From Candidatus Hodarchaeota archaeon (GTDB lineage: Archaea; Asgardarchaeota; Heimdallarchaeia; Hodarchaeales; Hodarchaeaceae), in assembly GCA_048887065.1 (NCBI GenBank), contig JBHLKC010000002.1, forward strand, positions 1 to 57,060: 57,060 nucleotides of DNA, in the 5' to 3' direction. Of this stretch, positions 1-57,060 are shown piece by piece; the stretch's first letter is position 1; each line of letters opens with the position of its first letter. Made by a program: the position numbers and the translations under genes. Below the pieces are notes generated by a model. The model had not been told where the DNA came from, made no database searches, and worked only from the letters and a program-made list of their open reading frames with translations.

Positions 1-396
1 GCAGGAAAAGATTCTCATGGAATTTCTGGTGTTCATTCTCATATGACAAACACATTAAACACTCCAATTGAGGCTTTGGAGTTATCATATCCATTAAGAA
101 TTAATGAATACTCTATTCGTGATCATTCTGGAGGAGAAGGGCAAAGAAATGGAGGGAATGGAATAATTCGAGAGATAATTTGTCAAGTTGATTCAGTAGT
201 ATCCCTTCAAACTGAACGAAGAAAAATCACTCCTTATGGGCTTCATGGTGGTAAGAATGGAGTTAAAGGAATAAACATCAAACGAACACCTGATGGTATG
301 GAATCTCTTCTTCCTGGACGAGCAATAGTTAATTTTAAAGCTGGAGATTCGTTGATTATTAAGACTCCAGGTGGTGGAGGATATGGACAGAAATAA
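1..396 (+). CDS. N-methylhydantoinase B / 5-oxoprolinase (HyuB family), C-terminal fragment; the 5' end lies outside the window
   Basis: Frame 1 is open from base 1 (AGKDSHGISGVHSHMTNTLNTPIEALELSYPLRI...PGGGGYG). This matches the conserved C-terminal block of the hydantoinase B/oxoprolinase family. TAA stop at 394-396. Confidence 0.8.
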   Translation, partial: AGKDSHGISGVHSHMTNTLNTPIEALELSYPLRINEYSIRDHSGGEGQRNGGNGIIREIICQVDSVVSLQTERRKITPYGLHGGKNGVKGINIKRTPDGMESLLPGRAIVNFKAGDSLIIKTPGGGGYGQK

Positions 397-410
397 TAAG
401 GCGTGATAGA

Positions 411-1835
411 GTGAAAATCCTAAATTATGCTGATTTAATTGAATTTTCCACTAGCGAAACAAGGAAGAAAGCGAGGCAAGTTTTACTGGACTTTTTTAAG
501 ACAGCCATTGATGCTGTTGATCCTTACAAAATCATATTTAATAATTTATCAGTAGATCGCGAGAATGAAACTTTAACTGTTAATGATGACAATTTTGATA
601 TAAAAAACCGAAAAATTTGGATAATTGGTGCAGGAAAAGCTGTTGGACGCATGGCTGAGGCACTTGAAGCTGTATTAGAAGGTTTAAATATTAGGGGAGC
701 AATTTGTGTCCCTTTAGGTGTTAAACAGGATATATCACTAAAACAGATTGAATGCTTTGAATGCTCTCATCCCCTCCCCTCTAAAACCAATATACAGAAC
801 ACTAAACAAGTCATGGATTTAGTAAAAAAAATAGAAGCTAATGATCTAGTTATCGCTTTAATCAGTGGAGGAGGATCAGCAATATGGTCAGCTCCAATTT
901 TTCCTATAACAGCTGACGACTTAATTTCTTTGAACAAATTGCTTATTAATTCAGGTATGTCGATCCATGAAGTAAATACAGTTAGAAAACACGTTTCTTT
1001 GATCAAAGGTGGGAAATTCTCGGAGATAATCTCTTCAAGCATTATAGTACTTGTATTGTCAGATGTTATAGGTGATAATCTTGAAATAATTGCCTCTGGA
1101 CCTTTCTACCCAGATCCTAGCACTTTTCAAGAGTCAAAAAGTATGTTAATAAAGTATAATCTTTGGGATAAATCCATTCCTTCTTCTGTAAAATTGGTTA
1201 TAGACCAAGGAATTGAGGGAAAAATTTCTGAAGCGTGGAAAATAAGAAATGGAATTTCTAAAAAGGTTCATCATTATATTCTCGGATCGAATGAATTAGC
1301 ATGTGAAGCTGCTTTAAGCCATGCTAAAAAACTAGGATTCAAAACTAAATATGAATCCAGTTTTATTACGGGTGATGCGAGGAAACTTGGAAGATCATAC
1401 GCTCAGAAACATTTAGATTTTATCAAAACACAAAATGATACACTATTTTTGGTTTCTGGTGGAGAACCAACAATAAAAGTAAGAGGATCTGGAATCGGAG
1501 GTAGAAACCAAGAGGTTGCAGGAGCCTATTTACGATTCCTATTGAATTCACGAGAAATAACACATTGTGACTCTGTATTTCTCGCTGTGGGTACTGATGG
1601 AATTGATGGGAATTCTCAATACGCTGGTGTATTAATAGATGAAGATACGTTGGAAAAATCGAACCAGATAAAATCAGAACTAATTACATATCAAAAGAAT
1701 AACGATTTAACGTCTTTTTTCGAATTAATTGGTGGTTCACTTTTATTAACAGGGCCAACAGGTACAAACGTAATGGACTTATACTTAGCGTTAGTGAATA
1801 CCTCGGAAATTCTCCTTTCGAAGTTTTCAGAATAA
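411..1835 (+). CDS. Glycerate 2-kinase / hydroxypyruvate reductase-like protein (DUF4147 + MOFRL)
   Basis: GTG start 14 nt after the upstream stop. The blocks GAGKAVGRMAEALE, LISGGGSA, SGGEPT, GIGGRNQE and GTDGIDG are typical of MOFRL-type glycerate kinases. Confidence 0.8.
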   Translation: MKILNYADLIEFSTSETRKKARQVLLDFFKTAIDAVDPYKIIFNNLSVDRENETLTVNDDNFDIKNRKIWIIGAGKAVGRMAEALEAVLEGLNIRGAICVPLGVKQDISLKQIECFECSHPLPSKTNIQNTKQVMDLVKKIEANDLVIALISGGGSAIWSAPIFPITADDLISLNKLLINSGMSIHEVNTVRKHVSLIKGGKFSEIISSSIIVLVLSDVIGDNLEIIASGPFYPDPSTFQESKSMLIKYNLWDKSIPSSVKLVIDQGIEGKISEAWKIRNGISKKVHHYILGSNELACEAALSHAKKLGFKTKYESSFITGDARKLGRSYAQKHLDFIKTQNDTLFLVSGGEPTIKVRGSGIGGRNQEVAGAYLRFLLNSREITHCDSVFLAVGTDGIDGNSQYAGVLIDEDTLEKSNQIKSELITYQKNNDLTSFFELIGGSLLLTGPTGTNVMDLYLALVNTSEILLSKFSE

Positions 1836-1962
1836 CTATTGCTGGATGAATTTATAATCCAATTTGGGAAACCGAACTCTTTTTAAGAGCTATTAGAATT
1901 AATGTATCGATGATATATCCCAATAATATCTTTAAGAAATTAAATTAAACAAATAATATTTT

Positions 1963-2691
1963 ATGGATTTGATATCTATGGACCTGACAAAAACTGGCCT
2001 ACCTGGTCTTGATAAGCTTCTTGGTGGTGGGATACCCAAAGGTTGGACCAGCATTTTATCTGGAGAACCCGGTGCTGGAAAAACTTGTCTTGCAGTTGGT
2101 TTCATTGTTGAAGGTATAAAAATGGGCGATCCAGGAATATTTTGTTCATTTAATGAATCTAAAAGAGAACTTTATTTAACCCAGAAAGCCTTTGGGTATG
2201 ATTTACAGAAATACGAAGATGAGGGGACATTTAAATTGTTAGATTTTTCTTATGGACGTGCTTTAGGTCAAGGACAGTTAGCATTGCAACAATTCAAATT
2301 AGATCTCCCAGGTTTAACAAAGGAATTGAAAGAGGCTATAAATTCAGTTGATGCTAAACGATTAGTAATCGATCCACTTACAATTATTACTCTTCTTTTT
2401 GATAACATCCGCGAAGTAAGGTATAATTTATTACGATTTTTCGATGTAATTCGTCGATTTGGAGTGACTTCACTTGCCATTGCAGAAAGTAAAGGAATGG
2501 AAAACTTTTCTGTTGAGGAATTTCTAGCTTCTGGAATAATCAGGTTATATAATGAGAGAACAGGGGCAAAAAGACAAAGAGGTATAGAAATTATAAAAAT
2601 GAGGGGAATAAACCACAAGAGAGGTATTTTCCCGTTATCAATTACAAATAAAGGTGTCGTTGTGTCACCAGATGTAGAGATGCCTTCGTAG
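1963..2691 (+). CDS. KaiC/RecA-superfamily ATPase (single KaiC-like domain)
   Basis: GLPGLDKLLGGGIPKG followed by Walker A (SGEPGAGKTCLA), a Walker B-like block (RLVIDPLT) and IIKMRG. 242 aa. Confidence 0.8.
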   Translation: MDLISMDLTKTGLPGLDKLLGGGIPKGWTSILSGEPGAGKTCLAVGFIVEGIKMGDPGIFCSFNESKRELYLTQKAFGYDLQKYEDEGTFKLLDFSYGRALGQGQLALQQFKLDLPGLTKELKEAINSVDAKRLVIDPLTIITLLFDNIREVRYNLLRFFDVIRRFGVTSLAIAESKGMENFSVEEFLASGIIRLYNERTGAKRQRGIEIIKMRGINHKRGIFPLSITNKGVVVSPDVEMPS

Positions 2692-2755
2692 TATGATTCT
2701 TAATTGAAACTTAAAAGAAAACCCTGAAAGAGAAACATTGGATAGTATATCTCAA

Positions 2756-2905
2756 TTATTCCTCTTTAGGTTTTGTTGGGATCTTTCCTTCAAGTTTTGC
2801 ACGAGCATCTTCAATACTGTGGAATCCATCCTCGCTAGTCTTCTTGAGAAGCTCTTTCTTTAGATCTTCGGGAATTTTTTGTTCTTCTTCTGACATTTTA
2901 GACAT
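2756..2905 (-). CDS. Small charged hypothetical protein (49 aa; 46 aa from the second ATG at 2896)
   Basis: Hand-translated ORF below the track cutoff: MSKMSEEEQKIPEDLKKELLKKTSEDGFHSIEDARAKLEGKIPTKPKEE. It lies in the 360-bp gap between the KaiC-like and GIY-YIG genes. I recognised no homology. Confidence 0.3.
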   Translation of the reverse strand: MSKMSEEEQKIPEDLKKELLKKTSEDGFHSIEDARAKLEGKIPTKPKEE

Positions 2906-3050
2906 CTTCTTAATGTATTGTTATTAAATTCAACCATTACCTAAAAATATTTGTATAATATATTAACATAACACAATTTTTTGAAAGGTGAAAAGATATT
3001 TTTGCTATTTTCATTTTCTTGGTTTTTCCAAATAAAAACGATGTGTTTTT

Positions 3051-4148
3051 GTGACTTTCAATCGTTTAAGTATCAAACCAAATTTTCTACTTTTAATTCC
3101 CTCTCAACCAGGGGTTTATCGTTTTTTATCCGACAAAAATGATATTTTATATATCGGAGCTTCATCCAACTTACAAAAACGTATATCGTATCATATATCT
3201 AATCTCAATAAAGTTAAGGAGAAAAAGTATTATGCTTTGAAGCAGTGTTCTAAATTTGTAGAATACCGCTGTTATTCAACAGCTGAAAAAGCTTTTGAGG
3301 CCGAGAGAGTAGAGATTTGGACACAACAGCCTCCATATAATAGGAGGGGGGTTAGAATTGGATCTTTTTCCTACCTTGTTTTTCGCATTTCTCCATTCCC
3401 ACAGATCCTTTGCTTACGTGATACTGAGTACGATAAAATTGATAGTGAAGATGAATTTTATCGTTTTAATTTACCCTCTTTCAAGTTAAAAAATAATATT
3501 AATCTTCTTCGAAAAATAATTCCTCTCTGTATGCCCTCTTCTTCATCAGTATGCTGGGATCATCATTTGAATTTGTGTGAGAATGAATGCCGCGTTGAAA
3601 ATAAAAAAGAGTTGATTAGAGGCTATAAGCAATTTACTTCAATGATTAAAGCAATTTCTGGAGCAAACCAAGAATTATTTTGTAAATGGGAAGATTTAAT
3701 TACGGAATACACAGATGATCTTCGATTTGAAGAAGCTCAAAAGATTTTGAATGCTTTAAATTCCATGAGAAACTTAAGTATAAAATTCTGCGGAAAATGT
3801 TTAATTCGGGAGGTCGATCGAATTTACTTTAATCGTGTTACAGGAAATAGAAGACAGATTCACGTTCTTATTCATTCATTCATGAATCATCAAATGATTT
3901 CAGAAATTGAGGATGAAATTCGTTTTCCCGATAATATCGCCTTTTCTAGCATGATACTAACATATCTTCAGAGTCTTTATTTTTCTTTTAGTTCTGCCCC
4001 TTCTAAAATCCAAATCTATTTACCATTTGAATTTGACATTAGAAAATCTCTTGAAAATTGGTTAAAACGTTACTTTCAACAAGAAATTTCTTTAGAGATA
4101 TTCAGTAAAATGAAATATCAATATGAAAATAATTATATCAGAAGCTAA
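3051..4148 (+). CDS. GIY-YIG nuclease plus UVR-domain protein (UvrC N-terminal half / Cho-like)
   Basis: QPGVYRFLSDKNDILYIGASSNLQKRISYH is a GIY-YIG motif. DDLRFEEAQKILNALNSMRNL resembles the UvrC UVR helix. No RNase H-like or HhH C-terminal half is present. GTG start. Confidence 0.65.
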   Translation: MTFNRLSIKPNFLLLIPSQPGVYRFLSDKNDILYIGASSNLQKRISYHISNLNKVKEKKYYALKQCSKFVEYRCYSTAEKAFEAERVEIWTQQPPYNRRGVRIGSFSYLVFRISPFPQILCLRDTEYDKIDSEDEFYRFNLPSFKLKNNINLLRKIIPLCMPSSSSVCWDHHLNLCENECRVENKKELIRGYKQFTSMIKAISGANQELFCKWEDLITEYTDDLRFEEAQKILNALNSMRNLSIKFCGKCLIREVDRIYFNRVTGNRRQIHVLIHSFMNHQMISEIEDEIRFPDNIAFSSMILTYLQSLYFSFSSAPSKIQIYLPFEFDIRKSLENWLKRYFQQEISLEIFSKMKYQYENNYIRS

Positions 4149-6091
4149 AAGTCAGAGTAGTATTTTCGATAGTATTCTTCGATTGTCTGGGGATCAGGAA
4201 TTCTATATTTTTCCCAAACATGAATAACCTCATTCAATTCTTCCCCAAATTCTTGGCCTTCGAATAGATTTTTGAGAAAATTTGTACGTTCTTTAATATC
4301 TCGTTTTGTAAAATCTATGAACTGTCCAACAGTATAATAACGGAGGCGATTAAATCGTTTTCTATAATCATTCATCCCCCATTTCGTTTCTAACTCTCTT
4401 GGATCAGGAAGTAAAATGCTATCACGATAGACGGGATGTGGAATCCAATTTGAAATTTTCCTATGTTCTCCTAAATCTAATAATTTTTTCGTGTCTTGAA
4501 CAGTAATTTTTTCTCCTTGACCTTGATAAATAATCTCCCCTAATTCATTTCTAAGAATTTTTCCACTATTTGGATCCATCTTAGGAATATGCTCACCTAG
4601 ATCATTAGTAATACGAATTTGGTTTCCCTGAATGTCATGTTCACCAATAGTACCTGCATTTGTAACTAAGAAAACTAATTTGTCATGAAGGCCCAATCCG
4701 AGATCTTTGTACATCTGTAATTTTATTAAGGCTTGATGACACTGTTCACGTGCCATGAAATCGGTAGCTGCATAGGAACGAACACGGGTTCCTGGTTTTT
4801 GTTCAGCTACAGCCGAAGTTATTATTGATTCAACAGCAGAATCGAATGCTGTTGCAAGAACAGGATCAGTAATACGAAACATTGGATCAAGGATATCAAA
4901 ACGTTTCATGGATAGGACTTCTGTTTTCAGATAACGAGGTTTTTCATTTTTTCCCCAATAAGGATTTAATTCAGAGAATAAAAATATAAAACGGCCGTTA
5001 GTTGTCCCAGAACTGTGGTATCGCCTACATAATAATGATCCAGCTTGTTCTCCTTGTTTAACCACAGGTACTTGCACGGTAAATCCATTAATTTTCTTAA
5101 AATGATATTCTACATTTTCGCAATCGATATTTTGAGCTAGAACAACTGGACGATTGCCACTTCCATCAATATCTCGGGATTTCATTAAACCTGGCCATTC
5201 TGGGCAATTTTGATCTAAATCCTGTGATTTAGCATATGAAGCTGCTTCTAATCCTATCAATTGTACTTTTTCGATTTTATTTGTTAAAGGATCTCTGATT
5301 AACTTGCCAACACAGGCATCATCTTGTTCTAGTTCTGGGCCGACGGTCAAGGTTGTTTTTCCTGTACCTGAAAGACCTTTAATAACTCTATCAGAAGTCA
5401 TTCCAGCATGGTAGCTTATATAACCATCAGATTCGGCTTTATTCCAAACCATGGTTAGATGTGGTTTCTTAAATGCTCCTCCAAAATAATCAACTCTCAG
5501 GTTTAAAACTCTACGACGATCTTGATCCATTTCAGTAAAATCATATAGAGTAATGGGTTCTTTAGGATCAAAGGTTGGCCAAAATGTTCGAATTTCATTA
5601 ACATATTTCAAGGGTAGAGTTTCAGGAACAACAAAATTCCAACAATGAATCTTTTGATTTTCTTTCGGGGGAAACACCATTAATTTCCCGAACCAACCAA
5701 TATAAGCAGAATGTGGATTTTTCACACTTATCGTCACACGAAGCCCTATCTCATATCCATGCTCCCCTTGTATCCCATCTTGGACAATTACTGGTACTCC
5801 TTCATCTTTTAAGTAACTTAACACAACTTCAAAGAGTTTTTTTCCTCTTTTTCGGTCAAACGCTTTTTGTCCCTTCCCCAATCGATATCCTCTAGGGACC
5901 ATATAATATGCTCTATCTGGACGTCTTCCTTTTTGAGTTGAAGCAAAGAGATACTGATAGTCCTTTGTAACTACATAGTATGGTTTTAGGAAACTTCGAA
6001 ACCAATTATGATCTGGATTCCGAGTGATGACACTTTCTTGAAGCTGGCAGTTGTACCCAACATTATAAGTAACCTCTGTCACGATTTCCAC
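4145..6091 (-). CDS. pckA: Phosphoenolpyruvate carboxykinase (ATP) family, enlarged and divergent
   Basis: YFGGAFKK, SYHAG, the kinase-1a block GLSGTGKTTL, a DD block (QDDACVG) and EAASYAK are collinear with E. coli PckA motifs (YGGEMKKG, MHCSAN, GLSGTGKTTLS, GDDEHGW, EGGCYAK). Confidence 0.7.
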   Translation of the reverse strand: MEIVTEVTYNVGYNCQLQESVITRNPDHNWFRSFLKPYYVVTKDYQYLFASTQKGRRPDRAYYMVPRGYRLGKGQKAFDRKRGKKLFEVVLSYLKDEGVPVIVQDGIQGEHGYEIGLRVTISVKNPHSAYIGWFGKLMVFPPKENQKIHCWNFVVPETLPLKYVNEIRTFWPTFDPKEPITLYDFTEMDQDRRRVLNLRVDYFGGAFKKPHLTMVWNKAESDGYISYHAGMTSDRVIKGLSGTGKTTLTVGPELEQDDACVGKLIRDPLTNKIEKVQLIGLEAASYAKSQDLDQNCPEWPGLMKSRDIDGSGNRPVVLAQNIDCENVEYHFKKINGFTVQVPVVKQGEQAGSLLCRRYHSSGTTNGRFIFLFSELNPYWGKNEKPRYLKTEVLSMKRFDILDPMFRITDPVLATAFDSAVESIITSAVAEQKPGTRVRSYAATDFMAREQCHQALIKLQMYKDLGLGLHDKLVFLVTNAGTIGEHDIQGNQIRITNDLGEHIPKMDPNSGKILRNELGEIIYQGQGEKITVQDTKKLLDLGEHRKISNWIPHPVYRDSILLPDPRELETKWGMNDYRKRFNRLRYYTVGQFIDFTKRDIKERTNFLKNLFEGQEFGEELNEVIHVWEKYRIPDPQTIEEYYRKYYSDF

Positions 6092-6258
6092 ATTCTATTG
6101 AGCATTATTATAAAAATGTCCGCTTTTAATGGTTCAAGTTCTGGATTGACGACAGTAATGCCGATGATAATTAAGAGTTCTTAAACCAAACTGAAATAAA
6201 TTACAATAAATATGTACAAATTACAAACTGTATGCTTTCCACTTTATGCTTATCATTT

Positions 6259-7002
6259 CTATAATTTTGGATTCACTGAATAATAGACCCTTTCGCGTTT
6301 TTTGCCCTTATTCACAGTTTTTTCAATTAAAATTTTCCCGATCTCTGAAGTATTTTTAATATGAGTGCCTGCACAGGCGGCAAAATCATAATCGTTAATG
6401 GAGACAATTCTAAACTCCTTGACAGATTTGGGAACCATATTAAGGTATTTTATTTGATACTCTTTCTCCTTGAGGAATTCAATAGCTTCATCTCTAGGGA
6501 GGAATGAAATTGACACTGACATATTTCTTGATATTATATCATTTATCTGGATAAAAATATCAGAGAGTTCTTCGACAGAGATTTTGGACAATGGAAAAAG
6601 ATCTAATCTACATGAAGTTGTCTTAAGTTGGTTACTTACTGTTTCTGCTTCGTAATTTAGCTGAAAAAACCGACTTATAACATGTTGTGCAGAATGGGCT
6701 CGCATCTGCTGATACCTTCGATCCCAATCAAGCTCTACGTATACTGTCATCCCCTCCTCCAATCCATCTATGGAATCTAACTCGTGTATCAATTCTCCTT
6801 TTTGTTGTTTTGTATTCGTAACATTAACTGTTTTATCCTTCATTTTTAATTTTCCACGATCACCTAACTGTCCTCCACTTTCTGGATAAAATACAGTTTG
6901 GTCTAGAACCACTCCCTTTGAATTTACACTTACAACAGTCGTTTCGATATTACGATAGTAGCTGTCAGTAAGATATAACCGCTTAGTCAAGATTGACCCC
7001 AT
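6259..7002 (-). CDS. alaX: Alanyl-tRNA editing protein AlaX (AlaX-M type)
   Basis: HSAQHVISR (HxxxH) and CAGTH (CxxxH) zinc motifs of the AlaRS second additional/editing domain. 247 aa. Confidence 0.8.
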   Translation of the reverse strand: MGSILTKRLYLTDSYYRNIETTVVSVNSKGVVLDQTVFYPESGGQLGDRGKLKMKDKTVNVTNTKQQKGELIHELDSIDGLEEGMTVYVELDWDRRYQQMRAHSAQHVISRFFQLNYEAETVSNQLKTTSCRLDLFPLSKISVEELSDIFIQINDIISRNMSVSISFLPRDEAIEFLKEKEYQIKYLNMVPKSVKEFRIVSINDYDFAACAGTHIKNTSEIGKILIEKTVNKGKKRERVYYSVNPKL

Positions 7003-7598
7003 ATTTCTTTTAATTCATTTACAAGCTTTTGTTGAAGTTCATCTGTCATTATTGGTTCCATTTGTACGCCAACAAGTCTGCTCATCTCTTTCAAAATTTC
7101 TATGTTTATAAGAAGACTATATGTTAAGTTTGAAGTCTGAGAAAATGTTTCTAAAGACTTTAAGACTGTGGTATTGTCTTTCATTGGAAATTTTCTTTTT
7201 AACCGAAAAGAAAGTCTCTGCACTACCTTATTTTGGAATGATTCAATTATAGAGCTTATTGCTGTCATAAAATAAATGGATTGATCGTAAATCTTACCTG
7301 CTTTCATTTCCTTATATTGTCTATGAAAACGATTGACTGCTAATTGCTCTTCAAATCCCAGTTCTTCTGCTAATTCTTTGATAAATGAAATGTAGGATGA
7401 TTCGGAGTTTTTAAAATCGTATTTTTTTGCATATGTACAAAACAGTTCTATCATATTGCTGATTACTTCTCCTGACTTAGGAACGTGATACTTCACTGTA
7501 TTGGTGCGATCAATAATCGTATCATTACCCGAATATATTTGTTGTTCTAAATATTTCTGGATGACTAGTTTTTTTGAGATATCTGAAGGTTTATTCAT
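6987..7598 (-). CDS. Hypothetical protein, predicted all-helical
   Basis: Long ORF that overlaps the alaX start by 16 nt, which suggests an operon. No recognisable motif. Confidence 0.5.
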   Translation of the reverse strand: MNKPSDISKKLVIQKYLEQQIYSGNDTIIDRTNTVKYHVPKSGEVISNMIELFCTYAKKYDFKNSESSYISFIKELAEELGFEEQLAVNRFHRQYKEMKAGKIYDQSIYFMTAISSIIESFQNKVVQRLSFRLKRKFPMKDNTTVLKSLETFSQTSNLTYSLLINIEILKEMSRLVGVQMEPIMTDELQQKLVNELKEIWGQS

Positions 7599-7666
7599 TG
7601 TATGAAACCTTTATAATAACTTTGGTGCTTTTTTCTAGTCTAGAATGGATAACGATGGAGAGATGA

Positions 7667-8020
7667 CTAGAAAAATTCATCTAATCGAATGATCTTTCGG
7701 TAATGTTTAATCTTCTGTTCTACAATATTTGCTGCCTCTTGTTCACGTTCCTTCAGTGGACGATCGGGATAATTTTGACGAAGTCTTAACAACTCCTCCA
7801 TATACCAGCTTGCGATCATTTTATCCTCGGGCCGAGGTTCCGTAAATTGATTTGATTGATGTCTTTTTATACGTGATTGGACGTATCTTGAAACAAGCTT
7901 CTCCCTCATTTTTGCAGATTCATGAGGGTGAGCTAATTTAATTTGATCCTCTGCTTCCTGCCACCATTTTGCAAGCATTTTAGGGTTTATTCTTGTCTTA
8001 CGATTTGACATCAATAGCAC
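7667..8020 (-). CDS. Hypothetical basic helical protein
   Basis: 117-aa ORF upstream of, and co-oriented with, the 6987-7598 and alaX genes. No recognisable motif. Confidence 0.45.
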   Translation of the reverse strand: MLLMSNRKTRINPKMLAKWWQEAEDQIKLAHPHESAKMREKLVSRYVQSRIKRHQSNQFTEPRPEDKMIASWYMEELLRLRQNYPDRPLKEREQEAANIVEQKIKHYRKIIRLDEFF

Positions 8021-8514
8021 AATCTAATTTTACAATATAGAGGCTTAGAGAATAACTTTTTCTCTTTCCCCTATTTGAAAAAAAATAATAAAAAAAAGCT
8101 TTTTGATTAACTCTGTATATCGATTGATTTCAGGGGAAAGTTCGAAAATAGAAGGGTATATAAGCAGCCAGACTACCTTTAAGGAAAGATTTAAACATAG
8201 TTCTCTAAACTTTCGTAGATGGAGAGTATGATCCATGTGGGATCACGAAATTAGTACATTCAAGGTTTTTTTATAAAATAAATGACCACAGGACAGTAAT
8301 CTCCGTTTTTCGAATATTTTCATCAGTTTTTCTTCCGAAAAACAAAATGAACCTTTTTTTGGCATTTTTTTCATCGTTATGTATAGTAGGTGATCAGGAT
8401 GGATAGCCAAATTCACTAAAAAACCAAAAAAACTAGATTCTGAACCACAAGACGAAAAAGTGGTTTCGCAGACTCTTTTTGAGTTAGTACAAACTTTACC
8501 CTATATCAGTTTTC

Positions 8515-11484
8515 GTGAGAGGAGGAATAAGTCAAGTGAGTGAACTTAAGCCTCTCTTTTCACCAGTAGAGGCCAAGCTTGATTGGCAAGCAATGGAGAT
8601 ATCGATCTATAAGTTTTGGAATGAACAACAAGTATTTGCAAAGCTTAAAACTAAACTCAACAAAATAGATACCAAATTTTCCTTTATTGATGGTCCGATA
8701 ACGGCAAATAACCCCATGGGGGTACACCATGCCCGTGGTAGAGCTTTAAAGGATATTTTCCAGCGGTACATGGCTATGCGCGGATTTAATCAACGATTTC
8801 AAAATGGATTCGATACTCAAGGTTTATGGGTTGAGGTTGAGGTAGAAAAAGCTCTTGATCTAAATTCCAAACTTGAGATCATAGACATGGGATTAGCAAC
8901 ATTTGTAAATCATTGTAAAGAGCGAATAGGGAAATATTCCAAATTGATAACACAGCAGTCTCAAAGACTTGGTCAACAGATGGATTGGGATAACAGTTAC
9001 TATACCCATTCAGATAATAATATCGAGTACATCTGGTATTTTCTCAAAGCTTGTCATGACAAGGGTTGGCTTTATCAATCACAACTTGTAATGCCTTGGT
9101 GTCCTCGTTGTTCAACAAGTCTTTCAGCACATGAAATGGCTGATTCTTACCGCGTTCTTGAACATCCTTCAGTTTTTTTACAACTACCAGTCGTAGGTTT
9201 CTCTAGATATTTCCTTGTTTGGACAACAACTCCTTGGACATTAACCGCAAATACCGCCTTAGCTGTACATCCAGATTTAACTTATTTATTGGTAGAGCAA
9301 GACAAAAAGGAATATTACATAGCTGAAGACGCTGTACAAGTCTTAGATAATGATTTCAGGATCCTTTCAAGATCTAAGGGAAGTGAATTACTGAATTTAT
9401 CCTATATTACGCCATTTTGTGAGTTAAAAATACAAAAAAGTGTCAACCATAAAATAGTCCCTTGGAGGGAAGTATCTGCGGATGAAGGAACTGGGATTGT
9501 ACATATAGCTCCTGGATGTGGAGCTGAAGACTTTGATCTAGGAAAAGAATTCAATTTAAGTGTAATAGCACCTATAGACGAACAGGGAAGACTAGTTGAG
9601 GGTCTTGGCAATTTTACTGGCTTAAGTACCAAAGAAGTCGAATCCCAAGTATTTTCAGCTCTTAAAAAAAAGGGATTCGTGTATAAAATTGAAACAATTA
9701 AGCATAGATATCCTATGTGCTGGCGTTGTAAAACTGAATTGGTTTTCAAGTTAGAAAATGAATGGTTCATATCCTGCGAAGAAATAAGGCTATTGTTGAT
9801 GGAAGCTAATAAAACTGTCAAGTGGATTCCCGAACACGCTGGTAAACGAATGTACGACTGGTTAAGAAATATGGGTGACTGGTGTATTTCACGTAAACGT
9901 TTTTGGGGTTTACCTCTACCATTTTACCCATGTAATTGTGGTGAGGTGACAGTCATAGGTAGCCTAAAAGGATTATATCAACTTGCTACTGATAGTAATA
10001 AAGCGAAAACACTACCTGAATTACATCGACCTTGGATCGATTCGGTTAAAATTACTTGTCCTAAATGTAATAATCAGGTCAGTCGTATCTCCGAGGTTGG
10101 AGATTGTTGGTTAGATGCAGGAATAGTACCTTTTTCGACACTTAGATACCTCGAGGATAGAGAATACTGGAAAAAATGGTTTCCAGCAGATCTTGTATGT
10201 GAAATGATTGAGCAAACTCGTTTGTGGTTCTATTCGCAACTTTTCATGTCTGTAACATTGGAAGGACAAGCACCTTTCAAATCAGTGGTTGTTTATGAGG
10301 AAGTACGAAATGAGGATGGTTCTCCAATGTCAAAATCAGGAAAGATGCTAACGTTTGAAGATGCTATAAAAACTAGCAGTGCTGACATTTTACGATGGAG
10401 TTATGCAAAACAAAGTCCAGACGCACTTCTTCGTCTCGGTAAAAATGTTACCGCAGATGTGTCAAGAAAATTTGTACCTTTCTGGAACGCAGTACGGTTT
10501 TTCCTAAATTTTGCTGCATTAGATGTCACAGATCCTTCTCAACTTGTTCAATCTTCAAGTAATATATTTGATCAATGGATTTTAGCTAGATTAAGTAAGC
10601 TAGTTACAGAGTATACTAAAAGCTTTGATGAATGGGACATAAGAAAACCAACCATTCTTTTAGAGGACTTCTTCGACGATTTGACTAATTGGTATATTCG
10701 CGGCTCCCGAAGACGTTTCTGGAAAGAAGCCAATAGTGTGGATAAAAATTCAGCATATTCGACACTCTATCATATACTATTGAATGTCAGCTTTCTGTTA
10801 GCTCCATATATGCCCTTTTTAGCTGAATATATTTATCAGCAATTAAAACACCCATTAGCTGATAATTTACCTGAAAGCGTTCACCTAGATTTTGTTTCCA
10901 TAAATCAAAATTGCAATTTTAGTATGCTAGCTGAATTTAAAAACTACCAGAAATTAGTGGAGTTAGGTAGATCATTAAGAAATCGAGCTAGAATAAAATT
11001 ACGCCAACCACTGTCAGTAGCCATGATTTCTGGTAATTTAGCTTTTTCTTCAAATACGGTACGTAATCAATTCTATGAATCACTAAAAGAAGAATTAAAT
11101 GTTAAAGAATTAAGATTTATCAATGAATTCTCAAGTGAAGAAGTGAATGATCAGAGATATCTTAGTGCAAAATCAAAAAATGAAAATTTAAAAGTGGTTT
11201 TAGACACAAAAATCACTCAGAGTTTGAGACAAGAGGGTTTAGCCAAAGATATCGTTAGAGCGATTCAACAACTCCGAAAAGAAGCAGACTTGGAATGGGA
11301 CCGTCAAATAATTATCAAATATGAAACTACAGCTGAGGAAGTCTTAGAAAGCTTGAGAAATTTTAGGGATTATGTAAAGAACGAAACTTTATGTGTTGAA
11401 ATTAGTTTGGATCACCTTAGAACTGGAAAAGACTTCTTCATTAATGAGTCACAAGTGAAACTAGCAATTGATGTAGTTCCCTAA
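8515..11484 (+). CDS. ileS: Isoleucyl-tRNA synthetase
   Basis: TTTPWTLTANTALAVHP and GTGIVHIAPGCGAEDF (CP1 editing domain), WCISRKRFWG, NWYIRGSRRRFW (IleRS-specific), and CxxC zinc motifs. The likely true start is the GTG at 8536, 8 nt after GGAGG. The HIGH and KMSKS motifs are atypical (see findings). Confidence 0.85.
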   Translation: MRGGISQVSELKPLFSPVEAKLDWQAMEISIYKFWNEQQVFAKLKTKLNKIDTKFSFIDGPITANNPMGVHHARGRALKDIFQRYMAMRGFNQRFQNGFDTQGLWVEVEVEKALDLNSKLEIIDMGLATFVNHCKERIGKYSKLITQQSQRLGQQMDWDNSYYTHSDNNIEYIWYFLKACHDKGWLYQSQLVMPWCPRCSTSLSAHEMADSYRVLEHPSVFLQLPVVGFSRYFLVWTTTPWTLTANTALAVHPDLTYLLVEQDKKEYYIAEDAVQVLDNDFRILSRSKGSELLNLSYITPFCELKIQKSVNHKIVPWREVSADEGTGIVHIAPGCGAEDFDLGKEFNLSVIAPIDEQGRLVEGLGNFTGLSTKEVESQVFSALKKKGFVYKIETIKHRYPMCWRCKTELVFKLENEWFISCEEIRLLLMEANKTVKWIPEHAGKRMYDWLRNMGDWCISRKRFWGLPLPFYPCNCGEVTVIGSLKGLYQLATDSNKAKTLPELHRPWIDSVKITCPKCNNQVSRISEVGDCWLDAGIVPFSTLRYLEDREYWKKWFPADLVCEMIEQTRLWFYSQLFMSVTLEGQAPFKSVVVYEEVRNEDGSPMSKSGKMLTFEDAIKTSSADILRWSYAKQSPDALLRLGKNVTADVSRKFVPFWNAVRFFLNFAALDVTDPSQLVQSSSNIFDQWILARLSKLVTEYTKSFDEWDIRKPTILLEDFFDDLTNWYIRGSRRRFWKEANSVDKNSAYSTLYHILLNVSFLLAPYMPFLAEYIYQQLKHPLADNLPESVHLDFVSINQNCNFSMLAEFKNYQKLVELGRSLRNRARIKLRQPLSVAMISGNLAFSSNTVRNQFYESLKEELNVKELRFINEFSSEEVNDQRYLSAKSKNENLKVVLDTKITQSLRQEGLAKDIVRAIQQLRKEADLEWDRQIIIKYETTAEEVLESLRNFRDYVKNETLCVEISLDHLRTGKDFFINESQVKLAIDVVP

Positions 11485-11540
11485 AAATATGGACCTATAT
11501 TTTCATGTATGATGGTCAATTACTCTCTAATAGGAGATAA

Positions 11541-11984
11541 TTGATTCTCTCCATGTATTTCATACTCTCAATGATTTTTTTGTCATTTTATTTCATAATA
11601 CTTAAAAATCATGATATTAGGAACTTTCCTCTAAATTCTATTAAAGTTAAAGGAATTGAAATGTCTCGTTCAAGAAGTAGAACTAGAACTGCGCCTCTAT
11701 TAGATAGATGTATAGCATATTTAATTGATGGATTCCTAACTGGGTGTGGTTTAGGATTAATTCTCTACCCCTGTTGGAAAGATGGTATAAGAGGCGGCCG
11801 CTCATTTGGAAAGGGCCTCATGGGTCTTCGTGTGGTAAAACATGGCACTAGAAGAGGTGCGACAGTGACTGATTCCTGCATACGAAATTGTTGTAATCTA
11901 TGTGTCTGCCTTTTGTGTGTTACAAGCGAACGGAGGCACGTCGGGGATTATATTGGAGGCACAGTAGTAATTAAAGACCACTAA
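11541..11984 (+). CDS. Cysteine-rich RDD-family membrane protein
   Basis: RCIAYLIDGF...GKGLMGLRVV...RRHVGDYIGGTVVIKD fits the RDD pattern. The ATG at 11661 is a plausible alternative start. Paralog of the 14346-14885 gene. Confidence 0.6.
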   Translation: MILSMYFILSMIFLSFYFIILKNHDIRNFPLNSIKVKGIEMSRSRSRTRTAPLLDRCIAYLIDGFLTGCGLGLILYPCWKDGIRGGRSFGKGLMGLRVVKHGTRRGATVTDSCIRNCCNLCVCLLCVTSERRHVGDYIGGTVVIKDH

Positions 11985-12137
11985 TGTCCCCAAGAGGTTG
12001 GATTCGGTATATAATAGAGTTTTTGGCATTATTTCATAGCACACTACTCAGAAAATGAGGGGAGGCATTTCAGATCTTTTACTTCAATTTATCTTAATAT
12101 TCTAGAATAAATAAAAATAAATATGAAATAACGACGT

Positions 12138-12731
12138 TTATTCTTCTAGTTGGTCAGGTGGTAGTGCAAAAGGATCCTTGATCCCTCCCTGTATAACTTG
12201 TCTCATGAAGATGCTTTCCCGATCGGTATATACTTGATATCCACTGCAAAATGGAATATTATGACGTTCTTGACACGTAGAACAAATTTCATTGTTTTTC
12301 TTTACTCTTCTCTTGTTTAAGTAAATGTAACCAGGGATGAGGTTCAATAAGATCCATCCTTTAATAATCCAATTGGGTGTAAAAATCAAGAGAAGAAAAG
12401 CTAATGTAAATGAAGTTCCAAGTAAAAAACGAGCTAAATCCTTTAGGAATCGGGAATTTATGATAAAAGCTGTGAAAAAAGTTGGAATTATCAAAATATA
12501 AAGAATTAAACCCACCTGAATTTCAGTAAAACCCTGCCATAACCCGATTATGGATCCTATACATATTATAAAAAATGAAATTATCATTCCTGAGTACTGC
12601 ATAAAACACCCTCTACATATTTTCCTCCCCTGAATCATGTAGATATGGTTTTCAAAATTCAAGCAAAGTGGGTGATGCGAAATACGATATGGGCCTAATA
12701 TTCGTTGAAGCAGAGATCTTTGAGTTTGCAT
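12138..12731 (-). CDS. Polytopic membrane protein with Cys motifs (DUF2085-like)
   Basis: N-terminal HHPLC...RKICRGCFMQYSG, about four hydrophobic helices, then C-terminal CSTCQERHNIPFC. The start is 10 nt after the stop of the TPR gene. Confidence 0.55.
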   Translation of the reverse strand: MQTQRSLLQRILGPYRISHHPLCLNFENHIYMIQGRKICRGCFMQYSGMIISFFIICIGSIIGLWQGFTEIQVGLILYILIIPTFFTAFIINSRFLKDLARFLLGTSFTLAFLLLIFTPNWIIKGWILLNLIPGYIYLNKRRVKKNNEICSTCQERHNIPFCSGYQVYTDRESIFMRQVIQGGIKDPFALPPDQLEE

Positions 12732-12741
12732 GTGGATTAAC

Positions 12742-14271
12742 TCAATTTTCTGATTTCATCAATGTTTGAAGCTGTTTTAAGAAGTTAATATGTTGACATT
12801 CAAGTTTTTTTCGCAAATTCTGACTTAAATTAGGATTTTTTAGAAATGAAACAGGAAATTTCTGAAATGGAACTTTATTGTTATAATTTTGATTCCAATA
12901 TTGAAGTCCTTCATCTGTCTCTTCGTTTAAATGGTACAAAAGAGATATTTCATAGTGATACTGATTCAAAGTCATATAATCTTTTTTGGGGCATATTGAA
13001 ATAAAGAAATCCTTTATGATTTGAATAGCATATGTGTATTCTTCGATCTGAATTAATTCATCACGATAATTGCTTGTTAAAGTGATAAGCTCTTCCTGAT
13101 TCTTTCTTTTCTTAAAATACCTCGTTGCTTTTACTAGAAAATCCCACGCTTTAGGAATATCCCTCATTTTAAGATACATTAGTCCAAGGTTACCTTGGGT
13201 TGAAGCAATGCTACCAGAATCCTTGGGTTCTATTTCGTTCAAAACTTGAAGGAGTTGTTGAAAAATCTTTCGAGCTTCTTCAAATTCTGTTTTGTCGATC
13301 GATATTCTTGCTAGATAGTCTAATGCGAGCGCGACACCTCGTAAAGTTCGAATTGGTAACTGTAATACTTTTTCAAAGGTTATTTTTGCTAGATTTAATT
13401 CTTTTTGATATAAGTAACATTCTCCTAGTTCTAAATATATATCTTCAGGAGTTTCATCAGGATTTAAGTCGGCCAACTTATTATAAGTTTCAATTGCAGT
13501 TTCCATCAATTCTTTTGCTCTTGCAGCACGAGCATACGCAGTAAGTGCTAATCGTTGGCCAATTATATTATTCTGATTTTCATACAAACTAATTGCTTTA
13601 GAGCTATAATTTTGAGTCAAGGAATATTCTCTACGAAGTAAATGGGTCTCCGCTAAATTAAGATATGTGGCTGCGAGATTTGGTTCATCTCCAACAAGTT
13701 CAAATATCTCTTTGGCTTTTCTAAAATTATCAAAAGCCTTATCAACCTCTCCATTTTGGTAGTAAAGGCTTCCAATGTTCAAATTACTCAACGCAATTGC
13801 TTTTTCATTCCCAAGTTTTTTTGCAAGCTCAAGAGCTTTAGTATGGTACTTATGAGCCTTTTTGAATTGTTCTAGAAGAACATAAACGTTTCCAAGGTTA
13901 TGATAAATCTTTGAAATCCCCTCTTTATCATTTGTTGATTTGAATGACTGTTCAGCTTTCTGATAATGGTCTATTGCTTCGTCATATCTTTGATAAATGC
14001 GATATATTTTGCCTAATAGATTTTCAGTATTACCTGACAATACCGGATGATCTGGGTGAGTCATTGGTAGAATCTCTTCAGCTAACTTTTTTGCTTGTTT
14101 AAAGTCTCTGATTTCGTAGTAAGCTTCAGCAAGATATAGCTTCAACTGTAATTGAGTTTCCTTAGAATTAATCTTCGGGATTGTTTTTTCAATCAGAATT
14201 ATAAGGTCATTATACCTACCTTGACGTGTGTATTTCTCTATATGCTTTTCAATTGAAGAAATATCTTCCAT
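12742..14271 (-). CDS. Tetratricopeptide-repeat (TPR) protein
   Basis: Repeated 34-aa A..Y....G..Y......A...Y..AL patterns run through the protein. I prefer the ATG at 14271 over the TTG at 14289. Confidence 0.8.
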   Translation of the reverse strand: MEDISSIEKHIEKYTRQGRYNDLIILIEKTIPKINSKETQLQLKLYLAEAYYEIRDFKQAKKLAEEILPMTHPDHPVLSGNTENLLGKIYRIYQRYDEAIDHYQKAEQSFKSTNDKEGISKIYHNLGNVYVLLEQFKKAHKYHTKALELAKKLGNEKAIALSNLNIGSLYYQNGEVDKAFDNFRKAKEIFELVGDEPNLAATYLNLAETHLLRREYSLTQNYSSKAISLYENQNNIIGQRLALTAYARAARAKELMETAIETYNKLADLNPDETPEDIYLELGECYLYQKELNLAKITFEKVLQLPIRTLRGVALALDYLARISIDKTEFEEARKIFQQLLQVLNEIEPKDSGSIASTQGNLGLMYLKMRDIPKAWDFLVKATRYFKKRKNQEELITLTSNYRDELIQIEEYTYAIQIIKDFFISICPKKDYMTLNQYHYEISLLYHLNEETDEGLQYWNQNYNNKVPFQKFPVSFLKNPNLSQNLRKKLECQHINFLKQLQTLMKSEN

Positions 14272-14345
14272 TAAAAAACCCTTTAACAAGAGAATAAGAC
14301 AGTCTTACTTAAATTAGGTTAAAAAATGCTAATTTGAGCTTAGAG

Positions 14346-14885
14346 TTACATATCTTTGATAACAATCGTCCCTGCGATTTGATCTCCTATACGTCGACCA
14401 TCATCATCAATCAAAGCGACCAAATAGCAACAACAACCGTCTAACCACCCGCACAAGCAATTTCGGACGAATGATTGACCATATGTCGCGGGTAACCCTG
14501 TATTGAAGTCAACAACCCTCATATTAAAGAGTCCTTTCCCGATAGATTGACCCTCACGAATACCATCTTTTAAACATGAATAAAACACGCCTATACAGAC
14601 ATAACTGAGTAAACCACTAATAAAATCGTCAATTAACAAAGCAATGCATCTTTCACCAATATCTGCTTTCATACTGGGATGATAAGGTCTGGGTTGATAG
14701 ATTGGACGATAAGTTACAGGGGGTCGGTATCCTGGTTCATAAGAGGGTTCTGTTGGAGTAGTTTCCCAACTAACAGCTCTTTTAGGTGGCTCACTTACTC
14801 TTTCGGGAAGTTTCTTTCCACAGCTAAGACAATATATAGAATCTTCTTCTACTTCTGAACCACAGAATGGACAAAATTTTGCCAA
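14346..14885 (-). CDS. Zinc-ribbon plus Pro/Tyr-rich linker plus Cys-rich RDD-domain protein
   Basis: CPFCGSEV...CLSCGKKL zinc ribbon, a PxY-rich linker, then RCIALLIDDF...GKGLFNMRVV...GRRIGDQIAGTIVIKD. Confidence 0.7.
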   Translation of the reverse strand: MAKFCPFCGSEVEEDSIYCLSCGKKLPERVSEPPKRAVSWETTPTEPSYEPGYRPPVTYRPIYQPRPYHPSMKADIGERCIALLIDDFISGLLSYVCIGVFYSCLKDGIREGQSIGKGLFNMRVVDFNTGLPATYGQSFVRNCLCGWLDGCCCYLVALIDDDGRRIGDQIAGTIVIKDM

Positions 14886-15073
14886 TGTTCTCTCATCTCT
14901 TATAGATTGATATAAGAATTAAGGTTCTATCCCGTTTTTTAAGCCTTTGCTATAAGGCGCGGGAACTCGCTTCAGTTATGAATTCTAATCCAAACTTAAG
15001 AATTATCAGTTTTAATCATCAAATCAAAAAGATTGATTTAGGAATTTATAAATCTCTTCTGTGAGGGCTTAAT

Positions 15074-15847
15074 TTGAATGATGATATTAAAATTGAGAAA
15101 GCAGCTAGATTAATCAAATCCTCAAATTATATAGTCGCTTTCACGGGGGCTGGTATTAGTACTGAATCAGGGATCCCTGATTTTCGCAGTCCAGGAGGAT
15201 TGTGGGAAAAATACAACCCCAATGAATATGCAGATTATGCAGCGTTTCTTACCCATCCTGAGAAATATTGGACAATGCACAAAGAATTAAGTCATATCGT
15301 CCTTTCAGCTGAACCTAATCCAGCTCATATAGCATTAGCTGATCTTGAACTTAAACACGGGAAATTGAAAACAGTTATCACCCAGAATGTAGATTTCCTT
15401 CATTCTCGTGCTGGAAATACCAACGTTCTTGAACTTCATGGTTCTGGTCAAACAGCTCGCTGTTTAGGATGTAACGAGGAATTTCATTATACAATAATTC
15501 AAGACATGTTAGAAAAAGGGGTGTTAGTGCCTAGATGTCAAGAATGTAATGGTTTGATCAAAACAAATACAATTCTTTTTGGTGAACCGCTTCCAAGTGG
15601 TATTATAGAACAAGCTAGTGATGAAATAATTGTTGCTGATTTGTTAATGGTCATTGGTAGTAGTTTACTGGTATATCCTGCTGCTTCTCTTCCAACTTTA
15701 GCTATAAAAACTGGTACACGTTTGATAATAATCAACATGGAACCTACAATGATGGATGGCTATGCAGACGTGGTTATACATAATAAAGCAGGCAGAGCAT
15801 TACCCCGAGTTTATTCCTTATTTGAGGAACTTAGTAAAAACGATTGA
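15074..15847 (+). CDS. cobB: NAD-dependent protein deacylase (Sir2 family)
   Basis: GAGISTESGIPDFRSPGGLW, TQNVDFLH, the CLGC...CQEC zinc site, and GSSLLVYPA. Confidence 0.85.
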   Translation: MNDDIKIEKAARLIKSSNYIVAFTGAGISTESGIPDFRSPGGLWEKYNPNEYADYAAFLTHPEKYWTMHKELSHIVLSAEPNPAHIALADLELKHGKLKTVITQNVDFLHSRAGNTNVLELHGSGQTARCLGCNEEFHYTIIQDMLEKGVLVPRCQECNGLIKTNTILFGEPLPSGIIEQASDEIIVADLLMVIGSSLLVYPAASLPTLAIKTGTRLIIINMEPTMMDGYADVVIHNKAGRALPRVYSLFEELSKND

Positions 15848-15869
15848 GGAACAGTAAAATATATTAATT

Positions 15870-16385
15870 TCAAAAATTACTCCGGAATTTTATTTCTTTC
15901 TTACTATGAACTTGTGCTTTTTGCATTAGGAGGGCATGTTCTTTCCTGGAGTAATAATCTTTTAGATGCATTTTATATTCATATCCGTGATTTTTATAGA
16001 AAGAAATAGCTTTTTCATTTTGGTAATGAACGTGCAATTCAATAGAATCCACTCCATAAATAGTGAACTGTTTTTCAATAGATGTCAATAATCGATGACC
16101 AATATTTTTCCTTTGAAAAGTAGGATCTACTTGAATAGTAATAATTCGGCCAAGTTTTTCATGAATGTAATCAATTTCCCCTATTATGAACCCAACTATT
16201 GATTCTTTAAATTGGGCAGTTAATGCCATGTTTTCTAGGGAGGTTTTAATAAGTGACAATAGAATTGAGGGCCCATAACGAAAATTTGAGGGAAAGCAAG
16301 CAGTTTCTATTTCATTAAATCTATCTATGTCTTCTAAAACACTTGCTCTGATGTGAATATCCAAGTTATTATTTTCTATTGTCAC
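15870..16385 (-). CDS. GNAT N-acetyltransferase (RimI/Ard1-like)
   Basis: IQVDPTFQRKNIGHRLL acetyl-CoA motif A and a FYKNHGY motif B region. Confidence 0.8.
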   Translation of the reverse strand: MTIENNNLDIHIRASVLEDIDRFNEIETACFPSNFRYGPSILLSLIKTSLENMALTAQFKESIVGFIIGEIDYIHEKLGRIITIQVDPTFQRKNIGHRLLTSIEKQFTIYGVDSIELHVHYQNEKAISFYKNHGYEYKMHLKDYYSRKEHALLMQKAQVHSKKEIKFRSNF

Positions 16386-16606
16386 AATGGGCCTCCAATG
16401 ACGAACTATTGCTAGTGAATCATAAAAAAATAATTAATAAGATATTTATTGATACAAATTTCAAAAAAATCCTATCTGATCTAAGAATAAAAAATTATTA
16501 ACTCAAGGTTCCATAGTTTGAAATGGATTCTAGAACACAAAAATGCAATATCAGCAATTTTCAATAAAAAATATTGATTTAATTTACTCTTTGGAGACAT
16601 TCTAAA

Positions 16607-17128
16607 TTGGTTACTCATAAACTTGCCACATTAGCTTATCTTGTGCATAATCACGAAGTACTTCTTCTTTTGCGAAATAAAAAGGATAATGATTTTCATA
16701 GGGGGAAGTATATAGGCATTGGAGGGAGGGTAGAGCCAGGGGAGACTCCTCTTGAATGTGTGATTCGAGAACTTACAGAAGAAACAGGTTATATTCTAAA
16801 ACCAGAAGAAATTGAGTTTAGAGGATATATCTACTTTGATAAAATTGGTCGTGATAAAGACTCAGAAGATTTACCAGCTTTTAATTGGCTTGTTTTTCTT
16901 TATTATGTGTCTATAAAGAAGAAAACCGCTTTCAAAAACCCTGAAGGTGAATTGAAATGGTTTTCTTTTGATAACATTCCTTATGAAAATATGTGGGCAG
17001 GAGACAAGATTTTTACCCCCAAGATGTTGAATACCAATGATATTATCGAAGCTAAGTTCCTTTATGATAATAACGACCAAATTTTTGATTGGAATTTCGG
17101 GAGAGAAACTAAGGGCTTGAATTATTAA
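16607..17128 (+). CDS. NUDIX hydrolase (MutT-like)
   Basis: Nudix box GIGGRVEPGETPLECVIRELTEETGY. TTG start. Confidence 0.8.
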   Translation: MVTHKLATLAYLVHNHEVLLLLRNKKDNDFHRGKYIGIGGRVEPGETPLECVIRELTEETGYILKPEEIEFRGYIYFDKIGRDKDSEDLPAFNWLVFLYYVSIKKKTAFKNPEGELKWFSFDNIPYENMWAGDKIFTPKMLNTNDIIEAKFLYDNNDQIFDWNFGRETKGLNY

Positions 17129-17199
17129 ATATCCATAAATAGAAAAAATAAATCATATTGATTCATATTCGCTCTTTTTAATATCTGTTTAATAGTAAT

Positions 17200-18042
17200 T
17201 TGAAGGTTTGTACAATGCCAAGGTCTCGACTATTTATTTGGTTACTCAAGAAAGGTTTTCCATTAAGGACAGTCTTTTCCAGGTTCACAAAAGTGCCAAT
17301 CCTTGGAAAAATTATGGATTATCTGTTGTTTCATAATGATGAGATTATTTACCTGCCAAAAGATAATGTAGCATCCTTTAAGATCAATATAGATCAACCT
17401 ATAAAACAGCATGGGGATATGGTGGTGCCTTCTAGAGTGCTAGAACATTTCATTGAAGAAGCAAATTATCATTGGATAATGAACTGGTGCATATGTCGAT
17501 CTTCTTCTTCTTGTGAACATTATCCGATAGATCTTGGGTGTTTATTTCTTGGAGAAGCTGCTATGAAAATTGATCCCAAGCTTGGCAGGAAAGTGACCAA
17601 AAAGGAATCATTTGAGCACGCTAAGAAGTGTCGTGAAGCTGGTTTAGTACACCTAATTGGCAGAAATAAATTAGACACATTTTGGCTTAAAGTAGGGCCT
17701 GGCGATAAGCTTCTCACGATTTGTAATTGTTGTGATTGTTGTTGTTTGTGGCGAATTCTGCCATTTGTCTCTAATAAAATCGCTTCAAAAGTAACAAAAA
17801 TGCCTGGTGTTAATGTTACTGTTAGTAAAGAAAAATGTATTGGTTGTGGCACCTGTATTAAAGCTTGTTTTGTCAAGGCTATAGAAATAATAGATAATAA
17901 GTCAATAATTAGCGATGAATGCCGAGGGTGTGGACGATGTGTCGAGGTCTGTCCACAGAACGCTGTAGATCTTACAATTGAGGATATAGAGTGTTTAAAT
18001 AAGACAATCGAAAGAGTTGAATCATTAGTAGAAGTTACTTAA
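17200..18042 (+). CDS. Cys-rich protein with a C-terminal 2x[4Fe-4S] ferredoxin domain
   Basis: CIGCGTCIKAC and CRGCGRCVEVCP cluster motifs, plus the upstream Cys-rich blocks WCICRSSSSC and CNCCDCCC. An alternative ATG start lies at 17215. Confidence 0.65.
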   Translation: MKVCTMPRSRLFIWLLKKGFPLRTVFSRFTKVPILGKIMDYLLFHNDEIIYLPKDNVASFKINIDQPIKQHGDMVVPSRVLEHFIEEANYHWIMNWCICRSSSSCEHYPIDLGCLFLGEAAMKIDPKLGRKVTKKESFEHAKKCREAGLVHLIGRNKLDTFWLKVGPGDKLLTICNCCDCCCLWRILPFVSNKIASKVTKMPGVNVTVSKEKCIGCGTCIKACFVKAIEIIDNKSIISDECRGCGRCVEVCPQNAVDLTIEDIECLNKTIERVESLVEVT

Positions 18043-18068
18043 TCAATAGAATTATGAAAAATCAGATA

Positions 18069-18821
18069 TTAATAATTATGAATTTTATTATGGGAAAACT
18101 CTTCTCTTATTTCTAATGCTTTCTCAACGTTGTCAGTAATGATTCCATTTACTCTTCTTTTGAATGCTGACTTTAAGAGCTGTTTACTATTAGCTCCGTA
18201 AGGATTTGTTAAAATTCCAAGCTTTCTTGATTTTTCAATGCACTTGTGAGCGTAATATTTGTGAATTGAGCTTAAAATTTTCGGCACGTTTCCATAATAG
18301 GGATGTATTGCATCACATCTTAATCGATGAGCTTTTTTCAGTTTTCCCCTAGCAAATTCGAATAGCAGTCCCGTTGGAATCTCAAAATCAAATTCTTTTA
18401 TTTTTGCTAATTGAGAAGAGTGAAAAGAAGACACAATAATATTATTTGGATCTTTTATAAGGTTAAATTGGTTTATAATATCAACTAATTCTTTCACACC
18501 ATTCTTTTTTGTCTTTAGTTCGATATTCAACGTCGTTTTGTTGCCAAAATTTTCTAGTATTTCCTCCAAAGAAGGAATGTAAACACCTTCAGATAATTCT
18601 ATTGATTTTAATTCGTTTAAGGGGATATTTTTAATGAAATCAGACCGACCTAACTTTGATAATGAATCATCGTGGTAACAAACAAATTTCCTATCTGCTG
18701 TAAGGTGAACATCAAATTCTAGCCCATCAGCTCCGAAATGGATCGCTGTTTGAAATGCTGGCAAGCTATTTTCAGGATCTCCGTTTACTAAATATCCTCG
18801 ATGAGCAAGAATTAAAGTCAT
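18069..18821 (-). CDS. Glycerophosphodiester phosphodiesterase
   Basis: ILAHRGY...ENSLPAFQTAIHFGADGLEFDVHLTADRKFVCYHDD is the GDPD signature. Confidence 0.8.
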   Translation of the reverse strand: MTLILAHRGYLVNGDPENSLPAFQTAIHFGADGLEFDVHLTADRKFVCYHDDSLSKLGRSDFIKNIPLNELKSIELSEGVYIPSLEEILENFGNKTTLNIELKTKKNGVKELVDIINQFNLIKDPNNIIVSSFHSSQLAKIKEFDFEIPTGLLFEFARGKLKKAHRLRCDAIHPYYGNVPKILSSIHKYYAHKCIEKSRKLGILTNPYGANSKQLLKSAFKRRVNGIITDNVEKALEIREEFSHNKIHNY

Positions 18822-18898
18822 ATTAGCAGACCATTTAATATCAAAATAATATTAATAAGATAACTCTCTGAATTATAAGAAAGAATTTCAGATCAGTA

Positions 18899-19279
18899 TT
18901 ATTCTTCTCTTAATCCATATTCGGAATCAGCTCGTGGGATTTCAATCTCAAGAGCCTCCAATTCTTTCTTATACCTCTTTGCTAGAGGACGAATCTCATT
19001 TTTCTTATAACGATAAGTAATATCAGCTCTATCACCGGAGAGGCTATCCCAAGGTTCAACTAATACTACATCATTTATAGAGATTCGATATCCACGTCGG
19101 AAACGTCCAGGAATACGCGCAGTGCGTTTTACCTGATCAGTACACAGTACTTCCATTCGACGAGCGCCTAAATTTCGAATAACTACTCCGATAACCTCAT
19201 TCCCAGTAGGGTAGCGTGTCCTTCGTACAATTCCTGTTGGTGGACTGTCGTCCCTTCTTCTTTTATTCTTTTTACTCAT
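18899..19279 (-). CDS. eif1A: Translation initiation factor aIF1A
   Basis: S1-like OB core GNEVIGVVIRNLGARRMEVLCTDQVKRTARIPGRFRRGYRISINDVVLVEPWD. I prefer the start at MSKKNKRRR (ATG 19277-19279) over the track's upstream alternative start at 19330. Confidence 0.85.
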   Translation of the reverse strand: MSKKNKRRRDDSPPTGIVRRTRYPTGNEVIGVVIRNLGARRMEVLCTDQVKRTARIPGRFRRGYRISINDVVLVEPWDSLSGDRADITYRYKKNEIRPLAKRYKKELEALEIEIPRADSEYGLREE

Positions 19280-19636
19280 GATATTTTTCCTCTTTGGGAG
19301 GGAAAACCTGAATAAGATCAGATTAATCAATTAGATACACTTGAACACGGTCAAACTCACGAGGCTGGAAAAGTTCTTAGAGGTAAGAATCCTTATTGCT
19401 TCGAAAAGAAGACAGGACAGCCCAAACGCGAGAAACAATCTTCATGTACCCCTTCCCTTGTTAAACATATGATTTAGAATCATTTGAATTAACTAGGGGC
19501 AGAGAATGACATTCAGATCCGTTAGATAAATGCCGAAAAAACTCCTTCAAATATGTTTGGGAAAAGTCTTCTTGAATACTTAAGGTAAGTCCGAAAATGC
19601 TAAATGTATAATCATTGTTTCCTTTACTGACAGCTG

Positions 19637-20257
19637 ATGGATACCAATAGTTTTAAGCAAAAACCTTTGTTTATTGTTGTCGATGGAGGGGATGGATCTG
19701 GAAAAGATACTCAGGTCAAGCAAATAGCTCGTTATTATTTAGCTAAAGGTTATAAGAATATTCGAATAAGAAGTCATCCTACGAATGATAATCCTTATGG
19801 CCAGAGAGCCAAGATTGCATTAGAAGAAGGGAAGGGATCAAAAGGGTATATTTTGGCAACAGTTTTTTATACACTTGATGTTATTAGAAGTTTAGTAAAA
19901 TATTACCGTCGTAATGTCAATGAAGTCCTGATATTTTCACGTTATCTCCTTGGTGTTTGTTACCTTCCGTCCTCCCTCATTTTTTTTGGTTATTCCTTTT
20001 TCTCAAGAATTTTACCTTCCAGTCGTTATTTTTTCTTTTTAGATGTCTCTCCAGAAATTGCTAAAGAACGAATTTCAGAAAGGGGAGAAAAAATGGAAAT
20101 GTTTGAAAAAATGTCTAGATTGAGGAAAATGAGAAAAAAAATGCAGCTAGTTACGAGTCGAAAAGAATGGTTTTGCATTGATGGTGATGGTTCTCCAAGA
20201 GATGTTTGGCTGCAAATAAAGCATATTTTAATCGCGCTTGATTCACAGACTACTTGA
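19637..20257 (+). CDS. tmk: Thymidylate kinase-family P-loop kinase
   Basis: FIVVDGGDGSGKDTQ P-loop and the FFLDVSPEIAKERISERG block typical of dTMP kinases. The middle of the protein is divergent. Confidence 0.6.
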   Translation: MDTNSFKQKPLFIVVDGGDGSGKDTQVKQIARYYLAKGYKNIRIRSHPTNDNPYGQRAKIALEEGKGSKGYILATVFYTLDVIRSLVKYYRRNVNEVLIFSRYLLGVCYLPSSLIFFGYSFFSRILPSSRYFFFLDVSPEIAKERISERGEKMEMFEKMSRLRKMRKKMQLVTSRKEWFCIDGDGSPRDVWLQIKHILIALDSQTT

Positions 20258-20268
20258 GGTAAAAATCA

Positions 20269-21576
20269 TTGAGAAAAAGGATAAAAAACTCAAGGATCTT
20301 TTTTGGATTATCCTCCTTTCAAATGCTAGCAATGTTTCGACGTGGCCTTTTTTACAGCTATTTATCAATCTATCTACGCTATTTTCTAGAATTAAGTGTT
20401 ACTGAGACCACTCTTTTTGCGACCTTCCCAATGATCCTGAACGTTAGTTTTCAGATGGTTGTTTGGGGTGTTTTATCGGATAAGCTTCAGCTCAGACGAA
20501 CGTTGGTTATCAGTGGAGAAATCTTAGCAGGTATAGGAACATTAATTGTTTTCTTCACGCATAGATTTACCTCTGAAAAAATCCTTGCTGGATGGATAAT
20601 AATTATTGGATTCTCTGTTATAGAAATTTTCTGGAGCATGAGCAACACTGGGTGGACCGCACTTATATCAGATTTATTTCCTTATGAAAAAAGAAATACA
20701 GTTCAAGGGAAGCTATCTAGTGTTGGAGGACTGGGACGGATCTTTGGTGTGTTTATTGGTGGCCTGCTTTATGATGGTTTACAACTTAAATATGAAGGTT
20801 GGGGTTTCTATGAAGGAAGTTTATTTTTCGTAGCCGCTTTGGTTATGTTTATCTCAACTATTCCTTTAATTTTCATTCCTGAAGGAGGTATATATCGCGA
20901 CTTTCATGAAAAGAAAAAGATTTCTCCTCAGCTCACTGAAATTGAATCACCTAATCTGGTATTCATTTTTTTTCTGATAGCAATGATTTTTATCAATTTT
21001 GGCCGTAATTCGATTGCTATTATTTTACCTCAATATTTATTCCTTGATTCAGGATTTGGAGTTTCCAGTGAACTATTAAGCTATATAATTAATACTCAAT
21101 CTGTAGCAATAATTCTCACAGGTCTTGTAGTTGGACAAATAGGGGTTCAATTTGGAAATGGCAACACTTTATTTCTTGGTACAGGAATTTCAATAGCAGC
21201 TCTTTTCATTTTTGCCTTTTCACCCAATATTATGGTAATTTTTCTTGCTAGTTTTCTTCGTGGTGCTTCTGATGTTATTATTTTAGCTTCTGCATACACT
21301 TTTGCCTCTAAGTTAATTTCCGAAGAAAAACGCGCAAGATTATTCGGAATTTATAACGCTACATTTTTTCTATCTTGGGGATTAGCTGGAACATTAATTG
21401 CAGGTCCTATTGTTGATATTCTGCTTGCCAAAGGCATAGAGGAAGTAATGTCATATCAGGCAGCATTCGTTACAGGAGCATTATGTAATTTTATAGGGCT
21501 TATTATATTGGGATTTCTCCTCCTAAAGCTTCATACTTTCAATAGATCTTCTGTAGACAAGTCCCAAGTAATATAA
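20269..21576 (+). CDS. MFS transporter
   Basis: About 12 hydrophobic helices with a central loop, and an LSDKLQLRRT loop 2-3 motif (MFS D-R/K-x-G-R-like). TTG start. Confidence 0.75.
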   Translation: MRKRIKNSRIFFGLSSFQMLAMFRRGLFYSYLSIYLRYFLELSVTETTLFATFPMILNVSFQMVVWGVLSDKLQLRRTLVISGEILAGIGTLIVFFTHRFTSEKILAGWIIIIGFSVIEIFWSMSNTGWTALISDLFPYEKRNTVQGKLSSVGGLGRIFGVFIGGLLYDGLQLKYEGWGFYEGSLFFVAALVMFISTIPLIFIPEGGIYRDFHEKKKISPQLTEIESPNLVFIFFLIAMIFINFGRNSIAIILPQYLFLDSGFGVSSELLSYIINTQSVAIILTGLVVGQIGVQFGNGNTLFLGTGISIAALFIFAFSPNIMVIFLASFLRGASDVIILASAYTFASKLISEEKRARLFGIYNATFFLSWGLAGTLIAGPIVDILLAKGIEEVMSYQAAFVTGALCNFIGLIILGFLLLKLHTFNRSSVDKSQVI

Positions 21577-21706
21577 AGAATGTTAAAATCTGTAAAACGA
21601 TGCCAAAGAATCTCTTCATGAATTTCTGATATATTTTAGTGGACAAAAATGTGTCATCCACATATTCGAAAATTTATTATTCTCCAAATTTAGAAGATCT
21701 GTAAGA

Positions 21707-23032
21707 ATGTCCTCCATCGATATTTCTTTAGCAAATGATCCTTTCCAACGATGCTTTGCTTTCGCTCCTGGCGAGAAAATGCGAATTCAAGTGAAATTTG
21801 AAGACCCTATACCAGAAAGGTATCGTTTACAAATTTTAGATCAGAAGAATAACTCACGTCTAAATCGATATGGAAAGGGATCAAAAGATGGAATAATACT
21901 AGACTGGCCTATTCCTCCAACGATAAAATCAGATCATTTAGGAATCTGGTATGTTAAAATAGAAGACTATCGAAAAGATCAGTTGATATTAGAGTCTTTT
22001 TTTTTTGTTGAGCAACAACAGAGAATCGAAGCACTATTGTTGCCTTCTGGCCCCGCAATTGAGGCTGAAGAGATTTCATCCGCTTACGAAGAAGCAATTA
22101 GAGTCGCAACTGAAACAGAGATTTCTTTACCTGAACATATGAAGGCTGAAAAAGATATTATTAGTCAAATTCCTGTTACAGTTATTAAAGGCCTTGGAAA
22201 AACATACGCTACTAGATTAGAAAAGATTGAAGTCTATACAATTTATCAATTCTTTCATTACTCTGATCGTATTGGACTTGCAGAAATCATGAGGGTGAGC
22301 GATAATAGGCTTGAAAAAATGCTTAACGAGGCTGAGCTACTTGTAAAACAGGAGATATCAAGACCTCGAGTTTCACTAGACGTACAAGTCTCTGCTGGTC
22401 CTATATCTAAAGCTGATTTGTTAGATCTACCTGGTATTGGTATTAAATCCGTTGAAAAACTAGCCAAGTTAGGTATCAATACTAGATCGGATCTTATTGA
22501 CTATAAGGATGTAGAAACACTAAGAAAGACATTAAGAATGTCGCAGACCCGTCTTGTGAAACTTTTTAGTTTGATTGGTAGAACTGTATCAATTCCTGAG
22601 ATTTCTGAAATTAAACCAAAAGATCCTTTCAATCAACCCATCATCAAAGTAAGGGGGATTGGAGCAAAAACTGAAGATTTTTTAAAGTCGAAAGGGATTA
22701 TAACAGTAAAAGATTTACTCGACTCATCATATTCTTCATTTAAAGGGATCACTGGAGAAAAAACTTATATAAAATGGATACAGAACGCAAAAATATATAC
22801 TGGTCAGAAATTAGAACCTGAAAGACTTCACATTAAACCAACCGCCACCTCTACTGATGCTCTGCTAGGGATTCCTGGTATTGGCCCACGATCTGTTGAG
22901 AAACTATCTAAATTAGGGATAATGTCTATATCCGATCTAGTAAACTTTACAGATATGGAGACATTACGAAAAACATTAAGAATGTCTCTTCCTAGACTTC
23001 AAAACCTCTTAGCTTCTTTAGAAAACCAATAG
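21707..23032 (+). CDS. Hypothetical protein: N-terminal beta-rich domain plus four helix-hairpin-helix motifs (DUF4332-like)
   Basis: HhH motifs: IKGLGKTYATRLEK, LPGIGIKSVEKLAKLGI, VRGIGAKTEDFLKSKGI and IPGIGPRSVEKLSKLGI. An internal module of about 55 aa is duplicated. Confidence 0.6.
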   Translation: MSSIDISLANDPFQRCFAFAPGEKMRIQVKFEDPIPERYRLQILDQKNNSRLNRYGKGSKDGIILDWPIPPTIKSDHLGIWYVKIEDYRKDQLILESFFFVEQQQRIEALLLPSGPAIEAEEISSAYEEAIRVATETEISLPEHMKAEKDIISQIPVTVIKGLGKTYATRLEKIEVYTIYQFFHYSDRIGLAEIMRVSDNRLEKMLNEAELLVKQEISRPRVSLDVQVSAGPISKADLLDLPGIGIKSVEKLAKLGINTRSDLIDYKDVETLRKTLRMSQTRLVKLFSLIGRTVSIPEISEIKPKDPFNQPIIKVRGIGAKTEDFLKSKGIITVKDLLDSSYSSFKGITGEKTYIKWIQNAKIYTGQKLEPERLHIKPTATSTDALLGIPGIGPRSVEKLSKLGIMSISDLVNFTDMETLRKTLRMSLPRLQNLLASLENQ

Positions 23033-23246
23033 ACTAGTAAGAAATATCCCTCTGATTTTCATCATATTACTGAGGATAGAAATAATACTTTACTGTTTAA
23101 TGTCGGATTGGTGATCTACTGTTTTAAATAAGTAATCCTTATTTGAATGAGTCTTCTTACTGTTATTTCAATCTTAACAACTTAATGGTACTTTTTTGAA
23201 GTGCCTTAAGTGCGCATAAAAACCAAAGCGCTGGAGTGTTAATATA

Positions 23247-25466
23247 TTGTCAGAGTTATATGAACAGATTGAAAGTAGCGATAAGATTACTCGTGAAAGA
23301 GCTGCAAGGTCTCTTGGAGACGTTAGAACAAAAACTGCACTTCGAGCATTATTAGATACTGCTAAAAATGATCCAGAAAAAGATGTTAGGAAAGCAGCTA
23401 TCGATTCAATTGAAAAGCTTGGCGATCCTGAAGCTATTCCAACCCTAGAACAGATTTCTAATGATGATAGAGATCGGGGTACTCGTAATAAGGCAAAAGA
23501 TGCTGCAAACACCATTCGGATATCAGGATCCCCTCTTCCTGAAGGAGAGGATGTTGGATATTCTGCCGCTGATGCTGAGCGAGCTCGAGCGGACGCACGC
23601 GCGTTAGAGGGGCATGAAGCAGGACAAGCTGGATTGTATGTTAAACTTCAAGAATCCTTGAAATACAGGATTGATCGTGATAACTTCTTGATTGATGAAG
23701 AAGGGACTATAGTTGAGTCCATGCGAGGAACTGGAAGAATCGAAGTAAAAAACACAGGAAATCAGGATCGAATCTGGGCAATTGATGCAACCCTTAAAAA
23801 TGTTGATGAAGTCACCTTCCCTCGTGAAGAAGATCAAGAGATAGCTGTATTCGGCAATTCATTTGCTATAAAGGAACTAAACCCCCAAGCAATTCAGGCT
23901 GTTCCTTTTGAGTTTGAAGTAGGTGTGCCAAAAGTAAAGCTTATTGAAGATTTTTGGGATCTTGAAAAACCCGATTCGCCTCCAATTTTTTCTCGTGGAG
24001 AAACAACAGGAATGCGTTTCACATTAAAATTATCTAATGAAAACAATTTTGCTATAAAGAATGTGATTCTTAAAAAATATCTTGGAGTCTCCACTTCAGT
24101 AAGTAATTTTCAAACAACTCAAGGTGAAATATCTTCAGACTCTGATGAAAAAGGAGATTTAGTTCTATGGAGAATAAACCAAGTTCCTGCTAATGGAGAA
24201 GCTGAAGCGAGTTGTGAAATGAGTGTCATATTATCAGAGGAGACAATTGAACCTTATAGTGTTGGAGACACCATAGTAACGTACCAAGCTTTGGAAACAA
24301 GTCTTTCTGGGTTGAATCTAGAAACAATTACTGGGAGCTCCTCTGTATTCCAGTTTATCTCTCGAGAGGAACAAGAAGAGAGTCCTGGGGACTTTGATTG
24401 TCAATTTGAATTAGAAAACACAAGCGAGTTCGAGATGGATCTCAAAGAGATTCGTATTTTCGAGGGAGAATTATCTGAAGGAAATATCAGATTGGAGTGG
24501 CTTGGAAAGGACTTTCCTGAAGAAGAAAGATCGATTGATCCTGGGGAGACTTTCACACTAGACCCATGGACGATCACCGTTGAAGAAGATGGTGTCATAC
24601 CTCAATTCGGACGAGAATTAGATTTATCTGTCAAGTATTTATTTGATGCAGAAGTTAGTGCTGAATGTGTCCTTCCTGGATATGCCTTACCATTCCTTGG
24701 CATTGAAGCCTCAAAGACTTTTGAACCACTCACAATACCTTCTTACCGTCGTACTGAAATAATGACTGAAAACCTAATCAAAGCTTCTGGAAGCACTGAA
24801 ATCGCGTATCTCCAAGTCCAAGATCAAATACCAGTTGAGTTTGAAGCACCTGAAAAGGATTCTGTTGTAATAAAGAAAAGAGACGAACAATTATTCGATT
24901 TTGAGTTTGAAGTACGTGAGGGGAATTTAATTATAACAATGGAGCATCTAGAAGCTACCTCTATTGGTACTCTTAAACAAGATGAGGAAATGAGTGTTAA
25001 ATATCCATACTACGCGACTGCAACTCCTGATGAGGAATTTATGGGTAATGTAACTATCTTAGCAAACATCTATCCACAAGTTAAACCAGTCACTACTGAA
25101 GCTGAAGCGGGACCGATAAGTGTAATCCATGAACGTAGGAAAATTAAGATCGGAAAAATGGTCAGAAGCACGATGAACGAGGATCTCAATGAATATGAGA
25201 TCACTATCCGAGGGGAGAACGAGGGTACAGCAATAATTAGAAATGTAGAAATCAGTGATTATCTGCCTCCAGGTTTTGAATTAGCCTCAGAAACCGAAGA
25301 AGAACCAGTTGTTGGATATGAGGAGGCCTCTTCGGTTAAGGGAGGTACAGCACTAAGATGGATTTTTACCGAAGTCAAACCTGATCAAAAAGTCCAGATT
25401 AGATTTAAAATTAGAGCTCCAGGCGACCATGACCCGAAAGATGTTTATAAAATGCTCTTAGGGTAA
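23247..25466 (+). CDS. HEAT-repeat (PBS-lyase type) protein with about five tandem beta-sandwich (DUF11/CARDB-like) modules; no signal peptide
   Basis: RERAARSLGDVRTKTALRALLDTAKNDPEKDVRKAAIDSIEKLGDPEAIPTL HEAT-like repeats. The C-terminal module (VEISDYLPPGFEL...VQIRFKIRAPG) is DUF11-like. TTG start. Confidence 0.6.
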   Translation: MSELYEQIESSDKITRERAARSLGDVRTKTALRALLDTAKNDPEKDVRKAAIDSIEKLGDPEAIPTLEQISNDDRDRGTRNKAKDAANTIRISGSPLPEGEDVGYSAADAERARADARALEGHEAGQAGLYVKLQESLKYRIDRDNFLIDEEGTIVESMRGTGRIEVKNTGNQDRIWAIDATLKNVDEVTFPREEDQEIAVFGNSFAIKELNPQAIQAVPFEFEVGVPKVKLIEDFWDLEKPDSPPIFSRGETTGMRFTLKLSNENNFAIKNVILKKYLGVSTSVSNFQTTQGEISSDSDEKGDLVLWRINQVPANGEAEASCEMSVILSEETIEPYSVGDTIVTYQALETSLSGLNLETITGSSSVFQFISREEQEESPGDFDCQFELENTSEFEMDLKEIRIFEGELSEGNIRLEWLGKDFPEEERSIDPGETFTLDPWTITVEEDGVIPQFGRELDLSVKYLFDAEVSAECVLPGYALPFLGIEASKTFEPLTIPSYRRTEIMTENLIKASGSTEIAYLQVQDQIPVEFEAPEKDSVVIKKRDEQLFDFEFEVREGNLIITMEHLEATSIGTLKQDEEMSVKYPYYATATPDEEFMGNVTILANIYPQVKPVTTEAEAGPISVIHERRKIKIGKMVRSTMNEDLNEYEITIRGENEGTAIIRNVEISDYLPPGFELASETEEEPVVGYEEASSVKGGTALRWIFTEVKPDQKVQIRFKIRAPGDHDPKDVYKMLLG

Positions 25467-25470
25467 TTCA

Positions 25471-25494
25471 CTTCTTTCTTTCCTTCTTTTTTTT
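25471..25494 (+). terminator. Pyrimidine/T-rich tract (T8 run at 25487-25494) just after the stop of the HEAT-repeat gene
   Basis: cttctttctttccttctttttttt begins 5 nt after the TAA. Archaeal terminators are oligo-T tracts. Confidence 0.4.
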
Positions 25495-25626
25495 ATTCAG
25501 ATTTGACGGTTTCCCACTCCGACATACTTTTTTAGGATGTTCAATCAGGCTTTTTAAAAACCTGCCAGGCCATAAAATATTTAATGATAGTTTAAAAGAA
25601 ATACATGATTCATTGGAAGGAAAGAT

Positions 25627-26388
25627 TTGAAAAGACTAGTAGTGGACTTTGAAAAGGTTAAATCTCTTTTACTAAGTTCGCAGGATATGAAGGAGTTTAT
25701 TCGTTCAAAAGAGGACGAAGAAGAAGCAATGTTTTTATTTTGGGCATTGGATAATCTTGAAAGGAAAAATAAAGAATTGTCATTAGATGCTAAGAGCCAT
25801 TTGAGAAAAAATTCTGAAATTTTGAGGGAAGCACAAGAATTCATTATAACTGAAGATTTAGCTTCAAGTATTAACAAATTCTCTCATGGATTCATTCTTG
25901 GAGTATTAGAATTTGCTGCAAGGACAAAGGAAGCCCAAATCGAACATTACTCTGAGTACAAAGAATTAGTTAATAAAATTGAAACTATGAAAGAATTAGG
26001 ATTTCCTAGTGAGAAATTTCAAAAGTATTGGGAGGAAACCATAATAGGGATCAAAGAAATACAAGGTTATATGACGTCACGTTCTGATGATCATTTTCCT
26101 GTTCTTACTCGACTGATTAAGACTCAGAAATATAAAAATCCTTCTAAAACACTCAAAATGCTGCGTAAGGGAAGAAGCGATAATGTTGTGTTTCAGATAA
26201 TAGCTTCTGTTCTGCATTCAAATCCAATTTTAGATGAAAGATTAAAGGAACTGTGTATAGAGAAGTCTATTTCTTTAGATCATGTTAAAGATCAGTTGAC
26301 TACGGTCTTACGATTATTAGAAAATGATTCCCAAGATAAAAAAGTACAGGAATACTGCAGATTATTACTTGGGCATAAACAAAAATAG
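25627..26388 (+). CDS. Hypothetical helical protein
   Basis: 253-aa ORF with a TTG start. Charged and helical by composition. No recognisable motif. Confidence 0.5.
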   Translation: MKRLVVDFEKVKSLLLSSQDMKEFIRSKEDEEEAMFLFWALDNLERKNKELSLDAKSHLRKNSEILREAQEFIITEDLASSINKFSHGFILGVLEFAARTKEAQIEHYSEYKELVNKIETMKELGFPSEKFQKYWEETIIGIKEIQGYMTSRSDDHFPVLTRLIKTQKYKNPSKTLKMLRKGRSDNVVFQIIASVLHSNPILDERLKELCIEKSISLDHVKDQLTTVLRLLENDSQDKKVQEYCRLLLGHKQK

Positions 26389-26398
26389 GGGAATACAT

Positions 26399-26842
26399 TT
26401 GAAATTCTATCTATGTGGTGCTATTAGAGGAGGAAGAAGCTTTCAATCAATTTATCAAATCATTCATGAATATCTCGAGAAAAAAGGCCATAAAGTTCTG
26501 GATCATCATATTTCATCTCCGGATGTCATTGAGATAGAAGATAAAATGACTGACAAAGAAATTTATAATCAAGATATTAAATGGTTAAAAGAGTGTGATG
26601 GTGTTATTGCAGAGACCTCATTACCATCATTAGGAGTTGGTTATGAAATTTCATATGCTCTCGATTCTCTGCATAAACCAGTCTTAACCCTGTACAATAA
26701 ATCAAAAACACCGATTTCAGCAATGATTTCAGGAAATACCTCAAAATATTTGACTTTATGCTCATATAGCGATACCTCAGAGCTTCTTAGGCATATTCAA
26801 CAATTTATTGAATATCTCGAAGAAACTCTGAGATTAGAATAA
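26399..26842 (+). CDS. 2'-deoxynucleoside 5'-phosphate N-hydrolase (DNPH1/Rcl-like; nucleoside 2-deoxyribosyltransferase fold)
   Basis: KFYLCGAIRGGRS...CDGVIAETSLPSLGVGYEISYA matches the DNPH1 pattern (YFCGSIRGGR...EVTQPSLGVGYELG). I prefer the TTG at 26399, preceded by GGGG, over the 26324 start, which overlaps the upstream gene. Confidence 0.7.
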   Translation: MKFYLCGAIRGGRSFQSIYQIIHEYLEKKGHKVLDHHISSPDVIEIEDKMTDKEIYNQDIKWLKECDGVIAETSLPSLGVGYEISYALDSLHKPVLTLYNKSKTPISAMISGNTSKYLTLCSYSDTSELLRHIQQFIEYLEETLRLE

Positions 26843-26847
26843 ACAGA

Positions 26848-28428
26848 TTAGAAATCAGGGATTAATCTTCCCTGACCATTTACTAACATATTGTATGTTT
26901 TTTGAATTCGATCCCAGTTTTCTTCCCTATCTAAAGCCCAATGACGTCCAATAACAGAAACAAATTTAATCGTTCCTAATTCTTTTGCTTTTTGTTCCAG
27001 CTTATTAACATAGTATGCCCCTGCTTCTGGTTTTTCTCCTCTTCGTCCTAATAATCCATGAATGTAAACTCGAGGAAGGTTTGACTGAACAGATAATTCC
27101 ATTAACGACTCTAGAAATTTAATGGAACCATGGCTTGAGAAGAAACTAATGATACTAAGTAAATGTAAGGCAGAATTATTCTTCTTAACATAATTAATTG
27201 CATTTAGAAAAGCAGAATTTCGAAAAAAATCACCATTCTCAATAGCATCAAAAATTTTTACACGATCGCTTATAATACGTCGTCCAACACCCATATGAAG
27301 GTGTCCTATTTCGCTATTCCCAACAGTACCTTCGGGCATCCCTAATCGTGTTCCAGAAGCGACTAATGTTGTAAAAGGATAGTTAATTTTTAATCTATCC
27401 ATATTTGGGGTACCAAATTCTTTGTACAAATTCCCCCAGGAATCAGGATTATAACCCCAGCCATCTAGTATTAAAAGTAAGATTCTTTGGCTTTTTAGAA
27501 CGCTTTCTCCAGAAATTAGACTTTCCCCTTCCATTTCTGACGGTTTATTCATCTCAAGGATCTCTAATATTGTTGGCCCTATATCAATAAGAGATCCACC
27601 TTCTCTTAATTTGATCTGATTTTTCTTATGGGAGATTATAAGAAATGGAACAGGATTTGAAGTATGTCCTGTATCAATTGCCCCACCAGGATATAACCAA
27701 GATTCCGCAAGTCCATGGTCTGCTGTTACTAATACAGTATAATCTGTTATAAGTGCAGATGCAACTATTCTATGGAGTTGTTCATCTACTGTTTGTATTG
27801 CTTTTTTAATAACCTGTTTATCTTCTATATGCCCCATTACATCGCAAGGTGACAAATTTGTTATAATTAATTCATGACTTCCTTCATTCATCTTATTGAT
27901 TGTAGTTTGAGCTACATCGTAAGCTCTCATTTCTGGATAGTTGGCTAAATTTTCGGTTTCAATAGATGGAATTATTATTCTTTCTTCATTTTTATATTGT
28001 TTATGTTGCTTTCCATTAAAAAAATATGTTAGATGAATAGCTTTTTCACTCTCTACGCACTTTAAAACGCGTTTGTTATGTCTTGATACGAATTCAGTTA
28101 AATTATTGGAAATTTTTCCTATCGGAGGGAAAGCAACATCGACGGATAAGTTTGGGTGATATTGAATCATTGTTGAGACGTAAAGATTAAGCGGTTTTAC
28201 AAGGAAATGGGTAAAATTTTCTTCTATTAGAGCTTGTGTAAGTTCTATCTCTCTCTCTCCACGAATATTTGCAAAAATTAAACCGTCATTATATTTTATA
28301 CGACCAATTGGATTCTGGTGGTTTGGATCAGCAAGAATACTAGGCTCTAATATCTCATCATCTTCCCCATTTTTATAAGCATTAGCAATCCCGCACGCAA
28401 GAGGAGTATTATACCTGTTTTCACTCAT
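26848..28428 (-). CDS. gpmI: Cofactor-independent phosphoglycerate mutase (bacterial GpmI type), circularly permuted
   Basis: All GpmI blocks are present once, in rotated order. FANIRGERE, ESEKAIHLTYFFNG, CDVMGH, TADHG and GHTSNPVPF come first. LILDGWG, GNSEIGH, VYIHG and GRHWALDREENWDR come second. Confidence 0.8.
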   Translation of the reverse strand: MSENRYNTPLACGIANAYKNGEDDEILEPSILADPNHQNPIGRIKYNDGLIFANIRGEREIELTQALIEENFTHFLVKPLNLYVSTMIQYHPNLSVDVAFPPIGKISNNLTEFVSRHNKRVLKCVESEKAIHLTYFFNGKQHKQYKNEERIIIPSIETENLANYPEMRAYDVAQTTINKMNEGSHELIITNLSPCDVMGHIEDKQVIKKAIQTVDEQLHRIVASALITDYTVLVTADHGLAESWLYPGGAIDTGHTSNPVPFLIISHKKNQIKLREGGSLIDIGPTILEILEMNKPSEMEGESLISGESVLKSQRILLLILDGWGYNPDSWGNLYKEFGTPNMDRLKINYPFTTLVASGTRLGMPEGTVGNSEIGHLHMGVGRRIISDRVKIFDAIENGDFFRNSAFLNAINYVKKNNSALHLLSIISFFSSHGSIKFLESLMELSVQSNLPRVYIHGLLGRRGEKPEAGAYYVNKLEQKAKELGTIKFVSVIGRHWALDREENWDRIQKTYNMLVNGQGRLIPDF

Positions 28429-28645
28429 TTTCTGTCAAAGATCGGTAGAAAAAATAATTTATGATCATTACGATGGAAAATAATAATCCTAACTTCAAAA
28501 ATTTATTCTTACGGTTTAATGTCAGAAAAACTTTTATTCAGGAGCATAAATTAGTTTATCAAGTAATGACAATAATAATTAGATGTAATCGCACTATTTT
28601 ACAAGTGGAAATTCCAAATTAATTATATAATTGGATGTAGAAAAA

Positions 28646-29107
28646 ATGTTGAAGATTGGAGACGTAGCGCCTAATTTTGAGACTGAAACTTCATCAGGTC
28701 AACCTATGAGTTCAGAAAAATTAGGAGGCCAGAGATTTGTCCTATATTTCTATCCTAAAGATAACACTCCTGGATGTACAATAGAAGCTTGTTCCATCCG
28801 AGATAATTACCAATATTTTCTGAGTCAAAATATTCCTGTATTTGGAGTATCTGGAGGGAGTTCACAATCACACCAGAAGTTCATTGAAAAATATAGTCTT
28901 CCTTTTCCTTTATTAATGGATGAGAAACTAGAAATAGCAAAAAAATTTAATGCTTATAAAAAAGGGAATCGTGTGGCACGCATTACATTTCTAATCGATG
29001 AAAATGGTATAATTGAGGGTATTTTTGGAGGGGATCAAGGAATTGAAAAGGTCAAAACAAAGGAACACGCCCATCAGATAATTAAATTCTGGAAATTAGA
29101 GTTGTAA
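28646..29107 (+). CDS. bcp: Thiol peroxidase / peroxiredoxin Bcp
   Basis: MLKIGDVAPNFE...YFYPKDNTPGCTIEAC. I prefer the ATG at 28646 over the TTG at 28631. Confidence 0.85.
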   Translation: MLKIGDVAPNFETETSSGQPMSSEKLGGQRFVLYFYPKDNTPGCTIEACSIRDNYQYFLSQNIPVFGVSGGSSQSHQKFIEKYSLPFPLLMDEKLEIAKKFNAYKKGNRVARITFLIDENGIIEGIFGGDQGIEKVKTKEHAHQIIKFWKLEL

Positions 29108-29352
29108 ATTATTATCTTTAATTTTCATGCATCTATAGACTTCTATTTCGCTTTTGTATTTGTAAATCTTTTGAAATCACCACCATTCTACTTCAATTTT
29201 AAGGAGAATTGATTTTCCCTAGAAATCATTTTAGTAATAAAAAACTAAAGATAAATAAGCATGGATTTACTTGTTATCATAAAATCCATTGGTTAACCCT
29301 TTTAAACAGACAAAAAAGCTTTGATTGGAGCAAAAATGAATTTTGAAGTGAC

Positions 29353-30444
29353 TTGAAATTGATAGATAGAGACGTCCTATTCAGTGTTTTTGATAAGAAA
29401 AGAGGAGCGCTCCCAATATTTTTTGAGGGGACTCTTTCAACTGATGAAGCACAGAGAATTGCAATGCGTTCTCAGATGACGCTGTCTATGATGTCATCAG
29501 CTGATTTGGAGACAGCAGAGGCAATATTACCATTTTCTAGCTTAAATAGAATTGGTTTTATCCTTTTATTTCAGATTCAACAATTAGATGCAGAAGAACC
29601 TAAATGTGTAGCCTCATTATCATATCTAGTGCCTCAGGATCAGCAGGTTTTTCTATATAATAAGGTTCCATTCTTGAAGTTTAAAGCTGAAGAGATTGCA
29701 GAACACATCAAGCAGAATTTTATATATTCAAGCACCCTAACCTTCCCTCCCGATTTGGAAAAATACGTCTCAAATTGGCGAGTGACAGAGAAAGAAGCAA
29801 CAGCTGAGATTCAAATCATTGAAAGGAGGGTAACCTTATCTGAGAAAAAAGAAGGGGGTAGTATTGATTTCTTTTTAAGCCAAGTTAAGAAAAATGAAGA
29901 CCGTGTTTTGGGAGCACTCTATCGAGGAAATCCTATATTTGTAACAGGTTCATCTAATGTAATAGTTGACTTGATAGTTCATAGCTTGGATCTTTTTGTC
30001 CCTCATGCTAGCTTAAGAAAAGTGGGTTACACTACAACAATGATCGATCCTTCATATGCTGATATTATAGGAATTTCAAAAAATCTAGTGAAGAATTATC
30101 CTAAACATATACTAGTGGATTTGGATAAAAGACAAGTCAAACATGGAGATCCTTGCCCATATTCCAAAACTGTAATAAAACAACTGCGAAAAAATCCAGA
30201 TAGAGCAAATGAAATTATAAAAGAATCCACAAATAGACTTCTCAAAGTTGCAAGTTTGTTAATTGATTTGTTTTCACAACCTGAAGACCAGCGTGGGGAC
30301 AAACTTGAGAATATTCAGAAAGAATATGACTCCTCTCTAGTGTGGATTGCTGCTGAAATTGCTGCCCAACGTAATCCTTTAATTAGTGAAATACTTTTAC
30401 AACAGGTATCCAATCGATTCTTGGATTGGATGGGAGATTTATGA
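29353..30444 (+). CDS. Hypothetical protein with an N-terminal longin-like domain, an alpha/beta core and a helical tail (candidate DENN-like architecture)
   Basis: The secondary-structure pattern and the motif NPIFVTGSSNVIVDLIVHSLDLFVPH...ADIIGISKNL...HILVDLDKRQV resemble the cDENN consensus. TTG start. The functional call is inference only. Confidence 0.5.
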   Translation: MKLIDRDVLFSVFDKKRGALPIFFEGTLSTDEAQRIAMRSQMTLSMMSSADLETAEAILPFSSLNRIGFILLFQIQQLDAEEPKCVASLSYLVPQDQQVFLYNKVPFLKFKAEEIAEHIKQNFIYSSTLTFPPDLEKYVSNWRVTEKEATAEIQIIERRVTLSEKKEGGSIDFFLSQVKKNEDRVLGALYRGNPIFVTGSSNVIVDLIVHSLDLFVPHASLRKVGYTTTMIDPSYADIIGISKNLVKNYPKHILVDLDKRQVKHGDPCPYSKTVIKQLRKNPDRANEIIKESTNRLLKVASLLIDLFSQPEDQRGDKLENIQKEYDSSLVWIAAEIAAQRNPLISEILLQQVSNRFLDWMGDL

Positions 30445-30695
30445 ACATAGACCTTTGTCTAGTGTACATACGAATGATAATGCATTGAACATAGCTCTAG
30501 CAGACTTTGGTTTAATAATACACAGTTAAACTATAAGCTAAGATGTATTAATAATGGATTTATATTAATTTCACTTATTAATTCAAGAGATTTTCACAGA
30601 TACTTTGAAAAATGTTAAAAATATTTCTAAATAAAGTTAAAAGACCTAGGAATTCACATATTCATTCTCAATAATTAGAAGTTATAAAAAGAAAT

Positions 30696-32195
30696 TTGTC
30701 ACTGAAAGTAAAAGAACCAAGAAAAGTGATAGCTATGACTTCCATTCGAAGTTTAGATGATCTTACTGTTGAATTTGAAGAGTTTACTATTCAATTGAAC
30801 AAGCAGATGTTCAATCAATATGCTGGGCTTCAATATGAAAAAGATAAGATGGAGACTATTTCTAAAACGTTGGTAGAGCTAAGTTCTGAATTCTTAAACT
30901 CGTATAAAGAACCGAGAAACCTGTACTTAGAAGCCATTACAACAATCGCCGATGCTCGAAAACTCCCTTTAACTTTAGAAATTTATGATAAGCGAATGAA
31001 AGTTATATCGACAACTGCTTTTAAGATCCACGAAAAACCAGTTAATTGGGGTTCATGGAGGCAATTTAATGCTCAAACTTCAAATTTTATAAACAGAAAA
31101 CTAGTATTCGACGAATTTATTATTAAGGCTGAAGAACTTGGATCAATGATTACTGAGCGATTTGATATTTCTCGTCAAGTTCATTCTCTTTATGAATCTT
31201 CTCCTTTAGAAATTTATTTAGAAAGAGAGCAAGTTTCATATGAGAAATTAAGGGATTTTATTACTATTCTAGGTGATGGTGCAAAAAATCCTTTTTTAGC
31301 AGCAGCAGAGCATTACGCTCCAGAAATTCTTGGAAAAGATAGTTTTGAATATTTTGACGATTTTTATGTAGCTAGAGGGAGAATATATTCCCCTTTAAAC
31401 CCTCATCTTGAAAAAAAGAATCCTTTGAAAGTTATTGACCACGTTTTATCGAATTGGGGTTTTGGGGATGATCTTAAGAGAATAAAAGTCGATAGTGAAG
31501 ATAGGGAGAAAAAAACTCCCTCTGCTTTCTGTTTTGGGATTCAAATTCCAAATGATGTTCGTGTGATTTTTAAGCATGTGTCTCCATTTAGTGATTTTAT
31601 TAGTGTATTTCACGAATTTGGCCATGCAATTCATTGCACTTCTGGCAATCCCAGTGATCCATTTTGGACGAGATACCTAATTCCGATGAGTGTAGCAGAG
31701 ACTTTCTCAGTTTTTATTGAAATGTTAATGGAAAATCCTATATTCTTAAAACAAGAGATGAAATTGGCAGAGGAAGTGATTCAAGACATTCAGGATAGGC
31801 GTCACTTCATGAATTTGTTTTTCTTAGTTTTTTATGCATCAAACTCATTGATGAAACTTGAGTATTGGAAGAATAATTACTCTCTTGAGGAGGCATCTTC
31901 CCGTTTCCAAGAACTAACAAGAAGGTTTTTTTGGGAAATACCTGGAAACTATTGGCTTTTACACCATGTAATGCCAGATTATGATATCTATGCTCCTTCA
32001 TATATTCTTGCGAGTATCCGTGTCAAAGAATGGATTGAACAGATGGTCGACGAATATGGGGAAGAATTTTGGAAAGATAAGCAAGCAGGAACCGTATTTC
32101 GGGATCTTGCAGCTACTCGTGCATCGTTTGATTTATCAGTATGGGATCTAGATCCGAAACCATATCTTGAGGAACAATCAAAATTCTCGTTTTAA
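30696..32195 (+). CDS. M3-family zinc metallopeptidase (oligoendopeptidase F-like)
   Basis: VFHEFGHAIH HExxH motif with a downstream SVAETFSVFIE glutamate block. The start is TTG at 30696 or ATG at 30735. Confidence 0.7.
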   Translation: MSLKVKEPRKVIAMTSIRSLDDLTVEFEEFTIQLNKQMFNQYAGLQYEKDKMETISKTLVELSSEFLNSYKEPRNLYLEAITTIADARKLPLTLEIYDKRMKVISTTAFKIHEKPVNWGSWRQFNAQTSNFINRKLVFDEFIIKAEELGSMITERFDISRQVHSLYESSPLEIYLEREQVSYEKLRDFITILGDGAKNPFLAAAEHYAPEILGKDSFEYFDDFYVARGRIYSPLNPHLEKKNPLKVIDHVLSNWGFGDDLKRIKVDSEDREKKTPSAFCFGIQIPNDVRVIFKHVSPFSDFISVFHEFGHAIHCTSGNPSDPFWTRYLIPMSVAETFSVFIEMLMENPIFLKQEMKLAEEVIQDIQDRRHFMNLFFLVFYASNSLMKLEYWKNNYSLEEASSRFQELTRRFFWEIPGNYWLLHHVMPDYDIYAPSYILASIRVKEWIEQMVDEYGEEFWKDKQAGTVFRDLAATRASFDLSVWDLDPKPYLEEQSKFSF

Positions 32196-32218
32196 GAAGA
32201 TTTACACTAAGAAGTGAG

Positions 32219-34810
32219 TTAAAGAGTAAAAATATTCCAATCTAACTGTTCCATGTCGCTAAGTATGGCTGTGAATTCAGTTAAATCATCTGGTATAGTA
32301 ACTGATCCAAAATTTATAATTTCATCGATTAAGACAAGACATCCCTCAGCATTCATATAAATTGAATTTGTAGCTATATTGGTAATGTTTCCTTTCACAA
32401 GATTTCGCCAGTTTGTTATTGCGGTCTCATTGAGCAGATGATTAGAAATCCCTGAAAGTATTTCATCTGTAGTATTAGCTGACTCTTGACACATGGTAAA
32501 ATTATTTATTGCGGTGTCATAGTCAGTACTGTTGAAAACAGGAGCATTTAAAGCTGCATTGAGACTATTAGTCCCCATTGAGAAGAATTTTACTGCATTT
32601 GAAGTTTCGTTCAATGCCAAAACGTAGCTTTCTACTAAATCAAATCTTTCTGAAGTGGAATTGGTGAATTCCTCGAATTCATCAAGCAGTTTATTTAATC
32701 CAGCAAATTCAAGAGGTTCTTGGGAAGTAATAACATCACTCATATTATTCAAGCTTGTTTGCGTCGCGGCCAGATAACTAGAGGTGTTATGGAGGCCCAA
32801 GTCGATATTAGACCAGATAGGATCATAGATATTACTTACGTCGGAAAAATTAATGTCATCCATTAGCTTCATAGTCTTGTTTAATGATCGAAACATATGT
32901 GTCGCATTTCGTACTGAAAACATCATATGCTTTGTGACTTGATGAAGATTAATAATAAAATTAACCAAATCCTGAATAGGTATCAAAGGATCCTCTATAT
33001 CAGGAAAGCTTCCAATGTCTATATCATAAAGTCCTTTTGAGGCATTAAAGTCTTTTTCTGCTTCCTCTAGCAGTTGTGACTCAAAATTATATTCACTAAG
33101 ATCATCCAGTACTAGTGTGAGCTTGTAAGTTGAATTTATCCAAGGGACAACTTCATTAGTCGTATTCACAAGAATAGGTAATCCAATTTCAAGTTCTGTC
33201 AACACATTAGAGATATCTGCAAAGATAGAGTAATTCAAAGTTTGTTGAACTGTTCTAACGAGTGAAAGAAGAGGTTGTTGAGCATCTGTGAGATTATTCA
33301 CACCAAGTTGAAGGATACTAAGTGCATCCTTCATAGATGAATTGTATTTCGGGGAAATCTGGGCACCAAGTCCTCCTTCGGTAATTTTTTCCATTGTTTG
33401 AATTAATATCAAAAATGATTGGTTGAATCCTAATTGAAGATTAAAATAAGCCCAGGATAAAGGGTAAAAATGAGGTACCGCCTCCGCTAATACATTAGTT
33501 AAAGTCAATATATTCGGAAGATCTTTTAGAGGTATTCCTGCTACATTTGGAATAATATATGGCAGAATAAGAGCAATTAATGGATTATTACCAAACTGTC
33601 TAAACGAATTACTGGCTAGTTTCAAATGTTGTTTAGTAGAGGCAATTAGACTGAGTAAATCTTCATAGGTTAAATCGAGGTTGTTTAAATATTCAGGCGA
33701 GAATATTTCTGCTGTTTCAACTAGCCCTATACTTGCATAAAGAGTTCCTTCTGTACCCTTTCCTATGGCATGATACCCTAATGGAATTATTATTATGAAA
33801 ATTAACAAAAGCGCTGAAAATAACGTTCTTAATAACATAGTACTCTTCCATTTTCGTTCTGAGATTTGAAAAATCCCTGTTAGACTAACCCCGATAGTAA
33901 AAGGTATGAAAATTATTATAATTGCGTCTAAAAAGGGAATTAGAAGCTGTAGAAGGTCAAATCCCAATATTACTCCCTGTCCTGTACTTTTAACCAAATC
34001 TTGATTTCTTAAAATGCCTATCAGATTCTGACGTGATATGTTATTAAAGATCCCCCAAGGATTTAATCCCTGAAAGACACGAAAATGAATCATTGTTTCA
34101 ATGGAAAGATAACTGATTAATGCAGATATTAATGATAAAGGCGCAAACCTTATAGAACGTTTAATTAGTGGATATAGGCATACAAGAATTGAAAATATAC
34201 CCAATGTGATAACATATGACAGCATCGAATCTAAAAACTGAGAAGGAATAATAAGAATGAATAATATCGGGATAATTATACTTAAGCTAAAAATAATTGA
34301 TTGACCTTCAATTCTATCCAGAAAGGGAACATATTTTTCCTTTTTAACCAATTCTTCCATGTTTGACGCATGATAAATTGTTAGAATATTTCCTAGCCCT
34401 TTTACAGTGGGTGAATCTGGTTTGATTATCTGTATGAGGATATTAATTAAAGCATCAGTACCCAGATAGTTATAATTGGCATCCAAACCTTCTAAAACTA
34501 AATTTTCAAATTTGTTCGAAAAGATCAATGAAATTGGCCCTATCTTTTCAAAAACGAGTATTATTACATGGATTTCTACATTTTCATGCAGATCTGAAGT
34601 CCTTTTGAACTTCAGATCTCTTAACATTCCAGAATAAAGTGAATAGTGTTTAGATTCACTGTGGGTCTGTAAGGCCCTAAGGAATTTATCTTTAGGAAAG
34701 CTTGGAAATTCAACACTTGAGTCTCGTAAAGAATTGACTGAAAACTGAAAAGACTCTGATCGTTGAGCAGCTTGCAGCTTAAATTTAATCTCCCATTCAT
34801 CCTTATTCAT
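32219..34810 (-). CDS. Large membrane protein: about 170-aa cytoplasmic N-domain, a polytopic TM block, and an N-x-S/T-rich extracytoplasmic C-terminal domain of about 400 aa
   Basis: Hydrophobic helices between roughly aa 170-450. By eye, about 19 N-x-S/T sequons in the last ~400 residues. No recognisable family. Confidence 0.7.
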   Translation of the reverse strand: MNKDEWEIKFKLQAAQRSESFQFSVNSLRDSSVEFPSFPKDKFLRALQTHSESKHYSLYSGMLRDLKFKRTSDLHENVEIHVIILVFEKIGPISLIFSNKFENLVLEGLDANYNYLGTDALINILIQIIKPDSPTVKGLGNILTIYHASNMEELVKKEKYVPFLDRIEGQSIIFSLSIIIPILFILIIPSQFLDSMLSYVITLGIFSILVCLYPLIKRSIRFAPLSLISALISYLSIETMIHFRVFQGLNPWGIFNNISRQNLIGILRNQDLVKSTGQGVILGFDLLQLLIPFLDAIIIIFIPFTIGVSLTGIFQISERKWKSTMLLRTLFSALLLIFIIIIPLGYHAIGKGTEGTLYASIGLVETAEIFSPEYLNNLDLTYEDLLSLIASTKQHLKLASNSFRQFGNNPLIALILPYIIPNVAGIPLKDLPNILTLTNVLAEAVPHFYPLSWAYFNLQLGFNQSFLILIQTMEKITEGGLGAQISPKYNSSMKDALSILQLGVNNLTDAQQPLLSLVRTVQQTLNYSIFADISNVLTELEIGLPILVNTTNEVVPWINSTYKLTLVLDDLSEYNFESQLLEEAEKDFNASKGLYDIDIGSFPDIEDPLIPIQDLVNFIINLHQVTKHMMFSVRNATHMFRSLNKTMKLMDDINFSDVSNIYDPIWSNIDLGLHNTSSYLAATQTSLNNMSDVITSQEPLEFAGLNKLLDEFEEFTNSTSERFDLVESYVLALNETSNAVKFFSMGTNSLNAALNAPVFNSTDYDTAINNFTMCQESANTTDEILSGISNHLLNETAITNWRNLVKGNITNIATNSIYMNAEGCLVLIDEIINFGSVTIPDDLTEFTAILSDMEQLDWNIFTL

Positions 34811-34974
34811 TAATTAGACCTCTAATGAACCTTTCGTAGATATCTTTTTTCGCGAGAAGAAGAAATCAATCCTGCATTTATTTGTATTGTTGAATATAAA
34901 TCACGAATATTTATAAAAGAGTTTATCTCCTTCTTACGTCAGAAATACTTCTATCTTTTAATGGAGCTGGAACC

Positions 34975-35514
34975 TTGTCTAAAAAGAAAGCAAAAGGAGC
35001 GAAGTTTGCATTCAAATTATTACTTCTGGGGGAACCTGAAGTCGGGAAGACTTCCTTAATAAAGAGATATGTGGATGATTTTTTCGAAGAAGGATATCAA
35101 ATAACGCTTGGTGTCGATTTTCTTTCTAAAACAGTAGTCATGGAAGACCCTAAGACAGGAAAAGAGCAAGAACTCAGTTTCCAGATTTGGGATGTCGCAG
35201 GTCAAAGTTCTTTCACAAATTTTCGCCACTTGTATTTAAAGAAAGCTCATGGGGTTTTTCTTGTCTTTGATTTGAACAGACCTGATACATTTGATAAATT
35301 AGATCGCTGGTTTGCTGATGTTAAAGAGCAGTCACCAACAGCTAAGATTATAGTAATTGGAAATAAGAATGATATCACCGAGGAGTTATCTTTCACAAAA
35401 GAAGAAATTCTCAAACGGTTCCAGGCAAAGCAATTTTACACGACTTCAGCTAAGACTGGTGCAAAGGTTCAGGAAGCATTCATCCAGATGGGGCAATTGA
35501 TATTAGGTGAGTAG
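34975..35514 (+). CDS. Rab/Ras-like small GTPase
   Basis: G1 LLGEPEVGKTSL, G3 WDVAGQ, G4 GNKND, G5 TSAK. No C-terminal Cys prenylation motif. TTG start. Confidence 0.85.
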   Translation: MSKKKAKGAKFAFKLLLLGEPEVGKTSLIKRYVDDFFEEGYQITLGVDFLSKTVVMEDPKTGKEQELSFQIWDVAGQSSFTNFRHLYLKKAHGVFLVFDLNRPDTFDKLDRWFADVKEQSPTAKIIVIGNKNDITEELSFTKEEILKRFQAKQFYTTSAKTGAKVQEAFIQMGQLILGE

Positions 35515-35517
35515 CTA

Positions 35518-36306
35518 ATGGTTTCCTTTGACGAATTGGAGGCATTTCTGGCATTCTTTGTTTTTTCATCACAAGGAAAGACATTGATTTCGAAAGATTT
35601 TCGTCAAGAAGAAGATGTTAAATCTCTCCCTCCAGAAAAAGTTCAGAATCTCTTAACCTCTGCATATGATATTTCTCAAGGACTTGAGGAGGAAGCAATC
35701 TCTAAGGGTCAAATATTTCACATTGATTTCGCATCTATGCGAATCGCTGGTATTTTAAGAAATGAGGGGCTTTTTTCGTTAATTGCATCTGCTTCCGCGT
35801 CTCTCCTTGATATAGAATTCAAGCTAAGAACATTAATGACTCTTTTCTTGGGTACTTTTGCCCACAAACTAGATAAAAAAAGAGTTAGACTTTCTCTTCT
35901 GGAGAAAGAAGAGTTTGATGAATCCATACAAACAGTTATGACTGGTGAATCTCGGTATATGACTGAATCCATGAAACAGATAGTTGAGCGAAACCTTCTT
36001 ACTTGGATTGAGAATGAAGAGGCTGTAAGAGGCGCCTGTGTTTCATCTTTTACAGGAGCGATTATTGTTAACCAAATGGATTATAGTATACTTCCATCAG
36101 CTGTACGTGCAATCAGAGGCGCATTTGCAGCTCATTTAGAAAGACCGAGATTCTTTTTGGGTGTTACAGGCGTAGCAAATCTGTTTGTTTATATTCTAGG
36201 TGAAGGATTATTGTTACTTGTTGATGCAAATCCAGAAGTATCTCCAGCTCATGCAGTTGGAGTTGTTGAAGAGAAGGTAGAAGAATTAATTGGTCTAATT
36301 CTGTAA
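35518..36306 (+). CDS. Tandem roadblock/LC7 (MglB-like)/longin-type domain protein
   Basis: The start lies 3 nt after the GTPase stop. The C-terminal half (VRGACVSSFTGAIIVN...FFLGVTGVANLFVYILGEGLLLLVDAN) fits the roadblock fold pattern, and the N-terminal half shows a similar beta/alpha pattern. Confidence 0.6.
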   Translation: MVSFDELEAFLAFFVFSSQGKTLISKDFRQEEDVKSLPPEKVQNLLTSAYDISQGLEEEAISKGQIFHIDFASMRIAGILRNEGLFSLIASASASLLDIEFKLRTLMTLFLGTFAHKLDKKRVRLSLLEKEEFDESIQTVMTGESRYMTESMKQIVERNLLTWIENEEAVRGACVSSFTGAIIVNQMDYSILPSAVRAIRGAFAAHLERPRFFLGVTGVANLFVYILGEGLLLLVDANPEVSPAHAVGVVEEKVEELIGLIL

Positions 36307-36331
36307 TTCCATAGAATAGAGTGCCATTATT

Positions 36332-38422
36332 TTGCCTGCTGCTGAAAACGGTTCAATTTTTTTTCCTTTAATATTCCATTTTCATCAACCATGTGGTAAT
36401 TTTCCATGGGTTATAGAAGAAGCTTATCAGAAAGCTTATTTACCTCTCATTCAGACGATAAGTGAATATCCAAAGATAAAAGCTAATTTGCATTATTCAG
36501 GATCTCTCCTTCTTTGGCTTCAGAAAAATCATCCTGAATACTTAGAGAAGCTAAAATTCCTATTCATGAGGAATCAAATAGAAATAATTGGTGGAGGATT
36601 TTACGAGCCTATCTTAGCAACTATTCCAGAAAAAGATAGGCAGAAACAGCTCCAGCTTATGATAGACTGGTGGGAGACAAATTTTAGTATAAAACCAAGA
36701 GGAGCATGGTTAGCAGAAAGAGTATGGGCTCCGGATCTTCCACGAACATTTTATGATATGAATATTAAATTTACTTTTATAGATGATTACCTCTTTAGAA
36801 TCGCAGGTTATTCAGAGGAGAAAACCTTCTATGCCTATAATACTGAAGCTGAGGGAAAATCAATAGTAGTTTTTCCCATAAATGAATATATCCGATATCT
36901 GATTCCATGGAAGGATCCTCTAGCAACAATTCAATATTTAAAAAGAGGAAAAGATAATAATCAAGAGAAAATTATCCTTTTGTTTTCTGATGCGGAGAAA
37001 ATGGGATTATGGCCTGCTGGTGATCGAACAACCCACGATATTTGTTATATAAACGGGTACAATGGAAATCAAGGCTGGATACCAGAATTCTTTGAATTGA
37101 TCTTAGCAAATACTTGGATTAAACCTGTTTTAATTAGTGATTATCTTGAAAAGAATCCACCTAAAGGTTTGATTTATCTTCCTACTAGTTCTTACGATAA
37201 AATGTCAGTTTGGGCTTTACCAACACCTCTTAGGAAAAAACTGGAAAATCTTAGGCAAAAAGCGATGGATAAAGAAATAGCATTATCAGAAGACATTCTT
37301 ACTTTTACTACTGGATCTTTTTGGCAAAACTTCCTTGTAAAATATTCACAATCGAACATTATGCATAAGAGGATGATAACTTGCCGAAATAAAGTTGAAT
37401 TAGCTGAAGAAACATTATCACATTTGCCAAAGGAATCTTTTTCGGAAATTTGGAGGCATATTATGGCTGCACAGTCTAATGATGCTTATTGGCATGGCCT
37501 TTTTGGAGGTGTATACTATCCATTTCTACGACACACGGTTCATCAGCAACTCAATCACGCAGAGCATCTTTTAGATGAATTATACTTGAAAGAAGGATTG
37601 AAAATAGAAAAATGTAAAATTGACGATGTTTTACTGGATGGCCAACTGGATGGTGTGTTAGAAAATAGGAATATTTCATGTTATGTCTCCTCATTGGTCG
37701 GTGGAGCCATTTTTTCATTAAATTTGAAAAAAAGTGGATATAATTTCCTTAATATTTTGACAAGACGAAGAGAGAGTTACCATTCTGCGGAAATGCCATC
37801 AATAAATGATCGTTTCGAAAAATGGATGTTTCAAGATCACTTTCTTTTACCATCTCTTGAGATTGAAGCTTTCCAGGAAGATAACTATCAAGATTTAGGA
37901 ACCTTCGCAGGTAATCGATACAAAATTAGTCAAAATTCAGACCGTGAAATAACTCTTCAGCGAAAAGGGGAAGTGTATCTTGGTGAAAATGTTATCAAGA
38001 CCACAATTGCGAAAAGTTACAGATTAGAATCAAAAAAACTAGAAACAACATATGATATCGATTTTAATGAGCCAATTACGACAAATTCTCTAATTTTTTC
38101 TCCAGAGATCAATACAATCATCGTATCATACCCTTATAAAACTAGAGGAATCGTCGAAGGGAATTTTTTTGATTTAGGAAAGCAACTTTATCATTCTGGT
38201 TGTCAGCGTATTGAATTAAGGGATGAGAACGAACAAGAACAGGTTTGCATCTCATTTAATTTTTCCAAATCGATTAAATGTTACTCTTTTCCAATATTTT
38301 CAATTCCAAGAAGTGAATCTGATTGGAAAAAGCAATACCAGGGCACATCTATTTTTCCTATGGTTGATTTAAGTGGAAAAAAGCTAAAATTTAAAATAGA
38401 AATAAACCTGGTAATGTTGTAA
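36332..38422 (+). CDS. Glycoside hydrolase family 57 enzyme (alpha-amylase / 4-alpha-glucanotransferase type)
   Basis: All five-region-type GH57 motifs are present: FHFHQP, NQIEIIGGGFYEPI, WLAERVW (nucleophile Glu) and FSDAEKMG (acid/base Asp). TTG start. Confidence 0.8.
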   Translation: MPAAENGSIFFPLIFHFHQPCGNFPWVIEEAYQKAYLPLIQTISEYPKIKANLHYSGSLLLWLQKNHPEYLEKLKFLFMRNQIEIIGGGFYEPILATIPEKDRQKQLQLMIDWWETNFSIKPRGAWLAERVWAPDLPRTFYDMNIKFTFIDDYLFRIAGYSEEKTFYAYNTEAEGKSIVVFPINEYIRYLIPWKDPLATIQYLKRGKDNNQEKIILLFSDAEKMGLWPAGDRTTHDICYINGYNGNQGWIPEFFELILANTWIKPVLISDYLEKNPPKGLIYLPTSSYDKMSVWALPTPLRKKLENLRQKAMDKEIALSEDILTFTTGSFWQNFLVKYSQSNIMHKRMITCRNKVELAEETLSHLPKESFSEIWRHIMAAQSNDAYWHGLFGGVYYPFLRHTVHQQLNHAEHLLDELYLKEGLKIEKCKIDDVLLDGQLDGVLENRNISCYVSSLVGGAIFSLNLKKSGYNFLNILTRRRESYHSAEMPSINDRFEKWMFQDHFLLPSLEIEAFQEDNYQDLGTFAGNRYKISQNSDREITLQRKGEVYLGENVIKTTIAKSYRLESKKLETTYDIDFNEPITTNSLIFSPEINTIIVSYPYKTRGIVEGNFFDLGKQLYHSGCQRIELRDENEQEQVCISFNFSKSIKCYSFPIFSIPRSESDWKKQYQGTSIFPMVDLSGKKLKFKIEINLVML

Positions 38423-38453
38423 GACAATTCTTATTAACTAATTTCTTAGGAAC

Positions 38454-38474
38454 ATGACTTTTAAAAAAAGTCAT
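38454..38474 (+). terminator. Perfect 9-bp-stem hairpin (atgactttt-aaa-aaaagtcat) 32 nt after the GH57 stop
   Basis: Read directly from the sequence and followed by ttt. It may mark the 3' end of the transcript. Confidence 0.3.
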
Positions 38475-38693
38475 TTTAACATCAATATATCGCGAGGGAA
38501 AAGTGAAAAAACGAGAATAATTACTTTTCTTCCTTCTAATCTAGTAAGAATAAAGGAATTTTTCTAGATCATAGAAATTTTTTATGTAATTGTAAAAAGG
38601 TTTTATACATAGTAATTTTTAAAATCCTAAGATTTGAATCTATAATTCGCTCCAAATAAATATTTAAACGTTTCTTTAACTGGAGAAAGACAA

Positions 38694-41444
38694 ATGAATA
38701 AAGAACTCACTAAAGCTTATGACCATAGGGAATTTGAAGAAGAAATCTACATATTTTGGGAAACAAATGGCTTTTTTCAACCTGAAAAACAGATTGAATT
38801 AGGATTAGTAGATAATAGTAGTCCCCGGTATTGTATTACGATTCCCTTACCAAATGTGACTGGTCAATTACATCTAGGCCATGCGTTGACAATTTCTCTC
38901 GAAGATTTGATGACACGCTTTGAACGTATGAATCAAAAAGAAACACTTTTTATGCCAGGAACAGATCATGCTGGCATTGCTACTCAAAATGTTGTTGAAA
39001 GAGAACTTTTGAAAGAAGGAATTAGACGAAAAGACTTAGGTCGGGAAAAATTCATTGAAAAAGTATGGGAGTGGAAAGATAAATATCACGCAAGAATCAC
39101 TGAACAATCAAAAAGAATGGGGATGTCGTCGGATTGGAATCGTGAACGATTCACATTAGATGAAATTTGTACAAGAGCCGTACGTGAGGCATTTTATAGG
39201 TTATATATGAAAGGTCTTATCTATCGTGGCGAATATATGGTCAATTGGTGTCCCCGGTGTGAATCAGCTATTTCAGACCTTGAAACCGAATCAAAAGAGA
39301 GAGAAAGCAATTTATGGTATATCAAATACCCCATAGTTAATCAACAGTGGACAAAACCAAAAGCTGAATGGGGAAGCGGGAACTGGGCAAAAGGAGCTAC
39401 AGATTTTATCGTTGTGGCAACAACTAGGCCTGAAACACTTCTTGGAGATTCTGCTGTTGCAACAACCCCTGATCATAAGGAATATAAACAATTTATTGGA
39501 AGTAAGGCTATTTTACCAGTAAATGCTCGGGAAATCCCTATAATCGCAGATGATTATGTAGATCCTGAATTTGGCACTGGAGCATTGAAAATCACTCCAG
39601 GTCATGATCCAAATGATTATGTAATTGGTCAAAAATATGGGCTTGAAGTAATAACAATATTAGATGAAAAAGCCCATTTACTTCCAGAATATTCTGGAGC
39701 TTATTCTGGGCTGGATAGAGAAGAAGCTAGGGAAGCTATTGTCAAAGATCTTGAAAAAGAAGGATTATTGGATAACATTGAGTCATATCTCCACAGTGAA
39801 CCTTATTGTCAGCGTTGCCACACTGTAATTGAACCACGAGTCTCGATTCAGTGGTTTGTGAAAACCAAACCCCTTGCTGAAGCGGCTATTGAAAAAGTAC
39901 GTAACAATGAAACAGTTATCATACCTGAAAGAGAAAAACAACGGTTTTACAGATGGATGGACAATATTCATGATTGGTGTATATCTCGTCAGCTCTGGTG
40001 GGGTCACAGAATTCCTATTGTATACTGTAATGGTTGTGAAGAAGAGATTTGCCTCCCTCCAGATGTTAATGACCTTGACAAGTGTCCAAAATGTGATAGT
40101 CAAAATTTGACATTAGAAGAAGATGTATTGGATACATGGTTTTCGAGTGGTTTGTGGCCTTTCTCAACATTAAAGTGGCCTGACACAAACCACCCTGATT
40201 TTAAGCGGTTTTATCCAACAAATACTCGTGAAACAGGTTACGATATATTATTTTTCTGGGTTGCTAGGGAAATGATGTTAGGGATTGAATTAACAGGTAG
40301 AGCTCCCTACGACACCATTTATCTTCATGGATTAATTCGTGATGAAAAAGGACGCAAAATTAGCAAATCAATGGGAGATGTTGATCGTTTTGATCCTTTA
40401 AATATCATCAGTAATTATGGTGCTGATGCATTACGGTTTTTACTAATCTCCAATACAATTCCTGGTGTTGATACAAATCTAGATCCACGTCAATTAAAGG
40501 CTGCGCATCGATTTTTTAATAAAATATGGCAATCCACACGCTTTTTGCTTAGTAATATTCAGGAAAAAGAGAAGCTACCCGAATTAAATATGATTAAAAA
40601 AAGCGAACTTACCTTCGCTGATAGATGGATTTTATCTCGATTGAATAAGCTAGTTAAAGAGACTACTGAATGTTTTACTAATTTTAATTATCTTAAGGCT
40701 ATTAGAGACATTAAGATTTTTTATTGGAACGAGTTTTGTGATTGGTATATTGAGATTAGTAAAATCCGACTTTATAGCAACAATGATAATGAGAAAATTA
40801 TTCCTAAGGTCATCTTACTCCACATTCTAGATACTTCTTTTCGATTACTTCATCCAGTCATTCCATTTTTAACAGAAAAATTGTGGCAACATCTTCCAGA
40901 GTATAATAAAGAATCCCCAGCTTTAATTGTTTCTCCTTGGCCGCAGACTGATGCAGGTTTCATTGACAACGATATTGAAACAGAATTTCAATTCACGATA
41001 AAGCTAATTCACGAGCTTAGACGAATTAGAGCTGATTTTAATGTGAGATTATCAACTAAAATCCCCCTCTTAATTGATTTAGGTGAGAATGAAAAGATAT
41101 TTGAATTGACAAAGGATGAGATTGTTACATTAGCTAAAATAGATGATAAAAAGCTTGTTATATCATCTAAATTGACCCCTCCTCGCCGATCAGCCCGAGT
41201 AGTTTTGTTAGGGGTTGTTGGTTACATTCCCCTTGAAAAAATTATCGACATTGAAGCAGAGAGAAAAAAAATTGAAAATAAATTAAAAAAAGTGTTGAAG
41301 GATATTTCACAGACATCGAAGAAACTAGAAGGCCCATTTGCCCAAAAAGCTCCTACAGAGCTTATTCAGAAAGAACAGGAAAATCTTATGGAGTTAAAGC
41401 ATAAAAAAACTTTAATGGAGGAGCAAATTCAGATTCTAAGATGA
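38694..41444 (+). CDS. valS: Valyl-tRNA synthetase, type 1 (with C-terminal coiled-coil arm)
   Basis: PNVTGQLHLGHAL (HIGH), KISKSMGD (KMSKS), TTRPETLLGD, WCISRQLWWGH, and a C-terminal heptad-rich segment EAERKKIENKLKKVLKDISQTSKKLE...LKHKKTLMEEQIQILR. Confidence 0.9.
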   Translation: MNKELTKAYDHREFEEEIYIFWETNGFFQPEKQIELGLVDNSSPRYCITIPLPNVTGQLHLGHALTISLEDLMTRFERMNQKETLFMPGTDHAGIATQNVVERELLKEGIRRKDLGREKFIEKVWEWKDKYHARITEQSKRMGMSSDWNRERFTLDEICTRAVREAFYRLYMKGLIYRGEYMVNWCPRCESAISDLETESKERESNLWYIKYPIVNQQWTKPKAEWGSGNWAKGATDFIVVATTRPETLLGDSAVATTPDHKEYKQFIGSKAILPVNAREIPIIADDYVDPEFGTGALKITPGHDPNDYVIGQKYGLEVITILDEKAHLLPEYSGAYSGLDREEAREAIVKDLEKEGLLDNIESYLHSEPYCQRCHTVIEPRVSIQWFVKTKPLAEAAIEKVRNNETVIIPEREKQRFYRWMDNIHDWCISRQLWWGHRIPIVYCNGCEEEICLPPDVNDLDKCPKCDSQNLTLEEDVLDTWFSSGLWPFSTLKWPDTNHPDFKRFYPTNTRETGYDILFFWVAREMMLGIELTGRAPYDTIYLHGLIRDEKGRKISKSMGDVDRFDPLNIISNYGADALRFLLISNTIPGVDTNLDPRQLKAAHRFFNKIWQSTRFLLSNIQEKEKLPELNMIKKSELTFADRWILSRLNKLVKETTECFTNFNYLKAIRDIKIFYWNEFCDWYIEISKIRLYSNNDNEKIIPKVILLHILDTSFRLLHPVIPFLTEKLWQHLPEYNKESPALIVSPWPQTDAGFIDNDIETEFQFTIKLIHELRRIRADFNVRLSTKIPLLIDLGENEKIFELTKDEIVTLAKIDDKKLVISSKLTPPRRSARVVLLGVVGYIPLEKIIDIEAERKKIENKLKKVLKDISQTSKKLEGPFAQKAPTELIQKEQENLMELKHKKTLMEEQIQILR

Positions 41445-41454
41445 AAAAACTTAC

Positions 41455-41461
41455 TTTTTTT
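41455..41461 (+). terminator. T7 run 11 nt after the valS stop
   Basis: cttacttttttt follows the TGA at 41442-41444. Confidence 0.3.
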
Positions 41462-41625
41462 GGATCTTATTGGTAACCTTGTACATTCATTTATTGAAGG
41501 GATTTTAACAGTAATATCTTTGATTTTAATAAACCTAATATCTCTAGTGAATACAATACATGGATTAGAAGTGCTATTCTAATAAATGTATTTTCTCTTG
41601 AAAAGTAACATAATCTTAATGAAAC

Positions 41626-41736
41626 CTAAGATAACAAGAAAAGGATAAAGATAATACCTAGTAAAAAGATAAACCCTGACCCGAAGGTGAATACCATATC
41701 TAAAAAGAATCTAATTTTACTGACTGTGTTTTCCAC
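41626..41736 (-). CDS. Small hydrophobic peptide, copy 1 (36 aa from GTG; 23 aa from the internal ATG at 41697)
   Basis: Hand-translated as (V)ENTVSKIRFFLDMVFTFGSGFIFLLGIIFILFLLS. Paralog of the 42030-42131 peptide and shares its upstream sequence. Confidence 0.4.
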   Translation of the reverse strand: MENTVSKIRFFLDMVFTFGSGFIFLLGIIFILFLLS

Positions 41737-41795
41737 TTCTCTTCACTTTTTCTCCGAGTAATATTAGCACATTTATCTTAATAAAACCTTCTATC
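41626..41795 (-). repeat. Duplicated unit A (promoter-like element + leader + peptide ORF)
   Basis: Upstream on the minus strand: aaggttttattaagataaatgtgctaatattactcggagaaaaag. Unit B has aaggtttattaagatgtatgtccatattcactcagaaataactt. Confidence 0.5.
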
Positions 41796-42029
41796 CCTTC
41801 ATCAAAAAACTGGCGTCTAATTCCCCAAAAAAACCTTTTTATTTTTTTATTTCTTACTCTGAAGCTGATTTACAAAGGAACCTGTTAAAAAGATGAAATT
41901 AAAATTCGCTAGTAAGTTAAAACCAGATACTCGACTCTTTTCAACCACTACTAATTTATCTATTTCTCAAAATAAAAAACTGAGAAGGAATATGATTCCC
42001 TAGAAATATTAATCCTATCGATTCTTGCA

Positions 42030-42131
42030 TTAGAGCATTATAAACAATAGAAAAATTATACCAAATAAAAAAATCAACCCTGTCCCATATGTAAAAATTA
42101 TATCAAGCATTGATTTTACTTTATTTCCCAT
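42030..42131 (-). CDS. Small hydrophobic peptide, copy 2 (33 aa)
   Basis: Hand-translated as MGNKVKSMLDIIFTYGTGLIFLFGIIFLLFIML. ATG start and TAA stop. A conserved upstream TTTATTAAGAT element lies about 45 nt 5' of the start. Confidence 0.45.
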   Translation of the reverse strand: MGNKVKSMLDIIFTYGTGLIFLFGIIFLLFIML

Positions 42132-42185
42132 ACTCAAGTTATTTCTGAGTGAATATGGACATACATCTTAATAAACCTTTGCATC
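42030..42185 (-). repeat. Duplicated unit B (promoter-like element + leader + peptide ORF)
   Basis: See unit A. The two units lie about 400 bp apart in the same orientation. Confidence 0.5.
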
Positions 42186-42248
42186 TTAGTAAAGATCCGA
42201 GTATATTTAAGAAGATGGGTGCTAATATAGTCAAGGAATATTTTCACA

Positions 42249-42701
42249 TTGCAGAAAAAAGGATTTATCTATCATGATTCTATGAAGAAAATTGTGATTA
42301 AAATGTTCCAAGCAAAAATAAAAGTAACTTTAAGGAAGTGGATTGATAAAGGGGGACGCGTGCGCCAATATTTTATACGAGGTCATAGTAATTGGTTTGC
42401 ATTGGTTTTATCTCTGATAAATTTCACCCTAATCTTCTATAATCTTCTTTTCAAGAATCTTTTCTTTGTTCCTGATGTTTTAAAATCTTACTCTGTTTTC
42501 TTTATCATCTTTGGAGTTCTCTACTTCCCTATGGCTGCGATATTGGGATGGTTGGATTTCAAAAAAGGAACCTATAAAGCTGAACAAGTTCTAACAATGG
42601 AGGTCTCACCAATTTGGAGAGAGGTTTTCCAAAAACTTCAAAATCTTGAGGAGGCAAATGTAATTCTTCTCTCTGAACTAAAAAAGATACAAGACGTATA
42701 A
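42249..42701 (+). CDS. Hypothetical membrane protein (two TM helices, C-terminal helical tail)
   Basis: Hydrophobic segments WFALVLSLINFTLIFYNLLF and YSVFFIIFGVLYFPMAAILGWL. The start is TTG, or ATG at 42282. Confidence 0.5.
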   Translation: MQKKGFIYHDSMKKIVIKMFQAKIKVTLRKWIDKGGRVRQYFIRGHSNWFALVLSLINFTLIFYNLLFKNLFFVPDVLKSYSVFFIIFGVLYFPMAAILGWLDFKKGTYKAEQVLTMEVSPIWREVFQKLQNLEEANVILLSELKKIQDV

Positions 42702-43003
42702 TACAAGAAAGGTAGTTGAAAATATTATTGTAGTGCATTGACAAAAATAAATTATTTCAAGCAGCAGTCATAAAATTCATGCCTATAACATGTTAGGGGA
42801 TAAAAAATTTGAAAAGAGTTGTTTAAATATTGGTTGTTGTATCTCAGATATGGATTCAGCATCTCAATTGCATGCAAATAATTGGACATACTCATTTACG
42901 AATTGGGAGTGAAATAGAGCCAGAATTAGGAGGAACTCTTTATACTGCATTATTAACCGCATTATCACAAATTGAACCACCCCATTCAGAGTAGCTATAT
43001 CTG

Positions 43004-43342
43004 GTGTATTTGGATATAGAATCCCTGAAAATGAAGGAATTGGGTTTTTCACTGTCCAAAATCCTAATTTTCGTGTTTTTTTTCCTCGGTGAGGGATTAT
43101 ATGGAAGAGGAATACCTTTTCTAAGAGGAGTTCAGACTTCTCGAAAAATAAAAATGTTTTTTGAGCGCCTTGAAGAAGTAATACCCTATGAAGAATGTAT
43201 GCTAGCCCATCCAACAACTAGAGACGGAAGCTTCTGGTTTAACCTTATAGTGTCGCTTGGTTTTGGTGAACAAATTCCAATTGAGGAACTTGAAGTTGTT
43301 TATTCGTTAAAATATGTCCATATGAAAGCAAAAAGGAAATAG
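43004..43342 (+). CDS. Hypothetical protein. The same frame is open upstream from the ATG at 42872 except for one TAG at 42992-42994.
   Basis: GTG start as given in the track. Upstream in-frame segment: MQIIGHTHLRIGSEIEPELGGTLYTALLTALSQIEPPHSE-stop. The opposite-strand ORF 42864-43217 is judged a shadow. Confidence 0.4.
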   Translation: MYLDIESLKMKELGFSLSKILIFVFFFLGEGLYGRGIPFLRGVQTSRKIKMFFERLEEVIPYEECMLAHPTTRDGSFWFNLIVSLGFGEQIPIEELEVVYSLKYVHMKAKRK

Positions 43343-43351
43343 GCTCATGAG

Positions 43352-43717
43352 GTGAAGATTGAAAAACTAGAAACAGCAGATCTTGGGAGTTCACTAGGTA
43401 AGGGGGTTGAAATTATCGATATATTGATTGCGAGCAAAACTCAAGGAATCTTCAGTAATCCCCAATTTAGTTTCCTAATATATGAGGCGCCTTTTCACCA
43501 GATTCGTGATTTTGTCCCTGATTTTCATCCAAATACAATAGTACTCACCTATTCGCATGGGGATTTTACGAAAGGACGGAGCCCTTTAGTGGCTTTTCTT
43601 TCACTTCACAAAGATGAATTAACAATTCAATTTTGCCTTCCAATGCAATCTGGAGTCGGAATTGAAGGAATTTATTTGATTAGTTCGTATTTAAGATCTT
43701 TACTGTTCAATTCGTGA
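43352..43717 (+). CDS. Hypothetical protein
   Basis: GTG start 9 nt after the preceding stop, which suggests an operon. No recognisable motif. Confidence 0.45.
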   Translation: MKIEKLETADLGSSLGKGVEIIDILIASKTQGIFSNPQFSFLIYEAPFHQIRDFVPDFHPNTIVLTYSHGDFTKGRSPLVAFLSLHKDELTIQFCLPMQSGVGIEGIYLISSYLRSLLFNS

Positions 43718-43878
43718 AAATTTGTGGAAAGAATTTTTGGATGAAGATATCTAGAGATAGAAATAATGATATTCAAAAGAACGATGGTGTTATCCTTTTA
43801 AAATAGGGAAAATAGACTACATAAAAATCAATCTATTTTGCTAAACCTTTTAAGATAGATTTAATTACAAAGATATTC

Positions 43879-44328
43879 ATGCGTACCGCCTCACATGCTG
43901 ACATTGCTGAAGTAATTAAGTTAATGAGTAAATGTTTTGAGTATGAGATAAGCCGGGGTATGGAACTAAAGTCTGTCTCTCAGATTCAGGCTCAGATAAA
44001 CCGATCAGATATGTTTCTCTTAGTAGAAGAAGAAAATGACAAAATTATTGCATTTGCTCTTGTTCAAGCAAAAAGCGAAATTAGCTCTGCTCAGATTCGT
44101 ATATTAGGAGTTGATCCTTTATATCAAGGCATTGGTGTAGGTAAGAGGTTATTAAACGCTATAATCGATCTGGCAAGAGAGCATAATTGGCCAAAAATTA
44201 AGATCGTTGCACGATCCTCAAACCTGCCAATGAGAAAACTCATGGCTGGTTTAGGGTTCATCCCCGAAGGGTATTTACGTAAGGAATTCTTGGACGAAGA
44301 TGTCATTCTCTACTCTTATTATCATTAA
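43879..44328 (+). CDS. GNAT N-acetyltransferase
   Basis: ILGVDPLYQGIGVGKRLL acetyl-CoA binding motif, followed by GLGFIPEG. Confidence 0.8.
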   Translation: MRTASHADIAEVIKLMSKCFEYEISRGMELKSVSQIQAQINRSDMFLLVEEENDKIIAFALVQAKSEISSAQIRILGVDPLYQGIGVGKRLLNAIIDLAREHNWPKIKIVARSSNLPMRKLMAGLGFIPEGYLRKEFLDEDVILYSYYH

Positions 44329-44343
44329 TGAGCCGCTTCTCCA

Positions 44344-45312
44344 ATGTATTCTCCAATAAAGAAACTCGATACCGAATTTTTCGTTTTAGCAATTATTATT
44401 GTGCTTTTATGGTCTACTCCTCCTTTAGTTTCTAAATTATGGGTCGGATCTGGAATATTTCCCGGATTTTTTTTTGGATTTCTTCGATATATCTTTGGTG
44501 CGGTGTTTTTAATCATTATCGTAGCATCTCAAGGGAAAGTAAAAATTCTCTTTAAAATTTTTAGAACAAAATTCCATGAAGTTCTATTTTGCGCTTTCTG
44601 GTTAAGCCTAATGATTCTAGGTCAAAACTTCTCCATTTTATTCATTTTGGGATCATCGAGTTCTGTTTTATTAAACTTTAATCCTACCCTAATCTATTTA
44701 TTTGCACCTCTCCTTTTTGTGGATGAAAAATATACTAAAAGGAAAACTATCGGTGTTGTCATTTCTTCCATTGGTATTGGAGTAGTTTTTTTAGCTTCTC
44801 TTGAAACAGCTTCTGCTCTCTCTTTAACTGATTTTATCATTGGAAACGGATTAGGTTTTCTGTCAGGAGTAGGTTGGGCAGGCTATTCCTTGTCATTAAA
44901 ACGATTATTTCATGAAAAGGAAGTACAAGAGATTACTGCTTTAAATTTGTTTGTTGCATCTATCATTTTGTTGACAATTTCAATTATAACAGAGCATTTT
45001 CCTCCAATAGAAAGCTATTCTCTATTGAGCGTTTGGGGCCTCATAGTAATTGGCATCGGGGCTGCTGGTGTTGCCTTCACGTTATATTTAATGTTAGTGC
45101 AAAAATATGGTGCCATTCATGCTGGAAATATCCAATTTTTAATTCCACTTGTTTCTATACTATTTGCTTGGATTTATTTAGCTGAATTTTCAAGATTCGC
45201 TTTAATTGGTGGAATTTTATGCGCATTCGGAGTTGCATTAGTCAGTTTTGAGTTTTCGTTTCGCTCGAGGGAAAGTACAAATTCCACTGACCCGTCAAAT
45301 GAATATATCTAA
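44344..45312 (+). CDS. EamA/DMT-family transporter
   Basis: About ten hydrophobic helices arranged as two 5-TM halves. 322 aa, which is typical for the family. Confidence 0.75.
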   Translation: MYSPIKKLDTEFFVLAIIIVLLWSTPPLVSKLWVGSGIFPGFFFGFLRYIFGAVFLIIIVASQGKVKILFKIFRTKFHEVLFCAFWLSLMILGQNFSILFILGSSSSVLLNFNPTLIYLFAPLLFVDEKYTKRKTIGVVISSIGIGVVFLASLETASALSLTDFIIGNGLGFLSGVGWAGYSLSLKRLFHEKEVQEITALNLFVASIILLTISIITEHFPPIESYSLLSVWGLIVIGIGAAGVAFTLYLMLVQKYGAIHAGNIQFLIPLVSILFAWIYLAEFSRFALIGGILCAFGVALVSFEFSFRSRESTNSTDPSNEYI

Positions 45313-45384
45313 GAGTTATAAGAAGTTTCAGAAAAACCTCTTTTCGGCATATTCTCAGTTCTAATCAAAGGAAGCTCCATACTC

Positions 45385-46641
45385 TTGATAAAAAAGTCAC
45401 CTCACTCAATTTCACCCAGGTTTAGTCTGTTTTCAGCTTTTCTTATCCATTGTAGTGTTGAAATTCCGTTTTTTATTTTTCCTGTGATCCTTCTCTTAGT
45501 CAGACGTGATCTATTTCCTAATCTTGGGGAGTTAAGTTGGATTGGCCTTGGAATATTAGGAACAATTGGTACCTTAGCTGCTGGATTACCTTCCCCATAT
45601 TTTGGGCGTCTTGCAGACAAATATCAGCGTGGATGGCTTATGTTTGTAAGTCTGCTCCTAGCTTCATTAGGTTCTTTATTGATAGGACTCTTGGGAAACT
45701 ATTTCATTGTTATGGCTATCAGTATCATCTTGATGGGTGTTGGACTTGCATTATATCATCCTCCTGGACTTTCTTGGGTCTCCACAGCATATGAAAACCC
45801 TGAAACCCACTCCTATTCCTCACATTATGTGAAAATCCTCGCTCTTCATGGTATTGGAGGTAGTTTAGGAGCATCCATTGGGCCGTTATCAGTTTATTTT
45901 TTCCTTGATTCGCTTGGTTGGCGCCTGATCTATCTCTATTGGTCTATTCCCTTAACTATTATTGCATTTGGTTTTTGGTTGTTCGTTGGAAGGTACGAAC
46001 CACAACGAGAATCTTCTCCTGCTATTTCATCAAAAAATAATTCGTTAGAAAATAATACCAATTTCTCAAACTGGTGGAAATTTTCACCATTGATGCTAAT
46101 TTTCTGTTTTATTATAACTATGTCTATTACGAGAGGGATGGTCAACTTTATCTTGGCTGCGTTTTTATCCGAGATAAAGGGTATACAAATAACCACAGCA
46201 GCATTTTTTATTGGATTTTCAACTTTCATAGGAGCTGTTGGACAAATTAGTGGAGGATTCTTTGGTGACAAGTATGGAGAAAAAGCGGTGCTTTCAATAA
46301 CTGCAGTGGTTCAAGTTGCGATCTTATTAGGGATATTCTTGATTAATAATTCTTTACTTCTTTTAATTCTTTATTTGTCCTTAGGAGTTATTAATGCATT
46401 ATTCTGGCCTTCTACAAACAGTCTTGTGGCAAAAAATTCTTCTCAGCAAGGTGTTGCTTTTGGACTTGTCATGTTATCTGCAAATATAGTTGGAGCACTA
46501 GGACCTTCAATTGATGGTTTCTTACTCGTAATTGATCCAAATTATTTGTTTATCTTTGCTATTGCTTGTTTTTTTTCTTTTTGTGGTTTTGTTTTTATGC
46601 TATTATTAAAACAAAAATCTCAGAAAATTAAAAAATTATAA
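45385..46641 (+). CDS. MFS transporter
   Basis: About 12 TM helices and a GRLADKYQRG loop 2-3 motif. TTG start. Confidence 0.8.
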   Translation: MIKKSPHSISPRFSLFSAFLIHCSVEIPFFIFPVILLLVRRDLFPNLGELSWIGLGILGTIGTLAAGLPSPYFGRLADKYQRGWLMFVSLLLASLGSLLIGLLGNYFIVMAISIILMGVGLALYHPPGLSWVSTAYENPETHSYSSHYVKILALHGIGGSLGASIGPLSVYFFLDSLGWRLIYLYWSIPLTIIAFGFWLFVGRYEPQRESSPAISSKNNSLENNTNFSNWWKFSPLMLIFCFIITMSITRGMVNFILAAFLSEIKGIQITTAAFFIGFSTFIGAVGQISGGFFGDKYGEKAVLSITAVVQVAILLGIFLINNSLLLLILYLSLGVINALFWPSTNSLVAKNSSQQGVAFGLVMLSANIVGALGPSIDGFLLVIDPNYLFIFAIACFFSFCGFVFMLLLKQKSQKIKKL

Positions 46642-46667
46642 GAGAAATAATGTATTAATCTTATTAA

Positions 46668-47093
46668 TTCTTTTTAAAAACATATAAAAACTTGCTGGGA
46701 GATCAATTTGAATTTCAATTCGATTGTGAACCAAAATCTCTGGTAGAAATAGATAAAGGTCGATTCACTCAAGTTATAGATAATGTAATCAATAATGCAA
46801 TAAAACAAACTCCCATTAAAACACGAAGAATTAGTATGAATATCAAAAAACATGAAGCAATGGTTTGAATAGAAATTAATGATAACCAGGCTGGTATTCA
46901 TCCGATTGATCTTGAGAGGATTTTTGATCCTTTTGTCTCTCTAGAAACGAAATATTCGGTTAAAGGAACAGGAATTTGGCTTTATTTATGTCGAATAATT
47001 GTTGAGAATCATAATGGAACGATTAAGGCTCATAACAAAGGGTTAAACCAGGGGTCTACATTCATAATTGATTTACCATTTCTCTCTCTATAA
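46668..47093 (+). pseudogene. 3' remnant of a sensor histidine kinase (HATPase_c domain only) with an in-frame TGA at 46866-46868
   Basis: Hand translation gives ...GRFTQVIDNVINNAIKQTP (N box)...MV-stop-IEINDNQAGI (degenerate G1)...RIFDPF (F box)...GTGIWLYLCRIIVENHNGTI (G2 with G to W). There is no start codon, DHp domain or His box. Confidence 0.65.
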
Positions 47094-47103
47094 TCAAAGG
47101 AAA

Positions 47104-48039
47104 TTATTCTCTACTCCGTTGCCTACGTGTAAAAATACCGAGTAGTAAAAAGCTAATTATAATTATGATTGAAAAACCAGGGGTTGTCTTTCCAGTAGTG
47201 GTGGTAGATTCATTATCAGAGTACAAATTCATCGGCTCTAAAATAATGACGGTACAATTTGCTTTTTCTTTAAATGCCTCTACTTCATCTAAATCCCCAA
47301 GAATAGTATCTCCAAACTTAACGGGATAAGAATAGTGCATAGGAATAGCATACTTTAAGTAGGATGATACTTGAAGTGATTCTACTACTTCAGCACCTTC
47401 CTCATCAGTCATCAATCCATTCCCCATTATAGGAAGGAGTGCAATATTGCAATTAATTTGTTTCATTTCAGGAATGTGAGCTGTGTCTCCGGCATGGTAA
47501 ATTCGAACATTTCCAAAATCAACTACTACTCCAGTCCAGTTGAATTCAGGGAAATGATTAGCGTTGTAAGCAGGTACAAATTCAAGAGTGATACCAAACT
47601 CTTCTATAATATCCCAAGGTTTAGTATAATGTATCTCCTTGACTTCCACCGATTCTAATTCCTCAACAGTGGTTCCAAGATCATATACTTGACCAGGTCT
47701 GGGAGTATAAACAGTTGTGGTTATATCAGCAATCTTTCTTAAATCGGGTATAGAGAGATGATCAAAGTGCTCATGAGTGGCTATTACAATATCTGCAGTC
47801 TCTATATTACTTTCAAGAAGGTAAGGATCAAGGTAGATCACCAAATTACTTGTTTTAAGCTTAAAAGCTGCAACTCCGTGCCATGTGATATTGATTCCAT
47901 CATAATAAAGAAACTTCTCATCGATAATTATTGTCGGTTCACCATCAATCTCATGACTCATCATTAAAACAGGCACTGGTACAATTTGAAAACATAAAAA
48001 AATAATTATTCCTGTGTTTATAGCTAAAATCCTGTTCAT
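47104..48039 (-). CDS. Secreted metallo-beta-lactamase-fold protein with a PGF-CTERM-like C-terminal anchor
   Basis: N-terminal signal/TM (NTGIIIFLCFQIVPVPVLMM), the HEHFDH metal motif, and the C-terminus TTTTGKTTPGFSIIIIISFLLLGIFTRRQRSRE. Confidence 0.75.
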   Translation of the reverse strand: MNRILAINTGIIIFLCFQIVPVPVLMMSHEIDGEPTIIIDEKFLYYDGINITWHGVAAFKLKTSNLVIYLDPYLLESNIETADIVIATHEHFDHLSIPDLRKIADITTTVYTPRPGQVYDLGTTVEELESVEVKEIHYTKPWDIIEEFGITLEFVPAYNANHFPEFNWTGVVVDFGNVRIYHAGDTAHIPEMKQINCNIALLPIMGNGLMTDEEGAEVVESLQVSSYLKYAIPMHYSYPVKFGDTILGDLDEVEAFKEKANCTVIILEPMNLYSDNESTTTTGKTTPGFSIIIIISFLLLGIFTRRQRSRE

Positions 48040-48193
48040 TTGAAAAAATACCTTCCCTTTAGTTAATTCTTACAAATCTAACTTAGTAGTAGGTATAATT
48101 CTAGAGGGATTTAAATATATTTCCAAAGTTTGGAACGATAGATAGAATTGGAAATATATTTATAACTCTTTGTGTTTAAATAAAATCTAAAGG

Positions 48194-48799
48194 TTGAATT
48201 TCATGAATATATCCCCCAATAAAGATGATTATTTATCTAGTAAATCAATAATAAAAGGCCTTATTGGATTTTTATTATATCGGTATGGTAGCCTCACAGC
48301 AAAGCAGATTCAACAAAAAATTGGATTAAAAAGACAATCAACTTACAACTACCTAAAAGAATTGCTAGAAGAGGGAAGAATAGAAGCTCAATACGAAAGA
48401 CTTAAAGATCGGCCAAACTTGAGTACTGCATATTATTCAATAAAAGGACAACAGATCGTTGATCAAGAGGATAAAGCTATCACTCAAAGACATAAAGAAG
48501 ACTTTAATGTTGATAGAATAAAAAAAGTTATTGATACAAATATAGCAGCTTTTCTAGAGCTTAAATCAGCTTTTAATCGTATGACTAATGATGAAATAGA
48601 TGCATTTATCAGGTGTGATCCTCATGTGTGGGGTTTCTATGGGTTTACATGGTTACTCACTGATGAAGAATATGGTGAATTACAAATTAAATTCAAAGAA
48701 CTGATAAACAGACTTTATAAGAAATGGAGTGAAAGCGAAGACCATGGAAAGCATTCTGGAAATGTTTTTGTTTTTACTTTCTATAAATCAATTCCCTAA
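48194..48799 (+). CDS. Putative winged-helix DNA-binding protein
   Basis: YGSLTAKQIQQKIGLKRQSTYNYLKELLEEGRIE is an HTH-like segment (ArsR/MarR style). The remainder is unassigned. The start is TTG at 48194 or ATG at 48203. Confidence 0.5.
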   Translation: MNFMNISPNKDDYLSSKSIIKGLIGFLLYRYGSLTAKQIQQKIGLKRQSTYNYLKELLEEGRIEAQYERLKDRPNLSTAYYSIKGQQIVDQEDKAITQRHKEDFNVDRIKKVIDTNIAAFLELKSAFNRMTNDEIDAFIRCDPHVWGFYGFTWLLTDEEYGELQIKFKELINRLYKKWSESEDHGKHSGNVFVFTFYKSIP

Positions 48800-48914
48800 A
48801 TCATAGTTAAAATACTTATTAAAATGGATTTAAGTTAAGCAATTACTTCTATAACAACATTGAAAATAATTCTCTATTTCAGGAATTATCTAAAATTACA
48901 GAAAGGCCATCAAT

Positions 48915-49661
48915 TCATTTTTCAGAGATTTTAGTTCTAAAACCCCAAAATATGATGAAAGAACCTACTAAAACCCCAATAGATCCAATATTTCCCATTA
49001 AAGATAACGTAGATATTGGAAAAACATCCAATAAAACATGTGGAACTACAAGCAAGAAATGGCATATACCTAACAGTACTATTCCAATTAAGATGAATCC
49101 AATTGCTCGTTTAATGGGGAACATATCGGGAGGAATGTCCTTATAGACTGAATAATAATAATGAAACGTACCAATAACTAAAATATAAATTGGTAAAGCT
49201 GCAGCTGCAAAAAATAATAGATCCCATTCAATGAACTGTTCACTTCCTGGTAATGCTGTTTCTCCAGTATAAACAGTCACACCTGTCAGAACGAATAATA
49301 AAACACCAGCAATTACCGTTATGATTGGCAGAATCATTCTATATGATTTTAATAACTCATTCCCTCCAGAAATGAACATAGCAGCAAGAAAAAGAAATAT
49401 AGTACCAATAATTACAAAGAAATTAGTCATTCGATGAAGCAATCCTACAATTCCAGGATCTAGCACAAAAACATAGATAACGTTTATGAAAACACCAATT
49501 GCTATATTGAGGTAAGCAAGTGCTGTAAATTGATTTCCACGAAAATTTATGTCACGTTTAATAACTAAAAAGGAGCAGAGTAATTCAAGTACAACTCCTA
49601 CTCCTAAACCAGCTACAGTAACCAATTGTCGAGAAGAGAGCTCCATTAGCATTAAGAACAC
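48915..49661 (-). CDS. Hypothetical 7-TM membrane protein
   Basis: Seven hydrophobic helices by eye. TM7 has no retinal-binding Lys, so it is not called a rhodopsin. Confidence 0.65.
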   Translation of the reverse strand: MFLMLMELSSRQLVTVAGLGVGVVLELLCSFLVIKRDINFRGNQFTALAYLNIAIGVFINVIYVFVLDPGIVGLLHRMTNFFVIIGTIFLFLAAMFISGGNELLKSYRMILPIITVIAGVLLFVLTGVTVYTGETALPGSEQFIEWDLLFFAAAALPIYILVIGTFHYYYSVYKDIPPDMFPIKRAIGFILIGIVLLGICHFLLVVPHVLLDVFPISTLSLMGNIGSIGVLVGSFIIFWGFRTKISEK

Positions 49662-49837
49662 CTATTTTGGAGAGTTTTTATTTAAAATATGTTTTTGCTA
49701 ATTGAAAAGCGGTTTTTAAAGGTTAGCAAATACCCTTGTAAGGTAATAAAACAGAGATTAATAAAACAAACTACATTACCTTTATAAGAACTTCATAAGA
49801 ATTTAGAATGAAAGTGTATTTGAGGGTAATTTACACA

Positions 49838-50278
49838 ATGGTTGTCTTTGAAGTTGGAGTGATTTCACGGGCTGGTCTTCCAGTCATTCATGTAGATTTC
49901 AGACCTGGAGTAAGGGGAGATCCTTTAATAACTGCAGGCTTTTTAACTGCTCTTCAACAGTTTGTTAAGACTGCATTCAGTGATGAAACGCAAAGCTTCA
50001 GTATGAAGAAATTCTCAATTTTTTTTTCTAAAGTTATTTTAATCAAAGATCAGGAGGAGGCCAGTGTTTATGTGATATGTGATTATGATACGGATCACAA
50101 GGTTATTCAGCAGAGAATATATAATATAACCAAACGTTTAAAAGAAACTTTTCCAACACTTGACGACCCTCATACTGTAGATACACCACAAGCCAAAGAA
50201 TTCCAGGAATTTTTGATTAAAGAATTTGCAGATCTCAAAATGCGTCCAGCTGAGAGAGCTAGAAGGTTGTTTGGCTAG
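49838..50278 (+). CDS. Stand-alone longin/roadblock-like small protein
   Basis: MVVFEVGVISRAGLPVIHVDF...LITAGFLTALQQFV...FSIFFSKVILIKD...SVYVICDY shows a beta-beta-alpha-beta-beta-beta-alpha pattern. I prefer the ATG at 49838 over 49808. Confidence 0.5.
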   Translation: MVVFEVGVISRAGLPVIHVDFRPGVRGDPLITAGFLTALQQFVKTAFSDETQSFSMKKFSIFFSKVILIKDQEEASVYVICDYDTDHKVIQQRIYNITKRLKETFPTLDDPHTVDTPQAKEFQEFLIKEFADLKMRPAERARRLFG

Positions 50279-50441
50279 GATAACTTATAAGAAGATATCC
50301 TTTTGTATAGGGCATAGGTATATATCTGTTAAATTAATATGAAATATTAAAGTCACAATATCTAAGAAATCGATTCATAATATTGTACTACAAATTATAA
50401 ATGGAAACTTTTAGTTTTTCTTTTTTCTATGCTGAAACATT

Positions 50442-51227
50442 ATGGTACAAAAGGTATCAGATAAACAGCTAATTTATTATTTTTCCAAGAAAGATATCTA
50501 TCTTTTTGCTTATCACATTGGCGACTTAGATGATTTTTTCTTCCATAATTGTACGTGGTATGGATTATTCGATAATGATCAATTAACAGAACTCATTCTT
50601 CTGTTTTCAGGATTATCCACACCTACTCTTCTTGTGTTTGGTTTTTCAAAAATTTCTATGCTATTAGATGAGATAATTGACGACCTTCCAGACCGTTTTT
50701 ATTGTCATTACACAAAGGGATTAGAAAAAAATTTCCTCTCAAAATATGAAATGGATTATTTTGGAACCCATCTTAAAATGAAATATCAAGGGTTACCAAA
50801 AGAACTGCGTGTTAAAAAATTCTCTAATTGCACTCAATTGACAGAAAAACAAACTGGAGAAATTCTTACTTTTTATGAAAAATCTTATCCAAATACTTAT
50901 TTTGAGTCATTCATGTTAAAAACAGGAAAATATTATGGTATAATTGAAAATAACTTAATAAAATCAATTGCTGGAGTTCATGTCTATTCAAAAAAATACA
51001 ACATTGCTGTATTGGGGAACATTGCAACAGATCTGTCTTCACGAGGCCTAGGATATGCAACCACCTGTGTTATTACGTTATTACAATCATTAGAGGCTGA
51101 AATAAAACATATTGGGTTGAATGTAAAAGTTGATAATATTGCAGCTCTCAAACTTTATCAAAAAACAGGTTTTGTTCCTCATTTAGAATATGAAGAAGCT
51201 TTTTTTAAAAAAAAGCAGTATTTTTGA
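50442..51227 (+). CDS. GNAT-family acetyltransferase (FR47-like C-terminal domain)
   Basis: VLGNIATDLSSRGLGYATTCV and LYQKTGF motifs in the C-terminal half. Confidence 0.7.
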   Translation: MVQKVSDKQLIYYFSKKDIYLFAYHIGDLDDFFFHNCTWYGLFDNDQLTELILLFSGLSTPTLLVFGFSKISMLLDEIIDDLPDRFYCHYTKGLEKNFLSKYEMDYFGTHLKMKYQGLPKELRVKKFSNCTQLTEKQTGEILTFYEKSYPNTYFESFMLKTGKYYGIIENNLIKSIAGVHVYSKKYNIAVLGNIATDLSSRGLGYATTCVITLLQSLEAEIKHIGLNVKVDNIAALKLYQKTGFVPHLEYEEAFFKKKQYF

Positions 51228-51269
51228 ATTTCATGGAGATCATAAGAATTCTGCTGAGGATTAGTTAAG

Positions 51270-51740
51270 ATGTATAAATACCTCTTCCAAAGACAATCAA
51301 AAAGACGTAAGTATATTCTACAAAAGCTAGATGAAATACCAACTGAGGATCTTAGAAAAAGAGTTCACCCCAACAAATGGTCCATTGAAGAATTGATACG
51401 TCACATTATATTTACAACAGATTTTTGGATCAAACGAATAGCTTTACAGGATGCCACCACACCATTTCATGTTCTTGGGGTGGAAAACGATACCCAAGCA
51501 TCTTCTTGGTTCTCATTAAATGAAATTGCCATTGGTTTTGATGAGACTTATGCTAAGGTTAAAGATCTTTTAGAATCAAATCCTGATTATACGAAACAAA
51601 TTATAGTACCAGAAATTAGTAGTGAGGCATTTACCATTAAGTGGATCCTTTGGCATATCCTACAACATGAGCTTGAAACTTGGGGACAGATTGCAGAAAG
51701 AATTCGTAATTATGGCTTTCAAACGCTTTGGGAATTTTAA
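51270..51740 (+). CDS. DinB/YfiT-like metal-dependent four-helix-bundle protein
   Basis: WSIEELIRHI... and ILWHILQHELETWGQI are histidine-bearing helices typical of DinB_2. Confidence 0.65.
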   Translation: MYKYLFQRQSKRRKYILQKLDEIPTEDLRKRVHPNKWSIEELIRHIIFTTDFWIKRIALQDATTPFHVLGVENDTQASSWFSLNEIAIGFDETYAKVKDLLESNPDYTKQIIVPEISSEAFTIKWILWHILQHELETWGQIAERIRNYGFQTLWEF

Positions 51741-51806
51741 TTTTTATTAGATCTTATTCAATAGGACGTGAATTTCATGGGATTACCTGGAATAACAAAA
51801 GCTTAG

Positions 51807-52550
51807 ATGCAGGAAGTTGATCGCTTAATGATAGAAGAATACAACATTCCTATGGAATTGATAATGGAGCATGCTAGTCTTAATCTTGCACGACTTGCTT
51901 ACCAACTTACTAGAAGCTCTCAATGTGTTTTTCACGTGATTTTTGGCGTTGGCAATAAAGGCGGAGGTGGCTTAGTGGCTGCGCGTAGATTACATTCATG
52001 AGGCTGTAATACGACTGTGATTCTTCCTAAAGGGGATAAAAAACTGCGTGAAATTCCTACGAAACAACTCAATCGGGTTCAGAGAAAGAGAATAAAAATA
52101 ATTCGAGATTTACCAATTTCCACTTCTATTCAAGGGAGTAATACTATCGTTTTAGACTGCTATATTGGATATGGGGTTTCGAGACGTTTTGATAAGATTT
52201 CGGAAGAAGTATTTGAGTTTATAAGAGCTCATAAGAATGTAATTTCACTAGATGCTCCCTCAGGATTAGATGTAACTACTGGTGATAATATAGGGAATAT
52301 CCGACCTAAAGCTACTTTAAATATAGCATTTCTTAAGGAAGGTTCAATAAGAGCACCTCAGGAAACGATAGGTAAATTATACATTACCGATTTAAGTATC
52401 CCTACTCGCGGATATCGTTCTGAAAAAGGCATTAATTGGTTCCAAGCTTTTGATATTTCCTATTTACATATTCTAGAAAAAGCTTTTCAAGAAAACCCAA
52501 TTCAAAAAGTTTCAATCAAACAAGGACTTGATCAAGAAACCTTATTTTGA
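51807..52550 (+). pseudogene. nnrE: NAD(P)H-hydrate epimerase (YjeF_N / NnrE) interrupted by an in-frame TGA at 51999-52001
   Basis: ORFs 51807-52001 and 52017-52550 are in the same frame. Joined, they read ...GVGNKGGGGLVAARRLHS-stop-GCNTTVILP...LDCYIGYGVSR...SLDAPSGLDVTTGDN, a collinear YjeF_N domain. Confidence 0.7.
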
Positions 52551-52636
52551 AATATATGTCAAAATAGTTAAATAAATCAACTGAATAGATAGCTAAATTG
52601 TCATTTTGTGATTTTTAATCCAGCCAATTCCTCGAG

Positions 52637-53305
52637 CTAGTCTCCCTTTTTTATTAATAGTCCTTGTTTTATAAGGACACCTTCAGTGATCAAAGTGAAT
52701 GCTTCCCTTACATTATGATCCAAGTAAGCTGATGTTTCTAGATATTTTATAGATTTAAAATCAGGGAGAACATTATCCTCTAAGGATTGATAATCAACCT
52801 GTACCAAATCCTCAAGGTCAGATTTATTACCAATTAAAATGTTTGGAATTCGATCCTTACCCAGACGATCATCTATTTGCTGCTTCCATTCATATAAATC
52901 ATCTAATGTATCAGGCCTAGTTAAATCAAACACAAGAAGTGCAGCATTGGCTTTTCTAAAGAATATGTCCCTTAGCATCTGAAACCTTTCCTGTCCTGCA
53001 ACATCGAAAATTACAAGATTTACCAGTAAATTATTATTGATTTCCACTAATCTGTTAGAGGGATCCATACCAATTGTCATAAGATAATTAAACTCAAATT
53101 TGTCATGAACATATCGTCTGATAAGGCTAGTTTTACCCACTGCTCCTGAACCGCATACAATGATCTTTAAGTGATATTTAGGTGTTTTATCTGTGTATTC
53201 CATTGTTTGCACACTCGCAAAAAAGAATAACAAGATTAATGATAAATAGCTTTGAATTGATTGTTTTTTATAGTATTTATATGCTATTCTAAAAAGGTTA
53301 ATCAT
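52637..53305 (-). CDS. Rab/Ras-like small GTPase with a possible 34-aa hydrophobic N-terminal extension
   Basis: G1 VCGSGAVGKTSL, G3 FDVAGQERF, G4 GNKSDL, G5 TSAY. The extension YLSLILLFFFASVQT is present only if the start at 53305 is used. The alternative ATG is at 53203. Confidence 0.85.
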   Translation of the reverse strand: MINLFRIAYKYYKKQSIQSYLSLILLFFFASVQTMEYTDKTPKYHLKIIVCGSGAVGKTSLIRRYVHDKFEFNYLMTIGMDPSNRLVEINNNLLVNLVIFDVAGQERFQMLRDIFFRKANAALLVFDLTRPDTLDDLYEWKQQIDDRLGKDRIPNILIGNKSDLEDLVQVDYQSLEDNVLPDFKSIKYLETSAYLDHNVREAFTLITEGVLIKQGLLIKKGD

Positions 53306-53358
53306 AAAAAGAAAAAGACAAAATAAAAGAGATAATATTTGAATCTGGAGTTTTCAAA

Positions 53359-55248
53359 ATGGCTTCCTTAATAACTGAAACAAAAGGTATAATCACCAGA
53401 ATTCCATGGAGAGAGTACTTAGTTAGTCAAATATATAAAATCATAGGTTTCATCGTACTTGCTATTTTAATAATTGGGACAATGATTTATTCAGAACAGA
53501 TCACAGATCTAGAAACAATGACAATTGAAGATCCTATTTACGTAATTACGGTTGCACTATCATCTTTATGCTTTATATTAGTTTTAATAGGATTTTCCAA
53601 AATCGTTTTATTCGATATGGCCAATGAATTCGGTTTGAGGGATGAAGAAACGAAAAAAATGATTTATGATTCACGATTTTTCCTCTTTGCAGCACTGGCA
53701 TTATCATTTTGTTCTGCCATCTATCTTCTCTTAGATGTCTTTCTACAGGATACATACTTAGAAATCCTCCCAGTTCTCGTCATGGAATGGGTGTTAGTCG
53801 CAACCGAAACCGATATTCCAGGTTTAACAGACATTGGAAGGGGTCGAGAGTTCTATCAAACAGCTCGAAATATCTACTTTGCATTTTTTTTCATAGTTAT
53901 CATTATTTTTTCCGTTTTAGTCTTTCTTTCTATTTTAACAACTCTTGGTCGTAATAGAGTAGCCTCTCGTTTTAAGAAAGTAGAGGAAGAGGAAGAAGAA
54001 AAGGAAAATAGGCGGTTATATAAAGTTCTAGCATGGATCTCAATTCCCTTTGTAATTGCATTTTTGTCTACGTTGTTACCCACAGCTATCGGTCCAGTTG
54101 TGGGTATAGTTATTCTTGTATTTTTTGTCTGGTGGCTATATCAGCTATTTAAGGTAATTTTTCTTATTTTTTGGCGGGGTTTCAAAATCACAGCCTTCAT
54201 AACAAGCGTAAATGCCCTCTTAATCATTCCTTTAGTATTAGTTCTTTATGGATTACCCGTTATCTCATGGACTCTATGGGATATTTGGTTACTAATTCAA
54301 GAGGAAACAATTACTTTCGATATTCCTCAGATTATTCAGGCTGGATTTCCCTTATTCCAAAATCGTTTAACTGATTTAGCTAGTATTATTCAATTAGATT
54401 TCATTATTATCACAATAATTGCTACATTCATTGTGGGGTTCGCAGAGGGTTTTGCCATTGTTGCAATATTCTCAGCTATTTTTAGGGGTGTTGAAGTAGC
54501 AAGGACAGGGCAAATTATTGCACGATCACCTCCCAAAGTCATGGTTATTTCCAAATACATAATCATGTTAGGAGTGTGGGTTAGCTTAGTCTGGGATAGT
54601 TTCATATCAATCTTAGAGATGTTAAAGGAGTATTTCGCTTTTTCCTTTGATTTTGAGATCCCTTCTCTTATGTTCCTAATTTATAATGAAATCATTAACC
54701 CTTTGGTAGCTTGGCTTGAAACGTTCATGCCTATGTTTCGATATATACCTTTTCTCCTTTTACCATTATACTTCATTGTAGCTGGAGCATTTAAATTCTT
54801 AAGTGTCACCCTTGTTACACCACGTGTTAAAGAACGATTATCAGTCTTCTTTCTATTGATATCTACAGCTTTTGTTCTAATTATCACAAATATCCTGGGT
54901 GATATTTATTTAATCCAAAGAGATCCAGATTTTAAAGGACTTCAAGATGCTCCCTTAATGGGCTTGCAGAACATTTTTTCATCTGCAGTAGAAGTTTTCC
55001 AATATGTAGAAGCCCTTGCATTTTATGCAGGATTCCTTTTCGGAATACTGTGGGTTATACGACATATAATAAGATCCAGAAGACAACCAGCGGTATCAAC
55101 TATTACTGCAACTTTAGAGGAAATAGAAGATGTAAAAGAAATGAAAGAAACTCCTATCAAAGAAGATGTAGGACAAGAATCTCTAGAAGTAGATTATGAC
55201 AAAATAGGAATTATCACGGAACCAAAGGAGGAGGGAAATAAAGGATAA
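53359..55248 (+). CDS. Large polytopic membrane protein (629 aa) with an acidic C-terminal tail
   Basis: A dozen or more hydrophobic helices, an EEEEEEKE loop, and a charged C-terminal tail. No recognisable family. The internal and antisense track ORFs are shadows. Confidence 0.7.
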   Translation: MASLITETKGIITRIPWREYLVSQIYKIIGFIVLAILIIGTMIYSEQITDLETMTIEDPIYVITVALSSLCFILVLIGFSKIVLFDMANEFGLRDEETKKMIYDSRFFLFAALALSFCSAIYLLLDVFLQDTYLEILPVLVMEWVLVATETDIPGLTDIGRGREFYQTARNIYFAFFFIVIIIFSVLVFLSILTTLGRNRVASRFKKVEEEEEEKENRRLYKVLAWISIPFVIAFLSTLLPTAIGPVVGIVILVFFVWWLYQLFKVIFLIFWRGFKITAFITSVNALLIIPLVLVLYGLPVISWTLWDIWLLIQEETITFDIPQIIQAGFPLFQNRLTDLASIIQLDFIIITIIATFIVGFAEGFAIVAIFSAIFRGVEVARTGQIIARSPPKVMVISKYIIMLGVWVSLVWDSFISILEMLKEYFAFSFDFEIPSLMFLIYNEIINPLVAWLETFMPMFRYIPFLLLPLYFIVAGAFKFLSVTLVTPRVKERLSVFFLLISTAFVLIITNILGDIYLIQRDPDFKGLQDAPLMGLQNIFSSAVEVFQYVEALAFYAGFLFGILWVIRHIIRSRRQPAVSTITATLEEIEDVKEMKETPIKEDVGQESLEVDYDKIGIITEPKEEGNKG

Positions 55249-55350
55249 ATTTACACCCTTTAGGAGAAATATTCCTCAATTTTGATAGATCTTTCGATAG
55301 GATTATTTAACTGAATCAAGATTTTGGTGATAAAGGAATAATAGGATGTT

Positions 55351-55971
55351 CTAATCTCTCATAAATATCCTTAATTTTGAAAGCTCATCCCTTTCTTTTT
55401 CCTCTAATGAAAGCAGGATCTGTTGGATTTGATCCTCTAATTCAGGGATCAATATCTTTTCTAAAGCATTGAATCTATGTCTTGTCTTTCGAATTTCCTT
55501 CCCTAGTTCAGTAATTGCTAATTCATGAGATGCAAGATCTATAAGAACTTCTAATTGTTGTCTGAATAATTCTACAGCTCTATCAACGAATTCTGAAGAA
55601 GCTAAAAACGAGGTAACTTGTTCTTGACTTCCTTCCTTATTAACAAGCTCAACAGATGGAACCACAATCCCCATAACATTTTCAGATTTTATTTTAATCC
55701 CTAAAGAGTCTGTTGCTCCCATAGCTGAAAGAGCTAAGCTACGACGATCTACTGCTTTAGCTAAAGCTAATGATTTTTTAGCTTCATGACCTAAAACCGC
55801 CAGTTTTTGGCGTGTTCGATAAAGCTGTTTCACTTGTTTTGAAAATGCATCAAGGAGAGCTCCAAGTCGATCTTCTAACAGCTCTTTTCCTGTTTCAGCT
55901 ATATTCAGCTGTGCCTTTCGATCTTGCAGCTCAATTCGAGTCTTTTTCAGTTGTTGCGATGACATTGACAA
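55351..55971 (-). CDS. atpD: A-type (V-type) ATP synthase subunit D
   Basis: The N-terminal KTRIELQDRKAQLNIAETGKELLEDRLGALL and the overall coiled-coil composition match subunit D. It lies immediately downstream of atpB. Confidence 0.85.
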   Translation of the reverse strand: MSMSSQQLKKTRIELQDRKAQLNIAETGKELLEDRLGALLDAFSKQVKQLYRTRQKLAVLGHEAKKSLALAKAVDRRSLALSAMGATDSLGIKIKSENVMGIVVPSVELVNKEGSQEQVTSFLASSEFVDRAVELFRQQLEVLIDLASHELAITELGKEIRKTRHRFNALEKILIPELEDQIQQILLSLEEKERDELSKLRIFMRD

Positions 55972-55974
55972 TAA

Positions 55975-57060
55975 TTAATCCTCTTTAGGGTAGTATTTAT
56001 CGATCCATTTCTTAGAGATTCTGTTTAAATCTGTTTTAGGGATTTTCGTGAGCACTTGCCAACCGATGGTCAAGGTTTCCTCAAATGTTCTCCGATAATC
56101 TCCTTGGTGAATGAATTTTTGCTCAAATTCATCAGCAAACGTTAAGTACAATCGGTCACGAGCACTAAGAGAATCTTCCCCTGCGATCGAAGCCAGCTGT
56201 CGAAGTTTAATCCCTCGAGCGTAACATGCAAACAGCTGATTGGCTAGATTCGCGTGATCCTCACGGGTTTTTCCTACACCTATGCCTTCATGCATAAGAC
56301 GTGACAATGAGGGAACTGGGTTCATAGGTGGAAAAATTTGGCGATTATAATGTGATCTACTCATGAGCAGCTGACCTTCAGTTATGTACCCAGTTAAGTC
56401 AGGTACAGGATGGGTTATGTCATCATTAGCCATTGTAACAACAGGAATCATTGTAACACTACCAATTTTACCTTGAACTTTGCCTGCACGCTCGTAAATT
56501 GTTGCTAAATCGGTATATAAATATCCAGGATACCCACGACGACCAGGAAATTCTTCTCGTGCTGATGATATTTCTCTTAAAGCCTCACTATAATTTAACA
56601 TATCATGGAGTATGATCAAAACATTTCTGTCCTTCTCATAAGCCAAGTATTCAGCAAAAGTAAGAGCGACTCTTGGAGTTAATATCCGTTCTACAATTGA
56701 ATCCATTGTATAGTTCGAAAAGAAAGCAATATTGGCACCTGATGATTCGCTAAATTTTATACGGAAGAATCTGCCCTCTCGCTCGGTGATACCCATTGCT
56801 ACAAAAATCACATCTAGTTCTTGTTCTTCTGCAAGCACCTTTGAATTTACTGCAATGTTGGCTGCTACCTCAGAGGTGGGCATGCCGCTGAGTGTAAATA
56901 TCGGTAGTTTTTGTCCCTGAACTAAAGAATTCAATCCATCAATAACAGAAATTCCAGTTTCAATAAAATCACTAGGACTCGCTCTTCTTACAGGATTCAT
57001 TGGGGCACCTGTAATAGGTAATCGCTTCTCAACAATTAGAGGCCCTAAATCATCAATAGG
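55975..57060 (-). CDS. atpB: A-type (V-type) ATP synthase subunit B; the N-terminus lies outside the window
   Basis: The frame stays open to the window edge ([26 protein letters not shown]...). [36 protein letters not shown] and ITEGQL are subunit B blocks. Confidence 0.9.

Follow-up and report, generated by a model that had tools for sequence, protein, structure and literature searches.

The locus described here raises the question of whether a gene in which the conserved blocks of cofactor-independent phosphoglycerate mutase (iPGM) stand in rotated order is a true circular permutant, and what its product may do. iPGM, a glycolytic enzyme of two domains familiar from textbooks, is also a drug target against parasites. 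In the window (the whole 57,060-nt stretch of Candidatus Hodarchaeota DNA that was analysed), the complete coding sequence occupies positions 26848–28428 on the reverse strand and comprises 526 amino acids followed by a stop codon, as given by the ORF list and by Pfam, NCBIfam and PDB matches.

A complete iPGM in rotated order

Searching PDB sequences with phmmer disclosed two matches to the iPGM of Geobacillus stearothermophilus (1EJJ), non-overlapping on the query and in rotated order. Query residues 6–305 correspond to residues 213–509 of 1EJJ (i-Evalue 3.5e-50), and residues 314–520 correspond, without gaps, to residues 4–210 (i-Evalue 2.8e-49). This agrees with the sequence-only reading of the locus, in which residues 1 to ~305 had been assigned to the C-terminal ~300 residues of canonical GpmI and residues ~316–526 to its N-terminus. 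Identity to canonical iPGM is ~35–38% over both halves. All 11 full-length PDB iPGM sequences align to the query in two stretches each, never collinearly; the collinear alignment to GpmI that had been named as grounds for rejecting a permutation is thus absent.

Both Pfam domains of iPGM, Metalloenzyme (PF01676, 184.7 bits) and iPGM_N (PF06415, 156.7 bits), scored above their cut-offs, each in two stretches of the query. From the sequence, a divided iPGM_N and a single Metalloenzyme hit had been predicted. Summed over two stretches, the query reaches 417 bits with TIGR01307 (cut-off 330.65) and 327.5 bits with the stricter NCBIfam equivalog NF003897 (cut-off 862). In tblastn with the Geobacillus enzyme, the only matches in the window were 28413–27514 and 27498–26854. 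Self-BLAST detected no internal repeat in the query, and each block is present once. The initial description of one intact 526-aa ORF with all iPGM blocks represented once and rotated is therefore borne out by phmmer, Pfam, TIGR01307 and self-BLAST. As in natural permutants, each segment of the parent fold occurs once, the order is rotated, and the arrangement is common to orthologues. The gene is confirmed as a complete circularly permuted member of the bacterial-type iPGM (GpmI) lineage.

Related enzymes were compared in the same way. ApgM (PF10143 plus Metalloenzyme) has an alkaline-phosphatase-like core, belongs to the same reaction class, and is the phosphoglycerate mutase type usually expected in archaea. 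No PF10143 domain was detected in the query by Pfam, and scores with the ApgM models are far from the cut-offs (30.4 bits against 320 for TIGR00306, 31.8 against 489 for NF003104). Phosphopentomutase (DeoB) gives 54.1 bits against an NCBIfam cut-off of 254. Judged from these scores, the query is placed in the bacterial-type iPGM lineage, and not with ApgM or phosphopentomutase.

Modules of the protein were delimited with reference to the Geobacillus enzyme, in which the phosphatase domain comprises approximately residues 1–76 and 311–511, and the transferase domain approximately residues 77–310. The chain, encoded throughout on the reverse strand, begins with the second part of the transferase (iPGM_N) domain, residues 6–102 (28123–28413; Geobacillus 213–310 by phmmer, within the approximate domain limits just given), to which R56 and R59 (R261 and R264 of Geobacillus) and E58 (D263) were mapped. 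Passing the hinge 2 crossover, it continues into the C-terminal part of the phosphatase (Metalloenzyme) domain, residues 103–305 (27514–28122; Geobacillus 311–509 by Pfam and phmmer), with K129, D196, H200, D237, H238 and H255. The new junction, residues 306–313 (27490–27513), couples the original C-terminus to the original N-terminus; it is left unaligned by phmmer and has no Geobacillus equivalent. Next comes the N-terminal part of the phosphatase domain, residues 314–386 (27271–27489; Geobacillus 4–76 by phmmer), containing D322 (LLLILDGWG) and the nucleophile S372 with H376 (GNSEIGH). Following the hinge 1 crossover, the chain ends with the first part of the transferase domain, residues 387–520 (26869–27270; Geobacillus 77–210 by Pfam and phmmer), which carries H433, R463, R495 and R501.

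Both inter-domain crossovers survive the permutation. The phosphatase domain is contiguous at about residues 103–386 and the transferase domain is built from both chain ends, whereas in canonical GpmI the transferase domain is inserted in the phosphatase domain. Precisely this exchange had been anticipated, with new termini near Geobacillus residue ~210 inside the transferase domain, and the segment mapping puts the break at 210–213. The linker of about 10 aa proposed at the same time was too long: phmmer leaves only residues 306–313 unaligned, and family-wide the distance between the equivalents of residues 509 and 4 has a mode of 3–4 residues. A junction this short suggests that the termini of native iPGM are neighbours in space and needed little more than a direct connection.

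An AlphaFold2 model of the query, computed with a 52-sequence family alignment as input, has a mean pLDDT of 94.2 and a pTM of 0.87. Blocks at the junction reach pLDDT values of 87 (residues 301–310) and 94 (residues 311–320), and the sole weak block is formed by residues 461–470 (mean pLDDT 69), which include the GRRG motif considered below. Foldseek against PDB returned 22 significant matches, all of them iPGMs. Each alignment extends over ~260–305 columns, about half of the chain, with TM values of 0.38–0.47, as results when a sequential aligner is applied to a permuted protein of two segments. Among the PDB sequences matched, there is no solved structure with the rotated iPGM order.

Distribution and history of the permuted family

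A protein search with the query gave 4689 matches at E <= 1e-10. The best 120 of these align in a single local alignment over 95–100% of the query, except one 411-aa partial sequence (78%), and comparison with the Geobacillus enzyme by BLAST revealed the permuted order with the same breakpoint in all 120. They derive from assemblies deposited at NCBI, JGI, ENA and Logan. The closest 23 (63–98% identity) are named as Heimdall-, Hod-, Hermod- or Promethearchaeota, and the remainder (~50% identity) come from Deltaproteobacteria, Aminicenantes, Chloroflexi/Anaerolineae, WOR-3, Syntrophaceae and others. One permuted homologue, UCG04654.1 (68% identity), resides on a complete 4.94-Mb Heimdallarchaeota chromosome, with which 14 ORFs of the window (18069–35514) are collinear at 46–83% amino-acid identity.

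These data address the possibility that the rotated order is an artefact of this contig, either an assembly misjoin or a fusion of two partial gene copies. Nothing beyond the unusual block order itself speaks for it. Against it stand the identical order and breakpoint in 120 of 120 homologues from many independent assemblies, the complete chromosome on which the permuted gene is found with conserved synteny, and the presence of each segment once, with no internal repeat. The shared order together with synteny on a complete chromosome excludes a misjoin or a local fusion of fragments, and we assign such an origin a negligible probability. Related genomes with the same order, which the sequence-only reading had proposed to look for, were accordingly found, and neither of its two further grounds for rejection, a chimeric assembly or joined partial copies, applies. 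At one locus (L011), Geobacillus residues 186–218 seemed to be represented at both protein ends and were considered as a relic of duplication; this turned out to be a weak extension of the alignment that contains hardly any identical residues.

Automatic names of the permuted homologues alternate between “phosphoglycerate mutase” and “alkaline phosphatase family protein”. Ordinary alignments cannot fit both halves simultaneously, which explains the wavering annotation.

To delimit the family, a library of 50%-identity representatives was searched, yielding 9380 matches at E <= 0.001 and 1475 at E <= 1e-30. The best 150 of the 9380 representatives include 12 permuted, 135 canonical and 3 partial sequences, and all permuted ones among them break near residues 210–217. 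Neighbour-joining (NJ) trees were constructed from 155 aligned sequences, with the permuted ones first rotated to canonical order, and evaluated with 40 bootstrap replicates. A clade of 21 permuted sequences including the query was recovered in 40/40 replicates, as were the GRRG subclade within it and the Asgard group within the GRRG subclade. Bacterial sequences of the GRRG type enclose the Asgard group in the NJ tree, at a node without a bootstrap value, and the subclade to which the Asgard permuted gene belongs is widespread in bacteria. This nesting suggests that the Asgard gene may stem from an old bacterial transfer, the direction being read from the non-bootstrapped NJ topology.

The same 40/40 clade contains DGRS/SSHG-type sequences (e.g. 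Butyricicoccus MCI6719492.1), which share the breakpoint of the query (210–217). They differ from it in keeping Asp151, which the query has lost, and in their clusters with HAD, ApgM and kinase genes, whereas the query gene stands alone. A further type, DGRD (e.g. P0133), has the same breakpoint but canonical motifs. Four permuted sequences with canonical motifs (P0123, P0131, P0133 and P0232) were placed among canonical enzymes in the NJ tree, and P0133 and P0123 are each present on independent contigs. All permuted sequences formed one clade in only 1/40 replicates. There are two ways to account for this: repeated origin of the permutation in the same loop, or misplacement of early, slowly evolving branches by the distance method. 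The permuted iPGM family is large and old, and distributed in both bacteria and Asgard archaea.

Active site and altered motifs

Active-site residues were mapped by aligning the query and 119 permuted homologues to the rotated Geobacillus sequence. All seven metal-site residues of the query, D322, S372, D237, H238, D196, H200 and H255 (Geobacillus D12, S62, D444, H445, D403, H407 and H462, respectively), are invariant in this set. Equivalents of H66, H123, R153, R185, R191, R261, R264 and K336 are invariant as well; all of these except H66 are substrate-binding residues in the Geobacillus enzyme. The expectation that most catalytic and metal residues are retained was therefore correct, for the metal site and for the Arg, Lys and His ligands. 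Metal-ligand sets listed for C. elegans iPGM agree with those of the query. In the 52-sequence family alignment, 44 columns are invariant, including all metal ligands and the nucleophile.

Canonical GpmI/GpmM enzymes (1EJJ/1O98, S. aureus 4MY4, C. elegans 5KGL) have the same Metalloenzyme and iPGM_N domains as the query, and identical metal ligands, nucleophilic Ser, Arg/Lys/His ligands and two inter-domain crossovers. Collinear architecture and the DGRD loop, near-universal in described GpmI, are both absent from the query, and DGRD, GVHSH and D263 of the canonical enzyme are represented in it by GRRG, SSHGS and E. Alignment locates GRRG at residues 461–464 (G461, R462, R463 and G464; 27037–27048, reverse strand) in place of the DGRD loop, and SSHGS at residues 431–435 (27124–27138, reverse strand) in place of G-V-H-S-H, with H433 (H123) kept. 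The readings of DGRD as GRRG and of GGVHSH as SSHGS made from the sequence alone are thereby upheld.

In 130 canonical sequences, D151 is conserved in 100% and D154 in 99%, and G461 and G464 are conserved in 100% of the 120-sequence GRRG group (the query and its 119 closest homologues). A systematic comparison of permuted sequences with the 130 canonical ones detected only ~10 positions at which the two groups are each conserved, but with different residues: D263E, G409E, A24L, Q77S, L116I, V122S, D151G, G152R, D154G and M189L. V122S, which extends throughout the whole permuted clade, replacement of Asp154 by Ser or Gly, and M189L are found in every member of the 40/40-supported clade, and D263E in nearly all. 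D151G with G152R marks the subclade of the query, G152R being present also in two other members. Conservation of GRRG and SSHGS throughout the family shows that they are fixed lineage signatures, and not products of local decay.

The GRRG change removes two acidic residues and introduces one basic residue on the loop that bears the substrate ligand Arg153, a net charge change of +3 on the substrate side. Replacement of Asp151 and Asp154 by Gly and of Gly152 by Arg, in the least confident block of the model, is an observation that counts against a working iPGM. The loss of these two near-invariant Asp residues would also be expected in a catalytically dead or regulatory pseudo-enzyme that has kept only the fold. 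Such a pseudo-enzyme is very improbable, given the 44 invariant columns in 52 sequences, metal ligands and nucleophile among them; conservation of this kind across a spread from bacteria to Asgard archaea points to selection on catalysis.

Genomic context and probable function

The gene stands on its own in the window, convergent with a Nuc_deoxyrib_tr-family gene (26324–26842) and divergent from an AhpC/TSA peroxiredoxin gene (28631–29107). Genes for ApgM, His_Phos_1, HAD-like proteins or a second iPGM were not found within the window.

GRRG-type genes of Deltaproteobacteria adjoin genes for PCMT, a LysM/M23 peptidase and a radical-SAM protein, and in another GRRG-type lineage an M23 gene lies directly upstream. 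Canonical gpmI likewise adjoins PCMT (in two Methanotrichaceae loci) and M23 genes (in Legionella, Chromatiales and others). Because these neighbours are common to both, the GRRG type occupies a niche similar to that of canonical gpmI, and its housekeeping surroundings are counted in favour of a working iPGM. P0133, a permuted gene of the DGRD type, overlaps with the pgi stop codon, which makes the permuted topology compatible with a glycolytic role.

Glycolytic neighbours were sought with probes for gap, pgk, tpi and eno, taken from a Bacillales operon verified by Pfam. At least one was found in 27 of the 69 canonical loci and none in the flanks of main-clade permuted loci, a comparison that is confounded by taxonomy. 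This lack of glycolytic neighbours at main-clade loci, and the NF003897 score far below cut-off, are observations against a working iPGM.

Other associations were observed among the relatives. At one DGRS/SSHG-type locus, genes for HAD, permuted iPGM, ApgM, PRK-family kinase, LacI and KduI follow each other in this order on one strand. In two Anaerolinea loci of the same sister subclade, ApgM is immediately downstream and a HAD gene upstream, and in Butyricicoccus pullicaecorum and a Clostridiales MAG (also of DGRS/SSHG type) a HAD gene is directly upstream. A His_Phos_1 gene immediately follows two GRRG-type Chloroflexi genes. HAD, ApgM, PRK-family kinase and His_Phos_1 genes were absent from all 69 canonical loci. 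ApgM and permuted iPGM are thus adjacent genes in some bacteria, and the company of ApgM, HAD and kinase genes hints that the DGRS-type sister subclade might have a non-redundant function.

Such clusters bear on whether the permuted enzymes have been diverted to another task. The SSHG clade, GRRG members included, could be a neofunctionalised paralogue that keeps the phosphoserine and binuclear-metal chemistry with a shifted substrate or role. It would then be a mutase or phosphatase for another phospho-acid, probably one with more negative charge, or would work with ApgM, HAD or His_Phos_1 partners in a side pathway and not in core glycolysis. Pointing this way are the family-wide loss of Asp151 and Asp154 with gain of Arg462, V122S and D263E, the HAD–permuted iPGM–ApgM–PRK kinase clusters of DGRS-type relatives, His_Phos_1 downstream of the two Chloroflexi genes, main-clade loci devoid of glycolytic neighbours, and one divergent member located behind an ABC importer. 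However, all canonical residues that contact phosphate and carboxylate are invariant, the TIGR01307 cut-off is passed, and the PCMT and M23 neighbours are those of canonical gpmI; the clusters belong to the sister subclade, and Asgard loci and most GRRG-type loci have a housekeeping appearance. We consider a neofunctionalised paralogue rather unlikely, and it is equally doubtful that the SSHG clade represents a distinct enzyme, either with a more positively charged glycerate pocket suited to another phospho-acid or with a dedicated step next to those of ApgM, HAD phosphatases and a PRK-type kinase. If it did, the altered function would have accompanied the permutation.

The reading we prefer, with a probability of about two in three, is that the protein is a functional Mn-dependent iPGM interconverting 3PG and 2PG through phospho-Ser372 and domain closure, with a modified loop; activity and substrate are here inferred from conserved residues and homology. 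In this protein a few residues connect the former N- and C-terminus, which both belong to the alkaline-phosphatase-like domain, and new termini open in a transferase-domain loop near Geobacillus 210–213. According to this reading, the binuclear metal site (D322, S372, D237 and H238, with D196, H200 and H255) would pass the phosphate of 3PG or 2PG to Ser372, while the glycerate would be held in the closed cleft by H433, R463, R495, R501, R56, R59 and K129. The glycerate would then turn and be re-phosphorylated on its other hydroxyl, in outline as in canonical iPGM. With the remodelled loop (GRRG, V122S, D263E), its hydroxyl or carboxylate is probably held differently in detail. The gene would be a vertically inherited housekeeping gene in the Heimdall/Hod-type Asgard lineage, probably bacterial in origin.

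Open-access full text, surveyed with permutation terms combined with iPGM, PGM and the alkaline phosphatase superfamily, contains no description of a permuted iPGM, consistent with the statement in the sequence-only reading that none was known to its author. It is unmentioned in a 702-genome survey, in a 338-sequence analysis and in work on C. elegans structures, as well as in recent studies of glycolysis evolution dealing with Asgard GPMI, including PMC11976288. Matches “scored twice” in Foster et al. 2010 were considered as possible split iPGM matches, and concern duplicate genome sequences instead. The permuted family is apparently undescribed, with its sequences public under automatic names.

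This iPGM is a deep and widespread natural permutant whose “inserted” and “host” domains have exchanged roles, and so offers a clean experiment of nature on how proteins fold, how hinges work and how domains are inserted. Unrecognised phosphoglycerate-related biochemistry may be signalled by the fixed GRRG loop and by the HAD–ApgM–kinase clusters of sister members. An Asgard contribution to eukaryotic glycolysis has been argued from phylogenies of Asgard GPMI (PMC11976288), and trees including these sequences could be distorted unless the permuted ones are rotated first. The family is therefore relevant both to the evolution of protein topology and to GPMI phylogenies that connect Asgard archaea and eukaryotes.

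Gene neighbourhood in the archaeal window

A block of 14 genes (window 18069-35514) is syntenic with the complete Heimdallarchaeota chromosome CP070695.1. This block includes a 739-aa HEAT-repeat protein (23247-25466), a Peptidase_M3 gene (30696-32195), an 863-aa protein without a Pfam match (32219-34810) and a 179-aa ORF (34975-35514), the CP070695.1 counterpart of which matches Arf/Ras/Roc small-GTPase families. The ORF of the Nuc_deoxyrib_tr-family gene, taken from its first start (26324-26842), overlaps the preceding 253-aa ORF (25627-26388) by 65 nt. Because its Heimdall orthologue was called at 143 aa, the true start is probably located further downstream.

Permuted enzymes with canonical motifs and their position in the tree

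In two permuted iPGMs, P0133 and P0123, both DGRD and GVHSH keep their canonical form, and the neighbour-joining tree places these proteins with canonical enzymes. Genes of this DGRD type are found at L090:3556-6626 and L091, and at L092:4041-5585 and L093; the P0133 gene overlaps the pgi stop. This may reflect independent permutations at one and the same loop.

Giant ORFs were also observed. One putative ORF of 5027 aa (L094:128-15211) fills a 15.6-kb Logan contig, with a permuted iPGM unit at residues ~3853-4370. In Desulfofervidus-like contigs (L085-L087:1-6044), a giant ~2400-aa ORF extends at its end over the start of the permuted iPGM gene. This ORF contains PPDK_N, a PEP-utilising domain, and gives P-loop kinase-like matches.

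Associated genes in bacterial loci

In two Chloroflexi/Anaerolineae genomes, the stop of the GRRG-type permuted iPGM gene coincides with the start of a 208-aa His_Phos_1 gene of the dPGM superfamily (L002:9587-10213; L008:877-1485). The divergent permuted member P0168, with the loop FNRHG, closes a cluster of LysR and ABC-importer genes (L089:1217-7572; SBP_bac_1, a fused permease and ABC_tran-TOBE_2), hinting at action on an imported phospho-compound.

A recurrent bacterial cluster joins a HAD (NagD-like) phosphatase, a permuted iPGM of the DGRS/SSHG type and an archaeal-type ApgM (L088:66-4873; L007:5715-8478; L009:6263-10773; L010:7176-9539; L011:7234-9578). In L088, a PRK-family kinase, LacI and KduI come after ApgM, and the carriers of the cluster include a cultured organism, Butyricicoccus pullicaecorum. 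Since two different cofactor-independent PGM types are encoded by adjacent genes, the cluster suggests an unrecognised phosphoglycerate-related pathway.
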